Shown here: in pieces, positions 1-64,000 of the stretch
Layout: each line of letters begins with the position of its first letter
How positions within the stretch are numbered: the stretch's first letter is position 1
Assembly (NCBI GenBank): GCA_964393745.1
Contig: CAYMVA010000127.1
Location: 2,046-66,045, forward strand
Source: an uncultured Enterobacteriaceae bacterium
Lineage (GTDB): Bacteria > Pseudomonadota > Gammaproteobacteria > Burkholderiales > SG8-39
DNA length: 64,000 bases
Direction of reading: 5' to 3'
Notes under the pieces: generated by a model
Told to the model about the DNA's origin: nothing
Database searches by the model: none
The model's input: the letters and a program-made list of their open reading frames with translations, nothing else
Program-made: the position numbers and the translations under genes

Positions 1-702
1 CTGGTAATAGGATCTGACGGACTCGAGATCCGCCGCCAGCTTCTGCTTGGAGTACTGGTCGTGCTTGGTGTACCAGGTCAGCCATCCCGGCGTGCGCAGC
101 ACGAACAGCTCGAGCAGGTCCTTCTCGCGGAACGCCTGCGCGCCGACGATGTTGATGGAGCGGATCTTGGCCACCTCGCCCTCGATCACGGCAAAGTTGA
201 TGCCGACACGGTTGCGCTCCAGCGGCGTCACCGTGGTCTGGACCTCCGCGGCATAGCGGCCGCGCGACAGGTACTGGCGCTTCAGCTCCTGCTCGGCAGT
301 CTCCAGCACCGAGCGGTCGAAGATGCGCCCTTCGGCCAGGCCGAGCTCGCGCAGCACGATGCGCAGCTGGTCGGCGCCGATATCCTTGATGCCGGAGAAA
401 TCGACTTGCGCGATCGCCGGCCGCTCCTCCACCAGCACCACCAGCACATCGTTTTCCACCTCCAGCCTGACATCGCGGAAAAACCCGGTGGCGAACAGCG
501 CGCGCAGCGCGGCCTGCGCCTTTTCCTCGGTCATGAGCTCGCCGACCTTGACGGGCAGATAGCTGAACACGGTGCCGGGCTCGGTGCGCTGCAGCCCCTC
601 GACCCGGATGTCCTTCACCACGAACGGACGGAAGGTTTGCGCCCAGGCGGCCGAAGCCGCGAGCAGCGCGCAAGCCAGAGCCAGACAAAGACGCATGCGC
701 AT
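1..702 (-). CDS. bamA: Outer membrane protein assembly factor BamA, N-terminal part (gene runs off the window start)
   Basis: Reverse translation from ATG at 702 reads MRMRLCLALACALLAASAAWAQTFRPFVVKDIRVEGLQRTEPGTVFSYLPVKVGE..., a signal peptide followed by POTRA-like sequence. It follows rseP in the conserved dxr-rseP-bamA order. It is absent from the ORF track because it has no stop inside the window. Confidence 0.85.
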   Translation of the reverse strand, partial: MRMRLCLALACALLAASAAWAQTFRPFVVKDIRVEGLQRTEPGTVFSYLPVKVGELMTEEKAQAALRALFATGFFRDVRLEVENDVLVVLVEERPAIAQVDFSGIKDIGADQLRIVLRELGLAEGRIFDRSVLETAEQELKRQYLSRGRYAAEVQTTVTPLERNRVGINFAVIEGEVAKIRSINIVGAQAFREKDLLELFVLRTPGWLTWYTKHDQYSKQKLAADLESVRSYYQ

Positions 703-704
703 CG

Positions 705-2069
705 CTATCCGGAGAACAGGCGGTTCAGGTCGTTGTAGAAAGCAAAGGCCATCATCACCAGCAGCAGCGCAAGGCCTACGCGCTGCCCGAGTTCCATCGC
801 GCGCTCGGACACCGGGCTGCCCTTTATTGTTTCGATCGCATAATACATCAAGTGTCCGCCGTCCAGCAGCGGGATCGGCAGCAGATTCAGCACCCCCAGG
901 CTGATGCTGATCAAGGCGAGAAACGTGGCGTAAGAGATCCATCCCATCTGTGCCGACTGGCCGGCGTAGTCGGCGATGGTCACCGGCCCGGAGAGATGCT
1001 TCCACGACACTTCGCCGAGCAGCATCTTGCCCAGCATGCGCAGGCTGAAGATCGAAATGTCCCAGGTCTTGGCGCTCGCCTTGGCGAGGCTCTCCAGCGG
1101 CCCGTAGCTCACGCGCACCACGATGCGGTCCGCGCGATCCGCAGGGATGTGCGGCGCCGCACCGATCCTGCCTATGCGCTCGCCGTTTTCGGTCACTGCG
1201 TCGGGCAGCACCTCTAGCACCAGCTCGCTGCCCGCGCGCTGTACCGTCAGGCGCAACGGTTGCCCAGGCCGGGCGCGCACCGATTGCACCAGCTGTTCCC
1301 ATGTCGTGACCGGGCGGCGATCCGCGTGCGTCACGCGGTCCTCGGCGCGCAGCCCCCCGCGCTCGCCGGCGCTGCCGGTGACGATGCGGCCGATCACCGG
1401 CTCGAGTGCCGGGCGGTGCAACCTCAGGCCGATGCGTTCGAGCGCATCGCTCTCCACGTCCTCCGAGCGAACGCCGCGCAAGTCAAGCGCGTGACTGGAG
1501 AGATTGCCGTTCGCGGACGCCACTTCGACACGCAGCACCTCGCGCTGCAGCGCCCCCTGCAGCACCCGCCAGCGCAGTTCCTGCCAGGTCGCGATCGGGA
1601 CGCCCTCGATCGCGCGCACCGAATCGGCGCCGCGCAACCCGGCAGCATGCGCCAGGGTGCCCGCGGCCGGCTCGCCCAGGACCGGGCGCGCCTCTGGCAG
1701 CCCGTGCATGAAAAGCCCCGCGTACAACGCTATGGCAAACAGGAAATTGAACGTCGGCCCCGCGATCACAATGAGAATGCGCTTGCCGACGCTCTGCCGG
1801 TTGAAGGCGCGATGCGCTTGCCCCGGCTCCACCGGCGCTTCGCGCTCGTCGAGCATCTTGACGTAGCCGCCGAACGGCACCGCCGCCACCACCCATTCGG
1901 TAGCATCGCGCCCCAAGCGCCAGGTCGCCAGCGGGCGCCCGAAGCCGACTGAGAAACGCAGCACCCGCACGTTGCACAGTCGCGCCGCGAGGTAGTGGCC
2001 GTACTCGTGCACAACGATCAGCACGCCCAGCGCGACGATGAACGCGGCGATGGTGTGGAGCAAGCTCAT
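705..2069 (-). CDS. rseP: RIP zinc metalloprotease RseP (site-2 protease)
   Basis: ORF 705..2111 has the HEYGH zinc motif near the N-terminus, PDZ-like middle part and C-terminal membrane segments. The likely start is ATG at 2069 ([10 protein letters not shown]...), overlapping the dxr stop as ATGA. Confidence 0.93.
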
Positions 2070-3289
2070 GCCGCCCGCCCCATGCGCTGCGCGACCGAGG
2101 CCGCGGCCCATTGCCGTGCGCTGCGATCGGCCTCGAGCACGCTCGCGAGGTCCGCGGCGCCGAGCGATGGCGTGCGCTCGAGCGCACGCTCGATGACTTG
2201 CGGAATCTCGGTATAGCGCAGGCGGCTGCCGAGGAACGCTTCGACTGCCACTTCATTGGCGGCGTTCAGGACCGCGGGCGCCGCGCCGCCGGCGCGCAGC
2301 GCAGCGTACGCAAGGCCGAGGCACGGGAAGCGCGCCGCGTCGGGCCGCTCGAAGGAAAGCTGACCGACCGCGGCCAGGTCGAGCGGCGCCGCGCCCGATT
2401 CGATGCGCTCGGGAAATCCGAGCGCATGCGCGATCGGCACCCGCATGTCCGGATTGGAAAGCTGCGCGATCACCGAGCCGTCCACGTACTCGACCAGCGA
2501 GTGGACGATGCTTTGCGGGTGGATCAGCACTTCAATGCGCTCGGGCGGCAGGCCAAACAGCCAGCGCGCCTCGATCACCTCCAGCCCCTTGTTCATCATG
2601 GTGGCGGAATCCACCGAGATCTTGCGTCCCATCGCCCAGTTCGGGTGCGCGCACGCCTCGTCCGGCGTGACGTTCGGCAGCAGCTCCAACGGCGCCGAGC
2701 GGAATGGTCCGCCCGACGCGGTGAGCAGAATGCGGCGCACTGCACGCACTGCCGCCGTACCGTCCTCTTGCGGCAAGCACTGGAACACCGCGTTGTGCTC
2801 GCTATCTATGGGCAGCAAGGTCGCGCCGTTCTCCCTGACGGCGCGCATGAAAAACGAGCCGGCCATGACCAGGGCTTCTTTGTTCGCCAGCAGAAGCCGC
2901 TTTCCGGCGCGCGCCGCCGCAATCGCCGGTGCCAGTCCCACTGCGCCTACGATTGCAGCCATGACCACGCTGCACTCGGCATCGGCACACACCAGTTCGA
3001 GCGCGCTCGCACCGAACAGCAGCTCGGTGCCGCCCGCGTCTGCGGCGAAGCGCCGCCGCAGGTCCATGTCTTCCTGCACGCCGGAAAGAACCGCATAGCG
3101 CGGCTTGTATTTCACGCAAAGGCGCAGCAAGGCTTCAGTCGAGCGATGAGCGGTGAGGGCAAACACGCGCAGCCGCCCGGGATGCCGGGCGGCCACATCG
3201 AGGGTGCTGTTGCCGATCGAGCCGGTGGCGCCGAGCAGCGTCAATCCCGCCGCGCGTGCGGGTCCGCCTGCGCTGGGCAGAGCCGTCAC
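2066..3289 (-). CDS. dxr: 1-deoxy-D-xylulose 5-phosphate reductoisomerase
   Basis: 407-aa ORF with the N-terminal [13 protein letters not shown]-binding motif and typical Dxr sequence throughout. Position between cdsA and rseP is conserved. Confidence 0.95.
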
Positions 3290-4083
3290 GCCAGGCCCGA
3301 CGCGTGCAGCAGCAGCGCACCCACTGGAAGCGCGGCGGTAGCGCTATCAATGCGATCGAGCACTCCGCCATGCCCGGGCAGCAGCACGCCGCTGTCCTTC
3401 GCGCCAGCTTGCCGCTTGAGGGCCGACTCGAGCAGGTCGCCGACCACGCTCACAACACACAACAGCGCCGCGCCGCCCAGGTAATGCATCCAGAAATCGG
3501 GATCTACGCGCATGCCTAATCTCGCATCCAGCTGTGCGACGATGATAGCGTAGGCGAGGGTCGCGAGAAGCGCTCCGGCGACCCCCTCCCAGGTCTTGCC
3601 AGGGCTGATCGCCGGCGCCAGCTTGTGGCGCCCGAACGTTCGCCCGGCGAGCAGCGCGGCGGTATCCGCAACCCATACCAGGCCGAGCAGCGCCAGCACC
3701 TGTTGCGGCGCCAATACCGCCGTCACCAAGCCGGCCGGAATCAGCACCATGATGCCGGTCACGAGCAGCGCAGGGCGCCCCGGTTTGACGCCGCGAAGCA
3801 GCCAATACGGCACCAGCGCCACCCAGAACAGCGCGCCCACGGCAACTATGGCCTGGAACAACGCCGCATTGCCCAGCAACGCGAGCGGCGCGACCAATCC
3901 GGCGCACAGCGCGCCATACGCGATCGCGGAGTAGGCGGAGAGCCCGCAAAGGCGCCCCCACTCGTGCCCGGCCAAGGCGAGGATCAGCGCCACGATTGCG
4001 GCGAACAATCCGCGGTCAAGCAATAGCAGCGCAGCTATGAATGCGGCCAGCAGCGCCGCAGCGGTCAGGATCCGAACCGACAA
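3286..4083 (-). CDS. cdsA: Phosphatidate cytidylyltransferase
   Basis: ORF 3286..4227 is multi-pass membrane with a C-terminal CDS signature region ([25 protein letters not shown]). The long ORF would overlap uppS by about 140 nt. TTG at 4083 gives (M)[11 protein letters not shown]... just after the uppS stop, so the start is uncertain. Confidence 0.85.
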
Positions 4084-4087
4084 GCGC

Positions 4088-4888
4088 TCAGGCGCTGCTC
4101 GAAGCGGTCGGCGGCTCGCCCCGCGCGCCGGCGCGTTGGTTCTCGGCGAGCTGCCCGCTGGTGCGTCCGTAGCGACGCTCGCGCGTGCGGTACCAGGCGA
4201 ACGCCGCATCGAGCGCCGCGGCGTCAAAATCCGGCCACAGGGTCTCGGTGAAATAAAGCTCGCTGTAGGCGAGCTGCCAGAGGAGAAAATTGCTCACGCG
4301 CTGCTCGCCGCCGGTGCGAATGAACAGGTCTGGCTCGGGCGCGTGGCTCAGGGCGAGGTACGGCGCCAGCGCCTGCTCCGTGACGCCCGCGGCCAGCGAC
4401 TGCGGGCGCTCGGCAGCGAGCCGCTGCAGAGCCTGCAGGATGTCCCAGCGGCCGCCGTAATTCGCGGCGATGGTAAGCGTGAGGCCGCCGTTGCCTTCTG
4501 TCAGGCGCTCGCCTTCCGCGATCAGCGATTGGATCTTGGGGTCGAACGCGCGGCGCTCGCCGATCACCTTCAGGCGGATGCCGTTGCGATGCAGTTTCTG
4601 CACCTCGCTCTCCAACGCGCCCACGAACAGCTGCATCAGCAACGCCACCTCCTCGGCCGGTCGGCGCCAGTTCTCCGAGCTGAACGCGAACACCGTCAGG
4701 AAGCCGACGCCGCGCTGCGCGCAGGCAGCGACTATGGCGCGCACCGCCTCGACGCCGCGGCGGTGACCGGCAAAGCGCGGCAGCCGGCGCCGTTTGGCCC
4801 AGCGCCCGTTGCCATCCAGGATGATGGCGACGTGCCGCGGCACGTCGCGCGCGGCCGGAATCTCGATGGTCGAGCTGGGATGGCTCAT
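4088..4888 (-). CDS. uppS: Isoprenyl transferase / undecaprenyl diphosphate synthase
   Basis: 266-aa ORF with [13 protein letters not shown] and the FSSENW.RP motif typical of cis-prenyltransferases. Synteny frr-uppS-cdsA. Confidence 0.95.
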
Positions 4889-5442
4889 ACGGACATCAGT
4901 TCCGCTTCTTTCTGCTGCAGCAGCCTGTCGATCTCGGCAACGTTCCGGTCGGTCATTTTCTGCACCTCGTCGTGCGCGCGGCGCTCGTCATTTTCCGAGA
5001 TCTCGCTCTCTTTCAGCGCTTCCTTGAGGGTATGGATGGCGTCGCGCCTGAGGTTGCGCACCGCCACTCGCGCAGTTTCGGCTTCCCGGTGCACGACCTT
5101 GCTCAGTTCCTTGCGACGCTCTTCGGTGAGCGGCGGCATCGGCACGCGGATGGTTTCCCCTGCCGAGGCCGGGTTCAGGCCGAGGTCGGAATCCCGGATC
5201 GCCTTTTCGATCGCCTGCGCCAGTTTCTTTTCGAACGGCGTTACGCCGATGGTGCGCGCGTCCAGCAGCGTCACTTTGGCGATCTGGTTGATCGCCGTCT
5301 GCGTGCCGTAGTAATCCACGGTGATGTGATCAAGCAGGCCGGTATGCGCGCGGCCGGTGCGTACCTTGGAGAGGTCGGTCTTGAACGCCTCGACGCTCTT
5401 GCGCATCTTGGCCTCGGTGTTCTTCTTCAGGTCCGCGATCAT
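4885..5442 (-). CDS. frr: Ribosome recycling factor
   Basis: 185-aa ORF with a full-length RRF-like sequence (..[20 protein letters not shown]..). Synteny pyrH-frr. Confidence 0.96.
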
Positions 5443-5460
5443 GGCTCCTCCTTCGCCTCG

Positions 5461-6177
5461 CTATACGTGGACCAGCGTGCCTTCGTCCTCGCCCGCAACC
5501 ACCCGCTGCAGCGCGTCCTTCTTGAAGATGCTGAACACGTTCACCGGCAGCTTCTGGTCGCGGCACAAGGTCAGGGCGGTCGCGTCCATCACCTTGAGAT
5601 TGCGCTGGATCGCCTCGTCGAAGCTGATGCGGCGGTAGCGCTTTGCGCCGGGATCCGTCGCCGGGTCTGAAGTGTACACGCCATCCACCTTGGTGGCCTT
5701 GAGTACGATCTCCGCGCCCATCTCGCTGCCGCGTAGCGCGGCCGCGGTATCGGTGGTGAAAAACGGGTTGCCGGTGCCGGCGGCAAAAATCACCACCTTG
5801 CCCTCCTCCAGGTAGCGGATTGCCTTGCCCCGGATGTAGGGCTCGACCACCTGCTCGATGTTGAGCGCCGACTGCACCCGGCTCACGGCCCCGGCGCGGC
5901 GCATGGCGTCCTGCAGCGCGAGCGCGTTCATCACGGTCGCGAGCATGCCCATGTAGTCCGCCGTGGCGCGGTCCATCCCGGCGGCGCCCGGCGCGACGCC
6001 GCGGAAGATGTTGCCGCCGCCTATGACGACCCCGATCTCGACCCCCAGCTTCGCCAGCGCGGCGATCTCGGCGGCGATGGCCTCGATGGTCACGCGGCTG
6101 ATGCCGTAGGCGCCCTCGCCCATCAGCGCCTCGCCCGAGAGCTTGAGCAGGATCCTCTTGTATCGCGGGCCCGCCAC
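5461..6177 (-). CDS. pyrH: UMP kinase
   Basis: 238-aa ORF starting [13 protein letters not shown] with GGGNIFRG. Synteny tsf-pyrH-frr. Confidence 0.96.
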
Positions 6178-6187
6178 GCGCTTCGCC

Positions 6188-7066
6188 CTAGCGCCCCAGA
6201 CCCGCTGCGGCCTTCACTTCGGCCGCGAAATCAGCGGACTTCCTATCGATTCCCTCACCTACCACCAGGAAGCGATATGAAAGCAGGCGCGACTTCCTCG
6301 CCACGAGCATCTTCTCCACGCTCTGCTTGTCGTCCTTGACAAACGGCTGGCCGAGCAGCGCGATCTCGCCCAGGTACTTGCTCAACCCGCCTTCGACCAT
6401 CTTGGCGACGATCTCGGCCGGCTTGCCCGACTCCCTGGCGCGCGCCGCCAGGATCTCGCGCTCGCGCGCCACCACCTCCTCCGGCACGTCACTCTTTGCG
6501 AGGTAGGCCGGCTTGGCGAATGCGATGTGCATGGCGACGTCCTTACCCGCGTCGTCGGCGCCGTCGTACTCGACCAGCACGCCGATGCGGCTGCCGTGAA
6601 GATAAAGCGCGAGCTTGGCGGGCGTTTGCAGGCGGACGACGCGCCGGATGGAGATATTCTCGCCGATCCTCTGCACCAGGCTCTGGCGTTTGTCCTCGAC
6701 TTTGGCGCCGTCGACGCTCAAGGCGGCAAGTGCGTCCACGCCGGCCGGATTGGAGCGCGCCACCATTTCAGCGAGCTGGCCGCCAAAGGCGGCGAAATCG
6801 ACGTTCTTGGCGACGAAGTCGGTCTCGCAATTGAGCTCGACCAGCGCGCCAAGCTTCGCGTCATTCGAAATCCAGGCACCTATGATCCCCTCGGCGGCAA
6901 TGCGGCTGGCCGACTTACTTGCCTTGGCGCCGCTGCGGATGCGTAGCAGTTCCTCGGCCTTCTTCAGATCGCCGGCCGCGTTCGCAAGCGCCTTCTTGCA
7001 CTCCATCATTCCCAACCCGGTCATCTCGCGCAGTTCCTTGACCAGTTGCGCGCTGATTTCAGCCAT
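6188..7066 (-). CDS. tsf: Translation elongation factor Ts
   Basis: 292-aa ORF with N-terminal [20 protein letters not shown], the EF-Ts UBA-like domain. Confidence 0.96.
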
Positions 7067-7095
7067 GCCTCGACATCCCTTTCTCTGTTGCGGTC

Positions 7096-7121
7096 AAAAA
7101 AAGAGGCCTGCTATGGCCCCT
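7096..7121 (-). terminator. Intrinsic terminator/attenuator between rpsB and tsf
   Basis: Minus-strand RNA AGGGGCC-AUAGCA-GGCCUCU (7 bp with one G-U) is followed by U7. It lies in the 80-nt rpsB-tsf spacer. Confidence 0.5.
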
Positions 7122-7146
7122 TTCGCTGCATTTGCCTGGCAGGCGA

Positions 7147-7893
7147 TCAGCCTGCGCGCTCGTCCTCGATCTCTACGAACTCGTCGCGAGAGGCGGTGAC
7201 CACCTCCTCGACCGATTGGGTGCGCCCCTCGAGCACCGCGTCGGCAATGCCGCGCGCATACAGGCGGATGGCGCGGCTCGAGTCATCATTGCCCGGAATC
7301 ACGTAATGGATGCCGTCGGGCGAGTGATTGGTGTCCACCACCGCCACTACCGGTACGCCGAGCTTGACCGCTTCAGCGACCGCGCCTTTCTGGTAGCCGA
7401 CGTCGATTACGAACAGCGCGTCGGGCAGGCTAGCCAGGTCCTTGATGCCGCCGAGCGAGCGCTGCAGCTTCTCGAGCTCACGCTGCACGCCCAGCGCCTC
7501 TTTCTTCGACATGCGCTCGAGCGACCCGTCCTGCGCCATGGCTTCCATTTCCTTGAGGCGCTTGATCGACTGCTTGACGGTCTTGAAGTTGGTGAGCATG
7601 CCGCCGAGCCAGCGGTGGTCCACGTACGGCATCGCGCAGCGCACCGCTTCCTCGTGCACGATCTCGCGCGCCTGGCGCTTGGTGCCGACGAACAGGATCG
7701 AGCCCCGGTTGGCTGCGAGCTGGCGCACGAACTTGAGTGCCTCCTGGTAAAGCGCCAGGGTCTTCTCGAGGTTGATGATGTGGATCTTGTTGCGGTGGCC
7801 GAAGATGTACGGTGCCATCTTCGGGTTCCAGTAGCGGGTCTGGTGGCCGAAATGGACACCCGCCTCCAGCATCTGGCGCATCGTCACTGACAT
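7147..7893 (-). CDS. rpsB: 30S ribosomal protein S2
   Basis: 248-aa ORF starting [26 protein letters not shown], a classical S2 N-terminus. Confidence 0.97.
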
Positions 7894-8057
7894 GTTGCAC
7901 TCCTGAGTTTAGGGTTGATCACCGCCGCGCCGGCAAGCCGCGATTCCCGCGAACTGGCTTGCGGGAACACCCTAAGTTGCCGGGCGGGAAATTTGCCTCG
8001 GCATGCAGCCCGAAGCAGCCCAAAATTCTAGCATAATCAGGGGTCAAGGCACAGTTT

Positions 8058-8858
8058 ATGGCGCTCACCCTGAAAACCGACGAAGAGATAGAGAAAATGC
8101 GGGTCGCCGGACGGCTGGCGGCCGAAGTGCTCGACTACATCGGTCCATACGTCAAGCCGGGCGTGAGCACCGGCAAGTTGAACGATCTTTGCCATGCGTA
8201 CATGGTCGGCGTGCAGGGTACGGTGCCGGCACCCCTCAACTATGCGCCGCCGGGCTACAAGCCCTATCCCAAGTCCATCTGCACGTCGGTGAATCACCAG
8301 GTGTGCCACGGCGTGCCCGGCGATCGTGTGCTGCGGCCGGGGGACATTCTCAATATCGACATCACGGTGATTAAGGACGGTTTTCACGGCGACTCGAGTC
8401 GCATGTATTTCGTAGGCGATCCGGGGATCCAGGCGCGCCGCCTCGTAGAGGTCACCTTCGAGTGCATGTGGCGCGGAATTTCCCAGGTGCGCCCTGGCGC
8501 GCATCTAGGCGACGTTGGGGCGGTGATCCAGGAGCACGCCGAGCAGCACGGCTATTCGGTGGTGCGGGAGTTCTGCGGACACGGCATCGGGCGGCGGTTT
8601 CATGAGGAGCCGCAGGTGCTGCACTACGGCAAGCACGGCACCGGGATGCGGCTCGAGCCGGGCATGACATTCACCATCGAGCCGATGATCAACGCCGGCA
8701 GGGCGGCGATCCGCGAGCTGGCCGATGGCTGGACCATCGTCACCAAGGATCACAGCCTGTCGGCGCAATGGGAGCACACCGTGCTGGTGACGGACGCCGG
8801 GCACGAGATCCTGACCCAATCCGCCGGCACGCCACCACCCCCTCCGATCGCGTCTTGA
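8058..8858 (+). CDS. map: Type I methionyl aminopeptidase
   Basis: 266-aa ORF with metal-ligand context (..NIDITVIKDGFHGDSSRMY.., ..FCGHGIG.., ..TIEPM.., ..SAQWEHTVLVT..). Confidence 0.95.
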   Translation: MALTLKTDEEIEKMRVAGRLAAEVLDYIGPYVKPGVSTGKLNDLCHAYMVGVQGTVPAPLNYAPPGYKPYPKSICTSVNHQVCHGVPGDRVLRPGDILNIDITVIKDGFHGDSSRMYFVGDPGIQARRLVEVTFECMWRGISQVRPGAHLGDVGAVIQEHAEQHGYSVVREFCGHGIGRRFHEEPQVLHYGKHGTGMRLEPGMTFTIEPMINAGRAAIRELADGWTIVTKDHSLSAQWEHTVLVTDAGHEILTQSAGTPPPPPIAS

Positions 8859-8861
8859 GCG

Positions 8862-11438
8862 ATGAGCGCGCTGCCGCAGACGTCCGCCGCTTCGGTCGAG
8901 ACGTTGCGTGCCATGCTGCAACAGTCGCGCCGCTCGCTGCAGCAGGCGTACCTGCAGCGGGGCAAACCTGCCCGGCTGCTGCGCGAGCACACTCTCGTCA
9001 TCGACAACGCATTGCGCAAACTGTGGGATGCGGAAGCGCCCGCGGCCCGGGCGGCGTTGGTGGCAACCGGCGGTTTCGGCCGCGGCGAGCAGTACCCCTA
9101 TTCCGACGTGGACGTGCTGATCCTGCTCGAGCGCGAACCCTCGCCCGAGGAGCGCGAACGCCTGGAGCGGCTGGTCGGGTTGCTGTGGGACATCGGCCTG
9201 GATGTCGGTCACAGCGTTCGCACCGTCGAGGCCTGTGTCGCCGCGGCGCGTGCCGACATCACGATCGAGACCACCCTGCTCGAAGCCCGCCTTCTGTCCG
9301 GCGACGCGCGCCTCTTTCGCCGATTTGCCAGGGTGATGGCGCGCACCATCGAGCCGTTCGCTTTCCTCAAGGCCAAGAAGCTGGAGCAGGAGCAGCGTCA
9401 CGCCAAGCACCAGGACACGCCGTACGCTCTCGAGCCAAACCTGAAGGAGGCCCCGGGCGGGTTGCGGGATTTGCACGTCATCCGCTGGATCGCTCGCGCG
9501 TGCGGCATCGGCGCGCGCTGGCGCGACCTGGTGGCGCATGGCCTGGTGCAACGCGAGGAAGCGTTGCAACTGGCGCGTCACGAGGCACTGTTGCAGGACC
9601 TGCGCATCCGCTTGCACTACCTGGCCGGGCGGCGCGAGGACCGGCTCGTGTTCGACCACCAGGCGCCACTGGCCGCGCAATGCGGATTCCACGGCAGCCC
9701 GGCGCGGCAGGCAAGCGAGCGGCTGATGCAACGCTACTACCGTGCTGCCAAGGCAGTGACACAGCTCAACACGATTTTGCTGCAGAACCTGGAAGCGCGG
9801 TTGGGCCCGGAAACCGATGCCCCTCCCCGCCTGCTGAACGAGCGTTTCCAGGTCCGCGGCGAACTGCTCGAGGCGCGAACCGAAGGGTTGTTCGCACGCG
9901 AACCGCGCGCCATCCTGGAAAGCTTCCTCCTGATGCAGCAGCACCAGGAACTGCGTGGCATGACGGCATCCACCCTGCGCGCGCTATGGCGCGCCAGCGG
10001 CAAGATCGACGCACGTTTCCGGCGCGACCCGCTGGCGCGTCTGCTGTTCGTGCAGATCCTGCAGCAGCCGCGCGGCATCGTGCACGAATTCCGGCGCATG
10101 AACCAGTACGGCGTCCTCGGGCGCTACCTGCCCGAGTTCGGCCGCATCGTCGGGCAGATGCAGCACGATCTGTTCCATGTCTATACCGTGGACCAGCACA
10201 TCCTGATGGTAGTGCGCAACCTGCGCCGCTTCGCGATGCCGGAACTGGCGCACGAATTCCCGCTCTGCAGCCAGCTGATAAGCGGCTTCGAGCGCGGATG
10301 GCTGCTGTACGTCGCGGCGCTATACCACGATATCGCCAAGGGGCGAGGCGGAGACCATTCCACGCTCGGCACGCGCGACGTGCGCGGGTTTTGCCGCCGC
10401 CATGGCCTCTCGCGCGAGGATACCGACCTGGTGGCGTTCCTGGTCGAGCACCATCTATCGATGTCCTCGGTGGCGCAAAAGCAGGACATCTACGACCTCG
10501 AGGTGGTACGCGCCTTTGCCGAGTCTATGGGGAGCGAGCGGCGCCTGGTCGCCTTGTATGTCCTTACGGTCGCCGATGTGCGCGGCACCAGTCCCAAGGT
10601 CTGGAACGCTTGGAAGGCGAAACTGCTCGAAGACCTGTTCCGCGCCGCGCGCCGCGTGCTTGCCGGCGAGAAACTGCAATCGGACGCCGCAGTCGCCGAG
10701 AAGCAGGCCGAAGCCACCCGCTTGCTGCGCCTGTACGCGCTTTCCGACAGCGTCAAGGAACAGCTCTGGACGCAGCTCGACACCGCCTACTTCCTGCGCC
10801 ACGACGCACAGGAGATCGCGTGGCAGACGCGTGCGCTGCATTACCGCGTCGACAGCCGCAAGCCCGTGGTGCGCGCGCGCCTGGCGCCGATTGGCGAGGG
10901 GCTGCAGGTGATGATCTACACACCCGACAGGGAGGCGCTATTTGCGCGCATCTGCGGCTACTTCGAGCGTTGCGGCTTCAACATAGTGGAAGCCAAGATC
11001 CACACCACGCGCAACCGCTACGCACTCGACACCTTCCTCGTCATGGGCGAGGGGCGCGGCGCACACTACCGCGACATGATCGCGATGATCGAGCAGGAGC
11101 TGGCCGCGGAGCTCGAGTCGCAGGCGCCGCTGGCGCCGCCGCGCGGCGGGCGGCCGTCGCGGCGCGTGCGCCACTTCCCGATCTCGCCGGCAGTCGACAT
11201 CCGCCCCGACGAGCGCGGCGCCTACAACGTGCTTTCGATCGTCGCCAGCGACCGCCCAGGGCTGCTCTACGGCCTTGCGCGGCGCCTTGCAGGGCACCAC
11301 GTCAACCTGCACGCAGCGAAGATCAATACTCTGGGGGACCGCGCCGAGGATGTGTTCCTGGTCTCGGGCGAAGAGCTCGCCGACCCAAAAGCAGTGCTGC
11401 GGCTCGAACAGGAACTGCTCGCCGACCTCCAGATCTGA
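8862..11438 (+). CDS. glnD: [Protein-PII] uridylyltransferase / uridylyl-removing enzyme
   Basis: 858-aa ORF with a nucleotidyltransferase motif (GGFGRGEQYPYSDVDVLIL), an HD domain (LYHDIAKGRGGDHS) and two C-terminal ACT-like segments. map-glnD adjacency is typical. Confidence 0.94.
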   Translation: MSALPQTSAASVETLRAMLQQSRRSLQQAYLQRGKPARLLREHTLVIDNALRKLWDAEAPAARAALVATGGFGRGEQYPYSDVDVLILLEREPSPEERERLERLVGLLWDIGLDVGHSVRTVEACVAAARADITIETTLLEARLLSGDARLFRRFARVMARTIEPFAFLKAKKLEQEQRHAKHQDTPYALEPNLKEAPGGLRDLHVIRWIARACGIGARWRDLVAHGLVQREEALQLARHEALLQDLRIRLHYLAGRREDRLVFDHQAPLAAQCGFHGSPARQASERLMQRYYRAAKAVTQLNTILLQNLEARLGPETDAPPRLLNERFQVRGELLEARTEGLFAREPRAILESFLLMQQHQELRGMTASTLRALWRASGKIDARFRRDPLARLLFVQILQQPRGIVHEFRRMNQYGVLGRYLPEFGRIVGQMQHDLFHVYTVDQHILMVVRNLRRFAMPELAHEFPLCSQLISGFERGWLLYVAALYHDIAKGRGGDHSTLGTRDVRGFCRRHGLSREDTDLVAFLVEHHLSMSSVAQKQDIYDLEVVRAFAESMGSERRLVALYVLTVADVRGTSPKVWNAWKAKLLEDLFRAARRVLAGEKLQSDAAVAEKQAEATRLLRLYALSDSVKEQLWTQLDTAYFLRHDAQEIAWQTRALHYRVDSRKPVVRARLAPIGEGLQVMIYTPDREALFARICGYFERCGFNIVEAKIHTTRNRYALDTFLVMGEGRGAHYRDMIAMIEQELAAELESQAPLAPPRGGRPSRRVRHFPISPAVDIRPDERGAYNVLSIVASDRPGLLYGLARRLAGHHVNLHAAKINTLGDRAEDVFLVSGEELADPKAVLRLEQELLADLQI

Positions 11439-11442
11439 GGCG

Positions 11443-11976
11443 CTACTCTTCCGGCGGCAGATCCTCGCCGGGGAACAGTGCCTCGGTGAAGCCGAACCTG
11501 GCGAAATCACGCATGCGCATCGGATAGAGGATGCCGTCGAGGTGGTCGCATTCGTGCTGCACCACGCGGGCGTGAAAACCCTCGACGCTACGCTCGAAAT
11601 GCCTGCCCAATTCGTCGTAGCCGGAGTAGCGCAGCCACCGCCAGCGCGGCACCCAACCGCGCAGGCCAGGCACCGAGAGGCAGCCCTCCCACCCCTCCTC
11701 GGTGTCTTCGGCGAGCGGCTCGATGACCGGGTTGATGAGCACGGTATCGGGTACTTCCTCGGCTTGCGGGTAGCGCGGGTTGGACTTGACCCCGAAGATG
11801 ACGACCCGTAGGGCGACGCCGATCTGCGGCGCGGCAAGGCCGGCTCCATCCAGGTGCGCCATGGTTTCGCGCATGTCTTGCAGCAGTGCGTCGAGCTCGG
11901 GCGTGGCGAAGGCTTGTACCGCCGCCGAGCGCCGCAGCAGCCGCTCGTCGCCCATCCTCAGGACCTGCCGGATCAT
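11443..11976 (-). CDS. def: Peptide deformylase
   Basis: 177-aa ORF with the three deformylase motifs: [27 protein letters not shown]. Confidence 0.92.
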
Positions 11977-12710
11977 CCAGCTACGAGCTGCTCGATGATG
12001 CGGCGCACGCGCCCCATGGTCTGCTCGAGCACCGCTTCGATGCGATTGAGCTCGACGCCATGCGCGCTTTCGCCGCGGCCGGCGGCGTGATTTGCCACCA
12101 CCGCGATCGCCGCGTACTCCAGTCCGGCCTCACGCGCCAAAGCGGCTTCGGGCATTCCGGTCATGCCCACCATGTCGGCGCCATCGCGTTCCAGCCGGTT
12201 TATTTCCGCAACGGTCTCCAGCCGGGGACCCTGGGTGGCGGCGTAGACGCCCCGCGCCACCAGCGCCTCCCCGCATGCGCCGGCGGCGGCGATAATCTTG
12301 GCGCGCAGCGCCGCCGAATAGGGCTCGGTGAAATCAATATGCGTCACCGGATTTCCCGGCCCTTCGAAGAAGGTCGAACGCCGCCCCCAGGTGTAGTCCA
12401 TGATCTGGTCGGGAAGCACCAGCGTCCCGGGCCCGAACTCGCGGCGGATGCCTCCCACCGAGGCGACGGAAATGACGCCCTCGAGCGCCTGCTCCTTCAA
12501 CGCCCAAATGTTGGCGCGGTAGTTCACCTGGTGCGGCGCGATCGTGTGACCGTAACCATGCCGCGCAAGGAAGATCACTTCGCGGCTGCCGAGTTTGCCG
12601 AAAGTGAGCGCGCCGGAAGGCTCTCCGTAAGGCGTCCGCACCACCATGCGCTGGGTCACTTCAAGGCTGGCGAGCTGCGATAGCCCGCTGCCGCCGATTA
12701 TCGCGAGCAT
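11973..12710 (-). CDS. S-methyl-5'-thioadenosine / thioinosine phosphorylase (MTAP family purine nucleoside phosphorylase)
   Basis: ORF 11973..12869. The conserved N-terminus [10 protein letters not shown] begins at ATG 12710, which overlaps the hpt stop as TGATG. The upstream 53 codons overlap hpt and look non-coding. Confidence 0.85.
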
Positions 12711-13258
12711 CAGTTCTCCTTGATGGCGCGAATCTCGGGCAGGTTGCGCCAGAATCCTTTCGCGTCCATGCCGCAGCCGAACACGAACCGGTCGGGAATC
12801 CGCAAGCCGACGAAGTCGGCCCTGATCGGCTTGTCCCGTGCCAGCACCTTTTCCACCAGCACCGCGCACTGAACGCTCGCAACACCGAGTTCCAGCAGGC
12901 GGTCATGGATGGCGCGCATGGTCTGGCCGCCGTCCAGGATGTCGTCGATCACCAGCACCGCCCGGCCGCGCACGTTCAGGGGCGGCGCCACGCGCCATTC
13001 GATGCCGCCGCCTTGCGTGGCGACGCCATAGCGCGACGCATGGATGTAGTCGAAGTCGAGCGGAAAGCGCAGGCGCGGCAGCAGCTGTCCGGCGAACACC
13101 ACCGCGCCACCCATCACTGCAAGCAGCAAGGGATAGCGGTCCCGGTATCGCGCTTCGATTTCGGCGGCGAGGCGCCGAATCGCGGCCTCGACTTCGCCGG
13201 CGCTCGAAACGGGATCGGAGTGCTGGAGGAAAGCCCAAGCCTCGTTCAGGTCGGGCAT
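12710..13258 (-). CDS. hpt: Hypoxanthine-guanine phosphoribosyltransferase
   Basis: 182-aa ORF with the PRPP-binding loop VLVIDDILDGGQT and a C-terminal ..GCGMDAKGFWRNLPEI.. motif. Confidence 0.85.
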   Translation of the reverse strand: MPDLNEAWAFLQHSDPVSSAGEVEAAIRRLAAEIEARYRDRYPLLLAVMGGAVVFAGQLLPRLRFPLDFDYIHASRYGVATQGGGIEWRVAPPLNVRGRAVLVIDDILDGGQTMRAIHDRLLELGVASVQCAVLVEKVLARDKPIRADFVGLRIPDRFVFGCGMDAKGFWRNLPEIRAIKEN

Positions 13259-13314
13259 TGTCGTTGGGCGAAAGTGGCGGGCAATGGTTCGGCGTTCGCA
13301 GCCAGTATAGCCAA

Positions 13315-14184
13315 TCAGGGTTTGCGCTGCGCCAAGTAGTCTGCGAATGCGCTGCCTACCTCCGCATGCTGCAATCCCAATTCCACGGTCGCCTTCAGGT
13401 AACCGAGCTTCGAGCCGCAGTCGTATCGCTTGCCGCTCAGGCGCATCGCCAGGACGCGTTCGCGCTGCAGCAGTGCCGCGATCGCATCCGTCAGCTGGAT
13501 CTCGCCGCCACGCCCGGGTTGCGCCGCAGCCAGCAGTTGGAAAATAGCCGGCGTCAGCACGTAGCGCCCCACCACCGCCAGCGTCGAGGGCGCCACGGCA
13601 GGCGCGGGCTTCTCGACGATGGCCCGAACCGGCGTCACCGCGGCATCCGGATCCGCGGGCGTGACAATTCCGTAGTGCGCAGTCTGGTCGCGCGGCACGT
13701 CTTCTACGCCCAGCAACGAGCAGCCTTCGGCCGCAAAGCGGGCAGTCATCTGCGCGGTCGCCGGCGGCTGCGCGTCGATCAGGTCATCTGCAAGCAGCAC
13801 CGCGAAGGGTTCGTTGCCGACCACCGGCTGCGCGCAGAGCACCGCATGGCCGAGGCCAAGCGGTTCCACCTGCCGGATGTAAATGCAACGGCAACCTGGC
13901 GGCAGAACGCCCTGCACCAGAGCGAGCAGTTCGGCCTTTCCCTTGCCCAGCGCGCTTTCCAGCTCCGGCACCCGGTCGAAGTGGTCTTCGATCGCCCGCT
14001 TGTTGCGGCCGGTGACGAAGATCATGTCGGTGATCCCGGCAGCAGCAGCCTCCTCGACCGCGTACTGAATGAGCGGCTTGTCCACGATCGGCAACATCTC
14101 CTTGGGACTCGCCTTGGTCGCAGGCAGGAACCGGCTGCCGAGCCCGGCTACCGGAAACACCGCTTTGGTAATCCTGTTTGCCAT
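13315..14184 (-). CDS. galU: UTP--glucose-1-phosphate uridylyltransferase
   Basis: 289-aa ORF starting [35 protein letters not shown], the GalU signature. Confidence 0.94.
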
Positions 14185-14189
14185 GGCGT

Positions 14190-17253
<3,064 letters not shown>

Positions 17254-17275
17254 GGCGCGTTTCGCCCGTCGCCGT

Positions 17276-20200
17276 TCAGGCGGCGAGTTCCTCCCGGATG
17301 CGCAGCGCCTGCTCGATGTCCACTGCCACTACCCGCGAGACGCCGGATTCCGGCATCGTCACGCCGATCAGCTGCTCGGCCATCTCCATGGTGATCTTGT
17401 TGTGGCTGATGAACAGGAACTGCGTCTGCGCGCCCATCCTGCGGACCAGATCGCAGAAGCGCACGGTGTTGCTGTCGTCGAGCGGAGCGTCGACCTCGTC
17501 CAGCAGGCAGAACGGCGCCGGATTGAGCTGGAAGATCGAGAACACGAGCGCGATCGCGGTGAGCGCCTTTTCGCCGCCCGAGAGCAGGTGGATGGTGCTG
17601 TTGCGCTTGCCCGGAGGCTGCGCCATCACCTGCACCCCGGCATCGAGGATTTCCTCCCCGGTCATGATGAGCCTCGCCTCGCCGCCAGCGAACAGCACCG
17701 GGAACAGCGATCCGAAGTGCCGGTTCACGCTGTCGAAGGTCTCGCGCAGCAGCTCGCGCGTCTCGCGGTCGATGCGCCGGATCGCGTCCCCCAGGGTGGT
17801 TACCGCCTCTTCCAGGTCTGCAAACTGCGAGTCGAGGTAGTCCTTGCGTTCGCGGCCCGAGGCGAGCTCCTCGAGCGCCGCCAGGTTGACGGCGCCCAGT
17901 TCGTTGATCGCCTGCGTCAGCCGCGTGATCTCGCCCTGCAGGCTCGACGGCCGGGGCGCGCGCTCCGCTTCATTCGCCAGCCGCGCCTCATCGGCATTCG
18001 CCTCCCGCAGCTGGGTCTCGAACTGCTCGAGATTGATGCGCGCCGCCTGCTCCTTGAGGCGCAGCTCGCCGATGCGGTCGCGCAGCGGCGCGATGCCGCT
18101 TTCGATCTGCAAGCGCTCCTCTTCCAGTGCGCGCAGCGCGGCCGCAGCGGTCTCGACTGCGTCGCGTGCCGCGGCAAGTGTCGCCTCGCAGGCAATGCGG
18201 GCTTCTACGGCATCGTCCAATGCCGCACGCACCGCAGGAATCGGGTCCACCGCCAGTTCCTGCGTGAGCCGCGTCACCTCCTGTTCCCCGCGCCCGATCT
18301 GCTGGTCGATCATGCGCACTGAATTGTCGATCTCCGCGATCTTGGCCGTGCATTCGCGCTCGCCGAACACCGCGTCCTGCGCTTCGCGCTCCGCCTGCTG
18401 AGCGCCGAGCCGCTGTCCCGCCAGGGCGGTCTCCGCGGCCACGTACTCCGTGCGCACTAGTTGCAGCCGCTCGCCCGACGCGCGGATCTCGGCGCCAGCA
18501 TGCTCGAGCGCGGCTTTGCACTCGGCGAGGCGCGTGCCGTCGCGCGCCGCTTCGAGCGCGATTTCTTCCATCTCGCCCCGGATCTGTCCGGTACGCTCGC
18601 GATAGCGCTCCAGCGCCTGCGTGAGCTTGAGGGTCTCGATTTGCGCTTCGTGCAGCGCGCGCTGCCGTGCGGCAATCATCTCGCGCGCACTGTCCAGCGT
18701 CTGCTGTCGCGCCGCGGTCTGCTCCTCAAGCCGCGCCGCCGCCGTGCGCGCCACCTCCACGATGCCTCCCAGGGCTAGGCAGCGCCCCTCCAGCTCCTCG
18801 ATTTCCGATTGACGCCCCAGGATGCCGGCGTCCGCCGGGTCGGGCGCGTGCAAGCTGATGGTGTGGCGCGTGAACTGGTGGCCATCGCGATTCACCAATA
18901 TCGCGCCCGCCGGCAGCAGCGCGCACACGGATTTAGCGGGAATGCCCTCAACCACGTAGACGTTCGCGAGCCAGTCGCCGATCGGTCCGGCGATCGCAGC
19001 GTCGATGGCGTGAACCTTGCTGGCGAGCGCAACCAAGCTGGAACGCGCCGCCGGCGCATCGCCCACCCCGCCCATGAACAGGCTCGCCTTGACCGGCGGC
19101 AGATCCGTGGTCAGCCGCAGGGCGGCGTCCGCGTCCCCAACCTCGAGCGCGTGCAGCCGCTCGCGCAACACTGATTCAACCGCGATTTCCCAGCCATGAT
19201 CGATGCGCACCTTCTGCCAGAAACGCGGCAATGCCGCCAGCCGATGGCGTGCCAGCCAATCGTGCAGCGGCGCGTTCTCCTCCGCAGCGAGCTGCACCTG
19301 TTTCAGGGTCGCAAGTTGCGCTTCGGCGGCAGTATGTTCGCGCAGGGCCTGCGCGAGCCCATCCGCCGCCGCCGCGCGCGTTTCTTCCAACGCCACAACC
19401 TCGCCCTGCTGCGCATCGAATCCCTCTCGCGCTTCGGCGAGCGCGCGCTCGAGCTGCGCGATGCCGTCGTGCGCCGCGCCTACCGCCCCGGCGTCCGGTT
19501 CGGCCAGGGTTCGCAATTCGGTTTCCAGCCGCTCACGGCGCTGCGCCAGCGACTGCAGGTTGCGCTCGATGTGCAACAGGTTCTGCTCCTCCAGCTGCAG
19601 CCTGCCCTCGGCCTGCAGCCCCTGGCTGCGCGCCTCGTTCAGCCGTTCCTGCGCCGCCCGGTAGCTTTGCTCGGCCAGAGGCAGCTTGGCGCTCTCCACC
19701 ACCAGCCGCGCCTGCGTATCCGCGACTCGTTGCTTGGCGCCGCCAGCGCGCGATGCCCACAGGTGCAACGCCTGCGTAAGTTGTGCGCGCTGCTCGCGCC
19801 AGGACGACAGCTGAACGCGCCGTTCGGTGTGCTGGCTTTCGAGCCGCTGGCGGGTCTCCTCCACGTGGCGCAGCTCTGATTCGTGCCGTGCCACCTCGCC
19901 ATTGGCGGCGTACACCGCCGCCTGCGCGGCATTGAGCACATCGCCCTCCCGGTAGTGCGCCGCGCGCGCCGTCTCCACCCTGCTTTCGATCTCGCGCAGC
20001 TTTGCGGTCTCGCCCTCCAGTTCGTTGCCGACGCGGGTCATTTCCCTGGCCTGGCGCTCGCGCTCCGCCGCAGCGTCCTTGCGCCGTAGGAACCAGAGCA
20101 ACTGCTTCTTGAGTTGCAACTCCTGCTGGAAATCCTTGTACTGCGTGGCCACCTTGGCCTGGCCCTCGAGCTTCTCGATCTGGGCGCCGAGCTCGACGCG

Positions 20201-20791
20201 GATATCGTTCACACGCGCCAGGTTCTCGCGCGTCTCCGCCAGCCGCTGCTCGGTCTCCTTGCGCCGCTCCTTGTAGCGCGAAACCCCTGCCGCCTCCTCT
20301 AGGAATATGCGCAGCTCGTCCGGCTTCGCCTCGATCACCCGGGAGATCATCCCCTGCTCGATGATCGCGTAGGCGCGCGGCCCGAGCCCGGTGCCCAGGA
20401 ACATGTCGGTGATATCGCGCCGCCTGACGTGCGTGCCGTTGATCCAGTAGGACGATTCTCCGTCGCGCTGCAGCACGCGCCTGACCGAAATCTCCGCGTA
20501 TTGCGACCACTGCCCGGCGGCGCGTCCGAGGGCGTTGTCGAATACGAGCTCGACACTGGCGCGTGCCAGCGGCTTGCGGTTCATGGAGCCATTAAAGATC
20601 ACGTCCTGCATCGAATCGCCGCGCAGCGCCGAAGCGCGCGACTCGCCGAGCACCCAGCGCACCGCGTCAATGACGTTCGACTTGCCGCATCCGTTCGGAC
20701 CGACGATGCCGACCAGCTGGCCGGGAACGTGAATCGAAGTCGGGTCGACGAAGGATTTGAAACCGGAGAGCTTGATCTGCGTGAGGCGCAC
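17276..20791 (-). CDS. smc: Chromosome partition protein Smc
   Basis: Walker A (GPNGCGKSN), long coiled coils, a hinge, and C-terminal signature [13 protein letters not shown] plus Walker [13 protein letters not shown]. The conserved N-terminus (V)[13 protein letters not shown] starts at GTG 20791. The 51 extra upstream codons of the tracked ORF are unlikely to be coding. Confidence 0.93.
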
Positions 20792-20906
20792 GGGGCTCGC
20801 GTGGTTCTTGGAATTCGGGGCTCGCGGCTCTCGAGAGCACCAGGAAATACTGCGCGCTATGATAACATCCTCGCGCTCGGTTTCCGCCGCAGTTTCCCAC
20901 CTCTCG

Positions 20907-21332
20907 ATGCCATCGCGCCCCAGCCAGCGGCTGCAGACATTTGCCAATCCGGCGCCGCAGCGCGACTACCGGATCCACATCGAGATTCCGGAGTTCACCT
21001 GCCTGTGCCCGATGACGGGGCAGCCGGATTTCGCCACCTTGGTGCTCGATTACGTCCCCGACCGGCGTTGCATCGAGCTCAAGGCGCTCAAGCAATATGT
21101 CTGGTCGTTCCGCGACCAGGGAGCTTTTCACGAGGCGGTTACCAACCGTATCCTTGGCGACCTGTGCAAGGTCACCCGGCCGCGATTCCTGCGCCTGACA
21201 GCTCGCTTCAACGTTCGCGGCGGCCTATTTACCACCGTTGTAGCCGAGCATTGCAAACACGGCTGGCGCCCCGCCCCTCCAGTGACCCTTGACGATCTTC
21301 CCGCCGCCGCCCCGCAAGGCGGATCGGGATGA
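20907..21332 (+). CDS. queF: NADPH-dependent 7-cyano-7-deazaguanine reductase (type I QueF)
   Basis: Has the QueF motif [15 protein letters not shown] and a C-terminal RGG. The start is ambiguous between ATG 20907 ([12 protein letters not shown]..) and ATG 20859. The stop overlaps the dapC start (ATGA). Confidence 0.85.
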
Positions 21333-22522
21333 ATCCGCGCCTCGCCAGACTTCAGCCCTATCCGTTCGAGAAGCTGCGCGCCCTGCTCGCCGGCGTGACA
21401 CCGAACCCGACGTTCAGGGCTGTCGATCTGTCCATCGGCGAGCCCAAGCACGCCACACCGGAGCTGGTGAAGCGCGCGCTGGCCGGCTCTCTGGACGGCC
21501 TTTCGTCCTATCCGGCTACCGCCGGCATGCCCGCACTGCGCGATGCGATCGCCGATTGGCTGCAGCACCGTTACGCGCTTCCGGCGCTCGATCCCGCGAC
21601 GCAGGTACTGCCCGTGAATGGTTCACGCGAAGCGCTGTTTGCTTTCGCCCAGGCGGCGATCGACCCGGCCGGAGGTCGCGCACGCATAGTCTGTCCCAAC
21701 CCCTTCTACCAGATCTATGAGGGCGCGGCTTTGCTCGCGGGTGCCGAGCCGGTGTTCCTCAACGCCACCGAGGCGAGCGGTCACCGCATGCAGCTCGACA
21801 GCCTTCCCGCGGACGCCTGGCGGGACGTCAAGCTCCTTTACGCCTGCTCGCCGGCCAATCCCGGCGGCATGGTCCTGCGCCTGGCGGACTGGCAGCGCCT
21901 GTTCAAGTTGTCCGACCAGCATGGTTTCGCCATCGCCTCGGACGAGTGCTACTCGGAGCTTTACTACGACGAAGCGCAGCCCCCTCTTGGCGCGCTGCAG
22001 GCGGCGCATCGCCTGGGGCGGGATGGCTACCCGCGACTGGTGGTTTTCTCAAGCTTGTCCAAGCGCTCCAACGCGCCCGGCATGCGCTCCGGATTCGTCG
22101 CCGGCGACCCGGGCTTGCTGAAGGCATTCCTGCTCTACCGCACCTATCACGGCTCGGCGATGAGCCCGCCGGCACAGCAGGCTTCGATCGCCGCCTGGCG
22201 CGATGAGGCGCACGTGCGGGAGAACCGGCGCCTGTACGCCGAAAAGTATCGCGCGCTGCTGCCGCTGGCGGCGCCGCAACTTCAGGCCCACCTGCCCGAG
22301 GGTGGTTTTTATCTCTGGCTGCGAACTCCAATCGACGATTGCGAATTCGCTCGCGCATTGCACCGCGACTATAATGTGCGCGTCCTGCCGGGCAGTTATC
22401 TGGGGCGCGATGCGCACGGCGAAAATCCAGGCGCGGGTTATGTGCGCCTCGCGCTGGTGGCGCCGCTCGCGGACTGCGTCGACGCGTTCGAGCGCCTGGT
22501 CCGCTTCACAACCCGACTCTGA
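21329..22522 (+). CDS. dapC: Succinyldiaminopimelate transaminase (class I/II aminotransferase)
   Basis: 397-aa ORF starting [20 protein letters not shown].., typical of beta-proteobacterial DapC, with a PLP-lysine region [15 protein letters not shown]. It lies directly upstream of dapD. Confidence 0.88.
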
Positions 22523-22527
22523 CGACT

Positions 22528-23349
22528 ATGGAAGCCGCAAGGAAGACGATCGACGAAGCATGGGAGGCGCGGGCGCAGATCGGCCCGGCGTCCGCGTCCA
22601 AGGCGCTGCGCGTCGCGGTCGAGGAAGTCATCTCGGGCCTCGACTCGGGAAAGCTGCGCGTCGCGGAAAAGCGCAACGGCGAGTGGCTCACCCACCAGTG
22701 GGTGAAGAAGGCGGTGCTGCTGTCGTTCCGGCTCGAGGACAACCGCCTGCTGCCTGGCGGATCGACCAATTACTACGACAAGGTGCCGGGCAAATTCGCG
22801 GGCTACGATGCCCAGGCGTTCGCCGCCGGCGGGTTCCGCGTCGTGCCCCCGGCGATGGCGCGGCGCGGCGCCTACGTCGCACGCAACGTGGTGCTCATGC
22901 CTTCGTACGTGAATATCGGCGCCTACGTCGACGAAGGCACCATGGTCGACACCTGGGCTACCGTGGGTTCCTGCGCGCAGATCGGAAAGAACGTGCACCT
23001 TTCCGGCGGCGTCGGCATCGGGGGGGTGCTCGAGCCGATCCAGGCGAATCCCGTCATAATCGAAGACAACTGCTTCATCGGCGCGCGCTCGGAGGTGGTC
23101 GAGGGCGTGATCGTGGAGGAGAACAGCGTGCTTTCGATGGGGGTGTACATCGGCCAGAGCACCAAGATCTTCGACCGCGCCAGCGGCGAGGTCCTGTACG
23201 GCCGCGTACCCGCAGGCTCCGTGGTGGTACCCGGAACTATGCCCTCTGGAGACCGCAGTTGCGCCCTGTATTGTGCGGTAATCGTCAAGCGGGTGGACGC
23301 GAAGACACGCGCCAAGACCAGCCTGAACGAATTGCTGCGAGGGGATTAG
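22528..23349 (+). CDS. dapD: 2,3,4,5-tetrahydropyridine-2,6-dicarboxylate N-succinyltransferase
   Basis: 273-aa ORF with left-handed beta-helix hexapeptide repeats and a DapD-like N-terminal domain. Confidence 0.93.
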
Positions 23350-23391
23350 ACTAGCCGGACTCAGGCGCAGGCGAAGCGGGAGGAACCAGAC

Positions 23392-24594
23392 ATGTCAGCG
23401 ATGAAGCGGCTGTTCCAGCTGATGGCCGAGAAAAAAGCCTCGGACATCTTCCTGTCGGTCGGCGCGCCGATCAACATCAAGATCAACGGCATTTCGGTGG
23501 CGGTGAACCAGACCGTCCTCAACTCGGACGCGGTCAAGCAGCTGCTCTACGAGATCCTGTCGGAGCGTCAGATCCGGGAGTACGAGGATGAGATGGAGTT
23601 GAACACCGGCTACACCTTCGAAGGCGTCGGCAACTACCGCATCAGCGCTTTCCGCCAGAAGGGCTCGCCCGCGGTGGTGGTGCGCTTTATCCCGAGCGCC
23701 ATTCCGGCACTCGATTCGCTCGGCCTGCCGGAGGTGCTCAAAGACATCATCATGCAGAAACGCGGCATGATCCTGATGGTGGGCGCTACCGGGTCGGGCA
23801 AAACCACCTCGCTTGCAGCGATGCTCGATTTCCGCAACGCGCAGCGATCGGGCCACATCCTGACCCTGGAGGATCCGATCGAGTTCGTGTTCCAGAACAA
23901 GAAGGCGATCGTCAACCAGCGCGAAGTCGGCAACGACACCAAGGCCTTCCAGGTGGCGCTCAAGAACGCCCTGCGCCAGGCGCCGGACTGCATCCTGATC
24001 GGCGAGATCCGGGACAAGGAGACCATGTCGGCCGCATTGCAGTACGCGCAATCGGGCCACCTCTGCCTGGCTACGCTGCACGCCAACAACAGCTACCACG
24101 CCATGAACCGGATCATCAGTTTCTACCCGCTGGAGAACCGGCCGACGCTGCTGCTCGACCTCTCAGCCAGCCTGCAGGCCGTGGTGTCGCAGCGGCTGGT
24201 GCGAGCCAAGTCCGGCGTGCGCATGCCTGCGGTCGAAGTGATGCTGAACACGCGCCACATCTCCGAGCTGATCGAGAAGGGCGAGATCAACGAGATCAAG
24301 GAAGCGATGGAAAAGAGCATGGCGCCGGGCTCGCAGACTTTCGAGCAGGCGCTGTTCACGCTGTTCATGGGCGGGCACATCACGCAGGACGAGGCCATGG
24401 CGAACGCCGACTCGGCGACCAACATGCTGTGGCTGATCAATCAGGCGACTGCGGGACAGCTTTCCACCGGCCAGGTGGCGATCGCAGCTGCCCAGGTGGA
24501 GCAGAAAAAGGACCTGCGCAAGCAGGACCCGTTCGGCAATTCCGCCAACACCAGTGCGTCGTTCAACGACATCAAGATCGACATGACCACCTGA
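23392..24594 (+). CDS. PilT/PilU-family type IV pilus retraction-type ATPase (orphan)
   Basis: 400-aa ORF with Walker [10 protein letters not shown], Walker B/Asp box ILIGEIRD and His box [12 protein letters not shown]. It has a C-terminal extension of about 50 aa. Confidence 0.85.
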
Positions 24595-24604
24595 GGCCGG
24601 CGCG

Positions 24605-25732
24605 TTGAGCGAAGCGCTCGAGCTTGCCAAGGCCCTGATCGAGCGCCGTTCGGTGACGCCCGAGGACGCTGGCTGCCAGGAATTGCTCGGCGCGCGCCTT
24701 GCCGCGGCGGGCTTTCGCTGCGAATCCTTGCGCTGCGGTGAAGTCGTCAATCTCTGGGCGCGCCGTGGCAGCAGTGCGCCGCTGCTTTGTTTCGCCGGCC
24801 ATACCGACGTCGTGCCGACGGGACCGCTGGAGCAGTGGCAAAGCGACCCGTTCGTGCCGACGATCCGCGACGGCAAGCTGTTCGGGCGCGGCGCTGCCGA
24901 CATGAAATCCTCGATCGCCTGCTTCGTGGTGGCGGTCGAGGCCTTCGTGCGCGAGCGCCCGGACCATGGCGGCTCGATTGCGCTGCTGCTCACCTCGGAC
25001 GAGGAAGGTCCCTCCGTGGACGGCACAGTGCGCGTCGTAGAGCAACTCAAGCGCCGCCGCGAGCACATCGATTGGTGCATCATCGGCGAGCCCTCGTCCG
25101 TCAGTGCGCTGGGCGACACCATCAAGAACGGCCGCCGCGGCTCGCTGTCCGGGAAGCTGGTGGTACGCGGCACGCAGGGGCACATTGCCTATCCCCATCT
25201 GGCGAAGAATCCGATTCACGCGCTGGCGCCCGCCTTGGCGGAGCTCGCGGCGATGACGTGGGACGATGGCAGCGAGTTCTTTCCGCCCACCAGCTGGCAG
25301 GTGTCCAACCTGCATGCCGGGACCGGCGCCACCAACATCATTCCCGGTTCGCTCGAGCTGGATTTCAATTTCCGCTTTTCGACCTCCAGCACGGAAGCGT
25401 CGCTGCGCACTCGCCTCGAGGCGGTGCTGCGCCGGCACGGCCTGGAGTATTCGCTGGCGTGGACGCTGTCGGGCAATCCCTTCCTCACGCAACCGGGCGC
25501 CCTGGTCGAGGCGGTAAAACGCTCGGTGCAGGCGCAGACCGGGCGCACGCCAGAGCTTTCGACTTCCGGCGGCACCTCCGACGGGCGCTTCATCATCGAG
25601 ATCTGTCCGCAGGTCGTGGAACTCGGGCCGGTGAACGCCAGCATCCACAAGCTGAACGAGCACATCGAGCTCGAGGCGCTGGAACAGCTGCCGCGCATCT
25701 ACCTCGATACGCTGCGCGCGCTTCTGCCCTGA
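24605..25732 (+). CDS. dapE: Succinyl-diaminopimelate desuccinylase
   Basis: 375-aa ORF with a TTG start, an M20 peptidase pattern ([14 protein letters not shown]) and the typical DapE N-terminus ..[17 protein letters not shown]. Confidence 0.93.
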
Positions 25733-25739
25733 GGCCACG

Positions 25740-26621
25740 ATGCAGCGCCCGCGCCGGGTCACGGTCGCTGAGTTGCTGCGCCTGGTGGAGCAGCGGCTTC
25801 GCCGCGCACGCCTGAGCTATGGCCACGGCACGCACAACGCGCACGACGAAGCGGCGTGGCTGGTGCGCGCGTCCCTCGGGCTCAAGCTGACGTTTACCCC
25901 GGCGACGCTGGCGCGGGTTGCGTCGAGCGCCGGGCGGCGACGAGTGCAGCGGCGACTTGAGCAACGCGTGCACGATCGCTCGCCGCTTGCGTACCTGCTG
26001 CGCGAGGCCTGGCTCGGCGATGTGCGCTTCTACGTCGATCGCCGTGCCATCGTGCCGCGCTCCTACATCGCCGAGCTGCTGCGCGAGCGGCTCCGCCCCT
26101 GGTTGCGCCAGCCGGTGCGGCGTGCGCTCGACCTGTGTACCGGCTCGGGATGCCTGGCGGTGCTGCTGGCGCGCACTTTTACCCGCGCCCGCGTGGATGC
26201 ATCGGATCTGTCCGCGGCAGCGCTCGCCGTCGCGCGCATCAATATCGCGCGCCACCGCTTGCGCCGCCGCATCCGGCTGCTGCGCTCGGACCTGTTTGCA
26301 GAACTCGGCGATCAACGCTACGACCTGATCGTCTGCAATCCGCCTTATGTGACGGCGCGCGCCATGCGCCGGCTGCCGCGCGAATACCGCCACGAGCCGC
26401 GGCTCGCGCTCGCCGGCGGCGGCGACGGGCTAGCCCTGCTGCGCAGGCTGTTTTCGCAGGCGCGGCAGCACTTGAACGCGCGCGGTTTGCTGGTTTGCGA
26501 GATCGGCGGCAACCGCCGGGCGCTGGAACGCGCCTATCCGCAGTTGCCGTTCGCCTGGCCCTTGACGAGCGCGGGCGCGGGCAGCGTCTTCGTCCTGGAG
26601 CGCGAACAGCTCCCGGGGTGA
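25740..26621 (+). CDS. prmB: 50S ribosomal protein L3 glutamine N5-methyltransferase
   Basis: 293-aa ORF with SAM-binding LDLCTGSGCLA and the catalytic NPPY motif (IVCNPPYV). Confidence 0.88.
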   Translation: MQRPRRVTVAELLRLVEQRLRRARLSYGHGTHNAHDEAAWLVRASLGLKLTFTPATLARVASSAGRRRVQRRLEQRVHDRSPLAYLLREAWLGDVRFYVDRRAIVPRSYIAELLRERLRPWLRQPVRRALDLCTGSGCLAVLLARTFTRARVDASDLSAAALAVARINIARHRLRRRIRLLRSDLFAELGDQRYDLIVCNPPYVTARAMRRLPREYRHEPRLALAGGGDGLALLRRLFSQARQHLNARGLLVCEIGGNRRALERAYPQLPFAWPLTSAGAGSVFVLEREQLPG

Positions 26622-26628
26622 AGGAGTT

Positions 26629-26704
26629 TGGGGTGGCCGATGGGATTCGAACCCACAACAACCGGAATCACAATCCGGGACTCTACCTTTGAGCTACGGC
26701 CACC
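26629..26704 (-). tRNA. tRNA-His (anticodon GUG)
   Basis: Minus strand reads GGTGGCCGTAGCTCAAAGGTAGAGTCCCGGATTGTGATTCCGG...TTCGAATCC...CCA. The cloverleaf was folded by eye. The anticodon loop is TTGTGAT, and the extra 5' G (G-1) typical of tRNA-His is present. Confidence 0.9.
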
Positions 26705-26719
26705 GTCGATCAGGGGTGC

Positions 26720-26796
26720 TGGCCTGCCCGGCGGGACTCGAACCCACAACCCCCAGCTTAGAAGGCTGGTGCTCTATCCGGTTGAGCTACGGGCAG
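26720..26796 (-). tRNA. tRNA-Arg (anticodon UCU)
   Basis: Minus strand reads CTGCCCG-TA-GCTC-AACCGGATA-GAGC-A-CCAGC-CTTCTAA-GCTGG-GGGTT-GTGGG-TTCGAGT-CCCGC-CGGGCAG-G-CCA. Folded by eye. Confidence 0.88.
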
Positions 26797-26810
26797 CTCC
26801 GTCGCCTGCC

Positions 26811-26887
26811 GGTGCAGACCTGGTCGGGGTGGAGAGATTTGAACTCCCGACATCCTGCTCCCAAAGCAGGCGCGCTACCAGGCTGCG
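26811..26887 (-). tRNA. tRNA-Pro (anticodon UGG)
   Basis: Minus strand reads CGGGGTGTGGCGCAGCCTGGTAGCGCGCCTGCTTTGGGAGCAGG...GTTCAAATC...CCCCGACCA. The C1-G72 pair typical of bacterial tRNA-Pro is present. Confidence 0.9.
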
Positions 26888-26899
26888 CCACACCCCGAA

Positions 26900-26928
26900 A
26901 AGGGCGCCGATGATACTCCCTGTGAGGT
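26900..26928 (-). promoter_or_regulatory. Putative sigma70 promoter of the tRNA Pro-Arg-His operon
   Basis: Minus strand has -35 TTGCCC (26928..26923), a 17-nt spacer and -10 TATCAT (26905..26900). A GC-rich discriminator CGGCGCC follows, about 12 nt before the tRNA-Pro 5' end. Pattern match only. Confidence 0.4.
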
Positions 26929-27040
26929 CCGCGGGCAACGCAAGCCCTGAAAAAACAGGCATTTCTGCGTTGTGCGTTGCTTGCGGCAGGGGGGCTTTTC
27001 TGCTAAAAAGCGCCTTTCATTTTTTCGGACCGGAAGGTAG

Positions 27041-27466
27041 ATGGCGCTCGAACTGACACGCAAAAGCTTCGCTCCCTACACCGTAAAGAAGGGCGAGGAG
27101 TACATGAACGCGAAGCAGCGCACCCATTTCCGCAAGATCCTGGAGAGCCTGAAGTCCGAGCTCTCGGAGGAGATCGACCGCACCGTGCACACCATGCAGG
27201 ACGAGGCCACCGTGTTCGCGGATCCGAACGACCGCGCCAGCCAGGAATCGGACATGGCGCTGGAGCTGCGCAACCGCGATCGCGAGCGCAAGCTGATCAA
27301 GAAGATCGACGAAACCATCGCGCGCATCGACGCCAACGAGTACGGCTATTGCGACAAGTGCGGCGTGGAGATCGGCCTTAAGCGGCTGGAGGCGCGCCCC
27401 ACCGCGACGCTGTGCATCGACTGCAAGACGCTGGACGAAATGCGCGAGCGGCAGGTCGCCAAGTAG
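27041..27466 (+). CDS. dksA: RNA polymerase-binding transcription factor DksA
   Basis: 141-aa ORF with a coiled-coil DxxDxA region (..DPNDRASQESD..) and a C4 zinc finger CDKCGVEI...CIDC. It is collinear with E. coli DksA from ..PY..KGEEYMN. Confidence 0.94.
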   Translation: MALELTRKSFAPYTVKKGEEYMNAKQRTHFRKILESLKSELSEEIDRTVHTMQDEATVFADPNDRASQESDMALELRNRDRERKLIKKIDETIARIDANEYGYCDKCGVEIGLKRLEARPTATLCIDCKTLDEMRERQVAK

Positions 27467-27486
27467 GCCCGTCCAGGCCGCAAAGC

Positions 27487-27517
27487 AAAAGGGGCGCTTG
27501 CGCGCCCCTTTGTTTTT
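27487..27517. terminator. Bidirectional intrinsic terminator between convergent dksA and pnp
   Basis: AAAA-GGGGCGC-TTGC-GCGCCCC-TTTGTTTTT: a perfect 7-bp GC stem flanked by an A-tract and a T-tract. Confidence 0.8.
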
Positions 27518-27531
27518 GCGCCGGCCGGCGC

Positions 27532-29649
27532 TCAGTTCTGCTTCGCCGCCTGCTCCGGCTGGCCGACGGCCTTCATCGACAGGCGCACACGCCCCTTGTC
27601 GTCGGCTTCCAGCACCTTCACTTTCACGCTCTGTCCTTCCTTCAGGTGGTCGGACACGGCGTTTACGCGCTCGTGGCTGATCTGCGAAATGTGCAGCAGC
27701 CCGTCGCGCCCGGGAAGCAGCTGCACGATAGCGCCGAAATCGAGCAGGCGCAGCACGGTGCCCTCGTAGACCCTGCCGACTTCGACGTCCGCGGTCAGCT
27801 CCTGGATGCGCTTCCTGGCCGCCTCACCGCCCTCCGCAGCGACGCAGGCGATCGAAACCGTGCCGTCGTCCTCGATCTCGATGGTGGTGCCGGTTTCTTC
27901 CTGCAGCCCGCGAATCACCACACCGCCCTTGCCGATGACGTCGCGGATCTTGTCGGGGTTGATCTTGATCTTGATGATGCGCGGCGCGAACGTGGAAAGC
28001 TCGCCGCGCGAGCCCTCGATCGCCTGGCGCATCTGCGCGAGGATGAGCAGCCGGGCCTCGCGTGCTTGCGCCAGCGCCACCCGCATGATCTCTTTGGTGA
28101 TGGACTCGATCTTGAGGTCCATCTGCAGCGCCGTGATGCCGGTGTCGGTGCCCGCGACCTTGAAGTCCATGTCGCCGAGATGGTCCTCGTCGCCCAGGAT
28201 GTCGGTGAGCACGGCGAAGCGGTTGCTCTCCTTGATCAGGCCCATCGCGATTCCCGCCACGTGCGCCTTGATCGGCACGCCGGCATCCATCAGCGCGAGG
28301 CTGCCGCCGCACACCGAGGCCATAGAGGATGAGCCGTTGGACTCGGTAATCTCCGACACCACCCGCAGCGAGTAGCCGAAATCCGCCGGCGCCGGCAACA
28401 TTCCAGCCAGGGCACGCTTCGCCAGTCGCCCGTGACCGATCTCGCGCCGCTTGGGCGCACCGACCCGCCCAGTCTCGCCGGTAGCGTAGGGCGGCATGTT
28501 GTAGTGGAGCATGAAGCGCTCCCGGTATTCGCCCGCGAGCGCGTCGATGATTTGCTCGTCGCGTCCGGTGCCGAGCGTCACTGTGACCAGCGCCTGCGTC
28601 TCGCCGCGCGTGAACAGCGCCGAGCCGTGGGTGCGCGGCAGCACGCCGACGCGGATCCCGATCGGCCGCACGGTACGCGTATCGCGGCCGTCGATGCGCG
28701 GCTCGCCGTCCAGGATTTGGCCGCGCACGATCTTCGATTCCAGGTTGAAAATAATGTCGCCCAGCTCACGGGCGTCGAGCGTCGTGCCGGACGCCTGCGC
28801 CTCGCTCTGCACCTTTTCCAGCGCCGCCTTGCGCGTCTCGGCCAGGCGCGTGTTGCGCGCCTGCTTCTGCTTCATGCGGAAGGCCTCGCGCAGGTCGCTT
28901 TCCGCAAGCTCCGCAATGCGCGCCACCACCGCCTCGTTCTTCGCCGGCGGCTGCCAGTCCCAGGCGGGTTTGCCGGCGACTTCGGCCAACTCGTGGATCG
29001 CCTGGATTGCGGCCTGCATCTGCTCATGGCCGTGCACGACTGCGCCGAGCATCACGTCCTCGGACAATTCGAGCGCCTCGGACTCGACCATCAGGACGCC
29101 CTGCTCCGTGCCCGCCACCACCAGGTTGAGCTGCGATTCCTTCAGCTCGGTGAGCGTCGGGTTCAATACGTACTGCCCGCCCACGTAACCCACCCGGCAG
29201 GCGCCGATCGGGCCGTTGAACGGCATGCCCGAAAGGGTCAGCGCCGCCGAGACTGCGATCAATGCAGGAATGTCCGAATCCACCTCGGGATTGAGCGACA
29301 TCACCGTCGCCACCACCTGCACCTCGTTGAAGAAGCCGTCCGGGAACAGCGGCCGTATCGGGCGGTCGATCAGCCGGCAAGTCAGGGTTTCCTTTTCGGT
29401 CGGCCGGCCCTCGCGCTTGAAGAAGCCGCCGGGGATCTTGCCCGCGGCATAGGTCTTCTCAATGTAATCGACGGTGAGGGGGAAAAAATCCTGGCCCGTG
29501 CGCGGCTGCTTGGCGGCGACCACGGTGGCGAGCACCACCGTGTCGTCCATCGTGCACACGACGGCGCCATGCGCCTGGCGGGCGATTTCGCCGGTCTCGA
29601 GGGTGACCTGGTGCTTGCCGTAGGTGAAAGTCTTCTTGATCGGGTTCAA
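27532..29649 (-). CDS. pnp: Polyribonucleotide nucleotidyltransferase (PNPase)
   Basis: Two RNase PH domains plus KH and S1 domains. The conserved N-terminus (M)[10 protein letters not shown] starts at TTG 29649, preceded by GAGGA 6 nt upstream. The tracked ORF's 12 extra codons are unlikely to be coding. Confidence 0.95.
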
Positions 29650-29674
29650 AGGGGATCCTCTGGTGGGTGCGCAA

Positions 29675-29712
29675 GCAATAACGCCCATCGCTGCACGATG
29701 GGCGTCGTTTGC
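29675..29712 (-). promoter_or_regulatory. Long hairpin in the rpsO-pnp intercistronic leader (candidate rpsO attenuator / RNase III processing site)
   Basis: Minus-strand RNA GCAA-ACG-ACGCCCAUCG-UGCAG-CGAUGGGCGU-UA-UUGC forms a 10-bp stem extended by 4 bp across an internal loop. Confidence 0.55.
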
Positions 29713-29730
29713 TACGTCATTCGGGGAAAG

Positions 29731-30000
29731 TTACTTGCGCAGTCCGAGCCGCTCGAGCAGCGAGCGGTACTTGTCCGCGTCCGTGCGCCGCAGGTAATCG
29801 AGCAGCTTGCGGCGCTGGCTGACCATCTTGAGCAGCCCACGGCGCGAATGAAAATCCTTGACGTGGGCCTTGAAATGATCGGTCAGGCTGTTGATGCGCT
29901 CGGTGAGCAGAGCGATCTGCACTTCCGGCGATCCAGTGTCGTTGCCCGCCCGCTGGTACTGCTTGACGACTTGCGCTTTCTGCGCAACCTGCAATCCCAT
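29731..30000 (-). CDS. rpsO: 30S ribosomal protein S15
   Basis: The 89-aa protein begins at ATG 30000 ([36 protein letters not shown]..). The upstream 22 codons of the tracked ORF are not S15-like. Confidence 0.95.
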
Positions 30001-30084
30001 GGTGACTTCTCTCTTTTCTGTCTTCGCGTGAACCGGGGATTTTAGCCGAGAGCACCCAGAAGCCACAAGTTTTTTCTTGCCTTT

Positions 30085-30990
30085 TCAGCCGCTTGCAACG
30101 CTTACGGCGCCCTCGGCAAGCAACCGCAGCGGCCGCAACTCGCGTCCGGCACCGGGTTCGCCGACGCCGATCAGGCGGTCTGGCCCCGCATACACCCTGC
30201 AACGACCCTCCGGGGGCGCATCCAGCGCCACCGCCTGCCCCAAGGTAAAGCGTGCCGCCAGCGCCGTGCCAAGCTCGACGCGGGGCAGATCCGCAAGCAG
30301 GCTGTCCACAGGAAGCAGGCGCGCGTCGCGCTCGGCGTCGCCCATCGCCCGCAGCGCCTCCAGGCCGACCGCCTGGTCTATGCGGAAGCGGCCGACCGCC
30401 GTGCGGCGGAGCGCCGCAAGGTGGGCCCCGGTTTGCAGCTCGGTGCCGAGATCCGCCGCCAACTGGCGCACATAGGTGCCCTTCGAGCAACGGACACGAA
30501 GCCGCAAGGTATCGCCGCTGCGCTCCATCAACACGAGCGCGTGCACGGTGACCCGGCGGGCGGCGCGCTCGACCGATTGGCCGCGGCGCGCCAGCTCGTA
30601 AAGCGGGCGCCCCTGGTGCTTGAGCGCGGAGTACATCGGCGGCACTTGCTCGATCGCCCCCCGGAAGCGCTCGAGTGCCCGCCCGATGCGCGCGTCATCG
30701 AGGTCCACGGCATGCTGCGCTGTCACCGCCCCTTCGGCATCGCCGGTGTCGGTCGCTATGCCGAGCCTGACCTCGGCCAGGTACTCCTTGTCCGAGTCGA
30801 GCGCGAATTGCGCGAACTTGGTGGCCTCGCCGAACAGCAGCGGCAGCAGCCCCGAGGCGAGCGGGTCGAGGGTGCCGCCGTGCCCTGCCTTGCGGGCGTG
30901 CAGCAGCCGCTTTGCCTCCTGCAATACGCGGTTGGAGGAGAGGCCGGAGTCCTTGTCGAGCAACAGAACGCCGTCCAGCCGGCGCACCAT
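30085..30990 (-). CDS. truB: tRNA pseudouridine(55) synthase
   Basis: 301-aa ORF with GVLLLDKDSGLSSN and the catalytic-Asp motif GHGGTLDPLASG. Confidence 0.94.
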   Translation of the reverse strand: MVRRLDGVLLLDKDSGLSSNRVLQEAKRLLHARKAGHGGTLDPLASGLLPLLFGEATKFAQFALDSDKEYLAEVRLGIATDTGDAEGAVTAQHAVDLDDARIGRALERFRGAIEQVPPMYSALKHQGRPLYELARRGQSVERAARRVTVHALVLMERSGDTLRLRVRCSKGTYVRQLAADLGTELQTGAHLAALRRTAVGRFRIDQAVGLEALRAMGDAERDARLLPVDSLLADLPRVELGTALAARFTLGQAVALDAPPEGRCRVYAGPDRLIGVGEPGAGRELRPLRLLAEGAVSVASG

Positions 30991-31340
30991 CAGGGCTTTG
31001 GCTGCACGCTGTCGATGAGCTGCGACAGGCGCGCGCCGCGCTCGATCGACTCGTCGTAGGCAAAGCGCAGCTCCGGGGTCACGTAAAGCTTGATGCGCCG
31101 CGCGAGCTGCGAGCGCAGAAACCCGGCCGCACGGCGCAGGCCGTCGGCGGCTTCCGGCACGTGCGACACGTCGAGGCAGGTGAAATAGACGGTGGCGTGC
31201 GCGCAGTCGGGCGAGACCTCGACTGCGGTCAGCGTGATCATGCCGACGCGCGGGTCGCGCAGTTCGCGGCGCACGATCTCCGAGAGCTCGCGCTGGATCT
31301 GGTCGCCGACCTTCTGCGCGCGCCCTGTCTTGCGCGCCAT
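30990..31340 (-). CDS. rbfA: Ribosome-binding factor A
   Basis: 116-aa ORF (..RAQKVGDQIQRELSEIV..) in the infB-rbfA-truB order. Confidence 0.93.
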   Translation of the reverse strand: MARKTGRAQKVGDQIQRELSEIVRRELRDPRVGMITLTAVEVSPDCAHATVYFTCLDVSHVPEAADGLRRAAGFLRSQLARRIKLYVTPELRFAYDESIERGARLSQLIDSVQPKP

Positions 31341-31347
31341 CGCGGGC

Positions 31348-33897
31348 CTACAGCGTCCGCGCGACCTCGAGGATCTCGAACACCTCGAACTGGTCGCCTT
31401 CCTTGAGTTCCTGGAAGTTCTTGAGCGACATGCCGCACTCGAAGCCGGATTTCACTTCGCGCACATCGTCCTTGAACCGCTTGAGGGTGTCGATCTCGCC
31501 GCTGTGGATGACGACGTTGTCGCGCAGCACCCGCAACTGGGCGCCGCGCTTCACCAGGCCCTCCAGCACGTAGCAACCGGCGACCGTGCCCACCTTGGAG
31601 ATGCGGAACACCTGGCGCACCTCGACCAGGCCGAGCACCTGCTCCCTCTTCTCCGGCGCGAGCATGCCACCCAGAGCCGCCTTGATCTCTTCCACCGCGT
31701 CGTAGATGACGTCGTAGTAGCGGATGTCGACGCCGGAAGACTCGGCCAGCTTGCGCGCCGCGGCGTCGGCGCGGGTGTTGAAGCCGATGATCACGGCGCG
31801 GGAGGCGAGCGCGAGGTTGACGTCCGACTCGGTGATGCCGCCGACGCCGCCGTGCACCACGCCCACCTTGACCTCGTCCGTCGAGAGCCGTGTCAACGCG
31901 TGCACCAGCGCTTCCTGCGAACCCTGTACGTCCGCCTTGATGAGCAGCGACAGCGTCTTCTTGCCGCCTTCGGCCATCTGGTCGAACATGTTTTCCAGCT
32001 TGGCGGCCTGCCGCCGGGCGAGCTTGACGTCGCGGAACTTGCCCTGGCGGAACAGCGCGATCTCTCGCGCCTTGCGCTCGTCGGTGATGACGACCATCTC
32101 GGCGCCCGCATGGGGCACGTCGGACAGGCCTTGCAACTCAACCGGGATCGAGGGCCCCGCAGATTGCACCGGCTTGCCGTTCTCGTCCAGCATCGCGCGC
32201 ACCCGGCCATACACCGCGCCGATGAGAACCACGTCGCCGCGGTTCAGGGTGCCGGACTGCACCAGCAGCGTCGCCACCGGGCCGCGGCCCTTGTCCAGGC
32301 GCGCCTCGATCACCACCCCCTTGGCGGGCGCGGCCACCGGCGCCTTCAATTCCTTCACCTCGGCCTGCAGCAGCACCTGCTCCAGCAGCATGTCGATGCC
32401 CTCGCCGGTCTTTGCCGACACCGGGACGATCGGCGAGTCGCCGCCGAGATCCTCGGGCACCACGCCGTGGCCGAGCAGTTCCTGCCTCACTTTCTCCGGA
32501 TTGGCTTCGTGCTTGTCGATCTTGTTGATGGCGACCACCAGCGGCACCCCGGCTGCCTTGGCATGGTTGATCGCCTCGATGGTCTGCGGCATGACGCCAT
32601 CGTCCGCGGCGACCACGAGAACCACGATATCGGTCACTTTGGCGCCCCGCGCCCGCATCGCTGTGAATGCTTCGTGGCCGGGCGTATCGAGGAACGTGAT
32701 TACCCCGCGTGGCGTCTCGACATGGTAGGCGCCGATGTGCTGGGTGATGCCGCCGGCCTCGCCGGCTGCCACCTTGGTGCGCCGGATGAAGTCGAGCAGC
32801 GAAGTCTTGCCATGGTCCACATGGCCCATGACCGTCACCACGGGGGGACGCGGCTCCGGTTCGGCCGCGCCCATCGGCTCGGCTTCGATCACGTAGGCCT
32901 CCGGATCGTCGAACTTCGCCGCCTTGGCCTTGTGCCCCATTTCCTCGACCACGATCATCGCGGTCTCCTGGTCCAGGACCTGGTTGATGGTGACCATGTT
33001 GCCAAGCTTCATCAGCGCCTTGATCACCTCGGCCGCCTTGACCGCCATGCGGTGCGAGAGCTCGCCCACGGTGATGGTTTCCGGCACCGCGATCTCGCGC
33101 ACCACCGGCTCGGCGGGCGCACTGAAGGCCGGCTGCTCGCTGGTCTGGCTGCTGCGGCGGTGACCGGCCCCGCGCGGGCCATGCCATCCGCCCACGCCGC
33201 CGCCGGAGTCGCCCCGCGTCTTGATCTGCCGGCGGCGCGTCGCATCGCCGCGCAGCACCGTGACCTCTTTGACCTTCTTCGGCTTTTTCTCGCCCTTGAC
33301 CTCCCGGGCATGCAGCGTGCCGTCCTTGAGCGCCGCCGTAGTCGCACCGGGCGCCGCCACCGTCGCCGGCAGCACCTGTGGCGCGGCGCTGGCATCGCGT
33401 TGCGCTTCCTTCTGCTCGACTTCGCGGCGCTCGCGTTCCTGCTTCTCACGCAGCTCGCTCGCCTGGATCTCGGCCAGCTGCTGCTGGCGGCGCTGCTCCT
33501 GCTCGCGCAGCTCCAGCTCATGGGCGTCGATTGCATGCGGCGCCGGTGGCGGCAATTCCGCCGCGCTAGCGGCCGCCGCCAGCTCGGCGGGATCGCGCTT
33601 CACGAACACGCGCTTCTTGCGCACCTCCACCTGGATGGTGCGCGCCTTGCCCATCGCGTCGGACTTCTTGATCTCGCTCGAATGCTTGCGCGTGAGCGTG
33701 ATCTTGTTCTTGGCCTCGATCGAGCCGTGCGAACGCCGCAGGTAGGCGAGCAGCTTGGACTTGTCCTGCTCGGACAGCGCGTCCTCGGGAACGCGCTTCT
33801 CCACGCCCGCGGCGCGCAGCTGCTCGAGCAGCACCGAAGGCGGAACCTTGAGTTCGCTCGCGAACTGGGCGACGCTGGTCTGGGCCACGGTGCTCAC
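31348..33897 (-). CDS. infB: Translation initiation factor IF-2
   Basis: 849-aa ORF with a GTG start overlapping the nusA stop (GTGA), a charged low-complexity N-terminal region and the GTPase motifs [18 protein letters not shown]. Confidence 0.96.
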
Positions 33898-35405
33898 GCC
33901 CCCTTCTGCGCCGGCTCGGGCTGCGCTTCGGCAGCGAACCAGTGCGCACGCGCCGCCATGATCAGGCCCTTGGCGCGCGCATCGTCCACGCCCGTCATCT
34001 CGGAGAGCTCGTCCACCGCCAGGTCGGCGAGCGCATCGCGCGTCTTGACGCCGCCCTGCGCCAGCTTGGCGGCGAGCTGCGTGTCCATGCCCTCGAGCTG
34101 CAGCAGCGACTGCTCCACGCCCTCAAGACTCTCTTCGCTCGCGATCGCCTGCACCAGCAGCGCGTTGCGCGCCCGGCTGCGCAGCTCGTTGACGGTGTTC
34201 TCGTCGAAGGCGTCGATCTCCAGCATCTCGTTGATTGGCACGTACGCCACTTCCTCGAGCGAGGAAAAGCCCTCCTGGATGAGGATGCCGGCGACCTCCT
34301 CGTCGACATCCAGCTTGTCTATGAAAAGCGCCTTGAGGCGGCCCGATTCCTCCTGCTGCTTCTTGGTGGACTCCTCCTCGGTCATCAGGTTGATGGTCCA
34401 CCCGGTGAGCTCCGAGGCGAGGCGCACGTTCTGGCCGCTGCGGCCAATGGCGATGGCGAGGTTCTCCTCGTCCACCACCACGTCCATGGCGTGTTTCTCC
34501 TCATCCACCAGGATCGAGCTCACTTCGGCCGGCGCCAGCGCGCCGATCACGAATTGCGCCGGATCGGCGGCCCAGAGCACGATGTCGACGCGCTCCCCGG
34601 CGAGTTCCTGGGTCACGGCCTGCACGCGCGAGCCGCGCATGCCGACGCAGGTGCCGATCGGCTCGATGCGCCGGTCATTGGTGTGCACCGCGATCTTGGC
34701 GCGGATCCCGGGATCGCGCGCCGCCGACTTGATCTCCAGCAGTTTTTCCTCGATCTCCGGCACCTCGAGCTCGAACAGCTTCATGATGAACTGCGGCGCG
34801 GTGCGCGACAGCACCAGTTGTGGGCCGCGCGCGCCGCGGTCGATCTTCATCACCCAGGCGCGCACCCGATCGCCGATGCGCAGGTTCTCCTTCGGGATCA
34901 TCTGCTCGCGCGGCAGCATCGCTTCCAGGCGCCCTGATTCGACGATCGCGCTGCCGCGCTCCATGCGCTTTACCGTGCCGGTCACCAGCTCGTCGCCGCG
35001 GCCGAGGAAGTCGTTCAGGATCTGCTCGCGCTCGGCATCGCGGATGCGCTGCAGGATCACCTGCTTGGCGGTCTGCGCGCCGATGCGGCCGAACGGGATC
35101 GCCTCGAGCGGTTCCTCGATGAAGTCCTCGAGCTTGATGTCGGCGCGCGCCTTCTGCGCCTCCGACAGCGTCACCATCTGGGCCGGCACCATCTCCAGCG
35201 TGTCGTCGGCCACCACTTTCCAGCGGCGGAACGACTCGTGGTTGCCGGTGTTGCGGTCGACCGCAACGCGCACGTCGACGTCCTCGCTGAAGCGCTTCTT
35301 GGTCGCCGAGGCGAGCGCCAGTTCGAGCGCGCCGAAAACCACGTCGCGATTGACGTTCTTCTCGCGCGCCAGCGCGTCTACCAGCAGTAGAATTTCTCGG
35401 CTCAT
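33894..35405 (-). CDS. nusA: Transcription termination/antitermination factor NusA
   Basis: 503-aa ORF starting [18 protein letters not shown].., with S1, two KH domains and C-terminal acidic repeat domains. Confidence 0.96.
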
Positions 35406-35423
35406 ACGTGCTCTCTCCAGTTG

Positions 35424-35858
35424 CTACAGGTCCGGCACCAGCCGGGCCCGATCTATTCCATCCAGCGGCAGCGCCACCAGCTGCCCTTCCACTTCCACGG
35501 TGGCGACCCCGTCCTCCACGCTGCGCAGCACGCCGACGAAGCGCCTGCGCCCGCCCGCGTCCGGCGCCCGCATGCGCACATCCGCCTTGCGGCCCGCGAA
35601 GCGGGCGAAATCCGCGGCCTTGCGCAGCGGTCGGTCCAGCCCCGGCGACGACACCTCGAGCCGGTCGTAGTCGATCCCTTCGACCGCGAAAACCCGCGAC
35701 AGGTGCCGGCTGACATCGGCGCAGTCATCCAGCGTGACCCCGCCCGGCCGGTCGACAAAGATGCGCAGCTGGCGTCCCCGGTTGGACACTTGCGCGTCCA
35801 CCAGTTCGTAGCCCATCCCCGCGAGGGTGGACTCCACAATGCCCGCTAACGCCAACAC
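35424..35858 (-). CDS. rimP: Ribosome maturation factor RimP
   Basis: RimP-like core ..IVESTLAGMGYELVD... The start is uncertain. GTG 35858 is preferred because the longer ORF (to 35939) would run through the rluB terminator hairpin at 35884..35912. Confidence 0.85.
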   Translation of the reverse strand: MLALAGIVESTLAGMGYELVDAQVSNRGRQLRIFVDRPGGVTLDDCADVSRHLSRVFAVEGIDYDRLEVSSPGLDRPLRKAADFARFAGRKADVRMRAPDAGGRRRFVGVLRSVEDGVATVEVEGQLVALPLDGIDRARLVPDL

Positions 35859-35883
35859 GCCCGCCGCCTTTCTGGACGAGCCA

Positions 35884-35912
35884 CAAACAAAAAATGGGCC
35901 GAAGCCCATCTT
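35884..35912 (-). terminator. Intrinsic terminator downstream of rluB
   Basis: Minus-strand RNA AAAGAUGGGC-UUCG-GCCCAUUUUUUGUUUG: a UUCG tetraloop hairpin plus a U-tract, 60 nt after the rluB stop. Confidence 0.75.
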
Positions 35913-35970
35913 TGCGTGGATGCAAAATGCCCGCCCCACCGTGAAACGTTTGAAGTTTAACAGCTTTAAG

Positions 35971-36753
35971 CTATGCGGACAACGATTCCGGGGGCGTGGC
36001 GACGCTCAGGCGGCGCACTTCTTCGGGCGCCAGCTCGACCCACTGGCCAGGCTTCAATGATGACGGCAAGTGCACCGCACCGTAACGGATCCGGATGAGG
36101 CGGTTCACTTTGCCGCCGACCGCCTCGAACAGTCGCCGCACCTCGCGCTTGCGGCCTTCGACGAGCACGACGCGATACCAGCGGTTGGCGCTCTCCGCGC
36201 GGCCGCGTTCCATCGGCTTGAGCCGCAGGAAGCGCGCCTCGCCGTCATCGAGCTGCACGCCCGCAAGCAACTGCCGCTCGGCATCCGGACTCAATGCGCC
36301 GAGCACGCGTACCGCGTACTCGCGCTCGATCTGGTGCCGCGGGTGCATGAGCCGGTTGGCGAGTTCGCCCGAATCGGTGAACAGCAGCAGGCCGCAGGAG
36401 TTCAGGTCGAGCCGCCCGACCGCGATCCAGCGCCCGTCGCGCAAGCGCGGCAGCTGCGCAAACGCCGTCGGCCGCCCTTCCGGGTCGCTACGGGTGACGA
36501 GCTCGCCTACGGGCTTGTGGTACGCGATGACCCGCGCCGGCTGCGCGCTGCGCCGCAGCAGCACCAGCTTGCCGTCGAGCGCGATCGGGTCGCCCGGCGA
36601 GGCGCGGTCGCCGAGCTTTGCCACCGCGCCCGCGACTGTGACCCGCCCAGCGGCGATCCAGGTCTCGATTTCCCGCCTCGAGCCCAGCCCCGCGCCAGCG
36701 AGCAGCTTCTGCAGCCGCTCCTTGCGCGCCTCACTCCGCGCCGGCAGCGGCAA
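35971..36753 (-). CDS. rluB: 23S rRNA pseudouridine synthase, RluB-like (RsuA/RluB family)
   Basis: 260-aa ORF with an S4 domain ([21 protein letters not shown]) and the catalytic motif [20 protein letters not shown]. scpB-rluB synteny. Confidence 0.85.
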
Positions 36754-37330
36754 CGGGTGCGGTCGGCTCGTTGGCGGCGGGCTGCGCCGGCGCAGGCGGA
36801 AGCTCCAGGGTCTTGGCGATCTCCTCGAGCGGCGGCAACTCCTCCAGCGAGCGCAACCCGAGGTCGTCGAGGAACGCCTTGGTGGTGGCGTAAAGCGCCG
36901 GCCGCCCGGGCGTGTCGCGATGGCCGACGACGTCGATCCAGCCGCGGCTCTCCAGGGTCTGGATGATTTGCGCCGAGACCGTCACGCCGCGGATGTCCTC
37001 GATGTCGCCGCGCGTCACCGGCTGCCGGTAGGCGATGATGGCGAGCGTCTCCATCACGGCGCGCGAGTAGCGCGGCAGCTTGTCCGGATTGAGCCGCTCT
37101 ACGAACGGCTGGAACTCGGGCCGGGTCTGAAAGCGCCAGCCGCTGGCGAGATTGACCAGCTCGACCGCGCGCCCGCTCCACTCTTCGCGCAATTCGTCGA
37201 GCAGGCGCCGGAGCGTATCGGGGCCGATCTGGTCGTCGAACAGGCGCTTCAGATCCTGCAGTGGCACCGGCTCCTGGGAGGTCAGCAGCGCCGCCTCGAT
37301 GATGCGTTTGGTTTCAGTGGGGCTCGGCAT
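36731..37330 (-). CDS. scpB: Segregation and condensation protein B
   Basis: 199-aa ORF with the winged-helix ScpB pattern (..[21 protein letters not shown]..), downstream of scpA. Confidence 0.9.
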
Positions 37331-38126
37331 GGGCGATGCGGACGTAAATCGGCGAGTAGGGCTCCGCCTGTGTGATGTCGAGGAGCGATTCCCGTGCTAA
37401 CTCGAGCAGCGCGAGGAACGTCACCACCAGCACGGCGACACCGCGCGATGGCTCGAACAACTCGAGGAACTCGAGCACGCGGTGCTCCCGCAGGCGGCGC
37501 AGGATCTGGCTCATGTGCTCGCGCACCGACAGCTCCTCGCGCAATACGCGGTGATGCGCCGAGAGCCGCGCGCGATACAGCAGCGTGCGCCACGCCTCGG
37601 CGAGGTCGGGCGGGTGCACCTCCGGCAGCCGCTCGCTCAGGGTGCGCTCGATCCACACCGAGATCGCGATCACCTCGCGTCCCGCCTGCGGCAGCGCGTC
37701 GAGCTTCTGCGCCGCCTGCTTCATCCTTTCGTATTCGAGCAGCCGGCGCACCAGCTCGGCCCTCGGGTCCGCCTCCTCCTCGCTCGCGGCGGGCGGCCGC
37801 GGCAGCAGCATGCGCGACTTGATCGCCATCAGCATCGCCGCCATCACCAGGTAGTCCGCCGCCAACTCGAGGTTCTTGGCGCGCATCAGCTCGACGTAAT
37901 CGAGGTATTGCCGCGTGAGCGGCGCCATGGCGATGTCGAGGATGTCGAGGTTCTGCTTGCGGATCAGGTACAGCAGCAGGTCGAGCGGTCCCTGGAACGC
38001 CTCGAGCATGATTTCGAGCGCATCCGGCGGGATGTACAGGTCCGCCGGCAGCTCGATCATCGGCTCGCCGTAGATGCGTGCGACCGGATGCGGGATGGTT
38101 CCCTGCGGCGCTGCTTCGCTCATCAA
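37314..38126 (-). CDS. scpA: Segregation and condensation protein A
   Basis: 270-aa ORF with [22 protein letters not shown], characteristic of ScpA. Confidence 0.9.
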
Positions 38127-39325
38127 CTGTAGTCCAGGCCCATTGCCTCGCGCACCTCGCGCATGGTTTCACCCGCCAGCTTGCGCGCCTTGTCGCAGCC
38201 GTCGGCGATGATGTTCTTCACCAGCGTCGGATCATCCAGGTAAGTCTGCGCGCGCTCGCGTATCGGCGCCAGCTCGACCAGCATGTTCTGGATCACCGGC
38301 TGCTTGCACTCCAGGCAGCCGATGCCGGCAGTGGTGCAGCCCTTATGCACCCACTGCCGCAGCGTCTCGTCGGAATACACCAGGTGCAGCTGCCACACCG
38401 GGCAGCGCTCGGGGTTGCCCGCATCGCTGCGCTTCACGCGCGCCGGGTCGGTCGGCATGGTGCGGATCTTCTTGCTCACCTGCTCGGGCTCCTCGCGCAG
38501 CGCGATCGCGTTGCCGTAGGACTTGGACATCTTCTGCCCGTCGAGGCCCGGCATTTTCGCCGCCTCGGTGAGCAGCGCCTCGGGCTCTACCAGGATGTGC
38601 CGCCCGCCGCCCTCGAGCCAGCCGTACAAGCGCTCTCGGTCTCCGTGCGGCAGGTTCTGCTGCTCCTCGAGCAGCGCCCGCGCGCGCGCCAAGGAGTCGT
38701 TGTCGCCGCCCTCGATGAACTTGGTGCGCAGCTCGTTGAAAAGGCGCGCTTTTTTGGAGCCCATTTTCTTCACCGCGGCCTTGGCCTTATCCTCGAAACC
38801 CGCCTCGCGGCCGTACAGATGGTTGAAGCGGCGCGCCACCTCGCGCGTGAACTCCACGTGCGGCACCTGGTCCTCGCCCACCGGAACGTAGCGCGCACGG
38901 TAGATCAGGATGTCGGCCGCCTGCAGCAGCGGGTAGCCGAGAAAGCCGTAGGTCGAGAGATCACGGTCGCTGAGCTTTTCGCGCTGGTCCTTGTAGCTCG
39001 GCACGCGCTCCAGCCAGCCCAGCGGCGCCATCATGGACAAGAGCAGATGCAGCTCGGCGTGCTCCGGCACCAGCGACTGCACGAACAGCGTCGCCTGGTT
39101 CGGGTCGACGCCCGAGGCGAGCCAGTCGACCACCATTTCGGTGCCCGTCTTCTGCAGATCGCCCGGCGCTTCGTAATCGGTGGTGAGCGCGTGCCAGTCG
39201 GCGACGAAGAAAAGGCACGGGTATTCGGATTGCAGCTTGACCCAATTCTTCAACACGCCGTGGTAATGCCCCAGGTGCAGCGCGCCGGTGGGCCGCATGC
39301 CTGAGAGAACTCGGGTCTCGAACAC
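38123..39325 (-). CDS. trpS: Tryptophan--tRNA ligase (long form)
   Basis: 400-aa ORF with a HIGH-type motif (GALHLGHY) and KMSKS. Confidence 0.94.
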   Translation of the reverse strand: MFETRVLSGMRPTGALHLGHYHGVLKNWVKLQSEYPCLFFVADWHALTTDYEAPGDLQKTGTEMVVDWLASGVDPNQATLFVQSLVPEHAELHLLLSMMAPLGWLERVPSYKDQREKLSDRDLSTYGFLGYPLLQAADILIYRARYVPVGEDQVPHVEFTREVARRFNHLYGREAGFEDKAKAAVKKMGSKKARLFNELRTKFIEGGDNDSLARARALLEEQQNLPHGDRERLYGWLEGGGRHILVEPEALLTEAAKMPGLDGQKMSKSYGNAIALREEPEQVSKKIRTMPTDPARVKRSDAGNPERCPVWQLHLVYSDETLRQWVHKGCTTAGIGCLECKQPVIQNMLVELAPIRERAQTYLDDPTLVKNIIADGCDKARKLAGETMREVREAMGLDYS

Positions 39326-39338
39326 GCCGCGCGCGCTT

Positions 39339-39992
39339 CTAGAGGAAAACCGCGCTGCGCAGCAGCGCCACCGAGTGCGTCACCAGCGGCCCGAGAATGC
39401 CGTCCAGCACGTTGGTCACCAGGAGCAGCAGCAGCACCGGCAGGCCCCAGGGCTCGAGCTTCGAGTACTGCCACGCCATGCGGTCAGGCAGCAGGCTTGT
39501 CAGGATGCGCCCTCCGTCGAGCGGCAGGATAGGCAGCAGGTTGAGGAACATGAACACCAGGTTCACGACGATGCCGGCCTTCGCCATCTCGGCCATCGGC
39601 GAGGTGAAGAAATTCAACGGCAGCTCTAGGGCGAGCTTGAGCAGCAGCGCCCAGCCGAGCGCCATCGCCAGGTTGGCGCCCGGGCCGGCGGCCGCCACCC
39701 AGGCCATGTGCTGCTTCGGGCGCCTGAGCGCTGAGTAATTGACCGGCACCGGCTTCGCCCAGCCGAACACGAACCTGCCGCCAGAGAGCACCAGGAGCAC
39801 GATCGGGATGACGATCGTGCCGACGATATCGATGTGCCGCACCGGGTTGAGGCTGATGCGGCCCTGCGCGTAGGCAGTCAGGTCGCCGAAATGGCGCGCG
39901 ACATAGCCGTGCGCCGCTTCATGCAGCGTGATCGCGAACAGCACCGGCAACGCATAGATCGCGACCGATTGGACAATCTGGGAAAGATCCAT
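39339..39992 (-). CDS. Site-2 protease family (M50) membrane metalloprotease
   Basis: 217-aa multi-TM ORF with HEAAHG near the N-terminus and a later LLPILPLDGG motif. Confidence 0.85.
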   Translation of the reverse strand: MDLSQIVQSVAIYALPVLFAITLHEAAHGYVARHFGDLTAYAQGRISLNPVRHIDIVGTIVIPIVLLVLSGGRFVFGWAKPVPVNYSALRRPKQHMAWVAAAGPGANLAMALGWALLLKLALELPLNFFTSPMAEMAKAGIVVNLVFMFLNLLPILPLDGGRILTSLLPDRMAWQYSKLEPWGLPVLLLLLVTNVLDGILGPLVTHSVALLRSAVFL

Positions 39993-40010
39993 CGAAGGGG
40001 GCGAATTTTA

Positions 40011-40670
40011 TCAGAGCGCTATTTCGCGCCCGGTTGCCGCAGCATCGGCGATGCCGAGGCGGCCGAGCGCGCCGCGGCCTTGGCGCACGACCTGCGGCTC
40101 AGCGGCGGTGAGGTCGATCACTGTGGTCGGCTCGATGCCGCAGGACCCAGAGTCGATCACCAGGTCGAGCTCACGCTCGAGGCGCGCGCGGATCTCGCGC
40201 GCATCGGATAGCGGTGCCAGGTCGCCCGGTAGCGACAGCGTCGCGGAGAGCATCGGCTCGTTCAGTTCCACGAGCAGGGCGTGCGCCACCGGGTGCTCCG
40301 GCACTCGCACGCCGATGGTCCTGCGGCGCGGGTGCAGCAGCCGCCGCGGCACCGCGCGCGTCGCGCGCAGGATAAAGGTGTAGGCGCCGGGCGTCGCCGA
40401 CTTGAGCAGGCGGAACTGAATGTTGTCTACGATGGCGTAGCTTCCGATCTCGGACAGGTCGCGGCACATCAGCGTCAGGTGGTGCTTTTCGTCCACGCCG
40501 CGCACGCGCCGCAGCCGGGCGAGCGCGCGCGCGTCGCCCAAGTGGCAGCCGAGCGCGTAGCAGGAGTCGGTAGGGTAGGCGATCAGGCCGCCGTTGCGCA
40601 CGATCTCCGCGGCCTGGCGCACCAGGCGCGCCTGCGGGTGGGTGGCGTGGACCTCGAAGTACTGCGCCAA
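40011..40670 (-). CDS. L-threonylcarbamoyladenylate synthase family protein (YciO/YrdC/Sua5 fold)
   Basis: ..RLVRQAAEIVRNGGLIAYPTDSCYALGC.. matches the YrdC-domain N-terminus. The probable start is TTG 40670 ((M)AQYFEVH..). The tracked ORF extends to 40712. Confidence 0.82.
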   Translation of the reverse strand: MAQYFEVHATHPQARLVRQAAEIVRNGGLIAYPTDSCYALGCHLGDARALARLRRVRGVDEKHHLTLMCRDLSEIGSYAIVDNIQFRLLKSATPGAYTFILRATRAVPRRLLHPRRRTIGVRVPEHPVAHALLVELNEPMLSATLSLPGDLAPLSDAREIRARLERELDLVIDSGSCGIEPTTVIDLTAAEPQVVRQGRGALGRLGIADAAATGREIAL

Positions 40671-40745
40671 GTCAGAATCCTGCGCGGCGCCGCATCGGCG
40701 CGAGCGCGCCATCGGAGGCGGTCGAGTGACAGTGCAAATCGATGT

Positions 40746-41621
40746 TCACGCCGTCTCGAGCAGAAAATCCTCGATCAGCTGCGCCACCTTCTCCGGCTGA
40801 TCGTGATGCAGCATGTGGCCGGCCTCGGTAACCGTTTGGTAGCGCAGCTTGGCGAACGCGGCGCGGCGCGCGGCGTGCTCCTCTGCCGTCAGGCCCATGC
40901 GCTTGAGCGTATCGGACTCCGCGGCGTCCACCCAGAGCACCGGCGCCGTCACGCGCTGCCAGCAGGCATGCGATTCCTCGACCCGGTAGAGGGTGGCATT
41001 CACGATTTTGTGCGCCGGGTCGCTGCGCAGCACCACCTTGCCGTCGCCGGTTTCCTTGCCCCAGTGCCGGGCGAGGAACTCGGCCCGCTCGCGCGTCAGC
41101 CGCGAGTTGTTCTGCTGCATGCGGTCGGCGAGCGCGCCGTAGCTGTCGTAAGGCCGCAGCTTGGGTTGCGCGCGCAATTCGTCCATCCAGCGCGCATAGC
41201 GCCTGGGCGCCTGCTCGGCACGCGTCGCCGACATGCCGAAGCCTTCGAGGTTCACCAGCTTGGCGACGCGTTCGGGGCGGATGCCCGCATACAAGCTGGC
41301 GACGTTGCCGCCGAGGCTGTGGCCTACAAGATTGACCGGCGCACCGGGTTGGATGCGCTCGAGCAGCATGTCCAGGTCGCCTATGTAATCCGCGAACCAG
41401 TAGCAGTCGGCGCCCGACCACGCCGACAGGCCGTAGCCGCGCCAGTCCGGCGCCAGAACATCCCAGTCGGCGGCGAGCGCATCCACCAGGAACTGGAACG
41501 ATGCCGAGACGTCCATCCAGCCGTGCAGCAGCACCATGCGGCGCGCCACGGCGCCCTTCCAGTGGCGCACGTGATAGCGCAGTCCGCGGAGGTCGAAAAA
41601 CAGCGATTCACTGGCACGCAT
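40746..41621 (-). CDS. Alpha/beta-fold hydrolase
   Basis: 291-aa ORF with an HGW oxyanion region (VLLHGWMD) and nucleophile elbow GHSLGG. Specific function is not assignable. Confidence 0.8.
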   Translation of the reverse strand: MRASESLFFDLRGLRYHVRHWKGAVARRMVLLHGWMDVSASFQFLVDALAADWDVLAPDWRGYGLSAWSGADCYWFADYIGDLDMLLERIQPGAPVNLVGHSLGGNVASLYAGIRPERVAKLVNLEGFGMSATRAEQAPRRYARWMDELRAQPKLRPYDSYGALADRMQQNNSRLTRERAEFLARHWGKETGDGKVVLRSDPAHKIVNATLYRVEESHACWQRVTAPVLWVDAAESDTLKRMGLTAEEHAARRAAFAKLRYQTVTEAGHMLHHDQPEKVAQLIEDFLLETA

Positions 41622-41665
41622 GGCGGGCGCTATGATAGCGGCCCTTTCAGCGCCGCAACGAAACC

Positions 41666-42211
41666 ATGGCCGTTTTTTCCCTCGGCGAGCGCCGCGCAGA
41701 ATTCCGCGGCGAGCACCATTTCATCGCCCACGACGCGGTGCTCGCGGGCTCGGTGATCCTCGAGAACGAAGTAAGCGTCTGGTACGGCGTCGTGATCCGC
41801 GCAGACAACGACCGCATCCATATCGGCGCGCAAAGCAACATTCAGGACGGGGCCATATTGCACGTCGATCCAGGTTACCCGCTGACGCTCGGCGCGCGAG
41901 TGAGCGTCGGCCACAAGGCGATGCTGCACGGCTGCAGCGTAGGCGACGGCACCCTGATCGGCATCAACAGCGTGGTGCTGAACGGCGCCAAAATCGGCGC
42001 CGGAACTCTCATCGGCGCCAACACCCTGATCGCCGAAGGCAAGGAGATTCCGCCCGGGGTGCTGGTGGTGGGCTCGCCCGGCAAGGTGCTGCGCGAGCTC
42101 CGGCCTGAGGAACGCGCGCTGCTGGAAAAAATCGCCGCCGGCTACGTCGAGCGCGGCAAGCTCTTCCGCCGCGAGCTTCGCGAGCAGTCGCTGCCGCCCT
42201 CCGCTCGCTGA
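41666..42211 (+). CDS. Gamma-carbonic-anhydrase-like / hexapeptide-repeat protein (YrdA/PaaY family)
   Basis: 181-aa ORF with left-handed beta-helix repeats and His residues in the gamma-CA pattern (..IQDGAILHVD.., ..VGHKAMLHGC..). Confidence 0.85.
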   Translation: MAVFSLGERRAEFRGEHHFIAHDAVLAGSVILENEVSVWYGVVIRADNDRIHIGAQSNIQDGAILHVDPGYPLTLGARVSVGHKAMLHGCSVGDGTLIGINSVVLNGAKIGAGTLIGANTLIAEGKEIPPGVLVVGSPGKVLRELRPEERALLEKIAAGYVERGKLFRRELREQSLPPSAR

Positions 42212-42216
42212 CGCAG

Positions 42217-42978
42217 TTACCTCGGCGCCATGCGAATGGCGCCATCCAGGCGAATGGTTTCGCCGTTCAGCATCTCGTTCTCTACGATGTGGCGCGCGAG
42301 CGCCGCGTATTCCACCGGGTTGCCCAGGCGCGAGGGGAACGGCACTTGCTTGCCGAGCGACTCCTGCGCCTCCTTCGGCAGCCCGAGCAGCATCGGCGTG
42401 AGGAACAGGCCCGGCGCGATGGTGACCACGCGGATGCCGTTGCGCGACAGGTCGCGCGCGATCGGCAGCGTCATGCCGACAATGCCGCCTTTGGAGGCTG
42501 AGTAGGCCGCCTGGCCAATCTGGCCATCGAACGCCGCCACCGATGCCGTATTGACGATGACGCCGCGCTCGCCCGCCGCGTTGGGCCCAGCCTTCGCCAT
42601 GGCATCGGCGGCCAGCCGAATCATGTTGAAGGTGCCGATCAGGTTGATGTTGATGACGCGCGTGAAGTTGGCGAGGTTGTGCGGTGCGTCCTTGCCGATG
42701 GTGCGCTCGGCGACGCCGATGCCGGCGCAGTTGACCAGCACATGCAGGCCGCCGTACTCCTTCAGCGCGAGCGCCACCGCCGCCTGGCCATCGGCTTCCC
42801 TGGTGACGTCGCACTTGATGAACTTGCAGCCGAGTTCCTTGGCGTGCTTCTCGCCGGTTTCGACCTGCAGATCGGCGATCACCACCTTGCCGCCGTTTTC
42901 CGCGGCCATGCGCGCAGTGGCTCCGCCCAGGCCCGAGGCGCCGCCGGTGACGAGGAAAACGCTGTTCTTGATCTGCAT
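42217..42978 (-). CDS. Short-chain dehydrogenase, 3-hydroxyacyl-CoA dehydrogenase type-2-like
   Basis: 253-aa ORF with TGGASGLG and the catalytic YSASK. Overall it resembles HSD17B10/FadB2-type SDRs. Confidence 0.85.
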
Positions 42979-43036
42979 GTGGACTCCGATGAAATGACCG
43001 GTGGAATAAGGCGGCGATTATAATTCACGCCCCTCC

Positions 43037-46000
43037 ATGGCGCGCCTCGGTTTCGATCTTTCATTCGAGCAGCTCTACCGGCGCGACGGCCTGGAGCGCG
43101 TGGACGCGGCGTTCCTGCAGTTCCTCGGCGAAGCCGATGCGCCGCTGCGCGATCGGCTGCTCGCGGCGCGCGCCAACCCGCAACGGCTCGCCGCCAAATC
43201 CGAATCCGATCTGCTGATCGCGCTTGCGCCGCATCTGGACGACTTTCTCGCGCGGCTGTTCGCGATCGAGGCCGAAGCGCAGGCGCTGGCCGCGCGCCAC
43301 CACAACTTCGCCCCGCTGTATTCGGTCAAGCGCCTGTTCGTGCAGCGCCGCGCCTTGCACAAGGTCAAGCCCGAGGAGGCCGCGGCGCTAGACGGCACCG
43401 CAGTGGAACAGGAACTGCGCGCGCTGTTCGACGGGCAGTTCACCGAGCTCGCGTTCGCGCGCCACGTCACCGAATGGCAGAAAGACGAGGCCGCCAATGG
43501 CGGGCGGCTCGAGCTCGCGGCGCGCTACGCGGCTTGGGCTGCGACCACGCCCGAAGGTAGGGCCAAGCACCGTGGCGGCGTGCTTTTCAAGGCGCCGCGC
43601 AAGCTCGACTACATGCGCCTGGTGCCGGTGAAAACCGACGACTCGCGCGGCTACGCGCGCCATTCGCTCGCGCACCTGCGGCGCCGCGAGGGTTTCGCGC
43701 TTACCGATCCGGGAACGGACCTCGTGGGCGCGCTCGACCAGGCGAACTACTGCATCTGGTGCCACGAGCAGGGCAAGGACTCCTGCTCCAAGGGGCTGAA
43801 AGAGAAGGCGCCGGCGACCGGCTACCGCAAGTCGCCGCTGGGGACCGCGCTCGCCGGCTGCCCGCTGGAGGAGAAGATCTCCGAGTTCCATCTGGTCAAG
43901 GCGCGCGGCCAGGCGCTCGCCGCGCTGGCGATGATCTGCGTCGATAATCCGATGGTCGCCGCCACCGGCCACCGCATCTGCAACGACTGCATGAAGGCCT
44001 GCATCTACCAGAAGCAGGAGCCGGTCGATATCCCGCAGGCGGAGACGCGGACCCTCAAGGACATACTCGGGCTGCCCTGGGGCTTCGAGATTTACTCGCT
44101 GCTCACGCGTTGGAACCCGCTCAACGTGCACCGCCCGCTGCCGTTGCCGGACACAGGCCGCAAGGTGCTGGTGGTAGGCCTCGGCCCCGCTGGCTTCACG
44201 CTGGCGCACCACTTGATGAACGACGGCCACACCGTGGTCGGCATCGACGGCCTCAAGATCGAGCCTCTGCCGGCAGCGCTCTCTGGCGTGGACGCGCTCA
44301 GCCGGCGCTTGGCGTTCGAGCCGGTGCGCGATGCGCTCGATCTCTACGAGCCGCTCGACAAGCGCGCCATGGCCGGCTTCGGCGGCGTCGCCGAGTACGG
44401 CATCCCGGTGCGCTGGGACAAGAACTTCCTCAAGCTGGTGCGGCTGCTGCTCGAGCGCCGCGCCGAGTTCGCCATGTTCGGCGGCGTGCGCTTCGGCGGC
44501 ACGCTCGCGCTCGAGGACGCCTGGGCGCTCGGCTTCGACCATGTCGCGCTATGCGTCGGTGCGGGCGGCCCCACGGTGCTCGACATTCCCAACGGCCTGG
44601 CGCGCGGCGTGCGCGCCGCCTCCGACTTCCTCATGGCGCTGCAATTGACCGGCGCGGCGAAGCAGGATTCGATCGCCAACATGCAGCTGCGCCTGCCGGT
44701 GGTGGTGATCGGCGGCGGGCTCACGGCGATCGACGCCGCCACCGAGTCGCTCGCCTACTACGTGGCGCAGGTGGAGAAATTCCTCGCGCACTACGAGGCG
44801 CTTTCGAAGGAGAGCGGCGAGGACGCGATCCGCGCCGGCTGGGACGACTACGAGCGCGAGATCGCCGAGGAATTCCTGGCGCACGCGCGCGCGATCCGCG
44901 GCGAGCGCCGGGAGGCAGCGCGCGAAGGCCACGCGCCGCGCATCGTGGAGCTGTTGCAGCACTGGGGCGGGGTGACGATCGCCTACCGCCGGCGCCTCGT
45001 GGACAGCCCCTCTTACACGCTCAACCACGAGGAGGTGGAGAAAGCGCTCGAGGAAGGCATCTGGTTCGCCGAGAACCTCGCTCCCGTCGCCGTCGATGTG
45101 GACCACTACGGCGCGGCGCGCGGCATCCGCCTCAAGCACGCGCCCAGCGGCAAGGAGCACTGGCTCCCCGCGCACACGGTGTTCGTCGCCGCGGGCACGC
45201 AGCCGAACACGGTGCTCGCGCGCGAGCACGCGACAGAGTTCACGCTGGACGGGAAGTATTTCGCCGCTTGCGACGAAGCGGGCAATCCGGTCAAGCCGCA
45301 GCCCTCCACTTCCAAGCCCGATGCGGTACGCGTGCTGCTCTCGCGGCAGGCCGACGGCCGCTGCGTCAGCTTCTTCGGTGACGTGCATCCGTCCTATTTC
45401 GGCAACGTCGTCAAGGCGATGGGCTCGGCGAAGCAGGGCTACCCAGTGGTGTCGCGCGTGCTCGGCGCGCGCGCGCCCGCAAGCAATGCGTCGCGCCAAC
45501 CATTTTTCGCCGCGCTCGCCGGCCAGCTCGTGGCGACGGTCGAGCGCGTAGAGCGCCTCACGCCTACGATCGTAGAGGTCGTGATGCGCGCGCCGCTCGC
45601 CGCACGCAAATTCCGTCCCGGCCAGTTCTACCGGCTGCAGAACTTCGAGTCGCTCGCCCCCGTGGTGCACGGCACGCGCATGCAGATGGAAGGCCTCGCC
45701 ATGACCGGCGCCTGGATGGACCGCGACCAGGGCCTGGTGTCGATCATCGCGCTCGAGATGGGCGGCTCGAGCGACCTGTGCGCGATGCTGCAGCCGGGCG
45801 AGCCGGTGATCCTGATGGGACCTACCGGCGCGCCTACCGAAACTCCCGGCGGCGAGACCGTGGTGCTGTGCGGCGGCGGGCTGGGCAACGCGGTGCTGTT
45901 CTCGATCGGCGCCGCGTTCCGCGCCGCCGGCTCGAAGGTGCTTTATTTCGCCGGCTACAAGAAGGTGCAGGACCGCTACAAGGTAAGCGAGATCGAGAAC

Positions 46001-46507
46001 GCCGCCGACGTCGTGGTCTGGTGCTGCGACGAGCAGCCCGGCTTCGAGCCGCGCCGGACGCAGGCCCTGCGCGTCATCGGCAACATCGTGCAGGCGATGG
46101 CCGCCTATGCCGCAGGGCGCCTGGGCAAGCCCGCGATCCGGCTCGAGGACGCCGACCGCATCATCGCCATCGGCTCCGACAGGATGATGGCGGCGGTGGC
46201 GCGCGCACGCCACGACCTGCTCAAGGGCCACCTCAACCCGCGCCACGTCGCCATCGGCTCGATCAATTCGCCGATGCAATGCATGATGAAGGAGATCTGC
46301 GCGCAGTGCCTGCAGCCGCACCGCGACCCGCAGACCGGCGAGACCAGCTACGTGTTCTCCTGCTTCAACCAGGACCAGCCCCTCGACCGCGTCGAGTTCG
46401 GCGTGCTGAACGATCGCCTGAAGCAGAACTCCCTCGCCGAGAAGCTCACCGCGAAGTGGCTGCGGCATTGCATGCCGGAGCTGAAGAAACAGCGTAAATT
46501 TGTGTAG
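43037..46507 (+). CDS. Large fused iron-sulfur flavoprotein: unknown N-domain + GltD/NfnB-like pyridine-nucleotide oxidoreductase + PyrK/NfnA-like FAD/NAD(P) 2Fe-2S domain
   Basis: 1156-aa ORF. Cys clusters CIWCHEQGKDSC and CNDCMKAC; two Rossmann motifs (VVGLGPAGF, VIGGGLTAID). The C-terminal ferredoxin-reductase-like part has PGQFYRL and CGGGLGNAVL, plus a terminal Cys motif CMMKEICAQC...SC. The first 230 aa or so match nothing I recognise. Confidence 0.8.
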   Translation: MARLGFDLSFEQLYRRDGLERVDAAFLQFLGEADAPLRDRLLAARANPQRLAAKSESDLLIALAPHLDDFLARLFAIEAEAQALAARHHNFAPLYSVKRLFVQRRALHKVKPEEAAALDGTAVEQELRALFDGQFTELAFARHVTEWQKDEAANGGRLELAARYAAWAATTPEGRAKHRGGVLFKAPRKLDYMRLVPVKTDDSRGYARHSLAHLRRREGFALTDPGTDLVGALDQANYCIWCHEQGKDSCSKGLKEKAPATGYRKSPLGTALAGCPLEEKISEFHLVKARGQALAALAMICVDNPMVAATGHRICNDCMKACIYQKQEPVDIPQAETRTLKDILGLPWGFEIYSLLTRWNPLNVHRPLPLPDTGRKVLVVGLGPAGFTLAHHLMNDGHTVVGIDGLKIEPLPAALSGVDALSRRLAFEPVRDALDLYEPLDKRAMAGFGGVAEYGIPVRWDKNFLKLVRLLLERRAEFAMFGGVRFGGTLALEDAWALGFDHVALCVGAGGPTVLDIPNGLARGVRAASDFLMALQLTGAAKQDSIANMQLRLPVVVIGGGLTAIDAATESLAYYVAQVEKFLAHYEALSKESGEDAIRAGWDDYEREIAEEFLAHARAIRGERREAAREGHAPRIVELLQHWGGVTIAYRRRLVDSPSYTLNHEEVEKALEEGIWFAENLAPVAVDVDHYGAARGIRLKHAPSGKEHWLPAHTVFVAAGTQPNTVLAREHATEFTLDGKYFAACDEAGNPVKPQPSTSKPDAVRVLLSRQADGRCVSFFGDVHPSYFGNVVKAMGSAKQGYPVVSRVLGARAPASNASRQPFFAALAGQLVATVERVERLTPTIVEVVMRAPLAARKFRPGQFYRLQNFESLAPVVHGTRMQMEGLAMTGAWMDRDQGLVSIIALEMGGSSDLCAMLQPGEPVILMGPTGAPTETPGGETVVLCGGGLGNAVLFSIGAAFRAAGSKVLYFAGYKKVQDRYKVSEIENAADVVVWCCDEQPGFEPRRTQALRVIGNIVQAMAAYAAGRLGKPAIRLEDADRIIAIGSDRMMAAVARARHDLLKGHLNPRHVAIGSINSPMQCMMKEICAQCLQPHRDPQTGETSYVFSCFNQDQPLDRVEFGVLNDRLKQNSLAEKLTAKWLRHCMPELKKQRKFV

Positions 46508-46528
46508 TAGCCGCGACTGATCGTAGTT

Positions 46529-47350
46529 ATGCCCGCCTACGCCAGGCCGACCCGCGTCGATGAAGCGCTGAAAGTACTTGCGCAGGGCGGTTGCGCGGTG
46601 CTCGCCGGCGGCACCGACCACTACCCGGCGCGGGTAGGGCGCGCGCCCGACGAAGACATCCTCGACCTCACCGCGATCCGCGAGCTGCGCGGCATCGCCG
46701 AGCGGCGTGACCACTGGCGTATCGGCGCGACCACCACCTGGACGGAGGTGATCGAAGCGAAGCTGCCGCCGCTGTTCGATTGCCTGAAATATGCGGCCCG
46801 CGAAGTAGGCGGCATGCAGATCCAGAACGCGGGCACGGTGGCCGGAAATCTATGCAACGCCTCGCCCGCCGCGGACGGCGTGCCGCCGCTGCTCGCGCTG
46901 GGCGCCAGCGTAGAACTCGCCAGCATTCAACGAAAGCGCACGCTGCCGCTTGCCGAGTTCATCACCGGCCCGAGGAAAACGGCACTGCGCCCGGGCGAGC
47001 TGCTGAGCGCGGTGCTGGTGCCGAAGCCCAAGCACGCCGCTCGCAGCGGCTTCCTCAAGCTCGGCGCGCGCAAGTATCTCGTCATTTCCATCGCCATGGC
47101 GGCCGGGGTGATCGAGCGCGATGGCGGCATCGTGCGCGCGGCGCGCATCGCCGTGGGTGCGTGCTCGCCCGTGGCGAAGCGGCTACCGGCGCTCGAAGCG
47201 GCGTTGATCGGCAAGCCGCTGAGCAGCGATCTGGCGCGGCCCGAGCATCTGGCGGTGCTCGCGCCGATCGACGACGTCCGCGGCAGCGCCGGGTATCGCA
47301 GCGAAGCAGCGCTGGTGCTGGTGCGCCGATTGTTGGACGAGCTCGCATGA
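46529..47350 (+). CDS. Xanthine dehydrogenase family FAD-binding subunit (CoxM/XdhB-like)
   Basis: 273-aa ORF with FAD_binding_5-type motifs (LAGGTD, NAGTVAGNLCNASPAAD) and a C-terminal CO-dehydrogenase flavoprotein domain (DVRGSAGYR). Confidence 0.9.
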   Translation: MPAYARPTRVDEALKVLAQGGCAVLAGGTDHYPARVGRAPDEDILDLTAIRELRGIAERRDHWRIGATTTWTEVIEAKLPPLFDCLKYAAREVGGMQIQNAGTVAGNLCNASPAADGVPPLLALGASVELASIQRKRTLPLAEFITGPRKTALRPGELLSAVLVPKPKHAARSGFLKLGARKYLVISIAMAAGVIERDGGIVRAARIAVGACSPVAKRLPALEAALIGKPLSSDLARPEHLAVLAPIDDVRGSAGYRSEAALVLVRRLLDELA

Positions 47351-50091
47351 ACAAGCCTCGCGCCAAATTCCTCGCCGAGGCGGTTGCCTTCACCGTCAAC
47401 GGCCGCAAGGTGCGCGCCACTTCCGCGCGCGCCGCCCGCCTCGCCGACGTGCTGCGCGACGAGCTCGGCCTCACCGGCACCAAGATCGGCTGCAACGCCG
47501 GCGATTGCGGCGCCTGCACCGTGCTGCTCGATGGCCGCCAGGTGTGCTCGTGCCTCACCGCACTCGGCCAGGTCGAGGGCCGCGAAGTCCTGACCGTCGA
47601 AGGCCTCGCCGCGAAGGGAAAACTTTCCGACCTGCAGGCAGCGTTCCAGAACCACGGCGCTGCGCAGTGCGGCATCTGCACGCCGGCCATGCTGATCGCT
47701 GCGGCGGATCTGCTTGCGCGCAATCCGGACCCAGATGCCGCCGAGGTCCGGGACGCGCTCGGTGGCGTGCTGTGTCGCTGCACCGGCTACCAGAAGATCG
47801 TAGAGGCCGTGCTGGCGGCAAAGTGTAAAGTCACACTTTACACTTTGCCCGCTGCAGGCCGGGCGGTCGGGGCGCGCGCCGGCAAGGTGGACGGCATTGC
47901 CAAGCTCAATGGCACCGAGCGCTACGGCGCCGATGCGATCCCGGCGGACGCGCTCTGGCTGCGCGTCATGCGCTCGCCGCACCATCGCGCGCGCTTCCGC
48001 TTCGGCAACCTCGACGCCTGGCGCCGCGGCCTGCCGGGCATCGAGCGGCTGCTCACCGCTGCCGATGTGCCCTCGAACGGCTTCGGCATCTATCCGCACA
48101 TCAAGGACCAGCCGGTGCTCGCCGCAGGCGAAGCGCGTTTCCGCGGCGAAGCGGTGGCCGCGGTGATCGGCAGCCGCGAAGCGATCGAGCGGCTCGATGC
48201 GAATGCTTTCCCGGTGAGCTGGGAGCCGCTCGAACCGGTGCTAGGCCTCGATGCGGCGATGGCGCCCAAAGCGCCGCGCGTTCAGCCAAACAAACCGGAC
48301 AACTTGCTGCTCGATGGCGGCGTGAGGAAAGGCGATCCCGCCTCCGCATGGGCGCAATGCGCAGCGATCGCGGAGGCGAGCTTCGAGACCGCGTTTGTTG
48401 AGCATGCCTACATCGAGCCCGAAGCCGGCTGGGCGCGGCGCGTCGGCCACCGGATCGAGATCCATGTCTCCACGCAGACGCCTTACATGGACCGCGACGA
48501 GACCGCGCTGGTGATGAAGCTCGAGCCCGAGCAGGTGCGGATCGTGCCGAGCGCGTGCGGCGGCGGCTTCGGCGGCAAGCTCGACATGGCGGTGCAGCCG
48601 CTTATCGCGCTCGGCGCCTGGCTCACGCGCAAGCCCGTCGCCTGCGTGTACACGCGTCCCGAGAGCATGGCTTCGAGCACCAAGCGCCACCCGGCGCGCA
48701 TCCACGCCAAGTTCGGCTGCGATGAGCGCGGGCGATTGCTCGCCTGCGAAATGGATGCGCTCTTCGACACCGGCGCCTACGCTAGCTGGGGTCCGACGGT
48801 CGCGACGCGGGTCCCGATCCACGCCACCGGCCCCTACCTCGTGCCGCACGTAAAGACGCGCGGTCGCGCCTACTTCACGCATTGCCATCCGTCGGGCGCG
48901 TTCCGCGGCTTCGGCGTGCCGCAGGGCGCGATCGCGCACGAAGCGCTCATGGATGAGCTCGCCGACGGCATCGGCATGGACCGGCTCGAGTTCCGGCGCG
49001 TGAACGCGCTCAAAGCGGGTGACGCCACCGCCACCGGCCAGGTGCTCGAGCATTCCGCCGGGCTCGCCGAGTGCCTCGATGCGCTCGAGCCGCATTGGCG
49101 CCGCGCCAGGCGCGAGTGCGAAACGTTCAATGCGAAGCACGCGACGCGCAAGCGCGGCGCCGGCATCGGCTGCATGTGGTACGGCATCGGCAACACCTCG
49201 CTTTCCAACCCTTCGACGATACGCGCCGCCATCCGGCCCGACTGTAAAGTCACGCTTTACAGTGGCGCGGTGGACATCGGCCAGGGCTGCAGCACCACCC
49301 TCACCCAGGTGTGCGCCGATGCGCTCGGCCTGCCGATGCAGGATTTCCACCTCGTCATGGGCGATACCGATCTCACGGCCGACGCGGGCAAGACCTCTGC
49401 CTCGCGCCAAGCCTTCGTCTCGGGCAAGGCGGCCGAGCTCGCGGGGCTGGATCTGCGTCAGAAACTCTTCGCCGCCGCCGGCGCTCCGAACGGCGCATGG
49501 CGCGACCGCGACTACCGGCTCTCGCTCGAAGGCGGCAAGCTGGTGTTCCGCAAAGGTGGCATCACCCATCGCGTGAAGCTGCGCGAGCAATTGATAGGTG
49601 AAGGCTACTTCGATCCTCCGACCAAGCCCTCGGACGCCGACGGACAGGGCGTTCCCTACGCCACTTATGCGTTCGCCGCGCAGGTCGCCGTGGTCGAGGT
49701 GGATCTCGAACTGGGCACCACCAAGGTGCTGCGCATCCACGCCGCGCACGATGTCGGCCGCGCGCTCAACCCGATCCAGGTCGAGGGCCAGATCCAGGGC
49801 GGCGCGGCGCAAGGACTCGGCATGGCGCTAATGGAGGAGTACGTTCCAGGCAAGACCGAGAACCTGCACGACTACCTGATCCCGACCATCGGCGACATGC
49901 CGCAATTCGATTGCATCCTGGTGGAGGACCCCGAGCCGCTCGGTCCCTACGGCGCCAAGGGCGTTGGCGAGCCGGGGTTGATTCCGACCGCGCCGGCGAT
50001 CCTCGGTGCGATCGAGCACGCCACCGGCGTGCGCATGCGCCGCGTACCCGTGCTGCCGCATCGCTTATTGGCAGCGCTGAAAGCCAAATGA
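47347..50091 (+). CDS. Fused [2Fe-2S] + molybdopterin-binding hydroxylase subunit (xanthine dehydrogenase / aldehyde oxidoreductase family)
   Basis: ATG 47347 overlaps the upstream stop (ATGA). The N-terminal part carries two 2Fe-2S motifs (CNAGDCGACTV, CGICTPAM...CRCTGY). A linker of about 12 aa is encoded by a palindromic repeat, followed by a MoCo domain (..GGGFGGK.., ..DIGQG..). About 914 aa as read in this sequence. Confidence 0.85.
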   Translation: MNKPRAKFLAEAVAFTVNGRKVRATSARAARLADVLRDELGLTGTKIGCNAGDCGACTVLLDGRQVCSCLTALGQVEGREVLTVEGLAAKGKLSDLQAAFQNHGAAQCGICTPAMLIAAADLLARNPDPDAAEVRDALGGVLCRCTGYQKIVEAVLAAKCKVTLYTLPAAGRAVGARAGKVDGIAKLNGTERYGADAIPADALWLRVMRSPHHRARFRFGNLDAWRRGLPGIERLLTAADVPSNGFGIYPHIKDQPVLAAGEARFRGEAVAAVIGSREAIERLDANAFPVSWEPLEPVLGLDAAMAPKAPRVQPNKPDNLLLDGGVRKGDPASAWAQCAAIAEASFETAFVEHAYIEPEAGWARRVGHRIEIHVSTQTPYMDRDETALVMKLEPEQVRIVPSACGGGFGGKLDMAVQPLIALGAWLTRKPVACVYTRPESMASSTKRHPARIHAKFGCDERGRLLACEMDALFDTGAYASWGPTVATRVPIHATGPYLVPHVKTRGRAYFTHCHPSGAFRGFGVPQGAIAHEALMDELADGIGMDRLEFRRVNALKAGDATATGQVLEHSAGLAECLDALEPHWRRARRECETFNAKHATRKRGAGIGCMWYGIGNTSLSNPSTIRAAIRPDCKVTLYSGAVDIGQGCSTTLTQVCADALGLPMQDFHLVMGDTDLTADAGKTSASRQAFVSGKAAELAGLDLRQKLFAAAGAPNGAWRDRDYRLSLEGGKLVFRKGGITHRVKLREQLIGEGYFDPPTKPSDADGQGVPYATYAFAAQVAVVEVDLELGTTKVLRIHAAHDVGRALNPIQVEGQIQGGAAQGLGMALMEEYVPGKTENLHDYLIPTIGDMPQFDCILVEDPEPLGPYGAKGVGEPGLIPTAPAILGAIEHATGVRMRRVPVLPHRLLAALKAK
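47821..47855. repeat. 35-nt AT-rich palindromic junction element, copy A (inside the 2Fe-2S/MoCo linker)
   Basis: aagTGTAAAGTcacACTTTACActttgcccgctgc has 9-bp perfect arms (47823..47843). It is 32/35 identical to 60717..60751. Confidence 0.85.
49242..49262. repeat. Related 21-nt perfect palindrome inside the MoCo-domain coding sequence
   Basis: CTGTAAAG-tcacg-CTTTACAG. The core tgtaaagtcacNctttaca differs from copy A at one position and encodes the same CKVTLY peptide. Confidence 0.8.
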
Positions 50092-51581
50092 GCAACCCGC
50101 TCGACGCACGAGATCCGGAAGACGCACTGGCGCCGGATAGCGGCACGCTCGGCGGCGACGTCATCCGCTGCGACGCCTGCCCGGTGCTGTGCCGCATTCG
50201 CAAGGGGCAAAGCGGCGCCTGCGACCGCTACGCCAACGAGAACGGCAAACTGGTGCGCCTCGACCCGCTGCTGATCCTTCAGCGTGGCAGCGCGGCGGTG
50301 CCGTTCCTCGAGCCCGGCAAGCCTTGGGACGGCAAGCTGATCTCCGCGTCGAACACCTTCGTCACCGGGGTCGGCGCAACCACCACCTACCCCGACTACA
50401 AACCCGCGCCGTTCATCGTCGCCTCTAAATTCGAAGGCGTGGACGTGGTGACGGTGGTCACCGAGGGGATTTTTTCCTACTGCGGCCTGAAGGTGAAGAT
50501 CGACACCGACCGCTTTCTCGGCCCCGAGCAGGCGGCGGTGCGCGTCGCAGGCGAGCAGATCGGGCACGTCACCACCGCGGAATACGGCTCGCAGATGCTG
50601 TCGCTCGGCGGCGTGCGCCACCTCACCGGCGGCTCGAAGAAGGAAGGCACGGTCACCTGCGAGGCGCTGCTCAAGCTCTCCAATAAGGAGGCGGTAGAAC
50701 TGCAGGTGGACGGCGGCACCACAGTGCGGGTGCAGGCGGGCGAGGCGCCGGTGGTGAATGGCGCACACGAGGCGCGCATGCGGGTGGGCTGCGGCAGCGC
50801 CACCATCGGTATCTTCGCCAAGCAGTGGCACGGCCATGCCGACGAGGTGATCGTAGTGGACGACCACATCACCGGCGTGCTCACCGAGCACCAAGCCGGG
50901 CGTTTCCTCGACATGCGGCCGGCCGGTATCCGCGTGCGCGGCCGCAAGTCCACGCCGGGGCGCTATTTCAAGGTCGCCGAGCCAGGCATGGGCTGGGGCG
51001 GCACCGACATCACCGATCCGCTCGCGATCGTGGAGAAAATAGATCCCAAAACCGCCTGGCCGGGAATGCGTCTGCTGATGGTCTCGACTACCGGCGAGGA
51101 CGCCGAATGGTTCGTGCTCGACGAAGCGCTCAAGCCGCGGAAAGCGCCGATGCCCGAGCCGGTGCGCAAAGTGGTGGAGCGCATCGCGGAGAACTGCGAG
51201 CCGGCGCTGTGCACGGTGCTGTTCATGGGCGGCGCCGGCGGCTCGCTGCGCGCCGGCGTGACCGAGAACCCGGTGCGCCTTACGCGCTCGGTGAAGGAAC
51301 TGATCACGCGCGTCACCTGCGGCGGTGCGCCGGTTTACGTCTGGCCCGGCGGCGGCATCACCGTGATGGTGGACGTGCTGCGCATGCCGGAGCGCTCTTT
51401 CGGCTACGTGCCGACGCCCGCGCTGGTGCTGCCGATCGAATTCACGCTGCCGCTCGCTGCCTATGGCGCGATGGGCGGGCATATGGATCGCGTCGTTACA
51501 CTGGACGAGGCGCTGCGCCGCGCCGAGTTCAAGTCGGAGCCCTGGCGCGAAGCAAATCCCTGGCCCGTAGGCAAAGCATGA
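50088..51581 (+). CDS. 6-hydroxynicotinate-reductase-like Fe-S protein (family assignment from memory, unverified)
   Basis: ATG 50088 overlaps the upstream stop (ATGA). About 497 aa with an N-terminal Cys cluster CDACPVLCRIRKGQSGAC. I recognise the sequence type as the family usually annotated 6-hydroxynicotinate reductase, commonly paired with a UPF0280 gene. Confidence 0.6.
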   Translation: MSNPLDARDPEDALAPDSGTLGGDVIRCDACPVLCRIRKGQSGACDRYANENGKLVRLDPLLILQRGSAAVPFLEPGKPWDGKLISASNTFVTGVGATTTYPDYKPAPFIVASKFEGVDVVTVVTEGIFSYCGLKVKIDTDRFLGPEQAAVRVAGEQIGHVTTAEYGSQMLSLGGVRHLTGGSKKEGTVTCEALLKLSNKEAVELQVDGGTTVRVQAGEAPVVNGAHEARMRVGCGSATIGIFAKQWHGHADEVIVVDDHITGVLTEHQAGRFLDMRPAGIRVRGRKSTPGRYFKVAEPGMGWGGTDITDPLAIVEKIDPKTAWPGMRLLMVSTTGEDAEWFVLDEALKPRKAPMPEPVRKVVERIAENCEPALCTVLFMGGAGGSLRAGVTENPVRLTRSVKELITRVTCGGAPVYVWPGGGITVMVDVLRMPERSFGYVPTPALVLPIEFTLPLAAYGAMGGHMDRVVTLDEALRRAEFKSEPWREANPWPVGKA

Positions 51582-52435
51582 GTGGTCCCGTCCACGCAAT
51601 CCTCCCCGGCGGCCGGCTGCACCTGCAGCACGGTCCCATCGACTTGGTGATCGAAGCCTGGGGTGAGCAGCACGAGGTCGCCACCGCCTACGAGCAGGCG
51701 TGGCAGCACTTTCACGACATCCTGGGGACGCTGGTCGCGGAGTTGCCGCTTCTGCGCGCGGCGGTCGGTGCGGCCTATCCGCTCGCGCGCGGGCCAGTGG
51801 CGCGCCGCATGGTCGCGGCGGTCTGGCCGCTCCGCGAAGTGTTCATCACGCCGATGGCGGCGGTCGCCGGCAGCGTCGCCGACGAAATTCTCGCCGCGCT
51901 GTGCGCGGGTAGGCGCCTCGACAAGGCATTTGTGAACGACGGCGGCGACATCGCGCTGCATCTCGCGCCGCATCAACGCCTCGATACCGGGATCGTGGCC
52001 GATCCGCGCCGTCCCATGCTCTGCGGCAGCGTGTGCGTGGAGGCGAGCGACCCGGTGCGCGGCATCGCCACCTCCGGTTGGCGTGGGCGCTCGCAGTCGC
52101 TCGGCATCGCCGACGCCGTGACCGTGCTCGCGCGCAGCGCGGCGATGGCCGACGCCGCCGCGACGCTGGTCGCCAACGCGGTCAACGCAGAGCACCCGGC
52201 GATCCGCCGGCTGCCGGCGCGGCAAGTCAAGGAGGACAGCGACCTCGGCGAGCTGCCGGTGACCGTCGCGGTCGGGCCCCTGCCGCCCGGGATGGCGGAG
52301 GCTGCGCTAGACTCTGGCTTGAGAGTTGCCGAGGCGCTCAGGGGGCGCGGACTGCTGCACACCGCTTTCCTGTCGCTGCAGCAGCAAACGCAAGTGCTTA
52401 GGATGAGCAACCTTCCGCTCACCGTTCAGAACTGA
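51578..52435 (+). CDS. UPF0280 family protein (ApbE-like fold)
   Basis: ATG 51578 overlaps the upstream stop (ATGA). About 285 aa with the ITPMAAVAGSVADEI motif typical of the UPF0280/ApbE-like superfamily. Confidence 0.7.
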   Translation: MSGPVHAILPGGRLHLQHGPIDLVIEAWGEQHEVATAYEQAWQHFHDILGTLVAELPLLRAAVGAAYPLARGPVARRMVAAVWPLREVFITPMAAVAGSVADEILAALCAGRRLDKAFVNDGGDIALHLAPHQRLDTGIVADPRRPMLCGSVCVEASDPVRGIATSGWRGRSQSLGIADAVTVLARSAAMADAAATLVANAVNAEHPAIRRLPARQVKEDSDLGELPVTVAVGPLPPGMAEAALDSGLRVAEALRGRGLLHTAFLSLQQQTQVLRMSNLPLTVQN

Positions 52436-52448
52436 AAGGAGCCCGACC

Positions 52449-53165
52449 ATGCAACTGAGCCGACGTGATTCCCTCAAAGTGCTGGCGGCGCTCGCCGCCG
52501 CCGGCGCCCTGCCCTCCATCGCCCAGGCAGCCAAGCTCAAGCCGGGCGCCGACTCGGTGCTGATCGTGGTGGACGTGCAGAACTGCTTCGTCACCGGCGG
52601 CACGTTGCCGGTGAAGGAAGGCGAGCAGGTGGTGCCGCTCATTAACAAGCTGGCGAAAATCTTCCAGAACGTGGTCATCACCCAGGACTGGCACACAGCC
52701 GGGCACGTTTCGTTCGCTTCGGCGCACGCCGGCAAGAAGCCTTTCGAGACTACCAAGCTCAGCTACGGCACGCAGGTGCTGTGGCCGGACCACTGCGTCC
52801 AGGGCACGCCCGATGCAGCGCTGCACAAGGACCTCGAAATCCCGCACGCGCAGCTGGTCATTCGCAAGGGCTATCACAAAAGCACCGACAGCTACTCCGG
52901 TTTCGTGGAAGCCGATCGCAAGACGCAGACGGGGCTTGCCGCCTACCTCAAGGCGCGCGGCATCAAGCAGTGCTACGTCACCGGCCTGGCGACCGATTTC
53001 TGCGTCGCCTGGACCGCGCTCGATGCGCGCAAGGCCGGATTCAAGGCGGCAGTGATCGAGGATGCGTGCCGCGGCATCGATTTGCAGGGCTCGCTCGCCA
53101 AGGCCTGGGCGACGATGAAGGTGGCGGGCGTGCAGCGCCTGCAGTCGGCCGAGCTGCTCGGTTGA
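52449..53165 (+). CDS. pncA: Nicotinamidase/pyrazinamidase with a twin-arginine signal peptide
   Basis: 238-aa ORF collinear with E. coli PncA. It has the catalytic Asp (VVDVQNCF), the metal site QDWHTAGHVSF, WPDHCVQ and the catalytic Cys (GLATDFCV). The N-terminus MQLSRRDSLKVLAALAAAGALPSIAQA fits a Tat signal. Confidence 0.9.
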   Translation: MQLSRRDSLKVLAALAAAGALPSIAQAAKLKPGADSVLIVVDVQNCFVTGGTLPVKEGEQVVPLINKLAKIFQNVVITQDWHTAGHVSFASAHAGKKPFETTKLSYGTQVLWPDHCVQGTPDAALHKDLEIPHAQLVIRKGYHKSTDSYSGFVEADRKTQTGLAAYLKARGIKQCYVTGLATDFCVAWTALDARKAGFKAAVIEDACRGIDLQGSLAKAWATMKVAGVQRLQSAELLG

Positions 53166-53569
53166 GAGCGCTCGCCGCCGCGCTGCTTTTTCTTGCCAGC
53201 GCCTGCGCGCTCGCCGGCGGCAAGGTCGAGGTGATCTACCTCGGCACCAACGACTGCCCCTACTGCCGCCACTGGGAGGCGGCGCGCAAGCCCGAGTTGC
53301 TCTCCTCGCCCGAAGGCAAGGCGGCGAGCTACCGCGAGGTGCGCGGCGAAACGCTGCGCAAACCGATTGACGCGGCGCACTACCCTGCCGACCTCAAGTG
53401 GGTGGCCGAGCAGATCGGGCCGAGCCGCGGCGTGCCGCGCTTCGTGCTCGTGGTGGACGGCAAGGTGGTGATGAACGTGATGGGCACCGAGGCTTACCAG
53501 CAGGCGTTCCTGCCCGCGCTCAGGCGGGCGGTCGCGGACACAAGTTCAACCGGAGGAGGAAAACAATGA
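53162..53569 (+). CDS. Small secreted thioredoxin/glutaredoxin-fold protein (CPYC active site)
   Basis: TTG 53162 overlaps the pncA stop, giving (M)RALAAALLFLASACALAGG.. (signal peptide), then YLGTNDCPYCRHW and a cis-Pro-like GVPRFVL. The start codon is inferred, as there is no in-frame ATG before the signal peptide. Confidence 0.6.
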   Translation: MRALAAALLFLASACALAGGKVEVIYLGTNDCPYCRHWEAARKPELLSSPEGKAASYREVRGETLRKPIDAAHYPADLKWVAEQIGPSRGVPRFVLVVDGKVVMNVMGTEAYQQAFLPALRRAVADTSSTGGGKQ

Positions 53570-54753
53570 AACTGCGCACTCTCGCCGCGTTCGCCGCGGC
53601 CGCAACGGTCTCGTTCGGCGCCCAGGCGCAGGCGATCAAGATCGGCGAGCTGAACAGCTACAAGGTGTTCCCTGCGTTCCTCGAGCCCTACAAAAAGGGC
53701 TGGGAGCTGGCGCTTGAGGAGATCAACAAGTCGGGCGGCGCCGCGGGCAAAAAGCTCGAAGTGGTGTCGCGCGAGGACGGCGGCAACCCGGGCGACGCGG
53801 TGCGCGTCGCCGAGGAACTGATCACGCGCGAGAACGTGTCGCTCCTCATGGGCACCTTCGCGTCGAACATCGGCCTCGCGGTCTCCAACCTCGCCAACCA
53901 GAGAAAGATCGTGTTCATCGCCGCCGAGCCGCTCACCGACAAGATCGTGTGGGACAACGGCAACCGCTACACCTTTCGGCTGCGGCCCTCGACCTACATG
54001 CAGGTGGCGATGCTGATCCCGGAGGCGGCGAAGCTCAAAAAGCAGCGCTGGGCGATCGTCTACCCCAACTACGAGTACGGCCAGTCGGCCACCGCTTCGT
54101 TCAAGAAGCTGCTCACTAAAGCGCAGCCCGGCGTGCAGTTCGTGGGCGAGCAGGCTCCGGCGCTTGGCAAGATCGAGGCCGGCGCCGTGGTGCAGGCGCT
54201 GGCGGACCTCAAGCCCGACGCCATCTTCTCGTCGCTCTTCGGCGCCGACCTGCAGAAGTTCGTGCGCGAAGGCAACCTGCGGGGGCTATTCAAGGACCGG
54301 CCGGTATTCAACCTGCTCGCCGGCGAGCCCGAGTACCTCGATCCGCTCAAGGACGAGACCCCGGACGGCTGGTACGTCACCGGCTATCCCTGGAACGAGA
54401 TCAAGACCGCAGCGCACCAGAAATTCCTCGCCGCCTACCAGGCCAAATACAAGGACTACCCGCGCCTGGGCTCGATCGTAGGCTACTCGACCATGTATAC
54501 GGTGGCGAACGTGATCAAGCGCGCCGGCGGCGCCGACACCGAGAAGCTGATTGCGGCGATGAAAGGCATGGAGATGGACACCCCGATCGGCCCGATCGTG
54601 TGGCGCGCGGTCGACAACCAGTCCACCATGGGCGCGTACGTCGGCCGGCTGGCGAAAAAGGACGGCAAGGGCGTGATGGTCAACTGGCGCTTCGCCGACG
54701 GGGCCCTGTTCCTGCCGCCCTTCGAGGAAGTCCGGGCAATGCGGAAGGACTAA
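53566..54753 (+). CDS. ABC transporter periplasmic substrate-binding protein (Leu/Ile/Val-binding, Peripla_BP_6-like)
   Basis: ATG 53566 overlaps the upstream stop. Signal peptide MKLRTLAAFAAAATVSFGAQAQA followed by IKIGELNS... Confidence 0.88.
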   Translation: MKLRTLAAFAAAATVSFGAQAQAIKIGELNSYKVFPAFLEPYKKGWELALEEINKSGGAAGKKLEVVSREDGGNPGDAVRVAEELITRENVSLLMGTFASNIGLAVSNLANQRKIVFIAAEPLTDKIVWDNGNRYTFRLRPSTYMQVAMLIPEAAKLKKQRWAIVYPNYEYGQSATASFKKLLTKAQPGVQFVGEQAPALGKIEAGAVVQALADLKPDAIFSSLFGADLQKFVREGNLRGLFKDRPVFNLLAGEPEYLDPLKDETPDGWYVTGYPWNEIKTAAHQKFLAAYQAKYKDYPRLGSIVGYSTMYTVANVIKRAGGADTEKLIAAMKGMEMDTPIGPIVWRAVDNQSTMGAYVGRLAKKDGKGVMVNWRFADGALFLPPFEEVRAMRKD

Positions 54754-54782
54754 GGCCAAGCCCCGGCCCAGGTTAGGAGAAG

Positions 54783-54810
54783 CGCCGGGTTTAGCCCGGC
54801 GTTTCTTTTT
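54783..54810 (+). terminator. Intrinsic terminator/attenuator after the binding-protein gene
   Basis: CGCCGGG-TTTAG-CCCGGCG followed by TTTCTTTTT, between the SBP stop (54753) and the permease start (54817). Confidence 0.7.
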
Positions 54811-54816
54811 GTATCA

Positions 54817-56649
54817 ATGACTTCCGTATCTATCCTCATCCAGTTTCTGAATGGCCTGGCGAGCGCCTCGTCGCTCTTCTTGGTCGCGGCCGGCCTATCG
54901 CTCATCTTTGGCGTCACCCGGATCGTCAACTTCGCCCACGGCTCGCTCTACATGCTGGGCATGTACGTGGCCGTAACCCTGGCGGACAAGATCGGCTTCT
55001 GGTGGAGCGTGCCGCTTGCCGCGCTCGCGGTGGCGGCCTTCGGCGCGCTGGTCGAGGCGCTGCTGCTGCGCAGGCTGTACGGCGCCCCGGAGTTGCTGCA
55101 GTTGCTCGCCACCTTCGCGCTGGTGCTGGTGGTGAAGGACTTCTCCCTCTGGCAATGGGGGCCGGAGGACATCCTCGGCCCCCGGGCGCCGGGCCTGAAC
55201 CAAGCGGTGACGATCGCGGGCATCCAATTCCCCGAATACGACTTGTTCCTGATCGCCTTCGGGCCGCTGGTGCTGGGCGCGCTGTGGCTGCTGCTCACGC
55301 GCACGCGCTGGGGAACCTTGGTGCGCGCAGCGACCCAGGACCGCGAAATGGCGGGCGCGCTCGGCGTCAACCAGCGATGGCTATTCACAGGCGTGTTCGC
55401 GCTCGGCGCGCTGCTCGCCGGGCTGGGCGGCGCGCTGCAGATCCCGCGCGAGCCGGCGACGCTGCTGATCGATCTCTCGGTGGTGTCCGATGCGTTCGTG
55501 GTGGTGGTGGTCGGGGGCCTCGGCTCCATCCCCGGCGCCTTCGTCGCCGCGCTGCTGATCGCGGAGATCAAGGCGTTCTGCATCGGGCTGGGATTCTCCA
55601 AGCTCACGCTAGTGGCCGAGTTCATCGTCATGGCGGTGGTGCTGGTGATCCGCCCATGGGGGCTGCTCGGCCGCATGCCGGCGCAGGCGCGCGGCCCCGG
55701 CGCCGTGGAACGGCCGCTCGCCCCGCCCTCGCCGCGCATGCTGGGCGCGCTCGCGGCGCTGGCGCTCGCCCTCGCACTGATTCCGCTGCTCACGGCGGGA
55801 TACACGCTGGTGCTGATGACCGACATTCTGGTGTTCGCGCTGTTCGCCGTCAGCCTGCACTTCATCATGGGGCCCGCTGGGCTGCACTCCTTCGGCCACG
55901 CGGCGTATTTCGGCCTCGGCGCCTACGGCGCGGGACTGCTGCTGATCCGCGGCGGCGCGCCGATGGAACTCTCGCTCGTGCTCGCGCCGCTGCTGGGCGG
56001 CCTGGGCGCACTCGTCTTCGGCTGGTTCTGCGTGCGACTGTCGGGCGTGTATCTCGCCATGCTGACGCTCGCGTTTGCGCAGATCGCCTGGTCGGTGGTG
56101 TTCCAGTGGGATGCGTTCACCGGCGGCTCGAACGGCCTGGTCGGCGTCTGGCCGGCGAAATGGCTCGCCTCCAAAACCGCCTACTACTACCTGACGCTCG
56201 CGGGCTGCGTCGCAGGCATCGCATTGCTGTGGCGCGCGCTCTACGCGCCCTTCGGCTACGCGCTGCGCGCGGCGCGCGATTCGCCGCTGCGCGCCGACGC
56301 CATCGGCATGGACGTGCGCCGCCTGCAGTGGGCCGCGTTCACCTTCGCCGGCCTGTTCGCGGGCGTGGCCGGCGCGCTGTACGCGTTTTCCAAGGGATCG
56401 ATCTCGCCCGAGTCCATGTCGGTGCCGCGCTCGGTGGACGGGCTGGTGATGGTGCTGCTCGGCGGCGTCCAGACGCTCACCGGCGCGGTGTGGGGCGCGG
56501 CGCTCTTTACCTGGCTGCAGGACGTGGTGGCGCGCTCGATCGATTACTGGCGCGCGGTGCTCGGCATCGTGATCTTGGTGCTGGTGCTTGTCTTCCCACA
56601 GGGAGTGACCGGTTTCATCGCCGAGCGCCTGGAGGCGCGCCGCGAATGA
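54817..56649 (+). CDS. Branched-chain-type ABC transporter permease, fused LivH-like + LivM-like halves
   Basis: 610-aa polytopic ORF. The first half resembles LivH (..NFAHGSLYMLGMY..) and the second half LivM (..HSFGHAAYFGLGAYGAG..). Confidence 0.88.
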   Translation: MTSVSILIQFLNGLASASSLFLVAAGLSLIFGVTRIVNFAHGSLYMLGMYVAVTLADKIGFWWSVPLAALAVAAFGALVEALLLRRLYGAPELLQLLATFALVLVVKDFSLWQWGPEDILGPRAPGLNQAVTIAGIQFPEYDLFLIAFGPLVLGALWLLLTRTRWGTLVRAATQDREMAGALGVNQRWLFTGVFALGALLAGLGGALQIPREPATLLIDLSVVSDAFVVVVVGGLGSIPGAFVAALLIAEIKAFCIGLGFSKLTLVAEFIVMAVVLVIRPWGLLGRMPAQARGPGAVERPLAPPSPRMLGALAALALALALIPLLTAGYTLVLMTDILVFALFAVSLHFIMGPAGLHSFGHAAYFGLGAYGAGLLLIRGGAPMELSLVLAPLLGGLGALVFGWFCVRLSGVYLAMLTLAFAQIAWSVVFQWDAFTGGSNGLVGVWPAKWLASKTAYYYLTLAGCVAGIALLWRALYAPFGYALRAARDSPLRADAIGMDVRRLQWAAFTFAGLFAGVAGALYAFSKGSISPESMSVPRSVDGLVMVLLGGVQTLTGAVWGAALFTWLQDVVARSIDYWRAVLGIVILVLVLVFPQGVTGFIAERLEARRE

Positions 56650-57398
56650 GTGTTCTCAAAGTCAGCGGGCTCTCCAAGGCCTTCGGCGGCGTGCAGGCGG
56701 TCGCAAGCGTGAGTTTCGGTGTCGCCGCGGGCGAGCTGCTGGCGATGATCGGCCCCAATGGCGCCGGCAAGACCACCTGCTTCAACATGGTGAACGGCCA
56801 GCTCGCGCCCGATGCGGGCGCGATCGAGTTCGAAGGCCGCAGCCTGGTGGGGCTGGCGCCGCGCGAGATCTGGCGCCTGGGCGTGGGCCGTACTTTCCAG
56901 ATCACCGCCACCTTCGGCTCGATGACGGTGCGCGAAAACGTGCAGATGGCGCTGCTCTCGCACCACCGGCGCCTGGGCTCGGCGTTTTCCTCGGCCGCGC
57001 GCAGCTGCGTCGAGGAGGCGAACGCGCTGCTCTTGCGCGTCGGCATGCAAGAGCAGGCCGAGCGCGCCTGCGCGGTGCTCGCCTACGGCGACCTGAAGCG
57101 CGTGGAACTCGCGGTGGCGCTCGCCAACAAGCCCCGGCTGCTCCTCATGGACGAGCCGACCGCGGGCATGGCGCCCAGGGAGCGCAACGAGCTGATGCAG
57201 CTCGCCGCGGAACTGGCGCGCAAGTCGGACATCGCAGTGCTTTTCACCGAGCACGACATGGACGTTGTCTTCACGCACGCAGACCGCGTCATCGTGCTCG
57301 CCGAGGGCGCGCTGATCGCCGAAGGCACGCCCGCGGAGGTGCGCGCCAACGAGCGCGTGCGCGAGGTGTATCTCGGAACGGGGCTGGCCCATGCTTGA
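56646..57398 (+). CDS. ABC transporter ATP-binding protein (LivG-like)
   Basis: ATG 56646 overlaps the permease stop. It has Walker A GPNGAGKTT, signature-like YGDLKRVELA and Walker B LLLMDEP. Confidence 0.9.
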   Translation: MSVLKVSGLSKAFGGVQAVASVSFGVAAGELLAMIGPNGAGKTTCFNMVNGQLAPDAGAIEFEGRSLVGLAPREIWRLGVGRTFQITATFGSMTVRENVQMALLSHHRRLGSAFSSAARSCVEEANALLLRVGMQEQAERACAVLAYGDLKRVELAVALANKPRLLLMDEPTAGMAPRERNELMQLAAELARKSDIAVLFTEHDMDVVFTHADRVIVLAEGALIAEGTPAEVRANERVREVYLGTGLAHA

Positions 57399-58092
57399 GG
57401 TAAAGGGCCTCAACGCGGCCTACGGCCGGGCGCACATCCTCTACGACCTCGCGCTCGAGGCGCGCGCCGGCGAAGTGGTGGTGCTGCTCGGCAGGAACGG
57501 CGCCGGCAAATCCACCACCCTCAAGACGCTCATGGGGCTGGTGCGCCCGCTCTCGGGCGAGCTCCGCTTCGATGGCGCGCGCATCGACCGCCTGCCGCCT
57601 TTCCAGATCGCGCGCCTCGGGCTGGGCTACGTGCCCGAGGACCGGCGCATTTTCACCGATCTCACGGTGGCGGAAAACCTCGAGGTCGGCCGCCAAGCGG
57701 CGCGCCCGGGCGTTGCCGGCTGGACGCCCGAGAAACTGTTCGCCCTGTTCCCCAACCTCGGCCGCATGCGCGAACGGCGCGGCGCCCGCATGTCGGGTGG
57801 CGAGCAGCAGATGTTGACCATCGCGCGCACTCTGATGGGCAACCCGCGCGCCGTGCTGCTCGACGAGCCTTCCGAGGGCCTCGCGCCGGTGATCGTGGAA
57901 GGCATCGCCGGCACCATCCGCGAGCTCAAGCGCGAGGGCCTGTGCGTGCTGCTGTGCGAGCAGAACCTGCATTTCGCGCACGCGGTCGCCGACCGCGCCT
58001 ACATCGTGGAGAAAGGCCACATCCGCTACGCCGGAACCATGGCGGAGCTGGAAGCCAACCCCGCGGTGCGCGAGCAGTACTTATCGGTGTGA
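57391..58092 (+). CDS. ABC transporter ATP-binding protein (LivF-like)
   Basis: 233-aa ORF with Walker A GRNGAGKST, signature MSGGEQQML and Walker B VLLDEPSEGL. Confidence 0.9.
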   Translation: MLEVKGLNAAYGRAHILYDLALEARAGEVVVLLGRNGAGKSTTLKTLMGLVRPLSGELRFDGARIDRLPPFQIARLGLGYVPEDRRIFTDLTVAENLEVGRQAARPGVAGWTPEKLFALFPNLGRMRERRGARMSGGEQQMLTIARTLMGNPRAVLLDEPSEGLAPVIVEGIAGTIRELKREGLCVLLCEQNLHFAHAVADRAYIVEKGHIRYAGTMAELEANPAVREQYLSV

Positions 58093-58109
58093 TAGACTAC
58101 ACTTTGACC
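58087..58109. repeat. Degenerate copy of the junction element at the livF-like gene end
   Basis: GTGTGAtAGACTACACTTTGACC compares with GTGTAAagtgAGACTttACACTTTGGCC of copy C. As in copy C, the upstream gene ends with GTG + stop inside the element. Confidence 0.5.
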
Positions 58110-58122
58110 ATAATTCTGGTCA
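58105..58122 (+). promoter_or_regulatory. Perfect inverted repeat upstream of the antitoxin gene (candidate TA operator; overlaps a TTGACC -35-like hexamer)
   Basis: TGACCA-TAATTC-TGGTCA ends 19 nt upstream of the antitoxin ATG. The GAAAGGA Shine-Dalgarno follows. Confidence 0.5.
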
Positions 58123-58140
58123 TCTAGAGAAAGGAACGCC

Positions 58141-58437
58141 ATGGACCGCGTGCTGCCGATTTCCGAAGTGAAAGCAAGGCTTCCCGAACTGGTCTCCGAC
58201 GTCCAGGACAAGGACGAGACCATCATCGTCACGCGCAACGGCCGGCCTGCCGCGGTGCTGGTCAATCACGCCGAGTACGAGAGTCTCAAGGAAACGCTCG
58301 ACGTGCTGAGCGACCCCGACCTGATGAACCAGATCCGCGAAAGCCGCGCCTATTACCGCGCGGGCGGCAAGGGCCTCTCGTTCGAGGACGTGTTCGGCGA
58401 GCCTCTCGTCCCGGCGAGGCGCCGTCGCCGGAAATGA
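58141..58437 (+). CDS. Type II antitoxin, Phd/YefM family
   Basis: 98-aa ORF starting MDRVLPISEVKARLPELVSDVQDKDETIIVTRNGRPAAVLV..., a canonical Phd/YefM N-terminal domain. It overlaps the toxin gene by 4 nt. Confidence 0.88.
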   Translation: MDRVLPISEVKARLPELVSDVQDKDETIIVTRNGRPAAVLVNHAEYESLKETLDVLSDPDLMNQIRESRAYYRAGGKGLSFEDVFGEPLVPARRRRRK

Positions 58438-58718
58438 GTCTTTATCGAGTCGAGATCCCGCCCCGGGTCGCCGAGTTCATCCGCCATCTCGAACCGCAGC
58501 TGAAGCAGAGGATCCGGGCGGCGCTGCGCACGCTGGCAGCCGATCCCGCGCGCGGCGAACCCTTGAAGAGGGACCTCAGTGAATATCGCAAATACCGGGT
58601 GGGACGCTTCCGGATCGTGTACGCGCGGGACGCAAAAGGCCGGGTTGTCCGCATCATGGCTGTGGGCCAGCGGCGCAGGGTCTACGAAGAACTGGCAAGG
58701 ATGGTGAAGGCGCGATGA
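58434..58718 (+). CDS. Type II toxin, RelE/ParE family
   Basis: 94-aa ORF with ..YRKYRVGRFRIVYARDAKGRVVRIMAVGQRRRVYE.., typical of the RelE/ParE fold. It sits directly downstream of the antitoxin. Confidence 0.85.
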   Translation: MSLYRVEIPPRVAEFIRHLEPQLKQRIRAALRTLAADPARGEPLKRDLSEYRKYRVGRFRIVYARDAKGRVVRIMAVGQRRRVYEELARMVKAR

Positions 58719-60724
58719 ACTGGATCGCTGGCGTCGACGTAGGCGGCACCTTCACCGACCTGATCGCGCTCGACGCCGCCTCGGGCGAGATGCGCCTCGC
58801 CAAGGTGCCGACTACGCCGGGCAACCAGGCTTTCGGCGTGCTCGCCGCGCTCGACGAGGTGAAGCTCGCGCTCGACCAGCTCGCGCTGGTGGTACATGGC
58901 ACGACCACCACCACCAACGCGCTGCTCGAGCGCAAGCTCGCGAAAACCGGGCTCGTCACCACCAAGGGCTTTCGCGACGTGCTCGAGCTCGGCCGGCGCA
59001 CGCGCCCCAGCCCCTACGGACTGCGCGGCTGGTTCGAGCCCCTGATCCCGCGCGAGCTGCGGCTGGAAGTCGCCGGCCGCATGGACGCCGAAGGTGCCGA
59101 GGTGACGCCGCTAGACGAGGCAGCGGTGCACGATGCGGTGAAACGGCTTGCCACCGCGGGTTGCGAGTCGCTGGTGATCCATTTCCTGCACAGCTACATC
59201 AATCCTGCGCACGAGCAGCGCGCGCTCGCGATAGCGCGCGAGCTGTGGCCCAACCGCTACATCACCGCAGGCCACACCCTGCTGTCCGAATACCGCGAAT
59301 ACGAGCGCGGCGTCACCGCCGCGGTGAACGCCTCGGTGCAGCCGATTCTCGACCGCTACCTGAAGAAACTCTCGGAAGAACTGAAAGCACGCGGCTTCGC
59401 CAATGACCTGCTCGTGATGCAGGGCAACGGCGGCACGGTCTCGGCTGCGCTCGCCACCGACGCCGCGGTGAACACCGTCATGTCGGGCCCCGCCTCCGGC
59501 GTGATCGCTGCTGCCTACTCGTCCGCTGCAGCCGGCTACCCGCACGCGATCAGCTACGACATGGGCGGCACCTCGACCGACGTCGGCTTGATCCTCGAGG
59601 GGGTGCCGCAGGTGTCCTCCGAGCTCGAGATCGAATACGCGATGCCGGTGCACGTGCCGATGGTGGACGTGCACTCCATCGGCGCCGGCGGCGGCTCGAT
59701 CGCGTTTCTCGGCGAGGACGGCATGTTGAAGGTCGGGCCGCGCAGCGCCGGCGCGCATCCCGGCCCGATCTGCTACGGCCGCGGCGGCACCGAGCCCACC
59801 ATTACCGATGCCAACCTGCTGCTCGGCCGGCTGAACCCGGAGAAGCTGCTTGGCGTCAGCGGCCGCGCCGACCTTAAGGCGATCGGGACAATCTTTCTTG
59901 ATAAGCTCGGCCGGCCCCTCGGCCTCGATGCCACGGAGACCGCCGCCGCGATCGTGCGCATCGCCAACGACAAGATGGCGGGCGCGATCCGCATGGTGTC
60001 GCTCGCGCGCGGCCACGACCCGCGCGACTTCGTGCTGTTTCCGTTCGGCGGCGCAGGCCCGCTGCACGCCGCCGCGCTCGCGCGCGAACTCGGCATCCCG
60101 AAGCTGCTGGTGCCGGCGCGCCCCGGCATCACCAACGCGCTCGGCTGCGTGGTCGCCGATTTGCGGCACGACTACGTGAACACGGTGAACAAGCCCGTCG
60201 AGGCCGTAACCGCCGGGGAAATCGCCGCCATCCTCAAAGCGCAGATCGAAAGCGGCAAGCGGCTGCTCGAGCGCGAAGGCGTCGCCATCGAGGGCGTGCG
60301 CCTGCTGCACTCGGCCGACATGCAGTTCCAGGGCCAGAGCCACATCCTCAGCGTCGCGCTTCCCGGGACCGAGGTCTCGCGCGAGCAGCTGCAGGCGTTG
60401 TTCGATCGCGCCTACTGGAATCGCTTCGAAGTCGAGCTGCCCGAAATCCGCGCCGTGCTCGTCAATTTGCATACCGCGGTGATCGGCCTGCGGCCGCGTT
60501 TCGACCTGGGGATTCTTTCCGGCAAGCGCGCCGCAGCCGCCGCGGCGCAGCGCGAGGTGTGGTTCGATGGCGGTTGGCGCAAGACGCCGGTCTACCGGCG
60601 CGAAAACCTGCCCGCTGCGCTCGACGGCCCGGCGATCATCGAGCAGCTCGACTGCACCACCGTGCTCGAACCCGGCAACCGGGCGCGCGTCGACGCGCTC
60701 GGCAACCTGCTGGTCGAAGTGTAA
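58715..60724 (+). CDS. Hydantoinase/oxoprolinase family protein, A subunit (HyuA-like, ATP-dependent)
   Basis: 669-aa ORF starting IAGVDVGGTFTDLIA, with later DMGGTSTDV motifs of the hydantoinase_A family. The ATG overlaps the toxin stop (ATGA). Confidence 0.9.
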   Translation: MNWIAGVDVGGTFTDLIALDAASGEMRLAKVPTTPGNQAFGVLAALDEVKLALDQLALVVHGTTTTTNALLERKLAKTGLVTTKGFRDVLELGRRTRPSPYGLRGWFEPLIPRELRLEVAGRMDAEGAEVTPLDEAAVHDAVKRLATAGCESLVIHFLHSYINPAHEQRALAIARELWPNRYITAGHTLLSEYREYERGVTAAVNASVQPILDRYLKKLSEELKARGFANDLLVMQGNGGTVSAALATDAAVNTVMSGPASGVIAAAYSSAAAGYPHAISYDMGGTSTDVGLILEGVPQVSSELEIEYAMPVHVPMVDVHSIGAGGGSIAFLGEDGMLKVGPRSAGAHPGPICYGRGGTEPTITDANLLLGRLNPEKLLGVSGRADLKAIGTIFLDKLGRPLGLDATETAAAIVRIANDKMAGAIRMVSLARGHDPRDFVLFPFGGAGPLHAAALARELGIPKLLVPARPGITNALGCVVADLRHDYVNTVNKPVEAVTAGEIAAILKAQIESGKRLLEREGVAIEGVRLLHSADMQFQGQSHILSVALPGTEVSREQLQALFDRAYWNRFEVELPEIRAVLVNLHTAVIGLRPRFDLGILSGKRAAAAAAQREVWFDGGWRKTPVYRRENLPAALDGPAIIEQLDCTTVLEPGNRARVDALGNLLVEV

Positions 60725-60751
60725 AGTGAGACTTTACACTTTGGCCGCTGC
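60717..60751. repeat. 35-nt AT-rich palindromic junction element, copy C (hyuA stop / hyuA-hyuB spacer)
   Basis: aagTGTAAAGTgagACTTTACActttggccgctgc has 9-bp perfect arms (60719..60739). The hyuA stop codon TAA (60722..60724) lies in the left arm. Confidence 0.85.
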
Positions 60752-60777
60752 CGCCCGCCTTCGCTTTGGTGCGTAGA

Positions 60778-62502
60778 ATGACACCGATGCTCGACCCGAT
60801 CACCCTCGCCGTGATCCAGAACGGCCTGCAGCAGGTGTGCAACGAGATGGATTTGGCGTTCTGCCGCGCGGCGTTCTCGCCCGTGATCTCGGAGGGCATG
60901 GACCGCTCCGACGGCATCTACGCGCGCGACGACGGGGCGCTGATCGCGCAGGGCGAGCTCGGGCTGCCGGTGTTCGTAGGCACAATGCAGTTCTCGACGC
61001 GCGTGCTGAGCGAGATGGTGCGGCAAAAGGGCTGGACGCTCGACCCGGGCGACGTGTTCATCGTCAACGACCCCTACCTCGGCGGCACGCACCTGATGGA
61101 CGTGCGCTTCGTGAAGCCGTTCTTCTACCGCGGGCAGCACTGGTGCTGGCTCTCGAACACCGGCCACTGGCCGGACCTGGGCGGCATGGTGCCGGGCGGA
61201 TTCTCCGCCAACGCCACCGAAGTCGAGCAGGAAGGGCTGCGCCTGCCGCCGGTGAAGCTCTACAAGAAGGGCATCATGGACGAGGAGATCCTCGCCATCA
61301 TCCTTTCCAACATCCGCATCGCCGACCAGCGCATCGGCGACATCAAGGCGCAAGGCGCCGCGCTCGCCATCGGCGAGAAGCGGCTCACGGCGCTCTTGGA
61401 CCGCTACGGCGCCGAGACCGTGGAGGCGGCAATCGCCGAGCTGCGCACGCGCGCCGCTCAACAGATGCGCGCCAAGATCTCGAAGATTCCGCTCGGAACC
61501 TATAACGGCCACTCGATCGTGGACTCCGACGGAGTGGTGAACGAGCCGCTGCACATCCGCCTCAAGCTGACCAAGACCGCGGACAACGATTTGGTGTTCG
61601 ATTTTGCGGGCTCCTCGCCGCCTTGCCGCGGTCCCATGAATTCGGTGCTCGCGACCACGCTTTCGTCGGTCTATCTCGCGGTGAAGCACGTCTTTCCCGA
61701 GGTGCCGATCAACGCCGGCACCTACGAGCCGCTCAAGGTGATCGAGCCCGAGGGCACGTTTCTGTACGCGAAGTACCCGCGGCCGGTATCGGGCTGCGCC
61801 GCCGAGGTAAGCCAGCGAATCGCCGAAGCCGTGTTTAACGCGCTCACGCAGGCGATTCCGGATGATCTCTTCGCCGCCCCGGCTGGCACCTCGGGCAATC
61901 TCGCCATCGGCGGCAGCGATCCGAAGCGCGGGCGCTCCTACGTGCTTTACCTCTTTACCGGCGGCGGCTACGGCGGCAGCCCGGTGTCGGACGGCATTTC
62001 CAACGGCTGCTCTACTATCGGCATCTCCAAGATGCCTCCGGTGGAGGTGATGGAGCAGTATTACCCGGTGCTGTTCGAGGAGTTCGCGATCAACGAGGGC
62101 TCGGGCGGCGCGGGCGAAGCGCGCGGCGGCTTTGGCGTCAACTACTCGATCCGCGTGCGCCGCGGCGAGGCGCGCGCCTCGATGGTGATGGACCACGGCC
62201 GCACCGGGCCGCTGGGCGCGCTCGGCGGCGCCGACGGCGGCGTCAACAAGGTGGCGATCGAGCGCAACGGCGAGCGCTACCAGCCGCCGCACCTGTCCAA
62301 GGACCAGGACATCCAGATGCAGCCCGGCGACCTGATCCGCGTCTCGACCCCGGGCGGCGGCGGCTACGGCGATCCGTCGAAGCGCGACCCCACCAAGGTG
62401 GCGCGCGACGTGATGCGCGGTTACTACTCCAATGCGGAAGCCGAGAAACTCTTCGGCGTGCGTTTCAATCCCGACGGCAGCGCCTACCGGCTAGCCGAGT
62501 GA
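60778..62502 (+). CDS. Hydantoinase B/oxoprolinase family protein (HyuB-like)
   Basis: Starts MTPMLDPITLAVIQNGLQQVCNEM.., typical of the hydantoinase_B N-terminus. ATG 60778 is preferred over the tracked TTG 60766. Confidence 0.9.
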   Translation: MTPMLDPITLAVIQNGLQQVCNEMDLAFCRAAFSPVISEGMDRSDGIYARDDGALIAQGELGLPVFVGTMQFSTRVLSEMVRQKGWTLDPGDVFIVNDPYLGGTHLMDVRFVKPFFYRGQHWCWLSNTGHWPDLGGMVPGGFSANATEVEQEGLRLPPVKLYKKGIMDEEILAIILSNIRIADQRIGDIKAQGAALAIGEKRLTALLDRYGAETVEAAIAELRTRAAQQMRAKISKIPLGTYNGHSIVDSDGVVNEPLHIRLKLTKTADNDLVFDFAGSSPPCRGPMNSVLATTLSSVYLAVKHVFPEVPINAGTYEPLKVIEPEGTFLYAKYPRPVSGCAAEVSQRIAEAVFNALTQAIPDDLFAAPAGTSGNLAIGGSDPKRGRSYVLYLFTGGGYGGSPVSDGISNGCSTIGISKMPPVEVMEQYYPVLFEEFAINEGSGGAGEARGGFGVNYSIRVRRGEARASMVMDHGRTGPLGALGGADGGVNKVAIERNGERYQPPHLSKDQDIQMQPGDLIRVSTPGGGGYGDPSKRDPTKVARDVMRGYYSNAEAEKLFGVRFNPDGSAYRLAE

Positions 62503-63485
62503 ACGCGCGCAGAAGGTTTCTCATCGCGGCGGTAACGGCGGTGCTTGCGACTCCGCTCGCCTCTCTCGCCCAGCAGAAGGGCAAGATCTGGCGCATCGGC
62601 GTGCTGGAGACGATATCCCCGGCATTGAACGCCGCCAACTTCGATGCCTTCCGACAAGGGCTGCGGGAACTCGGGTACGTCGAAGGACAGAACGTCGTCA
62701 TCGAGTACCGATCGGCCGATGGCCGCCAGGAGCGGTTTCCGGACCTGGCGACTGAGCTGGTTCGCCTGAAGGTGGACCTGATCGTGACAAGGGGGGCGCC
62801 AGCGTCCCTTGCAGCCAAGAATTCGACAAGAACGATTCCAGTGGTCATTGCAGCGACTGCCGATCCTGTCGGGTCCGGCATCGTCGCCAGCCTCGCGCGC
62901 CCGGGCGGGAATGTCACGGGGCTAAGCGCCTATAACGTCGAACTCTATGCGAAACGGGTCGAGCTGCTCAGAGAGCTGGTTCCGAGCCTCGCACGAATCG
63001 CAGGTCTCTTCAATATGAGTAACCCTGTTGTCCCATCTCAGTGGAAAGAGGTAGAGCGAGGGGCACGATCTCTCGGTGTCCAGCTCCAGCTTCTCGACGT
63101 GCGAAACCCTGAAGATTTGGGACGCGCCTTCGATGCGGCAACCAGGCAGCGTGCCGACGCGCTTGTCGTGGCGGTAGACGCCCTCACGCAGTCGAATCGG
63201 CAACTGATCGTTGACCTTGCGGCGAAGCACCGGCTGCCAGCGATTTATGGATCCGACGAGTTTGTCTACTCCGGGGGCTTGATCACCTACACGGTGAGCT
63301 TCCCTCATCTGTATTACCGTGCAGCGACTTACGTGGACAAGATCCTCAAGGGCGCGAAGCCTGGCGATCTGCCGGTCGAACAGCCAACCAAGTTCGAGCT
63401 GGTCATCAACATGAAAACCGCCAAAGCGCTCGGCATCACGATCCCGCAGTCCATTCTGGTGCGTGCGGACAGGGTGATCGAATGA
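62499..63485 (+). CDS. Periplasmic ABC-type substrate-binding protein (ABC_sub_bind/PF04392-like), orphan
   Basis: 328-aa ORF with a GTG start overlapping the hyuB stop. Signal peptide with RRRFLIAAV, then ..IWRIGVLE..., ..VDLIVT.., ..IPVV... The family call is from memory. Confidence 0.75.
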   Translation: MNARRRFLIAAVTAVLATPLASLAQQKGKIWRIGVLETISPALNAANFDAFRQGLRELGYVEGQNVVIEYRSADGRQERFPDLATELVRLKVDLIVTRGAPASLAAKNSTRTIPVVIAATADPVGSGIVASLARPGGNVTGLSAYNVELYAKRVELLRELVPSLARIAGLFNMSNPVVPSQWKEVERGARSLGVQLQLLDVRNPEDLGRAFDAATRQRADALVVAVDALTQSNRQLIVDLAAKHRLPAIYGSDEFVYSGGLITYTVSFPHLYYRAATYVDKILKGAKPGDLPVEQPTKFELVINMKTAKALGITIPQSILVRADRVIE

Positions 63486-63529
63486 CCCGTAAATCCGAAC
63501 ACATGCCAGCGTGCAACCGGAGTAATGCC

Positions 63530-64000
63530 ATGAACAGATTCCTTGCGGCAATCTTCGCGCTGCTGTTGCCCTTTGCGGCGGCGGCCCAATATCCGAACAA
63601 ACCGATCCGGCTGATCGTGCCGTTCCCGCCGGGTGGCGCGGCCGAGCTCGGCGCGCGCATCTTCGCTCAGCCGCTCAGCCAGGCCCTGGGCCAGACGGTG
63701 GTGATCGAGACCAAGCCCGGCGCCGACGGCGCCATCGCCGCTGACGCCACCATGAAGGCGGCGCCCGACGGCTACACGCTGTTCTACGCCACCAACACCG
63801 CCTTCTCCTGGCTGCCGGCGGTGCGCAAGTCCCCGCCCTACGACCCGCTGACCGATTTCACGCCGGTGTCGATGATCGGCCAGTTCGGCTTCTTCGTGTT
63901 CGCGCACCCGAGCGTGCCGGCGACCACCATGGGCGAGCTGCTCGCACACATCCGCGCCAACCCCGGCAAGCTCAACTACGGCAGCGGCAACAGCACCGCC
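63530..64000 (+). CDS. Bug/TctC-family tripartite tricarboxylate transporter substrate-binding protein (N-terminal part, runs off the window end)
   Basis: MNRFLAAIFALLLPFAAAAQYPNKPIRLIVPFPPGGAAELGARIFAQPLSQALGQ..VIETKPGADG.. is a hallmark Bug-family N-terminus. Confidence 0.88.
   Translation, partial: MNRFLAAIFALLLPFAAAAQYPNKPIRLIVPFPPGGAAELGARIFAQPLSQALGQTVVIETKPGADGAIAADATMKAAPDGYTLFYATNTAFSWLPAVRKSPPYDPLTDFTPVSMIGQFGFFVFAHPSVPATTMGELLAHIRANPGKLNYGSGNSTA

Follow-up and report, generated by a model that had tools for sequence, protein, structure and literature searches.

The window analysed here, a 64,000-nucleotide stretch of Burkholderiales DNA, carries a large Fe–S flavoprotein gene (the RP005 gene) directly upstream of a nicotinate (nic) cassette. 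This arrangement raises the question of whether the flavoprotein supplies the cassette with low-potential electrons and, if so, whether it is dedicated to that task. The cassette runs from a hydroxylase FAD subunit gene to the PncA gene (46529–53165, + strand) and, according to Pfam and NCBIfam matches, comprises genes for a CoxM-like FAD subunit (PF00941 + PF03450; 46529–47350), a fused 2Fe-2S/Mo subunit (about 47380–50091), an Hnr-like protein (50088–51581), a UPF0280/ApbE-like protein (about 51578–52435) and PncA (52449–53165), all on the + strand. Close homologues of the Hnr-like protein bear the name 6-hydroxynicotinate reductase (NCBI, JGI), an enzyme that is reportedly EC 1.3.7.1 with reduced ferredoxin as its donor.

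Results

The RP005 gene is a stop-free open reading frame that extends from ATG to TAG (43037–46507, + strand) and encodes 1156 amino acids. Its product starts with an N-terminal domain of the RP005_N type (residues 1–228; 43037–43720), supported by the AF2 model and the annotation of homologues, followed by an Fe–S domain of the GltD/NfnB/DPD domain-I type (residues 229–345; 43721–44071), recognised by invariant cysteines and alignment. Pfam and Foldseek place an NfnB/GltD-like two-Rossmann module for FAD and NADPH next (residues 346–812; 44072–45472), and an NfnA/PyrK-like module for FAD and NAD(H) follows, with a C-x5-C-x2-C...C [2Fe-2S] motif (residues 813–1120; 45473–46396). The chain ends in helices that AF2 places at residues 1121–1128 and 1132–1155 (residues 1121–1156 with the TAG stop; 46397–46507). 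Because the downstream ATG lies at 46529, the spacer between the RP005 gene and the FAD subunit gene is 21 nt long (46508–46528, + strand). The open reading frame, its translation and its motifs confirmed the order of parts and the 21-nt gap given in the original prediction.

A site scan of the spacer detected neither a terminator-like nor a promoter-like site. Upstream of the RP005 gene, a TATAAT box (43019–43024, + strand), read from the sequence, lies 12 nt 5′ of the ATG; a consensus scan did not call a full promoter at this box, and no Shine–Dalgarno sequence was found between the box and the ATG. A (G/C)NTATAAT(T) box also stands upstream of the orthologue in relatives both with and without the nic cassette. 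The upstream neighbour is a divergent SDR gene (42217–42978, − strand) at the end of a housekeeping block (truB, infB, nusA, rluB, scpA, trpS, M50, tsaC, hydrolase, gamma-CA, SDR), and the synteny of this block is preserved in relatives.

The two cysteine clusters of the Fe–S domain are CIWCHEQGKDSC (residues 239–250) and CNDCMKAC (residues 315–322). In an alignment of 84 orthologues, seven cysteines (C239, C242, C250, C275, C315, C318 and C322) never vary, unlike C301, and neither do E283, H243 and H312. The domain aligns to residues 81–182 of P. furiosus NfnI-L and Xfn and is likely to hold two [4Fe-4S] clusters. Rossmann motifs are found at residues 381–386 (GLGPAG) and 559–566 (GGGLTAID), and the C-terminal CMMKEICAQC...SC motif spans residues 1082–1109. 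Invariant in the same 84 orthologues are also Y650 and R651, GGGLGNA (residues 946–952), the C-terminal C1082, C1088, C1091 and C1109, and R1127, L1128, Q1130, E1135 and W1141 of the terminal helices. A TIAYRR motif is common to the RP005 protein and P. furiosus Xfn.

The Pfam scan returned Pyr_redox_2 at residues 376–739 and a weak Fer4_20 match at residues 273–336. The best NCBIfam model was PRK06567 (residues 3–979, E 6.6e-236, 785.7 bits), with PRK06222 and PyrK-type matches over residues 834–1013; GltD models of NCBIfam reached only 46–55 bits. A profile search of PDB sequences gave Xfn, NfnI-L, NfnA, NfnI-S and NfnB as top matches, and the NfnA-like module matched T. maritima NfnA (4ylf_A, 1.8e-14) and NfnI-S (4.7e-14).

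The AF2 model (pLDDT 89.6, pTM 0.91) was compared with known folds using Foldseek. The results showed that the NfnB-like module matches NfnI-L (5jfc_L, E 3e-19, TM 0.78 on the target) and that it is closer to T. maritima NfnB (4ylf_B, TM 0.73) than to GltD (6s6s_E, TM 0.70), while the NfnA-like module matches NfnI-S (5jca_S, TM 0.86) and NfnA (4ylf_A, TM 0.83). For both halves, Nfn subunits outscored GltD and PyrK by sequence profile as well as by Foldseek. The secondary structure of the model places a helical insertion of about 80 aa in the NfnB-like module (residues 562–642), which Nfn is without. Taken together, the motifs and the model predict that the NfnB-like part has two [4Fe-4S] clusters and binds FAD and NADPH, and that the NfnA-like part has a [2Fe-2S] cluster and binds FAD and NAD(H). 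That the two halves represent the two Nfn subunits, NfnB-like and then NfnA-like, is thus borne out by the best matches in both sequence profile and fold.

The N-terminal domain is an all-alpha bundle with a small beta hairpin (AF2 pLDDT 89.3). No fold match was found in the PDB by Foldseek (best E 4.5, TM <0.2), no match in the profile search of PDB sequences, and no match indicating a function in the Pfam or NCBIfam scan. When this domain was compared by phmmer with 1.84 billion representatives, the only matches were proteins of 1044–1195 aa with the same architecture, or fragments. The domain had been described as unassigned; this holds for its function, given the HMM, PDB and fold scans, but the domain itself is catalogued in Pfam as PF27156 (RP005_N). 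The pair PF27156 and PF07992 is annotated in homologues of 75–94% identity, and gene calls on related contigs name RP005_N for the orthologues, so that the architecture of RP005_N plus Pyr_redox_2 in one chain can be assigned to the RP005 protein indirectly, through its homologues' annotation.

The RP005 protein therefore genuinely belongs to a family of single-chain Nfn-like Fe–S flavoproteins that is widespread and catalogued but has never been characterised, and the gene adds no new kind of system. The Rickettsiales PRK06567 protein shares the architecture over its full length, N-terminal domain included, and homologues carrying RP005_N are up to 94% identical to the RP005 protein. As the score of 785.7 bits lies below the whole-protein equivalog cut-off of NF005128 (PRK06567), 1072 bits, the protein belongs to a Burkholderiales branch of the wider family and is not the Rickettsiales equivalog. 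PRK06567 has been described as a chimeric GltD-UbiB protein of Rickettsiales and reported from nearly every Rickettsiales genome (PMC3641634). A literature search found no biochemistry or assayed function for any family member, no papers on fused Nfn in Rickettsia and no papers on 6-hydroxynicotinate reductase with ferredoxin. Source annotations label the homologues 'glutamate synthase beta subunit-like'. The C-terminal NAD subdomain is missing from some members of the family.

Like NfnAB, the RP005 protein has the two modules, the full set of cofactor motifs and, at the NADPH site, TIAYRR. It differs in being a single chain of NfnB-then-NfnA order, whereas NfnAB is a heterodimer or an NfnA-then-NfnB fusion; in adding the N-terminal domain (about 230 aa) and the helical insertion to a system without extra domains; and in its identity to Nfn subunits of only about 18–23%. 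In addition, the RP005 family is found chiefly in lineages with aerobic cultured representatives, and its activity is predicted from sequence and modelled fold. Uncharacterised 'Pattern C' fused Nfn homologues are found in Actinobacteria and in Alpha- and Gammaproteobacteria (Liang, Huang and Wang 2019, PMC6405883). They resemble the RP005 protein in their reversed order, with the a-FAD/NAD/[2Fe-2S] part C-terminal, and in being longer than the clostridial fused Nfn (PMC6405883). Compared by description, Pattern C exceeds the fused Nfn of about 757 aa by about 200 aa (PMC6405883) and the RP005 protein exceeds it by about 400 aa; the RP005 protein matches PRK12779, the corresponding NCBIfam model, weakly (86 bits).

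The distribution of the gene was compared with that of Hnr. RP005 orthologues were found in 22/24 genomes of the same family and Hnr in 11/24; in a sample of 400 genomes of the class, the numbers were 92 and 4, and the window's own genome was the only one to hold both. Orthologues are present even in genomes of 1.0–1.4 Mb and in many complete genomes in which Hnr was not detected. A scan of one genome per species yielded at least 599 stretches that encode an RP005 relative among the 600 matches listed, and these relatives span Beta- and Alphaproteobacteria, Acidobacteriota and Planctomycetota; identity across phyla is 61–76%. Conversely, the gene is absent from three Hnr-positive genomes and was not found within 10 kb of Hnr in 3/7 further Hnr contigs, indicating that Hnr does not need it. 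Strict co-occurrence is ruled out by the class sample together with the three Hnr-positive genomes. Co-occurrence with Hnr was thus not seen in the class sample beyond the window's own genome, and the claim that the enzyme is a dedicated supplier fails because the conservation of the gene does not depend on the Hnr and hydroxylase genes, a result that the original prediction had itself named as refuting. The RP005 gene probably has a general, core-genome function that is not dedicated to the nicotinate operon.

Where the RP005 gene and the cassette are both present, physical linkage is frequent, not universal. An Hnr-like gene was detected in 11/40 relatives, and in eight of these 11 other Hnr-positive genomes the cassette lies within 8 kb of the RP005 gene on the same contig (8/10 of the relatives that have both). 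The RP005 gene stands just upstream in 4/7 further Hnr contigs, and linkage was seen in 4/80 species loci. In close relatives the region downstream of the RP005 gene varies: it may hold LivK only, PncA only, or the cassette at a distance of 1–8 kb. Cassette-adjacent copies fall into four separate clades of the RP005 tree, where they are intermixed with cassette-less copies and form no distinct paralogous subfamily. As the Hnr tree alone left the deep branching unresolved, an Mo+Hnr concatenate was used for the AU tests; with clades that were named after the trees had been seen, the RP005 data rejected the cassette topology (p-AU 4.5e-43) and the Mo+Hnr data rejected the RP005 topology (p-AU 3.6e-98). 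Two of the cassette-adjacent loci (L075 and L104) are alphaproteobacterial, hold the native RP005 type (about 67% identity) and have the order nic-type MarR, RP005 gene, cassette; elsewhere this MarR is confined to nic clusters without the RP005 gene.

A 7Fe ferredoxin gene, fdxA, lies beside the RP005 gene at about 10/87 loci, directly upstream and on the same strand in 9/10 (median gap about 37 nt; called by NF045490, above cut-off). In the window no fdxA adjoins the RP005 gene, and the nearest copies are on other contigs. One genome without the RP005 gene (G151) has an operon of fdxA, an fpr-like gene, the FAD and Mo subunit genes, Hnr and an ApbE-like gene. Here FdxA and Fpr occupy the operon position of the RP005 gene and presumably perform the same NADPH-to-ferredoxin task, although this Fpr is an unrelated, simple plant-type flavoprotein of 276 aa without Fe–S clusters or a second nucleotide site. 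The window's genome also encodes an Fpr-like ferredoxin-NADP reductase (G000:C52:6400–7134, 255 bits), and the RP005 gene is therefore not the sole candidate donor. A complementary distribution of RP005 and Fpr was considered and rejected, since most relatives, like the window's genome itself, hold Fpr-like genes together with the RP005 gene. The window contains neither a gltB- nor a pyrD-type partner gene (GltB was looked for in 28–64 kb); an open reading frame at 31192–35670 (+ strand), tried as gltB, had no family match and overlaps the real infB and nusA on the minus strand.

Discussion

We propose, with a probability of about 0.55, that the RP005 enzyme has a housekeeping role as an NAD(P)H:ferredoxin oxidoreductase; the nicotinate operon would exploit this enzyme without having it to itself. 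We infer its substrates, the direction of electron flow and its link to Hnr as follows. The protein is a soluble single chain with both Nfn-type halves behind a family-specific helical domain. NADPH would reduce the FAD of the NfnB-like module, and electrons would pass through the two predicted [4Fe-4S] clusters to a small 7Fe ferredoxin of the FdxA type, with the [2Fe-2S]/FAD/NAD(H) module as a second, higher-potential branch. The cassette, lying directly downstream in this lineage, is probably read through from the RP005 gene's own promoter. Ferredoxin reduced by the enzyme could then feed the ferredoxin-dependent 6-hydroxynicotinate reductase, and the reducing equivalents of nicotinate hydroxylation could thus be recycled. 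The electron-supply link to the Hnr step, which the original prediction also contained, draws its support from gene context: the four clades with their discordant phylogenies, the MarR gene, fdxA and the fdxA/fpr pair of G151. The nicotinate cluster of Eubacterium barkeri reportedly has a hydroxylase followed by a ferredoxin-dependent 6-hydroxynicotinate reductase, as here; we know of no Nfn-like gene described as part of it. E. barkeri lives anaerobically and has other ways of obtaining reduced ferredoxin.

A co-evolved enzyme that supplies low-potential electrons solely to the hydroxylase/Hnr operon would agree with the terminator-free 21-nt gap, the frequent adjacency and the gene order in L075 and L104. 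It is nevertheless highly improbable, given that the gene is far commoner than Hnr, occurs in Rickettsiales (PMC3641634) and in complete genomes without detected Hnr, and keeps its upstream synteny and TATAAT box regardless of the cassette; its phylogeny also conflicts with that of the cassette, whose neighbouring RP005 copies are no separate subfamily. At the other extreme, the adjacency may be meaningless, the nic island having settled at a variable site beside a core gene by descent or flank recombination while the enzyme serves only unrelated ferredoxin-dependent or housekeeping reactions. The variable downstream region in close relatives, the other contexts of the island in 3/7 contigs and the availability of an Fpr-like reductase are all compatible with this, and within Burkholderiales the position could be inherited or due to recombination in conserved flanks. 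Yet the alphaproteobacterial loci still have the cassette adjoining, with a nic regulator upstream, and their native RP005 type, at about 67% identity, is too divergent for flank recombination. Moreover, where the RP005 gene is missing, its place in the operon is filled by an fdxA/fpr pair, and Hnr chemistry requires reduced ferredoxin. We consider a meaningless adjacency possible, if somewhat unlikely.

A further alternative is that the protein is no ferredoxin reductase: a glutamate-synthase-like or SudAB-like NADPH oxidoreductase would serve another acceptor, such as a partner enzyme docked on the N-terminal domain, polysulfide or quinone. The source annotations, the presence of GltD and DPD among the fold matches, the possible use of the N-terminal domain as a docking platform and the lack of the NAD subdomain in some family members could be read in this way. 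Such an enzyme appears improbable, as neither a gltB- nor a pyrD-type partner is in the window, Nfn subunits outscore GltD and PyrK, and among the neighbours that recur across lineages fdxA alone is informative about function. A bolder reading is that the enzyme acts as a reverse Nfn of aerobes. By bifurcation it would send electrons from NADPH along two branches, one uphill to FdxA and the other downhill to NAD+; it would also close the nicotinate redox loop and use the fold-novel RP005_N for docking of ferredoxin or a partner. We hold this reading to be tentative and rather unlikely. If true, it would give oxygen-respiring bacteria ferredoxin-level reductant without membrane energy, and the NAD(P)H of hydroxylation would be turned into reduced ferredoxin for ring reduction by Hnr.

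The RP005 family is large, highly conserved and, in the literature found, function-less to date, and it occurs in hundreds of species, including nitrifiers, iron oxidisers, soil Burkholderiales, Acidobacteriota and Rickettsiales. The window adds an independent context, in which a pathway with a ferredoxin-requiring key step adjoins the RP005 gene. Together with the ferredoxin/reductase pair that acts as a stand-in, this nic context turns 'NAD(P)H to ferredoxin' into a specific hypothesis on the family's function that can be assayed, and it bears on the supply of low-potential electrons in aerobes that use the reductive nicotinate route.

Gene, promoter region and junction with the nic cassette

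The gene under study (RP005 gene, 43037-46507, forward strand) is an intact ORF of 1156 aa, and inspection of the translation recovered all of the quoted motifs in the predicted order. It is followed on the same strand by the CoxM-like FAD subunit gene, which starts at 46529 after the expected gap of 21 nt. A scan of this gap showed no terminator-like and no promoter-like site, suggesting that the nic cassette (the hydroxylase, Hnr-like, ApbE-like and PncA genes downstream) would be read through from the promoter of the RP005 gene. The tight junction is not conserved: relatives have intervening opposite-strand genes or 150-nt promoter-like spacers.

A perfect TATAAT box was found 12 nt 5′ of the RP005 gene ATG (43019-43036 region) and no Shine–Dalgarno sequence was seen in the upstream sequence, which together suggest that the mRNA may be leaderless or nearly so. 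Relatives keep the box whether or not they have the nic cassette, at 12 to approximately 40 nt from the gene. The G+C content is 67% throughout the window, and its course along the window showed no foreign-island signature around the gene. An open frame of 1492 codons at 31192-35670 (forward strand), which has no family match and runs antisense to the genuine infB and nusA genes, was rejected as a spurious long ORF typical of high-GC DNA.

The protein resembles both subunits of Nfn

In the 1156-aa protein, the local copy of Pfam recognized only Pyr_redox_2 (376-739) and a weak Fer4_20. The model PRK06567 aligned from residue 3 to 979 (E 6.6e-236), with a score below the equivalog cut-off. For homologues at 75-94% identity, precomputed Pfam annotation lists the pair PF27156 and PF07992, the former being named RP005_N in gene calls on related contigs.

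The original prediction had read the protein as a fusion of the two Nfn halves, and this architecture was upheld by both profile and fold. A profile of 84 orthologues, compared with solved structures, gave Nfn subunits as the best relatives of both halves (Xfn 5vj7_A, 3.7e-19; Thermotoga maritima NfnA, 1.8e-14; also NfnI-L, NfnI-S and NfnB). The AF2 model of the whole protein was confident (pLDDT 89.6, pTM 0.91), and its best fold matches were NfnI-L (TM-score 0.78 on the target), NfnB (0.73), NfnI-S (0.86) and NfnA (0.83), slightly above GltD (0.70) and PyrK (0.76-0.79). Both Rossmann motifs, GGGLGNA and the four C-terminal cysteines are invariant across the 84 orthologues, and the motif TIAYRR is shared with Pyrococcus furiosus Xfn. 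Also invariant are seven cysteines in the N-terminal Fe-S region, together with E283, H243 and H312, suggesting that one of the two predicted [4Fe-4S] clusters may have a non-cysteine ligand. NfnB likewise has one [4Fe-4S] cluster with a non-cysteine ligand. The predicted cofactors of the whole RP005 protein are 2 FAD, two [4Fe-4S] clusters and one [2Fe-2S] cluster.

Unlike Nfn, the RP005 protein has an extra family-specific N-domain (residues 1-228) and, within the NADPH domain, a helical insertion of approximately 80 aa (562-642). Used as a query, the N-domain matched only proteins of 1044-1195 aa with the same architecture, or fragments. Its predicted structure is a confident all-alpha bundle (pLDDT 89.3) for which no relative was found in the PDB by sequence or by fold. 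In alignment A1, three distant family members (P0183, P0161 and P0241) lack large parts of the C-terminal NAD-binding subdomain but keep the cluster motif PMQCMMKE.C.QC; the second nucleotide site may be dispensable in some lineages.

The RP005 gene is a core gene

The RP005 gene was present in 22 of 24 other genomes of the same family, where 11 of the 24 have an Hnr-like gene (Hnr, 6-hydroxynicotinate reductase), and in seven of 16 genomes from other families of the order, where none of the 16 has one. Among 400 genomes drawn evenly from the class, 92 have the RP005 gene, including complete genomes of 1.0-1.4 Mb, and four have an Hnr-like gene; the window's own genome is the only one with both, and the remaining three with an Hnr-like gene (93-99% complete) gave no RP005 gene match at E 1e-20. 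A scan covering a single genome of each species returned at least 599 carriers (61-76% identity), with Burkholderiales, Nitrosomonadales, Alphaproteobacteria, Acidobacteriota and Planctomycetota among the matches listed. Upstream of the gene lies a housekeeping block (truB, infB, nusA, rluB, scpA, trpS, M50, tsaC, hydrolase, gamma-CA and SDR) that is kept in relatives, with the RP005 gene at its end; in Nitrosomonadales it lies in a pyrG, kdsA, eno and folD context. By its distribution, the RP005 gene is a core gene and not a nicotinate gene. One genome of the same order has two full-length copies (L037 and L038 on contigs G030:C2 and G030:C6), which the tree places in different clades and which thus stem from an old duplication or a transfer.

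Linkage of the RP005 gene and the nic cassette

Among 40 relatives, 11 have an Hnr-like gene, and in eight of these the cassette lies within 8 kb of the RP005 gene on the same contig. It directly adjoins the gene in G006, G009, G011 and G020, is divergent in G024, and is separated from it by 2 kb (G001), 3.7 kb (G010) and 8 kb (G003). An RP005_N gene is just upstream in four of seven long contigs with an Hnr homologue (L132, the P0298 contig, L134 and L135), and none was found within 10 kb of Hnr in the other three (L131, L133 and L136). Cassette-adjacent copies fall into four separate clades of the gene tree, one of which (L075 and L104) sits inside the alphaproteobacterial branch. The linkage is more than a single accident.

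The RP005 gene data reject a g1+g10 clade (p-AU 4.5e-43), which is supported 100/100 by the Mo+Hnr concatenate; the latter rejects the RP005 gene topology (p-AU 3.6e-98), the groups in these AU tests having been named post hoc, once the trees were in view. Judged by these trees, the history of the gene conflicts with that of the cassette. The Burkholderiales linkage could reflect cassette exchange via recombination in conserved flanks. This explanation does not fit the alphaproteobacterial MAG loci L075 and L104, because there the RP005 gene is of the native type and is immediately preceded by a gene for a MarR regulator of the nic-cluster type (L075, 9527-9979; L104, 3777-4184). That MarR is 62% and 42% identical to the MarR inside nic clusters without an RP005 gene (L128 and L130), and was not found in any other RP005 gene locus. 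In L075, an opposite-strand EAL-domain gene stands between the RP005 gene and the cassette; in L104, two tandem PF06684 (AA_synth) genes (13925-15090) lie between the ApbE-like and LivK-type binding-protein genes.

The region downstream of the RP005 gene is a rearrangement hot spot. In three loci of the same genus (L026 in G005, L028 in G008 and L024 in G003), PncA directly follows the RP005 gene, the hydroxylase and Hnr genes not lying between; in G008 the latter are on a different contig. A gene for a LivK-type binding protein, with 68-80% identity to the one at 53398-54753 in the window, adjoins the RP005 gene at loci that have no nic cassette within the locus itself (L032, L039, L029 and L043; in Casimicrobiaceae L089, L092, L100, L108, L112 and L120), downstream in some and, in Casimicrobiaceae, upstream in divergent orientation. 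The LivK-type gene may be an island remnant or a separate link.

A probable ferredoxin partner and the proposed role of the protein

Among neighbours with a bearing on function, fdxA, encoding a 7Fe ferredoxin (NF045490, above cut-off), is the only one to recur across lineages. It was found in 10 of 87 loci, counting the G024 type (L048) in which fdxA and the RP005 gene face the cassette, and in nine of the 10 it is directly upstream on the same strand (median gap approximately 37 nt). The window's genome has two FdxA-like 7Fe ferredoxins on other contigs (G000:C54:79027-79347 and G000:C105:50580-50879), which share 68% and 58% identity with the fdxA upstream of orthologues. NCBI and JGI give close homologues of the Hnr-like protein the name 6-hydroxynicotinate reductase; this enzyme (EC 1.3.7.1) uses reduced ferredoxin.

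In G151, a genome from another family of the same class, no copy of the RP005 gene was found, and the nic operon (L129 on G151:C173, 479-7616) runs fdxA, Fpr-like, FAD subunit, Mo subunit, Hnr, ApbE-like. The Fpr-like gene overlaps fdxA and encodes a ferredoxin-NADP+ reductase of 276 aa (PRK10926, E 1.9e-34; PF00175). With this pair heading the operon, a ferredoxin and its reductase hold the position taken elsewhere by the RP005 gene, with or without fdxA. An amidohydrolase (enamidase-like) gene follows PncA in L129; the window's cluster has none.

We favour, at a probability of about 0.55, a housekeeping NAD(P)H:ferredoxin oxidoreductase that is exploited by the nic operon. NADPH would reduce the FAD of the NfnB-like module, and the two [4Fe-4S] clusters would relay the electrons to FdxA. 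A second branch would be formed by the [2Fe-2S]/FAD/NAD(H) module and would permit Nfn-like bifurcation in the NADPH-oxidizing direction. Coincidental adjacency of gene and cassette is possible but less likely. Service to a different acceptor is improbable: fdxA recurs beside the gene across lineages. The original prediction of a dedicated low-potential electron supplier of the operon, which has the junction in the window to recommend it, fares worst and is very improbable. It had called for a check of co-occurrence with Hnr and fails on its own terms, since the RP005 gene is conserved independently of Hnr, in a conserved housekeeping context and behind its own TATAAT box. A necessary role of the RP005 gene is counted against both by the Fpr-like reductase in the window's genome and by the Hnr genomes elsewhere that lack the RP005 gene.

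The RP005 family is already catalogued. One paper describes PRK06567 as a GltD-UbiB chimera that almost all Rickettsiales genomes encode (PMC3641634), and in Ehrlichia it is loosely, and putatively, annotated as glutamine-converting (PMC4251998). Fused Nfn homologues in reversed order, 'Pattern C', were called uncharacterized in a review of Nfn distribution (PMC6405883). What is new here is the nicotinate/ferredoxin context of the family, especially the replacement by fdxA-fpr and the arrangement of MarR, RP005 gene and cassette.

Follow-up and report, generated by a model that had tools for sequence, protein, structure and literature searches.

Gene content and extent of the locus

The 64-kb window (the whole stretch of DNA that was analysed) carries an operon running on the plus strand from 43037 to at least 63485, about twice the length of the six-gene unit described in the initial annotation. 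Its genes and the one flanking it are as follows.

42217..42978, minus strand: SDR-family oxidoreductase (Pfam adh_short), divergent from the operon, given for context only
43037..46507, plus strand: fused Nfn-like flavoprotein, 1156 aa (Pfam Pyr_redox_2, Fer4_20)
46529..47350, plus strand: NdhF-like FAD-binding subunit (Pfam FAD_binding_5, CO_deh_flav_C)
47347..50091, plus strand: fused 2Fe-2S and molybdopterin subunit (Pfam Fer2, Fer2_2, Ald_Xan_dh_C, MoCoBD_1, MoCoBD_2)
50088..51581, plus strand: 6-hydroxynicotinate reductase (Hnr) homologue, 497 aa (similarity to E. barkeri-type Hnr)
51578..52435, plus strand: UPF0280 protein of the ApbE superfamily (NCBIfam NF003322)
52449..53165, plus strand: Tat-exported nicotinamidase PncA (NCBIfam NF008623)
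53162..53569, plus strand: exported protein with a CPYC (thioredoxin) motif, 135 aa, its TTG start overlapping the pncA stop
53566..54753, plus strand: periplasmic substrate-binding protein of an ABC importer (Pfam Peripla_BP_6)
54817..56649, plus strand: fused double permease, LivH/LivM type (Pfam BPD_transp_2, two stretches)
56646..57398, plus strand: ABC ATPase 1 (Pfam ABC_tran, BCA_ABC_TP_C)
57391..58092, plus strand: ABC ATPase 2 (Pfam ABC_tran)
58141..58718, plus strand: Phd/YefM antitoxin and ParE toxin pair (Pfam PhdYeFM_antitox, ParE_toxin)
58715..60724, plus strand: HyuA-type subunit of an ATP-dependent lactamase (Pfam Hydant_A_N, Hydantoinase_A, Hydant_A_C)
60766..62502, plus strand: HyuB-type subunit of the same lactamase (Pfam Hydantoinase_B)
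62499..63485, plus strand: second substrate-binding protein, PF04392 type (Pfam ABC_sub_bind)

The six coding sequences first reported, from the FAD subunit to the CPYC protein, are all present on the plus strand and chained as described: ATGA overlaps join them at 47347, 50088, 51578 and 53566, and the fifth junction, between the pncA stop and the start of the CPYC gene at 53162, is TTGA. The single gap of 13 nt (52436-52448) also stands, and it carries an aaggag Shine-Dalgarno sequence upstream of pncA. Because the fifth junction is TTGA, the CPYC gene would start on TTG, a start weaker than those at the other junctions but plausible, since no other in-frame start would retain the signal peptide that 4/4 homologues possess. 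Together with the homologies described below, the overlaps support the original proposal of an operon whose genes are translated together and act on a nicotinate-type N-heterocycle.

The limit of six genes did not hold, as the same-strand chain extends both ways. Upstream lies the gene for the Nfn-like flavoprotein, separated from the FAD-subunit gene by 21 nt; downstream lie a five-gene ABC importer, the Phd/ParE cassette, hyuA and hyuB, and the gene for the second binding protein. By ending the operon too early, the earlier reading missed hyuAB, the importer and the flavoprotein. The ABC genes occupy 53566-58092, and among them the permease and ATPase 1 genes overlap by an ATGA at 56646; at 58715 another ATGA joins the end of parE to the hyuA start, and a GTGA overlap at 62499 couples hyuB to the second binding-protein gene. 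No intergenic terminator-like site stands out (12 found, against a chance expectation of 11.6). The Phd/ParE cassette is an insertion within the operon and outside the pathway: no such pair lies between ATPase 2 and hyuA in three closely related loci (L001, L002, L005). In these three closest loci, and in no others, the divergent SDR gene has a counterpart at the matching position, with about 80% identity; a part for it in the pathway, for instance on 2-formylglutarate, would be speculative.

Hydroxylase, reductase and UPF0280 protein

Pfam and NCBIfam agree with the initial annotation on an FAD subunit followed by a fused 2Fe-2S/molybdenum hydroxylase, and its closest characterised relative is the nicotinate dehydrogenase (Ndh) of E. 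barkeri. The FAD subunit shares 31% identity with the NdhF encoded in an E. barkeri-type cluster. The fused subunit combines in one chain what the E. barkeri-type enzyme carries as separate NdhS, NdhL and NdhM chains, to which it is 45%, 38% and 40% identical, respectively; its best structural relative is PDB 3HRD (627 bits summed over the split chains, versus 394 for the next structure). It is a predicted nicotinate dehydrogenase, converting nicotinate to 6-hydroxynicotinate. This specificity is taken from the neighbouring genes only, because the fused molybdenum subunit falls below every NCBIfam equivalog cut-off; in NCBIfam the hydroxylase scores best against models of the xanthine dehydrogenase or aldehyde oxidoreductase type.

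The next protein, on whose kinship with authentic Hnr the earlier reading had been staked, proved to be a true homologue: aligned with the Hnr encoded on an E. barkeri-type contig, it shows 42% identity across 447 aa (E 3e-101). That contig is tied to E. barkeri by its enamidase, which shares 97% identity with the crystallised E. barkeri enzyme (PDB 2VUN). Six Hnr cysteines are invariant (C28, C31, C35, C45, C235 and C370). The 497-aa sequence matched no Pfam or NCBIfam model, and its AF2 model (pLDDT 82) found no fold match in the PDB. We predict that it converts 6-hydroxynicotinate to 6-oxo-1,4,5,6-tetrahydronicotinate (THON). Unlike the characterised enzyme, it has no N-terminal 2x[4Fe-4S] ferredoxin domain, and there is no ferredoxin gene within the cluster.

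Its electrons could come from the upstream Nfn-like flavoprotein or from the Mo-hydroxylase itself. The flavoprotein joins a GltD/NfnB-like FeS and FAD part to a PyrK/NfnA-like FAD and 2Fe-2S part; it scores 786 bits against NCBIfam PRK06567, under the cut-off of 1072, and its best PDB matches are the large and small subunits of P. furiosus NfnI and T. maritima NfnAB. It is a possible low-potential donor to Hnr, by a weak link: among 82 related proteobacterial loci its gene is cluster-linked only in the five closest betaproteobacterial ones, and the linkage may be mere synteny, because unrelated genes intervene between it and the cluster in two loci (L003, L006).

The UPF0280 assignment is secure (NF003322, 379 bits, cut-off 290). 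The protein is 30% identical to the product of the gene following hnr in one Firmicute cluster (L085), and its gene adjoins hnr in 75/82 proteobacterial loci and directly follows it in 3/3 Firmicute clusters (L085, L086, L087), an order common to E. barkeri-type, Clostridium and Negativicutes clusters. The gene set is therefore canonical at this point, and not non-canonical as had been suggested. We infer that UPF0280 is probably an ApbE-like flavin transferase that matures Hnr. ApbE is the only Pfam family that UPF0280 members match repeatedly (weakly, in 18 of 26, best E 2e-6), a newer Pfam model for the family is named AbpE_bact, and the adjacency to hnr is kept across phyla. The E. barkeri Hnr reportedly carries a covalently bound flavin, which also counts in favour of a transferase.

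We lean against, but take seriously, the alternative that UPF0280 instead serves Hnr as a structural subunit or as a chaperone for some cofactor, FeS or otherwise, with any covalent Hnr flavin attached autocatalytically. The operon's own UPF0280 matches Pfam ApbE too weakly to reach the curated cut-off (E 0.022), and in a PDB profile search its only structural relative was the uncharacterised 2O34; structure prediction gave no reliable model of it (pLDDT 38). Moreover, the conserved Hnr loop T93-x-x-G-A-x-T99 differs from the classical ApbE target motif, and UPF0280 subfamilies (other PRK04334 sub-models) occur in organisms without Hnr.

Nicotinamidase, CPYC protein and importer

The call of a clear, exported PncA was borne out by Pfam, by the NCBIfam equivalog (191 bits, cut-off 174) and by a Tat-type signal (SRRDSLK...AQA) at the N-terminus; 6/7 cluster-linked PncA homologues have a twin-arginine signal. 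As a conserved neighbourhood, the proposed trio of Hnr, UPF0280 and pncA held for the first two genes but not for pncA, which is linked to the cluster in only six of the 82 loci. The CPYC protein matched nothing in Pfam or NCBIfam, and its signal peptide and CPYC motif are kept in L001, L002/L007 and L005. Orthologues of the importer's binding protein, 53-86% identical, occur in 32/82 loci. Nicotinate is the predicted substrate of this importer, whose proteobacterial counterpart has been called a putative nicotinate ABC transporter (PMC3511419).

Enamidase and its proposed replacement, HyuAB, at the third step

As the initial annotation stated, enamidase is absent, and this extends throughout the 64-kb window. 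Its claim that the operon matches neither known route fares less well: Ndh, Hnr and UPF0280 form a front end identical in kind to that of the E. barkeri/Azorhizobium route, and only the third step differs, the canonical cluster opening the ring with enamidase whereas the operon has HyuAB. HyuA and HyuB belong to the caprolactamase/N-methylhydantoinase/5-oxoprolinase family. HyuA matches caprolactamase alpha best (487 bits) and HyuB scores 319 bits against caprolactamase beta, each under a cut-off of 1000; in the PDB, HyuA matches 7HK5 and 6YRA, and HyuB matches 6YRA_B. The closest characterised relatives of the pair are lactam-opening enzymes, not carboxylases.

Among related loci, 20 carry enamidase orthologues (E 1.6e-108 to 2VUN) and 32 carry HyuAB (29 once duplicate contigs are dropped), and at no threshold does any locus carry both. 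Within the 47 loci with full flanks, 22 have HyuAB, 16 enamidase, none both and nine neither within 10 kb (Fisher p = 1.4e-6 for the either/or split, uncorrected for shared ancestry). The two types of locus interleave on the Hnr tree, and in both the Hnr is 66-83% identical to the operon's, so the Hnr substrate is probably the same in both. HyuAB therefore appears, from this distribution, to be an enamidase replacement and the predicted opener of the THON ring, with HyuA as its alpha subunit.

We consider it reasonably probable that the operon serves nicotinamide/nicotinate catabolism by an E. barkeri/Azorhizobium-type route, hydroxylating and then reducing the ring, with one step replaced. 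In this scheme, whose substrates are all inferred, exported PncA would hydrolyse nicotinamide to nicotinate and NH3 in the periplasm, and the Liv-type ABC system would bring the nicotinate in. Ndh (the FAD subunit and the fused FeS/Mo subunit) would then yield 6-hydroxynicotinate, which Hnr would reduce to THON after activation by the UPF0280/ApbE-like protein, probably by covalent attachment of a flavin. Finally, HyuA/HyuB would open the six-membered THON lactam in an ATP-dependent reaction to 2-formylglutarate and ammonia, the job of enamidase in the canonical cluster.

It is unlikely that, behind the same front end, HyuAB and the second binding protein form an unrelated adjoining module for hydantoin, 5-oxoproline or another lactam, THON being opened by an enzyme encoded elsewhere. 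The family acts on many substrates, and both of the operon's subunits score far under all equivalog cut-offs; translational coupling ties hyuB to a binding-protein gene with no counterpart in other related loci, and the toxin-antitoxin cassette stands between hyuA and the ABC genes. In L002/L007 the place of hyuB after hyuA is taken by a DUF4286-like gene and a GGDEF gene in reverse orientation, and the nine full-flank loci with neither enzyme nearby imply that the gene for the third step may lie outside the cluster. Against this, a HyuA orthologue of 59-79% identity is encoded on the same strand as hnr in 29/29 loci from Alpha- and Betaproteobacteria, in eight of them directly after UPF0280; HyuAB is found in none of the 20 enamidase-carrying loci, and chance synteny would not readily produce the interleaving on the Hnr tree. 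We doubt even more that the cluster degrades some other N-heterocycle (a pyridine carboxylate, a pyridone or a purine- or pyrimidine-like compound), with Hnr and Ndh shifted in specificity and HyuAB fitted to another lactam: the modest Ndh identities (38-45%), hydroxylase scores under all equivalog cut-offs with best matches of other types, the ferredoxin-less Hnr and the minority linkage of PncA would suit it, but the similar Hnr occurs alongside a clear enamidase orthologue in enamidase-type loci, the amidase, when linked, is specifically the PncA equivalog, and nicotinate and 6-hydroxynicotinate each support growth of a Bradyrhizobiaceae strain that carries an enamidase-type cluster (PMC3511419).

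Reports from 2006 and 2012 had already drawn attention to the cluster in Proteobacteria, as a conserved set that covers steps one to three and includes an ABC transporter together with two conserved genes of unknown function (PMC3511419, citing Alhapel 2006). What is new in the nicotinate-type operon described here is the third step, at which HyuAB appears to stand in place of enamidase.

Organization and extent of the operon

The initial annotation described six + strand coding sequences between 46529 and 53569 as a translationally coupled unit. All six are present, and Pfam and NCBIfam agree with its calls of the FAD subunit, the fused 2Fe-2S/MoCo subunit, PncA and UPF0280. The chain of overlaps likewise holds, with ATGA at four junctions (47347, 50088, 51578 and 53566), TTGA at a fifth (53162), and a 13-nt spacer carrying an aaggag Shine-Dalgarno sequence before pncA. 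The operon reaches further in both directions than these six genes.

Features of the operon and of the block upstream
31348-41621, - strand: housekeeping block (infB, nusA, rimP, pseudouridine synthase, scpB, scpA, trpS, M50-like peptidase, Sua5/YrdC protein, alpha/beta hydrolase)
43037-46507, + strand: 1156-aa flavoprotein gene, ending 21 nt before the FAD-subunit gene
46529-47350, + strand: FAD subunit gene (Pfam and NCBIfam)
47347-50091, + strand: fused 2Fe-2S/MoCo subunit gene (Pfam and NCBIfam)
50088-51581, + strand: hnr, gene of the 497-aa protein (no Pfam or NCBIfam model)
51578-52435, + strand: UPF0280 gene (NF003322 (PRK04334.1-2), 379 bits vs a cut-off of 290)
52449-53165, + strand: pncA (NF008623, 191.4 bits over residues 36-233 vs an equivalog cut-off of 174)
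53162-53569, + strand: gene of the 135-aa CPYC protein (no Pfam or NCBIfam model)
53566-58092, + strand: Peripla_BP_6 binding protein, fused double permease and two ABC ATPases, with ATGA at 56646
58141-58718: Phd/ParE toxin-antitoxin pair, between ABC ATPase 2 and hyuA
58715-60724, + strand: hyuA, its ATG overlapping the parE stop
60766-62502, + strand: hyuB (Hydantoinase_B, Pfam)
start overlapping the hyuB stop: second binding-protein gene, the last of the operon

The TTGA at 53162 places the start of the CPYC gene at a TTG codon, which is supported indirectly, since it is the only in-frame start that preserves the signal peptide found in all four loci having this protein. Terminator-like sites between genes of the operon were not above chance (12 vs 11.6 expected), promoter and tRNA scans of the operon gave nothing exceeding chance, and an Rfam scan found no family within it.

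The housekeeping block directly upstream places the catabolic operon in the core chromosome rather than on any obvious island. Three clustered tRNA genes (His-GTG, Arg-TCT, Pro-TGG) lie at 26629-26897 on the - strand. At the other end, a gene beginning MNRFLAAIFALLLPFAAAAQYPNKPIRLIVPFPPGG (63532-64000) runs past the end of the window; it may encode a Bug/TctC-type binding protein of a tripartite tricarboxylate transporter, a family that is very expanded in Burkholderiales, which would fit a betaproteobacterial source.

The Phd/YefM-ParE cassette (58093-58718) interrupts the operon between ABC ATPase 2 and hyuA, which directly adjoin in the closest related hnr loci (L001, L002 and L005). Its parE stop and the hyuA start share an ATGA at 58715, a perfect palindrome of operator-like look (TGACCA-taattc-TGGTCA, 58105-58122) lies just 5' of phd, and the GC content of the region is locally slightly lower (0.64). 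An AT-rich perfect hairpin, AAGTGTAAAGT-gag-ACTTTACACTT, extends across the hyuA stop codon (60717-60741) in the 41-nt spacer between hyuA and hyuB; L001 and L002 have a DUF4286-like gene of about 210 aa at this position instead. In L002/L007 (18250-21521), from the MAG of an 'uncultured Bordetella sp.', the gene after hyuA is the DUF4286-like one, next comes a GGDEF gene in reverse orientation, and hyuB is not adjacent.

Relation to known nicotinate pathways

Eubacterium barkeri is not among the names of ten representatives, at 50% clustering, of the 6-hydroxynicotinate reductase (Hnr) family. The reference for our comparisons was reached through the enamidase orthologue of related loci: the sequence of the crystallized E. 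barkeri enamidase (PDB 2VUN), rebuilt from the printed PDB alignment, led to a protein 97% identical to it and thereby to the 20-kb contig that encodes this protein (L085). The contig carries genes for a LysR regulator, a 499-aa Hnr that has Fer4 domains, an AbpE_bact/UPF0280 protein whose gene overlaps the hnr stop, an Hgd-type dehydrogenase, the nicotinate dehydrogenase (Ndh) subunits NdhF, NdhS, NdhL and NdhM, enamidase and AA_synth. It also encodes a transporter, a B12 mutase, a PrpF isomerase and the rest of the downstream functions. The E. barkeri nicotinate fermentation cluster reportedly comprises NdhFSLM, Hnr, enamidase (Ena), Hgd and others, and L085 carries this textbook cluster. 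A fragment 98% identical to the L085 Hnr bears the NCBI name 6-hydroxynicotinate reductase, from a Eubacterium sp.

Identity of window proteins to those of the E. barkeri-type cluster L085
497-aa protein to Hnr: 42% over 447 residues, E 3e-101
UPF0280 to the product of the gene after hnr: 30%, E 1e-27
FAD part to NdhF: 31%
FeS part to NdhS: 45%
Mo part to NdhL: 38%
Mo part to NdhM: 40%

The initial annotation had placed the 497-aa protein with 6-hydroxynicotinate reductases and noted that its reading would fall if no similarity to authentic Hnr existed; the identity to the L085 enzyme therefore removes that doubt. The hydroxylase parts are 31-45% identical to those of Ndh. The same 42% identity was reported earlier for the Hnr homologue of a Bradyrhizobiaceae strain (PMC3511419). 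In a PDB search with the window Mo-hydroxylase, the three chains of E. barkeri nicotinate dehydrogenase (3HRD) sum to 627 bits, while the best single-chain match is the D. gigas aldehyde oxidoreductase at 394 bits.

The window Hnr has no counterpart of the N-terminal ferredoxin domain (2x[4Fe-4S], about 60 residues) of the E. barkeri-type enzyme of L085, the alignment beginning at residue 25 of the former and at residue 65 of the latter; Fer4 domains were found only in Firmicute-type and other relatives of about 510 aa. It retains an invariant C-x2-C-x3-C-x9-C (C28, C31, C35, C45) together with C235 and C370. At 50% clustering the family counts about 1,270 representatives, and roughly 600 or more genomes carry hnr, yet it has neither a Pfam nor an NCBIfam model. 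A sequence search of the PDB gave no match at E <= 1, and a confident AlphaFold model built on 68 sequences (pLDDT 82, pTM 0.80) found no PDB match below E 0.15 with Foldseek.

Besides the Ndh-type hydroxylase and Hnr, the window shares with the Firmicute clusters (L085, L086 and L087) the position of UPF0280 after hnr. Unlike them, it has no enamidase, AA_synth (PF06684), Hgd, B12 mutase, Mii or Dmd genes, its NdhS, L and M counterparts are fused in one chain, and its transporter is an ABC system instead of a PTS_EIIC_2 or MFS protein. Its additions are the lactamase-type pair HyuA and HyuB (HyuAB), an exported PncA, the CPYC protein and the gene of the 1156-aa, Nfn-like flavoprotein.

Further counterparts are the proteobacterial 'nicotinate degradation clusters' of Azorhizobium caulinodans ORS571, Bradyrhizobium japonicum USDA110, Rhodopseudomonas palustris HaA2 and Bradyrhizobiaceae SG-6C, which are described as coding for the first three steps, enamidase included (PMC3511419, Fig. 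4). By their published description they share with the window the Ndh and Hnr core, the type of ABC transporter and a conserved unknown, UPF0280 (PMC3511419). The window and 28 other loci, unlike these published clusters, have HyuAB in place of enamidase, and AA_synth is absent from the window's clade. Loci of the enamidase type encode a similar Hnr, 72-74% identical to that of the window in, for example, Bosea (L015 and L044).

The aerobic nic route of Pseudomonas putida and Bordetella (NicAB, NicC, NicX, NicD, NicF, NicE) likewise begins with a Mo-hydroxylase that yields 6-hydroxynicotinate, but the window has a ring reductase where that route has NicC and NicX. A Pfam scan of the genes from 31.3 to 63.5 kb found no domain of the NicC-type flavin monooxygenase or the NicX-type dioxygenase, as the initial annotation had said, and tblastn of the whole 64-kb window with the 2VUN orthologue (E <= 1e-8) bore out its statement that enamidase is absent. 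Its wider verdict, that the genes match neither known route, stands for these absences but not for Ndh, Hnr and UPF0280: the window operon represents the first part of the E. barkeri/Azorhizobium-type nicotinate route, and the literature already contains proteobacterial versions of it.

Conservation of the neighborhood was assessed in 80 loci with 10-kb flanks, taken from one genome per species, mainly of Alphaproteobacteria with some Betaproteobacteria, whose Hnr is 66-80% identical to that of the window, the best matches, at about 80%, being betaproteobacterial MAGs; four metagenomic loci were added. Every window protein was compared with the related loci by tblastn. UPF0280 adjoins hnr in 75/82 proteobacterial loci, and the FAD and Mo subunits lie 5' of hnr in 62 and 69 loci, respectively. 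The ABC binding protein is linked in 32 loci, HyuA in 28 and HyuB in 20. Of the proposed trio of Hnr-like protein, UPF0280 and PncA, the first two thus form a conserved pair, but PncA is linked in only 6 loci. Clustering of the remaining ORFs gave three recurrent extras: AA_synth in 45 loci, a MarR regulator in 36, and an amidohydrolase in 20, which is orthologous to enamidase over its full length (E 1.6e-108 to 2VUN). All three Firmicute clusters combine Ena, Hnr, UPF0280 and AA_synth, and UPF0280, which follows hnr directly in each of them, is therefore part of the canonical set; to this extent the 'non-canonical gene set' of the initial annotation has to be given up. One alphaproteobacterial group (Methylobacterium, Phreatobacter, Bosea and others; L067-L069, L073, L074, L077, L079, L080, L082 and L083) has a MarR-family gene in a gap of about 500 bp between hnr and UPF0280, which breaks the otherwise tight pairing there.

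The ring-opening step: enamidase or HyuAB

Of the loci whose flanks reach at least 9 kb on either side of hnr (47, counting the window), 22 have HyuAB only, 16 have enamidase only, 9 have neither and none has both (Fisher's exact p = 1.4e-6 for the exclusion, a statistic that ignores shared phylogeny). With thresholds removed, no enamidase-like match appeared at E <= 1e-8 in any of 32 Hyu loci, and no Hyu match in any of 20 Ena loci. In all 29 non-duplicate loci that have it, hyuA lies on the hnr strand, 0.9-7.2 kb away, and in eight loci it comes right after UPF0280. Isolates of Methylobacterium, Falsiroseomonas, Reyranella and Desertibaculum (L069, L079, L066, L078, L010 and L008) are among the carriers of the HyuAB type. 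On a neighbor-joining tree of Hnr the two types intermingle: for example, L017 (Ena) lies next to L063 (Hyu), L013 (Hyu) next to L022 and L046 (both Ena), and the Bosea loci L015 and L044 (Ena) within a Hyu-rich clade. The switch between enamidase and HyuAB has therefore occurred several times, with Hnr remaining similar.

Pfam places the products of the adjacent hyuA and hyuB genes in the wider HyuA/HyuB family (Hydant_A_N 1e-52, Hydantoinase_A 8e-93, Hydantoinase_B 1e-162). Their best PDB and NCBIfam matches, and closest characterized relatives, are the caprolactamase CapAB of Pseudomonas jessenii (PDB 6YRA) and N-methylhydantoinase (PDB 7HK5), which, like ATP-dependent 5-oxoprolinase, share with the window pair the two-subunit HyuA/HyuB architecture; acetone and acetophenone carboxylases score lower. 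The window pair differs from caprolactamase in its context, nicotinate catabolism, and in its scores against the caprolactamase NCBIfam models (487 bits for HyuA and 319 for HyuB), which are less than half of the equivalog cut-off of 1000 for each subunit.

Enzymes of the HyuAB type open unactivated 5- to 7-membered cyclic amides at the cost of ATP, and 6-oxo-1,4,5,6-tetrahydronicotinate (THON) is a six-membered lactam. The ATP-driven ring opening performed by caprolactamase, N-methylhydantoinase and 5-oxoprolinase is the chemistry needed for THON, and the simplest reading of the exclusion is that an ATP-dependent lactamase acting on THON has taken the place of enamidase, a THON amidohydrolase to which it is not orthologous. 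HyuAB is predicted to open THON, a prediction that we favor, if narrowly. Our literature search found no paper linking hydantoinase, oxoprolinase or caprolactamase with hydroxynicotinate.

AA_synth accompanies enamidase in 16/16 full-flank proteobacterial loci and 3/3 Firmicute loci (seen, e.g., in L015, L021-L024, L032, L036 and L085-L087), and HyuAB in 12 of 22 full-flank loci; within the window it has no match. Its strict association with enamidase, as against only about half of the HyuAB loci, suggests that AA_synth works with enamidase or on the enamidase product.

UPF0280, electron supply and the predicted route

The UPF0280 protein appears to be a distant member of the superfamily of ApbE FAD:protein FMN transferases, and it is paired with a flavoprotein. 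Weak matches to Pfam ApbE (PF02424) occur in 18 of 26 UPF0280 sequences (best E 2e-6), and no other Pfam family recurs among the 26; the window protein itself scores 14.7 bits (E 0.022), below the gathering cut-off of 25.6. The precomputed Pfam label of the family is AbpE_bact. A profile search of the PDB returned its sole solved sequence relative, the uncharacterized 2O34, and no ApbE entry. UPF0280 also differs from ApbE in being cytoplasmic, with no signal peptide.

The E. barkeri Hnr, the characterized homologue of UPF0280's partner, reportedly binds its flavin covalently and contains one [2Fe-2S] cluster as well as two [4Fe-4S] clusters. The attachment of this flavin would be explained by a dedicated transferase of the ApbE type encoded next to hnr in every phylum, and UPF0280 is accordingly predicted to flavinylate Hnr, a proposal for which we see the case as evenly balanced. 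Unlike ApbE clients, Hnr lacks both an FMN_bind domain and the classical [S/T]GA[S/T] motif. The Hnr alignment offers a candidate acceptor, as a lead only, in the conserved loop T93-x-x-G96-A-[G/T]-T99-x-Y-P, whose position 99 is T or S in 66/68 sequences; T99 and T93 would be the foremost candidate residues. This loop could not be equated with the classical ApbE acceptor motif, from which T-x-x-G-A-[GT]-T differs; it reads GAT in proteobacterial and GAG in Firmicute forms. The literature search found no paper tying ApbE to hydroxynicotinate. In L001, a single 397-aa ORF (11434-12627) is called across UPF0280 and the CPYC protein, with no stop between them, although the CPYC part retains a Met and a signal peptide of its own; either read-through or an artefact of gene calling could be the cause.

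How a Hnr that has lost its ferredoxin domain would receive electrons can be outlined in two ways. The 1156-aa protein resembles a fusion of NfnB and NfnA, the parts of the NADH-dependent ferredoxin:NADP oxidoreductase (PDB 5JCA, chains L and S; 4YLF), combining both modules in one chain, at weak similarity (E about 1e-10 to 1e-6); it has an extra N-terminal domain, RP005_N, and scores below the PRK06567 cut-off. It could supply low-potential electrons to Hnr, although we regard this link as weak. The idea that its gene belongs to the core of the system was rejected: only 5/82 loci show linkage, all of them from the closest betaproteobacterial relatives, and in L003 and L006 unrelated genes intervene. 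The alternative, which is speculative, is that Ndh passes electrons directly to Hnr. Given that the ferredoxin domain is lost and that the Mo-subunit gene and hnr are tightly coupled, electrons from nicotinate hydroxylation might go straight to the reduction of 6-hydroxynicotinate, and such passage might make the conversion of nicotinate to THON redox-neutral. No ferredoxin gene was found within the cluster in any locus examined, nor in the gaps that separate hnr from the Mo-subunit gene and from UPF0280 in related loci, some of which hold a MarR gene.

For PncA, the call of an exported nicotinamidase is upheld by its NF008623 score and by a predicted twin-arginine signal (MQLSRRDSLKVLAALAAAGALPSIAQA) within an added N-terminal stretch of 30-35 residues. 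Such signals are present in 6 of 7 cluster-linked PncA homologues; PncA therefore probably acts on nicotinamide outside the cytoplasm, and the ABC system would then import the resulting nicotinate. The CPYC protein is not strictly tied to PncA, as L001 has the former without the latter.

Taken together, we consider it likely that the operon serves the use of nicotinamide and nicotinate via 6-hydroxynicotinate and THON. The full combination, in which HyuAB is an ATP-dependent THON lactamase that displaced enamidase several times in Alpha- and Betaproteobacteria and UPF0280 is a dedicated cytoplasmic ApbE-like transferase for Hnr, is tentative and on balance doubtful; the client of this transferase has a fold with no solved relative, and its acceptor site would, just as tentatively, differ from the classical FMN_bind motif.

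As vitamins and as metabolites of plants or soil, nicotinate and nicotinamide are abundant. To our knowledge, genetic evidence for the reductive route through THON comes only from one anaerobe and, by comparison of clusters, from a few Alphaproteobacteria. Should HyuAB be the ring opener, about half of the sampled proteobacterial clusters use an ATP-spending step that is missing from pathway databases, so that annotation pipelines would miss or mis-call the pathway. Such a lactamase would represent a non-orthologous replacement inside a vitamin-degradation pathway and a new physiological substrate for the HyuAB family, a natural six-membered lactam for enzymes of biotechnological interest (caprolactam, valerolactam). 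Finally, the strict pairing of hnr with UPF0280 across phyla provides a handle for giving a UPF family a function, and flavin transfer by UPF0280, if true, would account for how the covalent flavin is installed on Hnr.

Follow-up and report, generated by a model that had tools for sequence, protein, structure and literature searches.

The palindromic element described here is a new, tag-less family of REP-like repeats that is dispersed through some GC-rich genomes. On balance, it is probably a 3'-end hairpin family, predicted to act as an mRNA stabilizer or as a partial terminator. The family unit is a palindrome of 23-33 nt, with arms of 8-15 bp and a loop of 3 nt, which falls within the 20-40 bp range of REP stem-loops. 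Three copies are present in the window, the whole 64-kb stretch of DNA that was analyzed. For annotation, the implication is that such AT-rich palindromes are to be read as a genome-wide 3'-end element and not as a regulator site of the hydantoinase/xanthine-dehydrogenase-like cluster in which they were noticed. The family enlarges the poorly catalogued group of untagged REP-like repeats. It also bears on how REPs originate, by de novo formation or by transposition, and on whether their function resides in RNA or in DNA.

Copies within the gene cluster

The initial annotation had drawn attention to two 35-nt sequences, at 47821-47855 and 60717-60751, that differ at three positions, and direct comparison confirms that 32 of their 35 nt are identical. 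The palindrome TGTAAAGT-N3-ACTTTACA is exact in both. The perfect arms that had been described are therefore real, but they extend beyond the 9 bp given for them, reaching 15 bp in copy 1 and 11 bp in copy 2.

Copy 1 is a perfect 33-nt palindrome, GGCAAAGTGTAAAGT-CAC-ACTTTACACTTTGCC, at 47817..47849 (without an assigned strand, as for the other two copies), and imperfect pairing continues outwards to about 47811-47855. Its host is an open reading frame on the + strand (47347..50091) that encodes, according to Pfam, a 914-aa [2Fe-2S]-hammerhead-MoCo fusion of the xanthine dehydrogenase (XDH)/aldehyde oxidoreductase family. The 120 homologues listed for this protein have around 890-935 aa, except for one 5'-truncated entry of 802 aa. 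Judged by the names of homologues, the window comes from a MAG of the Betaproteobacteria/Burkholderiales. The 2Fe-2S/MoCo boundary, which had been taken for a cistron junction, is actually an inter-domain linker inside this single reading frame, and copy 1 is translated there, between the Fer2_2 and hammerhead domains, as AKCKVTLYTLP. The copy is kept in the orthologues L099, L100, L101 and L103.

Copy 2, AAGTGTAAAGT-GAG-ACTTTACACTT followed by the tail TGGCC (60717..60746), is found at the hyuA-hyuB junction. Its perfectly paired part (60717-60741) lies directly at the 3' end of hyuA (hydantoinase/oxoprolinase A; 58715..60724, + strand, assigned from Pfam and homologues), and its left arm furnishes the TAA stop codon of this gene (60722..60724, + strand). 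The codons GAA GTG TAA are thereby superimposed on the native hyuA ending, E-V-stop. The downstream gene, hyuB (hydantoinase B; 60778..62502, + strand, Pfam), begins around 30 nt after the palindrome, its start being deduced from the one called in L233, which is 97% identical. Copy 2 is identical in L233, and the 88% orthologue L229 has it at the corresponding place, although the genes downstream differ.

A third copy, gac-TGTAAAGT-CAC-GCTTTACA-gtg at 49240..49264, had been missed by the initial annotation, which recognized two copies only. It falls within the MoCoBD_2 domain of the XDH-like fusion that hosts copy 1. Its core (49243-49261; TGTAAAGTCACGCTTTACA) carries one A->G change, by which the closing pair in the sense RNA becomes U.G. 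It is translated as D-C-K-V-T-L-Y-S, in the same frame as copy 1, and is kept in L099-L103 and in L233. The homologues have DGxLTLY at this site, specified by GC-rich codons over an equal length.

A profile search of the window found no copies beyond these three, and none that was degenerate. The copies are not due to chance, since a match was absent from all 100 dinucleotide-preserving shuffles. In a window of 67% GC, the hexamer TGTAAA occurs only four times, and three of these occurrences are within the copies. All three copies are grouped within 13 kb at one gene cluster, which leaves 51 kb of the window without a copy.

A dispersed family and its placement

The family core is A-S-TGTAAAGT-N3-RCTTTACA-S-T, and in the lineage of the window the consensus is GGCAAAG-TGTAAAGT-CAC-ACTTTACA-CTTTGCC. 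The tail CTTTGSCC is part of the family consensus and is not exclusive to copies 1 and 2, and for this reason copy-to-copy conversion is rejected as the cause of the tail that these two have in common. The loop is also conserved, as CAC/GTG, in 50 of 96 copies, and its orientation relative to the gene shows no significant preference (17:10, P=0.25).

The full palindrome was counted 109 times in around 0.6 Mb of public contigs rich in GC. Isolated half-sites in the same DNA number two, which form one orthologous pair, against about 2.7 expected by chance. A metagenome scan located at least 120 loci, and one sample contributed more than 30 of the contigs. One MAG of 70% GC contains at least some 20 loci with the core, and further GC-rich genomes also carry it; comparison of this MAG with the window by blastn and tblastx gave no meaningful homology. 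The genome scan was made with the 16-base core as query, and among the matches listed most are chance occurrences in AT-rich genomes. Copies beyond the locus, on which the initial annotation had made its own proposal depend, thus exist as a multi-copy family in other GC-rich genomes. The DNA examined contains around one copy in every 20-80 kb, which by extrapolation corresponds to between tens and a few hundred copies per genome; the classical REP threshold is >100 copies per genome, and the counts here come from partial genomes.

The core is also found in distant phyla, including the Saccharibacteria, where MAGs harbor the same palindrome as REPIN-like doublets around a conserved spacer of around 85 nt. 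Doublets were seen only in the Saccharibacteria, and in GC-rich hosts the copies are mostly singletons. The unusual composition noted earlier holds, given an AT-rich core in genomes of 67-72% GC. Collections of plasmids and viruses contain essentially no copies. A search of Rfam (E<=1) with the 44-64 kb part of the window gave no relevant match, nor did one with the Saccharibacteria doublets, and in the literature the matches to TGTAAAGT/ACTTTACA and to longer sequences were confined to primers and eukaryotic sequences.

The placement of the copies relative to genes was derived from a custom GC3-based predictor of open reading frames, and not from annotation. Most copies lie 0-40 nt downstream of a stop codon, and about 18 provide a TAA stop, as at hyuA. 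Fully classified intergenic copies are convergent in 11 cases, co-directional in eight and divergent in two, and a half-classified copy has a 3' end as its neighbor in 25 cases and a 5' end in 10. When all spacers of the same loci are considered, a copy is held by 30.6% of the convergent, 7.8% of the co-directional and 6.8% of the divergent ones (chi-square P=1.4e-4 by number and 0.025 by length). Convergent spacers are thus enriched around fourfold and divergent spacers are depleted. REPs, too, lie near 3' ends where ORFs converge or run in the same direction, and often donate the stop codon (PMC3733652). The REP-like size and placement that had been ascribed to the element are in this way borne out.

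The genes that adjoin copies belong to 94 unrelated Pfam families. Copies within genes are read in either of two stop-free frames, as CKVTLY or as S/T-V-K-x-x-F-T, and are found in linkers of real proteins, namely the XDH-like fusion, PolA, HrpA and MgsA. Gene-internal copies are hereby shown to occupy tolerant linkers. REPs have also been described inside PolA and helicase genes (PMC3733652).

Hairpin structure and predicted function

The RNA folds of the three window copies have energies of -39.9 kcal/mol (z -3.8) for copy 1, -34.7 kcal/mol (z -4.7) for copy 2 and -28.6 kcal/mol (z -3.2) for copy 3. Among A->G and T->C variants in the family, those that leave a G.U pair on the sense strand predominate by 23:5, or by about 16:5 once orthologues are collapsed (P=0.013), and two copies have a compensatory C-G closing pair. 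The outer stem displays no covariation, as 74.1% of cells are paired against 73.7% in shuffles, and a long covarying REP stem drawn from the flanks was rejected by a mismatched-copy control and by a formal pair count. The conserved feature is sequence, and not merely structure. The structural support amounts to one pair plus a strand bias of modest size, and transcription-linked mutation asymmetry could also produce the latter. No T-run follows the stem at any of the three window copies, and none of these was flagged as a Rho-independent terminator; in the family consensus, the sequence downstream of the stem is GC-rich. Because they have no T-tail, the copies do not represent intrinsic terminators of the canonical kind.

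An RNA hairpin was among the roles first proposed for the element, and one that closes a cistron is favored by the bias towards 3' ends and convergent spacers, by the sense-strand G.U bias and by the stable folds. The transcribed element would fold into a hairpin of 11-15 bp at the 3' end of the mRNA. By analogy with E. coli REPs, this hairpin would protect the upstream cistron from 3'-exonucleolytic decay and would partly attenuate read-through. Since the palindrome is perfect, a single copy between two convergent genes could act on the transcripts of both. Recognition of the arms by a putative sequence-specific factor is implied by their invariant sequence, and the perfect symmetry combined with invariant arms makes the element a convenient probe for such a factor. 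At the hyuA/hyuB junction, copy 2 would favor hyuA mRNA over that of hyuB, and copies 1 and 3 in the XDH-like gene may represent internal hairpins that are tolerated and possibly exploited.

In E. coli, a REP has been found to act both as a partial terminator and as an mRNA stabilizer, and REP function is regarded as context-dependent and debated (bioRxiv 10.64898/2026.03.23.713779). REP325 and other REPs of 3'UTRs resemble the present element in being situated between convergent genes or, in tandem arrangements such as hyuA/hyuB, just after the stop of the upstream gene (bioRxiv 10.64898/2026.03.23.713779). They also form a hairpin that can block decay from the 3' end and attenuate read-through, activities that are predicted here. 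Unlike these REPs, to which it is unrelated in sequence, the present element can also lie within coding sequence.

A different and rather unlikely reading is that the palindrome serves as a double-stranded DNA site for a putative dimeric, sequence-specific protein, such as a nucleoid-associated, chromosome-organizing or transcription-roadblock factor, and that its sites evolve in place under selection, like parS, matS and the Noc/SlmA sites. Invariance of sequence in both arms alongside an outer stem without covariation would suit such a site, as would the 8-N3-8 layout with its variable but biased center and the near absence of solitary half-sites. The indel-free substitutions at the XDH and hyuA-stop copies are what selected binding sites would exhibit, and the recurrence of the core across distant phyla suggests a conserved recognizing protein. 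However, neither the G.U bias nor the compensatory C-G pairs would be expected for a symmetric site, and none of the copies is linked to a gene for a candidate protein. Furthermore, sites that organize genomes are mostly intragenic, whereas these copies are enriched after stops and in convergent spacers.

Origin and relation to other repeats

In the XDH gene, neither of the two sites has an indel in the 69 homologues listed of the 120 aligned, and the DNA of relatives has GC-rich codons of the same length there. Across five orthologues, 12 of 14 motif codons are identical, whereas the rest of the gene has 265 of 572 (P=0.003), and the motif codons are very rare ones: TGT accounts for 3 of 67 Cys codons and AGT for 1 of 203 Ser codons. 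Both of the synonymous changes in the XDH copies preserve G.U pairing. As indels are absent and rare codons are conserved at synonymous sites, the XDH copies formed in place and are kept by selection at the nucleotide level. The XDH-gene and hyuA copies are thus shown to have arisen without a change in length and to be maintained by nucleotide selection. Insertion-free copies in a conserved enzyme gene, kept against strong codon bias, represent a testable peculiarity.

It had also been proposed that the palindrome is a small mobile element. In this scenario a miniature element, of the REP/REPIN or MITE-like kind, is copied by a RAYT-type or other transposase and is found wherever its insertion is harmless. 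The dispersed, multi-copy nature of the family agrees with this proposal, as do a master-like consensus that includes the loop, the REP-like placement, the REPIN-like doublets of the Saccharibacteria and the four extra residues that HrpA has at its copy. Mobility itself is distinctly unlikely, and transposition of the element is doubtful. Besides the indel-free XDH sites and the copy laid over the native end of hyuA, alignments of MgsA and ACAD show no insertion at their copies. On neither flank do more than 6 of 75 copies carry a GTAG or CGTC tag, the flank profile has no conserved unpaired motif, and no target duplication was found. No transposase was seen in the best 25 of the 94 families among 80 adjacent ORFs. 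A crude and weak HUH/Y1 motif regex detected no RAYT over 624 kb, although a negative from such a screen does not prove absence. The near absence of copies from plasmids and phages also speaks against mobility.

A further, unlikely proposal is that the palindrome is written without change in length and without transposition, the cause being either short-patch templated conversion or strong selection in favor of the site of a putative conserved protein, whose specificity, TGTAAAGT-N3-ACTTTACA, would be common to organisms from the Saccharibacteria through the Betaproteobacteria. If true, REP-like repeats would have a way of arising without transposition, and the question of whether REPs can form de novo would be answered.

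An operon-specific cis-regulatory element of the N-heterocycle catabolic cluster, be it an operator or a translational-coupling signal at the junctions of functional units, would agree with the grouping of the three copies and with their retention in orthologous clusters, but this highly improbable reading is largely refuted by the genome-wide distribution, with 94 unrelated families adjoining copies in many genomes. Also against it are the location of copy 3 in a catalytic domain and not at a junction, the avoidance of promoter-bearing divergent spacers, the lack of a regulator gene nearby and more distant orthologous clusters (L104-L107) that are without the element. The special link to operon junctions, in view of copy 3 and the genome-wide family, and the operator for an unseen regulator, in view of the divergent spacers and the 94 families, were both put forward in the initial annotation and are not supported. 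A footprint or operator of a toxin-antitoxin cassette at the hyuA-hyuB junction is likewise unlikely, because relatives with toxin-antitoxin insertions there lack the motif.

As a probable 3'-end hairpin family, the element is closest to the REPs, which comprise GTAG- and CGTC-tagged super-families (Di Nocera et al. 2013, PMC3733652), alongside which untagged REP-like families are acknowledged (PMC3733652). In common with these it is a palindrome of 23-33 bp that appears to form a dispersed, multi-copy family, found a few tens of nucleotides from the 3' ends of convergent or unidirectional ORFs, with a terminus that often donates the stop. The two also share occasional in-frame copies within genes, including those for DNA polymerase I and an RNA helicase, and plausibly both are transcribed into an RNA hairpin. 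In contrast to REPs, the present family has no unpaired GTAG or CGTC tag, and its palindrome is perfect and symmetric with an AT-rich core, whereas the REP stem is imperfect and GC-rich. Its copies in GC-rich hosts are mostly single and not dimers or BIMEs, their density is modest, no RAYT was found for them in the crude motif screen, and the intragenic copies examined here replace sequence of the same length and are not insertions.

To our knowledge, none of parS, matS, SBS, NBS, cre, TyrR, NifA-UAS, NtcA, Rex and BirA sites fits in spacing or placement. The TyrR box is TGTAAA-N6-TTTACA, and we take its outer hexamers, TGTAAA and TTTACA, to be identical to those of the present element, in which the spacing is N7 and not N6. 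The 3'-end placement, away from promoters, and neighbors unrelated to aromatic amino-acid metabolism presumably also set the element apart from this box.

DNA uptake sequences (the DUS of Neisseria and the USS of Pasteurellaceae) are similar in arising by in-place substitution, in being read in frame in tolerant segments, and in that inverted pairs form hairpins after genes. They are, however, asymmetric 9-12-mers that are mostly single and occur around once per kb, whereas the present family, at a density 20-80 times lower, is essentially without isolated half-sites, and identification as an uptake sequence was rejected on the half-site count. Finally, Rickettsia palindromic elements (RPEs) are also in-frame palindromic repeats in tolerant parts of protein-coding genes. 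RPEs are insertions of 100-150 bp that add residues, whereas here 7-11 codons are involved, with no net change of length in the XDH gene.

Copies of the palindrome and their host genes

The 35-nt segments at 47821-47855 and 60717-60751, which the initial annotation had paired on account of a shared palindrome, are identical at 32 of 35 positions and both harbor the exact sequence TGTAAAGT-N3-ACTTTACA. No match appeared in 100 dinucleotide-preserving shuffles of the window. The window has a GC content of 67%, and three of the four TGTAAA hexamers in its 64 kb lie within palindrome copies. The arms pair perfectly, as first described, but over more than the 9 bp then assigned: copy 1 (47817-47849; GGCAAAGTGTAAAGT-CAC-ACTTTACACTTTGCC) has 15 perfect base pairs per arm and copy 2 (60717-60741) has 11. 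A third copy, absent from that description, is found at 49243-49261 (TGTAAAGTCACGCTTTACA). Searching the window with a profile of 75 family members recovered only these three copies, with no degenerate relics, and Rfam held no match for the palindrome (44-64 kb of the window, E<=1).

Pfam annotation identifies a chromosomal betaproteobacterial region, in which a catabolic and transport cluster comes after housekeeping genes (rseP, dxr, uppS, glnD, ligA, smc, pnp, truB, infB). A single 914-aa ORF (47347-50091), coding for a xanthine dehydrogenase (XDH)-family protein in which [2Fe-2S], hammerhead, and MoCo domains are fused, contains both copy 1 and copy 3, and the supposed cistron junction at the 2Fe-2S/MoCo boundary is therefore a domain linker. 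Copy 1 is translated as K-C-K-V-T-L-Y-T-L-P between the Fer2_2 and hammerhead domains, and copy 3, in the same frame, as D-C-K-V-T-L-Y-S inside MoCoBD_2. The left arm of copy 2 contains the TAA stop codon of hyuA, and hyuB starts around 30 nt downstream of the palindrome.

Several neighboring genes also deserve mention. A Phd/YefM antitoxin gene (58141-58437, Pfam) abuts the hyuA start directly upstream and is followed by a ParE-family toxin gene (~58434-58715, from gene calls in the orthologous loci L229 and L233), so that a toxin-antitoxin pair is embedded in the operon. In relatives, the hyuA-hyuB junction holds differing inserts (L104:15946-16588; L106:9955-11340; L229:2563-3408), namely a PIN toxin with antitoxin, a BrnT toxin with partner, or two small ORFs of no known kind; this site is an insertion hot spot for toxin-antitoxin genes and small genes, with no connection to the palindrome. 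Downstream of the XDH fusion are two conserved genes of 497 aa (50088-51581) and 285 aa (51578-52435), syntenic in all relatives examined. Neither has a Pfam match in the window, and precomputed annotations assign PF27030 AbpE_bact to the orthologue of the latter. At the head of the cluster, a 1156-aa ORF (43037-46507) matches Pyr_redox_2 and Fer4_20 (dihydropyrimidine dehydrogenase-like) only weakly, and most of its length is without match.

Origin of the window copies

Comparison of orthologous sequences shows that the window copies formed in place and that selection acts on them at the nucleotide level; this selection-maintained origin within a conserved enzyme gene is an interesting aspect of the element. 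Among 120 aligned homologues of the XDH fusion (74-93% identical), the 69 displayed have no indels at the sites of copies 1 and 3, and CKVTLY is present only in the closest homologues. In four orthologues, TGTAAAGTCAC[A/G]CTTTACA is found at both sites, and four further relatives (L104-L107) have GC-rich codons of equal length without the motif. L102, an 80% identical orthologue, keeps the motif intact at site 3 only. Its site 1 (~1320-1345) has the 5-mismatch form GGTGAGGTCACGCGTTACG, in which every difference is an A/T in the motif against a G in L102, and resembles a copy that has decayed (or is just arising). Across five orthologues, 12 of 14 motif codons are identical, compared with 265 of 572 codons in the rest of the gene (P=0.003). 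Few codons are rarer locally: TGT accounts for 3 of 67 Cys codons and AGT for 1 of 203 Ser codons.

Many hyuA homologues end natively in ...LLVEV-stop, so the GAA GTG TAA of copy 2 coincides with native codons; where the element is missing, relatives have GAG GTG TGA agc, three transitions from the left arm. The element is kept at the same hyuA position in L229 (an 88%-identical orthologue), with different, convergent genes downstream, and copies 2 and 3 are unchanged in L233 (93-97% identical). Alignment of other host proteins to solved structures revealed no insertion at the copy in MgsA and ACAD, and four additional residues in HrpA.

A dispersed family and its placement

Genome and metagenome scans for further copies revealed a dispersed family. 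Among the genome matches listed, one 70%-GC MAG contributes about 20 loci, and further copies are in contigs of Plesiocystis, Novosphingobium, and Myxococcales. The MAG with about 20 loci, 'uncultured Enterobacteriaceae bacterium binchicken_co274_117' (CAZVHU01 contigs, 67-72% GC: L001, L010, L022, L023, L025, L032, L040, L054, L057, L067, L070, L075, L090, L091, L094), is almost certainly mislabeled as Enterobacteriaceae. At least 120 metagenome loci were found, the bulk in contigs of 60-75% GC, and a single sample contributed more than 30 contigs among the matches listed. Plasmid and phage collections are essentially devoid of the element.

The unbiased core is A-S-TGTAAAGT-N3-ACTTTACA-S-T. 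Window-like metagenome copies extend the consensus to GGCAAAG...CTTTGCC, which explains the CTTTGSCC tail common to copies 1 and 2. A CAC/GTG loop is carried by 50 of 96 unique copies, and most of the remaining loops differ from it by one change. Isolated half-sites are lacking, with two counted against 109 palindromes and a chance expectation of about 2.7.

ORFs were predicted from GC3 support. Of the fully classified intergenic copies, 11 are convergent, 8 co-directional, and 2 divergent; among half-classified copies, 25 are next to a 3' end and 10 next to a 5' end; and about 18 copies donate a stop codon. Copies occupy 30.6% of convergent spacers in the same loci, compared with 7.8% of those between co-directional genes and 6.8% of those between divergent genes (P=1.4e-4 by number and 0.025 by length). 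The 80 adjacent ORFs represent 94 unrelated Pfam families, the best 25 of which include no recurrent family or transposase. Intragenic copies outside XDH lie in genuine genes (PolA, HrpA, MgsA, acyl-CoA dehydrogenase, POR-family and AIRS-family proteins, GNAT, and a NUDIX-ThiE fusion), all in the other stop-free frame, [S/T]-V-K-x-x-F-T, and mostly at domain boundaries.

Properties of the probable hairpin and relation to REPs

The element is most likely a hairpin read in RNA, judging from predicted folds and variant patterns. The folds are stable, the common A->G/T->C variant yields G.U on the sense strand 23:5 (~16:5 with orthologues collapsed, P=0.013), the synonymous changes in the XDH copies both keep G.U, and two copies carry a compensatory C-G closing pair, all of which favor a sense-transcript hairpin. 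Against a purely structural element stand the absence of outer-stem covariation (74.1% vs 73.7% in shuffles), the conserved arm and loop sequences, and a loop not significantly oriented relative to the gene (17:10). A sequence-specific recogniser is implied, and the element may instead be a double-stranded DNA site. The copies all lack a T-tail and are therefore not canonical terminators. The initial interpretation is supported in part: the REP-like and RNA hairpin readings are supported, the operator is not, and mobility is doubtful.

REPs are 20-40-bp palindromes found mainly between unidirectional and convergent ORFs, lying <20 bp from both 3' ends in convergent spacers; their termini often donate stop codons, some copies lie within replication/repair genes, among them those for DNA polymerase I and helicases, and families without terminal tags exist but are under-catalogued (PMC3733652, Di Nocera et al.). 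In E. coli, one REP has been shown to act both as a partial terminator and as an upstream-mRNA stabiliser (2026 preprint, bioRxiv 10.64898/2026.03.23.713779). In size and placement the present family conforms to REPs in the broad sense, but it lacks the GTAG/CGTC tag of the tagged super-families and, at the XDH and hyuA copies, the signs of insertion, and is therefore filed as a new untagged REP-like palindrome outside the tagged, RAYT-mobilised super-families. No RAYT was found among the adjacent ORFs (best 25 of 94 Pfam families) or in a crude motif screen of 624 kb.

Also interesting is the recurrence of the same core, ttgTGTAAAGT-N3-ACTTTACAcaa, in AT-rich Saccharibacteria MAGs (33-36% GC). 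Here the palindromes form doublets about 100 nt apart around a conserved spacer (...gggaggcattgatattacttgcttaagagg...aaaatttaaaaa...), a REPIN/MITE-like composite repeat with no match in Rfam. Doublets are found at L033:3661 and 3759, L035:1538 and 1644, L037:166 and 274, and L045:7449 and 7556, and the palindrome is present at further Saccharibacteria loci (L006, L012, L038, L080, L093).

Follow-up and report, generated by a model that had tools for sequence, protein, structure and literature searches.

The DNA analysed here, a stretch of 64,000 nucleotides that we refer to as the window, carries a gene for a fused iron-sulfur and molybdenum cofactor hydroxylase in which a short palindrome is embedded. 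The genes and palindromic sites on which the following analysis is based are:

46529..47350, + strand: upstream gene, 273 aa, sharing an ATGA overlap with the host gene
47347..50091, + strand: host gene, 914 aa, encoding a fused hydroxylase with [2Fe-2S] (Fer2, Fer2_2), a/b-hammerhead, MoCoBD_1 and MoCoBD_2 domains
47817..47849, + strand: site A, a perfect 33-bp palindrome, GGCAAAGTGTAAAGT-CAC-ACTTTACACTTTGCC
49241..49263, + strand: site B, a 23-bp dyad given in the register of the repeat family described below, ACTGTAAAGT-CAC-GCTTTACAGT
60718..60740, + strand: site C, a family core at a cistron junction, AGTGTAAAGT-GAG-ACTTTACACT

The host protein was assigned to the xanthine dehydrogenase/aldehyde oxidoreductase family, for which we required Fer2_2, Ald_Xan_dh_C, MoCoBD_1 and MoCoBD_2 to exceed their Pfam cut-offs, as they do here (PF01799, 93 bits; PF01315, 36.5 bits; PF02738, 240 bits; PF20256, 236 bits). 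Its best match in the PDB is 1sij/1vlb (E = 1e-116, residues 15-913), and D. gigas aldehyde oxidoreductase, which shares the same domain fusion, is the closest solved structure; the motif D-G-x-[VI]-T-[VL], discussed below, is found in that enzyme too. The counterpart of the 273-aa upstream gene in orthologous loci is an FAD-binding subunit, as judged from PF00941 and PF03450 matches of its equivalents in L155 and L157.

Site B spans codons 633-639 of the host gene together with the final two bases of Asp632, and is located early in MoCoBD_2, away from any domain boundary. The reading frame across 49240-49266 is GAC TGT AAA GTC ACG CTT TAC AGT GGC, in which the peptide CKVTLYS is spelled ACTGTAAAG-TCACG-CTTTACAGT. 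The arms CTGTAAAG (49242-49249) and CTTTACAG (49255-49262) are exact reverse complements flanking TCACG, and pairing extends by one base per side (A49241 with T49263) to give 9-bp perfect arms, or 10 pairs as RNA when a U-G wobble is counted. An in-frame perfect palindrome at 49242-49262, with Cys at codon 633, is what the earlier note on this DNA had described, and sequence and gene coordinates agree with it. Its observation that the core differs by one base from a copy A also holds, as sites A and B share the same 19-mer, at 47824 in site A, except for TCACA in A and TCACG in B. Strain-level contigs from three metagenome runs place no variant in 49235-49310 among the best-supported 40 of 62 differences in 49000-49500; the invariant stretch around this interval is long, so this result adds little.

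Site B is an intragenic member of a dispersed family of AT-rich dyads. The core dyad of the family is A-G-TGTAAAGT-N3-ACTTTACA-C-T, and its full consensus is ggccg(a/g)-A-G-TGTAAAGT-N3-ACTTTACA-C-T-(t/c)cggcc, of which site B is a core-only copy. There are 3-4 copies in the window against 0.01-0.03 in shuffled sequence, and 0/100 shuffles reach 3. The nucleotide motif to which the earlier note had drawn attention is thus real but not private to the gene, being the core of a repeat family that the note had glimpsed as its copy A. Site A lies 1.4 kb upstream of site B in the same gene, with imperfect arms reaching 47810-47856, and is translated in frame (KCKVTLYTL) as part of the linker that joins the 2Fe-2S domains to the Mo-cofactor domains, its net length differing from that of the sister clade by 0 or +1 codon. 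Its arm variants gcaaag..ctttgc and gcgaag..cttcgc are both frequent family subtypes, and 39 nt of site A match exactly a family copy located where an unrelated gene ends in another metagenome-assembled genome (MAG; L037). Site C is the third copy, matched at 60720, and the TAA of its dyad (60722-60724) terminates the hydantoinase-A-like gene that precedes it (58715-60724).

In a related MAG of 70% GC, CAZVHU01, we identified at least 37 copies with a common flank consensus. All 37 have A..T at -11/+11, positions that the search did not demand. In 9/37 copies the dyad's own TAA supplies a stop codon, many others are found 22-25 nt past a stop codon, and intergenic copies have common flanks of at least 20 nt. 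The family motif is absent from ~1.17 Mb of orthologous loci outside L155-L159, and no Rfam families were found in 46-62 kb of the window. Compared with the family consensus, site B has C..G rather than G..C at -10/+10, which is forced by the Asp GAC and Ser AGT codons, and G rather than A at +2; it consequently misses 3/20 specified positions, so that predicted binding to it may be weak. Conversely, the T of the gene's only AGT codon, found at site B, is accounted for by family position +11.

Codon usage at site B departs sharply from that of the rest of the gene. The earlier note had singled out four codons as rare, of which TGT, CTT and AGT are indeed rare outside both palindromes (1/21, 4/84 and 0/26, respectively), whereas AAA (10/35) is not. 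It had also proposed a statistical comparison with the gene, and this yields a probability of 1.3e-6 for the seven site B codons given the peptide. Apart from one further patch, only sites A and B in this gene have at least four A/T-ending codons in a run of seven.

This sequence appears to have been written over existing codons. There are no indels at residues 632-639 in 169 orthologous loci, and at sites A and B alike the alignment with sister-clade DNA pairs each codon with a counterpart, in keeping with the earlier view that site B is not an insertion. Residue 633 is Gly in 161 of these orthologues, Cys in 7 and Ala in 1, and the alignment identifies Gly as the ancestral residue. The proposed replacement of Gly by Cys is borne out to this extent, but is not tied to the palindrome: Cys633 (TGC) is also present in the palindrome-free relatives L075 and L240, which suggests that the change to Cys probably preceded the palindrome. 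The distance to the window sequence over 24 nt is 0-2 in five loci and at least 7 in the other 164, with no intermediates. The usual codons for V-T-L-Y-S (GTC ACG CTC TAC AGC) already match the loop and right arm at 13/15 bases, which accounts for this position having been hit. At sites A and B alike, the variable loop and the retained G at +2 appear to be ancestral features, and point substitutions in the arms fit this as well as one continuous templated tract does.

Both palindromes are kept in a monophyletic clade of five genes (support 100/99) whose proteins are 86-93% identical. Of the 96 A/T-ending codons with a conserved residue, nine are identical in the five genes and seven of these nine lie within the palindromes; expressed by location, 7/9 such codons are identical in all genes inside the palindromes versus 2/87 outside (Fisher p = 1e-7). 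Retention of the gene's other A/T-ending codons in the four other clade genes is 15-24%, with 52% in the closest, while the rare TGT, CTT and AGT codons of the palindrome are kept in all four. At site A the flanks have diverged within the clade and the core is intact. A codon-level alignment with orthologues, as the earlier note had suggested, therefore finds the palindrome preserved at synonymous sites in relatives, contrary to the alternative of a one-off coincidence in which all orthologues would use ordinary codons. Together with the lack of indels in the 169 loci, this retention supports the note's proposal that selection or gene conversion acts on the nucleotide motif. Because the palindrome is kept at silent positions in relatives, something reads the DNA or RNA besides the protein code.

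The motif also occurs in a separate gene lineage, L159 (P0013), in which site B reads TGT AAA GTG ACG CTT TAC AGC and site A is a decayed copy. Joining L159 to the five-gene clade is rejected by an AU test (p = 0.0003, for a grouping picked after tree inspection), which removes a single origin that includes L159. A long recombination tract was likewise discarded on the basis of sliding-window identity and a base-by-base view, the latter showing that the flanks of L159 track its own lineage within ~30 nt of site B. A metagenome scan for closer relatives returned none above 80% identity among the matches listed. Judged from these alignments and trees, the dyad is conserved at synonymous sites and has recurred at the same two sites.

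A sequence of this type is found elsewhere as a promoter element. The exact 21-mer GTGTAAAGT-N3-ACTTTACAC directly precedes higB-higA in L040, L036 and L042 and is also found ahead of a HigA fusion in L054, and the antitoxins at these loci exceed the TIGR02607 cut-off. The broader dyad TGTAAR-N7-YTTACA is present in a 140-nt promoter interval at 23/76 further higBA loci, with 1 dyad elsewhere in those loci, and we defined the operator class from these 25 promoter dyads at 23/76 loci. Site B fits the class in sequence (TGTAAA-GTCACGC-TTTACA) but not in position, as it occupies enzyme codon 633 rather than the promoter-overlapping interval from the -35 box to the higB start. There are no HigA or HigB homologues and no XRE genes in the window, where an hmmsearch for HigA-like genes gave no match below E = 3, and no HigA/XRE genes in ~220 kb around family copies of the related MAG.

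We favour, with slightly better than even confidence, an explanation in which site B originated by base replacement, is held by constraint at the nucleotide level, and is read as a dyad by a dimeric helix-turn-helix (HTH) protein. Base replacement, as opposed to insertion, would have taken place at the beta-turn and strand D-G-x-V-T-L-Y-S-G, where two tolerant turn residues would have been recoded as TGT AAA to create the left arm. A short templated patch, laid down by gene conversion or template switch, is the probable source, with copy A, 1.4 kb upstream, or another family member as the putative donor. Thereafter, a nucleotide-level constraint on top of the protein constraint would hold the 23 bases against the GC pressure of the genome. 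Given that the same dyad class occurs in higBA promoters, the likeliest reader is a dimeric HTH protein of the HigA/XRE type acting on the double-stranded site. For copy A, templated copying between loci is shown by the 39-nt exact match to L037; this match and the flanks common to intergenic copies demonstrate copying and not independent point mutation. For site B, we infer a templated origin, as well as what its reader is and how the site may affect the gene.

A broader version of this explanation, which we regard as rather doubtful, is that DNA already resembling a HigA-type operator is repeatedly made into a perfect dyad by patches of ~20-40 nt in separate lineages and is then held by its reader. 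If true, such operator writing would constitute a new way for repeats to spread, distinct from both transposition and simple point-mutation drive, and a new route by which a toxin-antitoxin regulator could acquire genome-wide sites. It would be placed in an uncultured Burkholderiales-like clade, and the strands it covers look essential to the protein.

The strongest competing explanation, although an unlikely one in our estimation, is a selfish drive in which biased short-patch conversion or template switching spreads and homogenises the family, so that site B has no selected function: near-cognate sequences would be converted repeatedly, and genic copies would persist only at positions that the protein can accommodate. 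Repeated re-conversion by other family members could look like purifying selection even if the host gained nothing. Templated copying between unrelated loci, as seen in the 39 exact nucleotides and the common flank consensus of the 37 copies, is what such a drive would produce, and the hit on a second gene lineage at the same two predisposed sites, the bimodal distance distribution without intermediates and the frequency of both site A arm variants as family subtypes agree with it. So does copy A of L159, whose decay through five AT-to-GC changes is what an end to re-conversion would lead one to expect. Full-length donors, however, would not leave the clade flanks of A diverged around an intact core, and the identity of the core across genomes, extending to higBA operators in other phyla, argues for the fixed specificity of a reader rather than concerted drift. 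Moreover, ectopic conversion seeded by only 14-16 matching bases has no known mechanism.

A different selected object, a hairpin in mRNA or single-stranded DNA that slows ribosomes or blocks exonucleases, would act at a domain boundary (A), at a cistron boundary (C) and early in MoCoBD_2 (B). The predicted RNA hairpins are much more stable than those of shuffled sequences (B, -19.7 kcal/mol, z = -3.7; A, -37.9 kcal/mol, z = -7.1; C, -24.2 kcal/mol, z = -5.8), and several departures preserve the stem: those on the sense strand are wobble-compatible (U-G at the innermost pair, G-U in L157), the loop and end-pair changes of L159 are tolerated on that strand, the stem of site A in L156 is maintained by one paired change at position 13, and a relaxed family copy has C-G for T-A at position 2. 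Repetitive extragenic palindromes (REPs), too, are known to function as RNA elements (PMC3733652). We nevertheless consider the hairpin quite improbable as the selected object, since a pure stem would drift through compensatory changes and the arm sequence is invariant. Flank covariation per copy is also absent (own partner 6.35 versus 6.31 for the partners of other copies, permutation p = 0.46), higBA promoters use the same sequence as a double-stranded operator, site B is off any domain boundary, and there is no Rfam match.

A chance coincidence between the CKVTLYS codons and a palindrome, in this strain and its nearest relatives and with the nucleotides unconstrained, can be regarded as already refuted: V-T-L-Y-S is a conserved protein motif whose usual codons come close to the loop and right arm, and AAA is not rare in the gene, but the codon probability given the peptide, the 3 copies in the window against 0.03 expected, the 7/9 fully conserved A/T-ending codons that lie inside two palindromes and the recurrence in L159 all stand against it.

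Dispersed bacterial palindromes are usually regarded as fast-turnover insertions into intergenic DNA. Here, a family member is found in a conserved enzyme strand, with length unchanged and silent positions held across 7-14% protein divergence, which makes it a clear bacterial example in which the protein code is overlain by a second one. It also provides a defined object of 23 bases with which to ask whether such sequences are written by templated patches or point mutation, whether the reader is an HTH dimer or the element an RNA hairpin, and how an antitoxin-type operator could become genome-wide. For annotation, it carries the warning that peptides such as CKVTLY, when they recur among otherwise unrelated proteins of a clade, can be traces left by a DNA repeat and not protein motifs.

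Among known systems, the operators of HigA (TIGR02607) share the dyad class TGTAAR-N7-YTTACA with the family described here, and in Azospirillum and Bacteroidota loci the exact 21-mer occupies the interval from the -35 box to the higB start codon. A single operator, for example that of Proteus vulgaris Rts1 hig, contains two inverted repeats (O1/O2) to which HigA dimers bind (PMC12266136). Site B differs in that it is inside an enzyme gene, not a promoter, with higBA absent nearby, and the dyad family differs in having tens to hundreds of copies per genome; its binding is putative.

The family resembles REPs in being a short, high-copy palindrome located mostly just 3' of coding regions, whose ends or cores supply stop codons. 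In both, some copies are embedded in the coding sequences of known proteins, frequently in linker regions. A REP within a gene lengthens the protein by 20-30 residues (Di Nocera et al. 2013, PMC3733652), whereas the genic copies of the dyad family are replacements of equal length and not insertions (no indel at B, 0 or +1 codon at A). Further differences are the AT-rich core of the dyad within a genome of 67-70% GC and the conservation of copies at orthologous positions down to 86% protein identity. REPs of the RAYT-mobilised super-families carry a GTAG or CGTC tetranucleotide at one end of the stem, and the dyad has neither tag. A GTAG-tagged REP was considered and rejected, as GTAG occurs at a fixed distance in only 7/74 arms, where it is the TAG stop of neighbouring genes; GTGA, in 6/74 arms, also reflects neighbouring stop codons, and CGTC has no positional preference. 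Rickettsia palindromic elements (RPEs) are likewise palindromic repeats translated within functional proteins, but they are in-frame gene insertions that lengthen the protein (cited in PMC3733652). Neither site A nor site B involves such lengthening.

The DNA uptake sequences of Neisseria (DUS) and Haemophilus (USS) and cyanobacterial HIP1 spread by base substitution rather than insertion and occupy tolerant coding positions, with a preference for certain frames. Related species share conserved copies, and inverted pairs are often found downstream of genes. DUS and USS occur mostly as single motifs, in both orientations, throughout the genome. The dyad family is like DUS/USS in that its coding copies arose by substitution and are conserved in orthologues, but its unit is always the complete dyad, and one pair of copies shares 39 nt exactly. 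A single uptake motif of the DUS/USS kind was excluded by the half-sites, 70 of which fall within palindromes and 3 of which are single in 219 kb, with no single half-site in the window. Finally, quasipalindrome template-switch mutagenesis (the Ripley model) turns an imperfect inverted repeat into a perfect one in one event, with clustered changes and unchanged length. In its classical form, this process takes its template from one arm at the same locus and would hence yield palindromes of arbitrary sequence, whereas the dyad product always has the same family sequence, for which an ectopic template, or selection for that sequence, is needed.

Site B, the palindrome singled out in the earlier note, is one of three matches of TGTAAAG-N5-CTTTACA in the window, against 0.01-0.03 in shuffled versions of it, and the whole window contains no solitary half-site. 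The host gene and the three copies are as follows.

47347-50091: host ORF, 914 aa, fused [2Fe-2S], hammerhead, MoCoBD_1 and MoCoBD_2 hydroxylase
47824: site A, match of TGTAAAG-N5-CTTTACA
49243: site B, match of TGTAAAG-N5-CTTTACA
60720: site C, match of TGTAAAG-N5-CTTTACA

Positions 49240-49266 read GAC TGT AAA GTC ACG CTT TAC AGT GGC, in which TCACG is flanked by two exactly complementary arms, CTGTAAAG and CTTTACAG, with a ninth pair formed by A49241 and T49263. The palindrome is therefore real, and the host ORF places its Cys at codon 633, as the earlier note had it. The nearest solved relative of the host protein, the aldehyde oxidoreductase of Desulfovibrio gigas, has the same fusion and carries the strand D-G-T-I-T-V at the site-B position. 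The claim that site B is built from rare codons held when codon usage was computed: with CKVTLYS taken as fixed and codon frequencies drawn from the gene minus its palindromes, the seven codons have a probability of 1.3e-6. Outside the palindromes, AGT encodes 0 of 26 Ser residues, TGT 1 of 21 Cys and CTT 4 of 84 Leu. The sole other patch of the host gene with at least four A/T-ending codons in seven (codons 746-757, window 49582-49617; gag caa ttg ata ggt gaa ggc tac ttc gat cct) is a loop of variable length among orthologues and bears no likeness to the palindrome family. The sequence is present in freshwater sediment metagenomes, and a 155-nt contig identical to window 49191-49345, across site B, was found in a freshwater sediment run labelled metagenomic RNA-Seq, which suggests that the host gene is transcribed in situ, with DNA carry-over possible.

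The view that site B is not an insertion was borne out by 169 orthologous loci, among which there are no gaps at residues 632-639; residue 633 is Gly in 161, Cys in seven and Ala in one. The closest sequences that lack the palindrome are listed here.

L075: GAC TGC GCG CTC ACC CTC TAC AGC
L240: GAT TGC AGG CTC ACC CTC TAC AGC
L241: GGG GCG AAG CTC ACG CTC TAC AGC
L242: GAT GGC CGG TTG ACC CTC TAC AGC

As palindrome-free genes already have Cys633 (TGC), this residue probably preceded the palindrome. The conserved V/L-T-L-Y-S codons already gave 13 of the 15 bases of loop and right arm, and the closest palindrome-free sequences indicate that the left arm required recoding of the two variable turn residues. 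The alignment shows site A, too, to be a replacement: where the clade of carriers has K-C-K-V-T-L-Y-T, its sister clade reads K-R-K-V-A-L-A-R (in L240, AAG CGC AAG GTC GCG CTC GCC CGG), with a net length change of 0 or +1 codon.

Four metagenomic genes (L155-L158; 93, 88, 86 and 86% protein identity to the window's gene) form one clade with it (support 100/99), and all four carry both palindromes. At site B, all seven codons are the same as in the window in three of the four, and L157 has a single change, AAA to AAG. Elsewhere, the window's A/T-ending codons at unchanged residues are kept at 52% in L155 and at 24%, 17% and 15% in the other three. Among 96 A/T-ending codons whose residue is conserved in all five genes, nine are codon-identical throughout, seven of them being TGT160, AAA161, CTT164, ACT166, TGT633, CTT637 and AGT639; codon identity is 7/9 inside the palindromes versus 2/87 outside (Fisher p = 1e-7). 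The retention of these synonymous codons supports a constraint on the palindromes at the nucleotide level, and the codon-level alignment thereby strengthens the earlier proposal of selection or gene conversion acting on the motif.

Among genomes scanned at one per species, the 21-mer GTGTAAAGT-N3-ACTTTACAC was found on dozens of contigs of CAZVHU01, a MAG of 70% GC whose Enterobacteriaceae label is at odds with its base composition. Site B is thereby a member of a dispersed family: after removal of duplicates, 37 high-GC copies, including the window's three, have in common the consensus ggccg(a/g)-A-G-TGTAAAGT-N3-ACTTTACA-C-T-(t/c)cggcc. A..T stands at -11/+11 in 37 of 37 copies, two positions that the search pattern left free, and G..C at -10/+10 in 35-36 of 37. 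Site B agrees with this core to the extent that the protein permits: GAC supplies the A at -11 and the otherwise unused AGT the T at +11, and only the -10/+10 pair is swapped to C..G, because Asp has no codon with a final G and the middle base of Ser AGY is G. A typical copy lies 22-25 nt past a stop codon, and in 9 of 37, site C among them, the motif's own TAA is the gene's stop. When the pattern was tightened to take in the flank, CAZVHU01 was the only one of 185,579 species representatives with a match.

Full-length elements in CAZVHU01 are about 65 bp (e.g. L029:3926, L041:5110 and L062:1320) and fit exactly between or after gene ends, with stops G-TAG or G-TGA flanking the cores at 22-25 nt on one or both sides. 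In Saccharibacteria-labelled CPR MAGs (33% GC), the 21-mer GTGTAAAGTG(A/T)CACTTTACAC is multi-copy and often occurs as pairs some 100 nt apart. One intergenic site, orthologous in L005 and L008, has a single palindrome in L005 (3509-3529) and is longer by 98 bases in L008 (3660-3778), where a second palindrome and 77 nt have been added; two copies thus bracket the insert, the arrangement that integration at the palindrome would leave. In the stretch 58087-58718 of the window, GGTGTGATAGACTACACTTTGACC past the stop of a livF-like gene, with its right arm ACACTTTG.CC intact, looks like an eroded family copy; it is overlapped by a separate perfect inverted repeat, TGACCATAATTCTGGTCA, 5' of an antitoxin-toxin pair.

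58141-58437: Phd/YefM-like antitoxin, preceded by the inverted repeat
58434-58718: RelE/ParE-like toxin, after the antitoxin

Outside the clade, L159 (P0013, 80% identity) reads TGT AAA GTG ACG CTT TAC AGC at site B and GGT GAG GTC ACG CGT TAC GCT at site A, the latter five AT-to-GC changes from the motif; L243, its nearest relative, shows no resemblance to the motif at sites A or B. With both sites masked, an AU test rejected P0013 and the five carriers as a clade (delta lnL 45.5, p = 0.0003), a result weakened by the group having been named only once the tree was seen. L159 is back to its own lineage within about 30 nt of site B, where it shares TCG AAC ACG ATC with L243 whereas the clade has TGC AGC ACC ACC, and no long recombinant tract is visible in it. 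These comparisons would fit either independent writing at both predisposed sites or transfer of patches of about 20-30 nt; on both readings, the core itself is the unit of change.

Window copy A and L037, a copy in another MAG, have 39 consecutive bases in common (ggcggcaaagTGTAAAGTCACACTTTACActttgcccgc). In L037, the copy closes an unrelated gene, which encodes a flavoprotein-like product (C-terminal ...RGAHFREDFPQ...), with the motif's TAA as stop codon. This identity is beyond the reach of point mutation, and templated copying between these loci is what it records. For site B, the case for a templated origin is indirect: over 24 nt, five loci stand at a distance of 0-2 from the window's site B and the remaining 164 at 7-17, with no intermediates; A lies 1,419 bp upstream of site B in the same reading frame; and the 19-mer of site B is identical to that of copy A in L155, L157 and L158. 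At A and B alike, however, the loop and the +2 G look ancestral, which argues against a single continuous tract at B. We infer that site B arose as a templated patch or by stepwise substitution at a predisposed site.

Several singleton 21-mers in other phyla lie directly 5' of higB-higA toxin-antitoxin operons (Azospirillum L040, Bacteroidota L036 and L042) or of a HigA fusion (L054), and the adjacent antitoxins score above the TIGR02607 cut-off. In a further set of 76 alphaproteobacterial higBA loci, the 140-nt window before higB contains an exact TGTAAR-N7-YTTACA in 23, and only one occurrence falls outside the promoter windows of those loci. The half-sites covary, AAAG/CTTT versus AAGG/CCTT. 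These promoter dyads and co-changing half-sites make this dyad class the predicted operator of this HigA group. No HigA gene was found in the window or near the CAZVHU01 copies. An RNA hairpin at site B is a possible alternative: the site is predicted to fold into 10 pairs (-19.7 kcal/mol, z = -3.7), and the relatives' departures fit wobble pairs on the sense strand. A pure-stem model is opposed by the invariance of the arms in sequence and by the lack of copy-specific covariation in the flanks. Site B may be read by an HTH dimer or as an RNA hairpin, or may have no reader. Elsewhere, the 21-mer lies in the divergent spacer between TldD-like and ferredoxin-reductase-like genes of Myxococcales MAGs and Plesiocystis (L013:4451, L061:4956, L034:1997 and L007:4781), probably as an operator of another regulator, and about 47 nt 5' of a MerR-like HTH gene in two related Sulfurovum/Campylobacterales MAGs (L016:1219 and L063:4618).

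Contributions of the present analysis are the test at synonymous sites, the account of AGT through the invariant T at +11, the predisposition of site B by its V-T-L-Y-S codons, the reappearance of the motif in a second lineage and the higBA promoter statistics. Uptake sequences and HIP1 are single short motifs that spread in genes by substitution, whereas the present family occurs solely as the full dyad, with long flanks common to its copies. Both intragenic REPs and the RPEs of Rickettsia lengthen the protein by insertion, and REPs bear GTAG or CGTC tags (PMC3733652); sites A and B, in contrast, are replacements, and the family has no such tag. The best description is a family of tag-less, operator-like palindromes whose intragenic members overwrite the sequence rather than insert into it.
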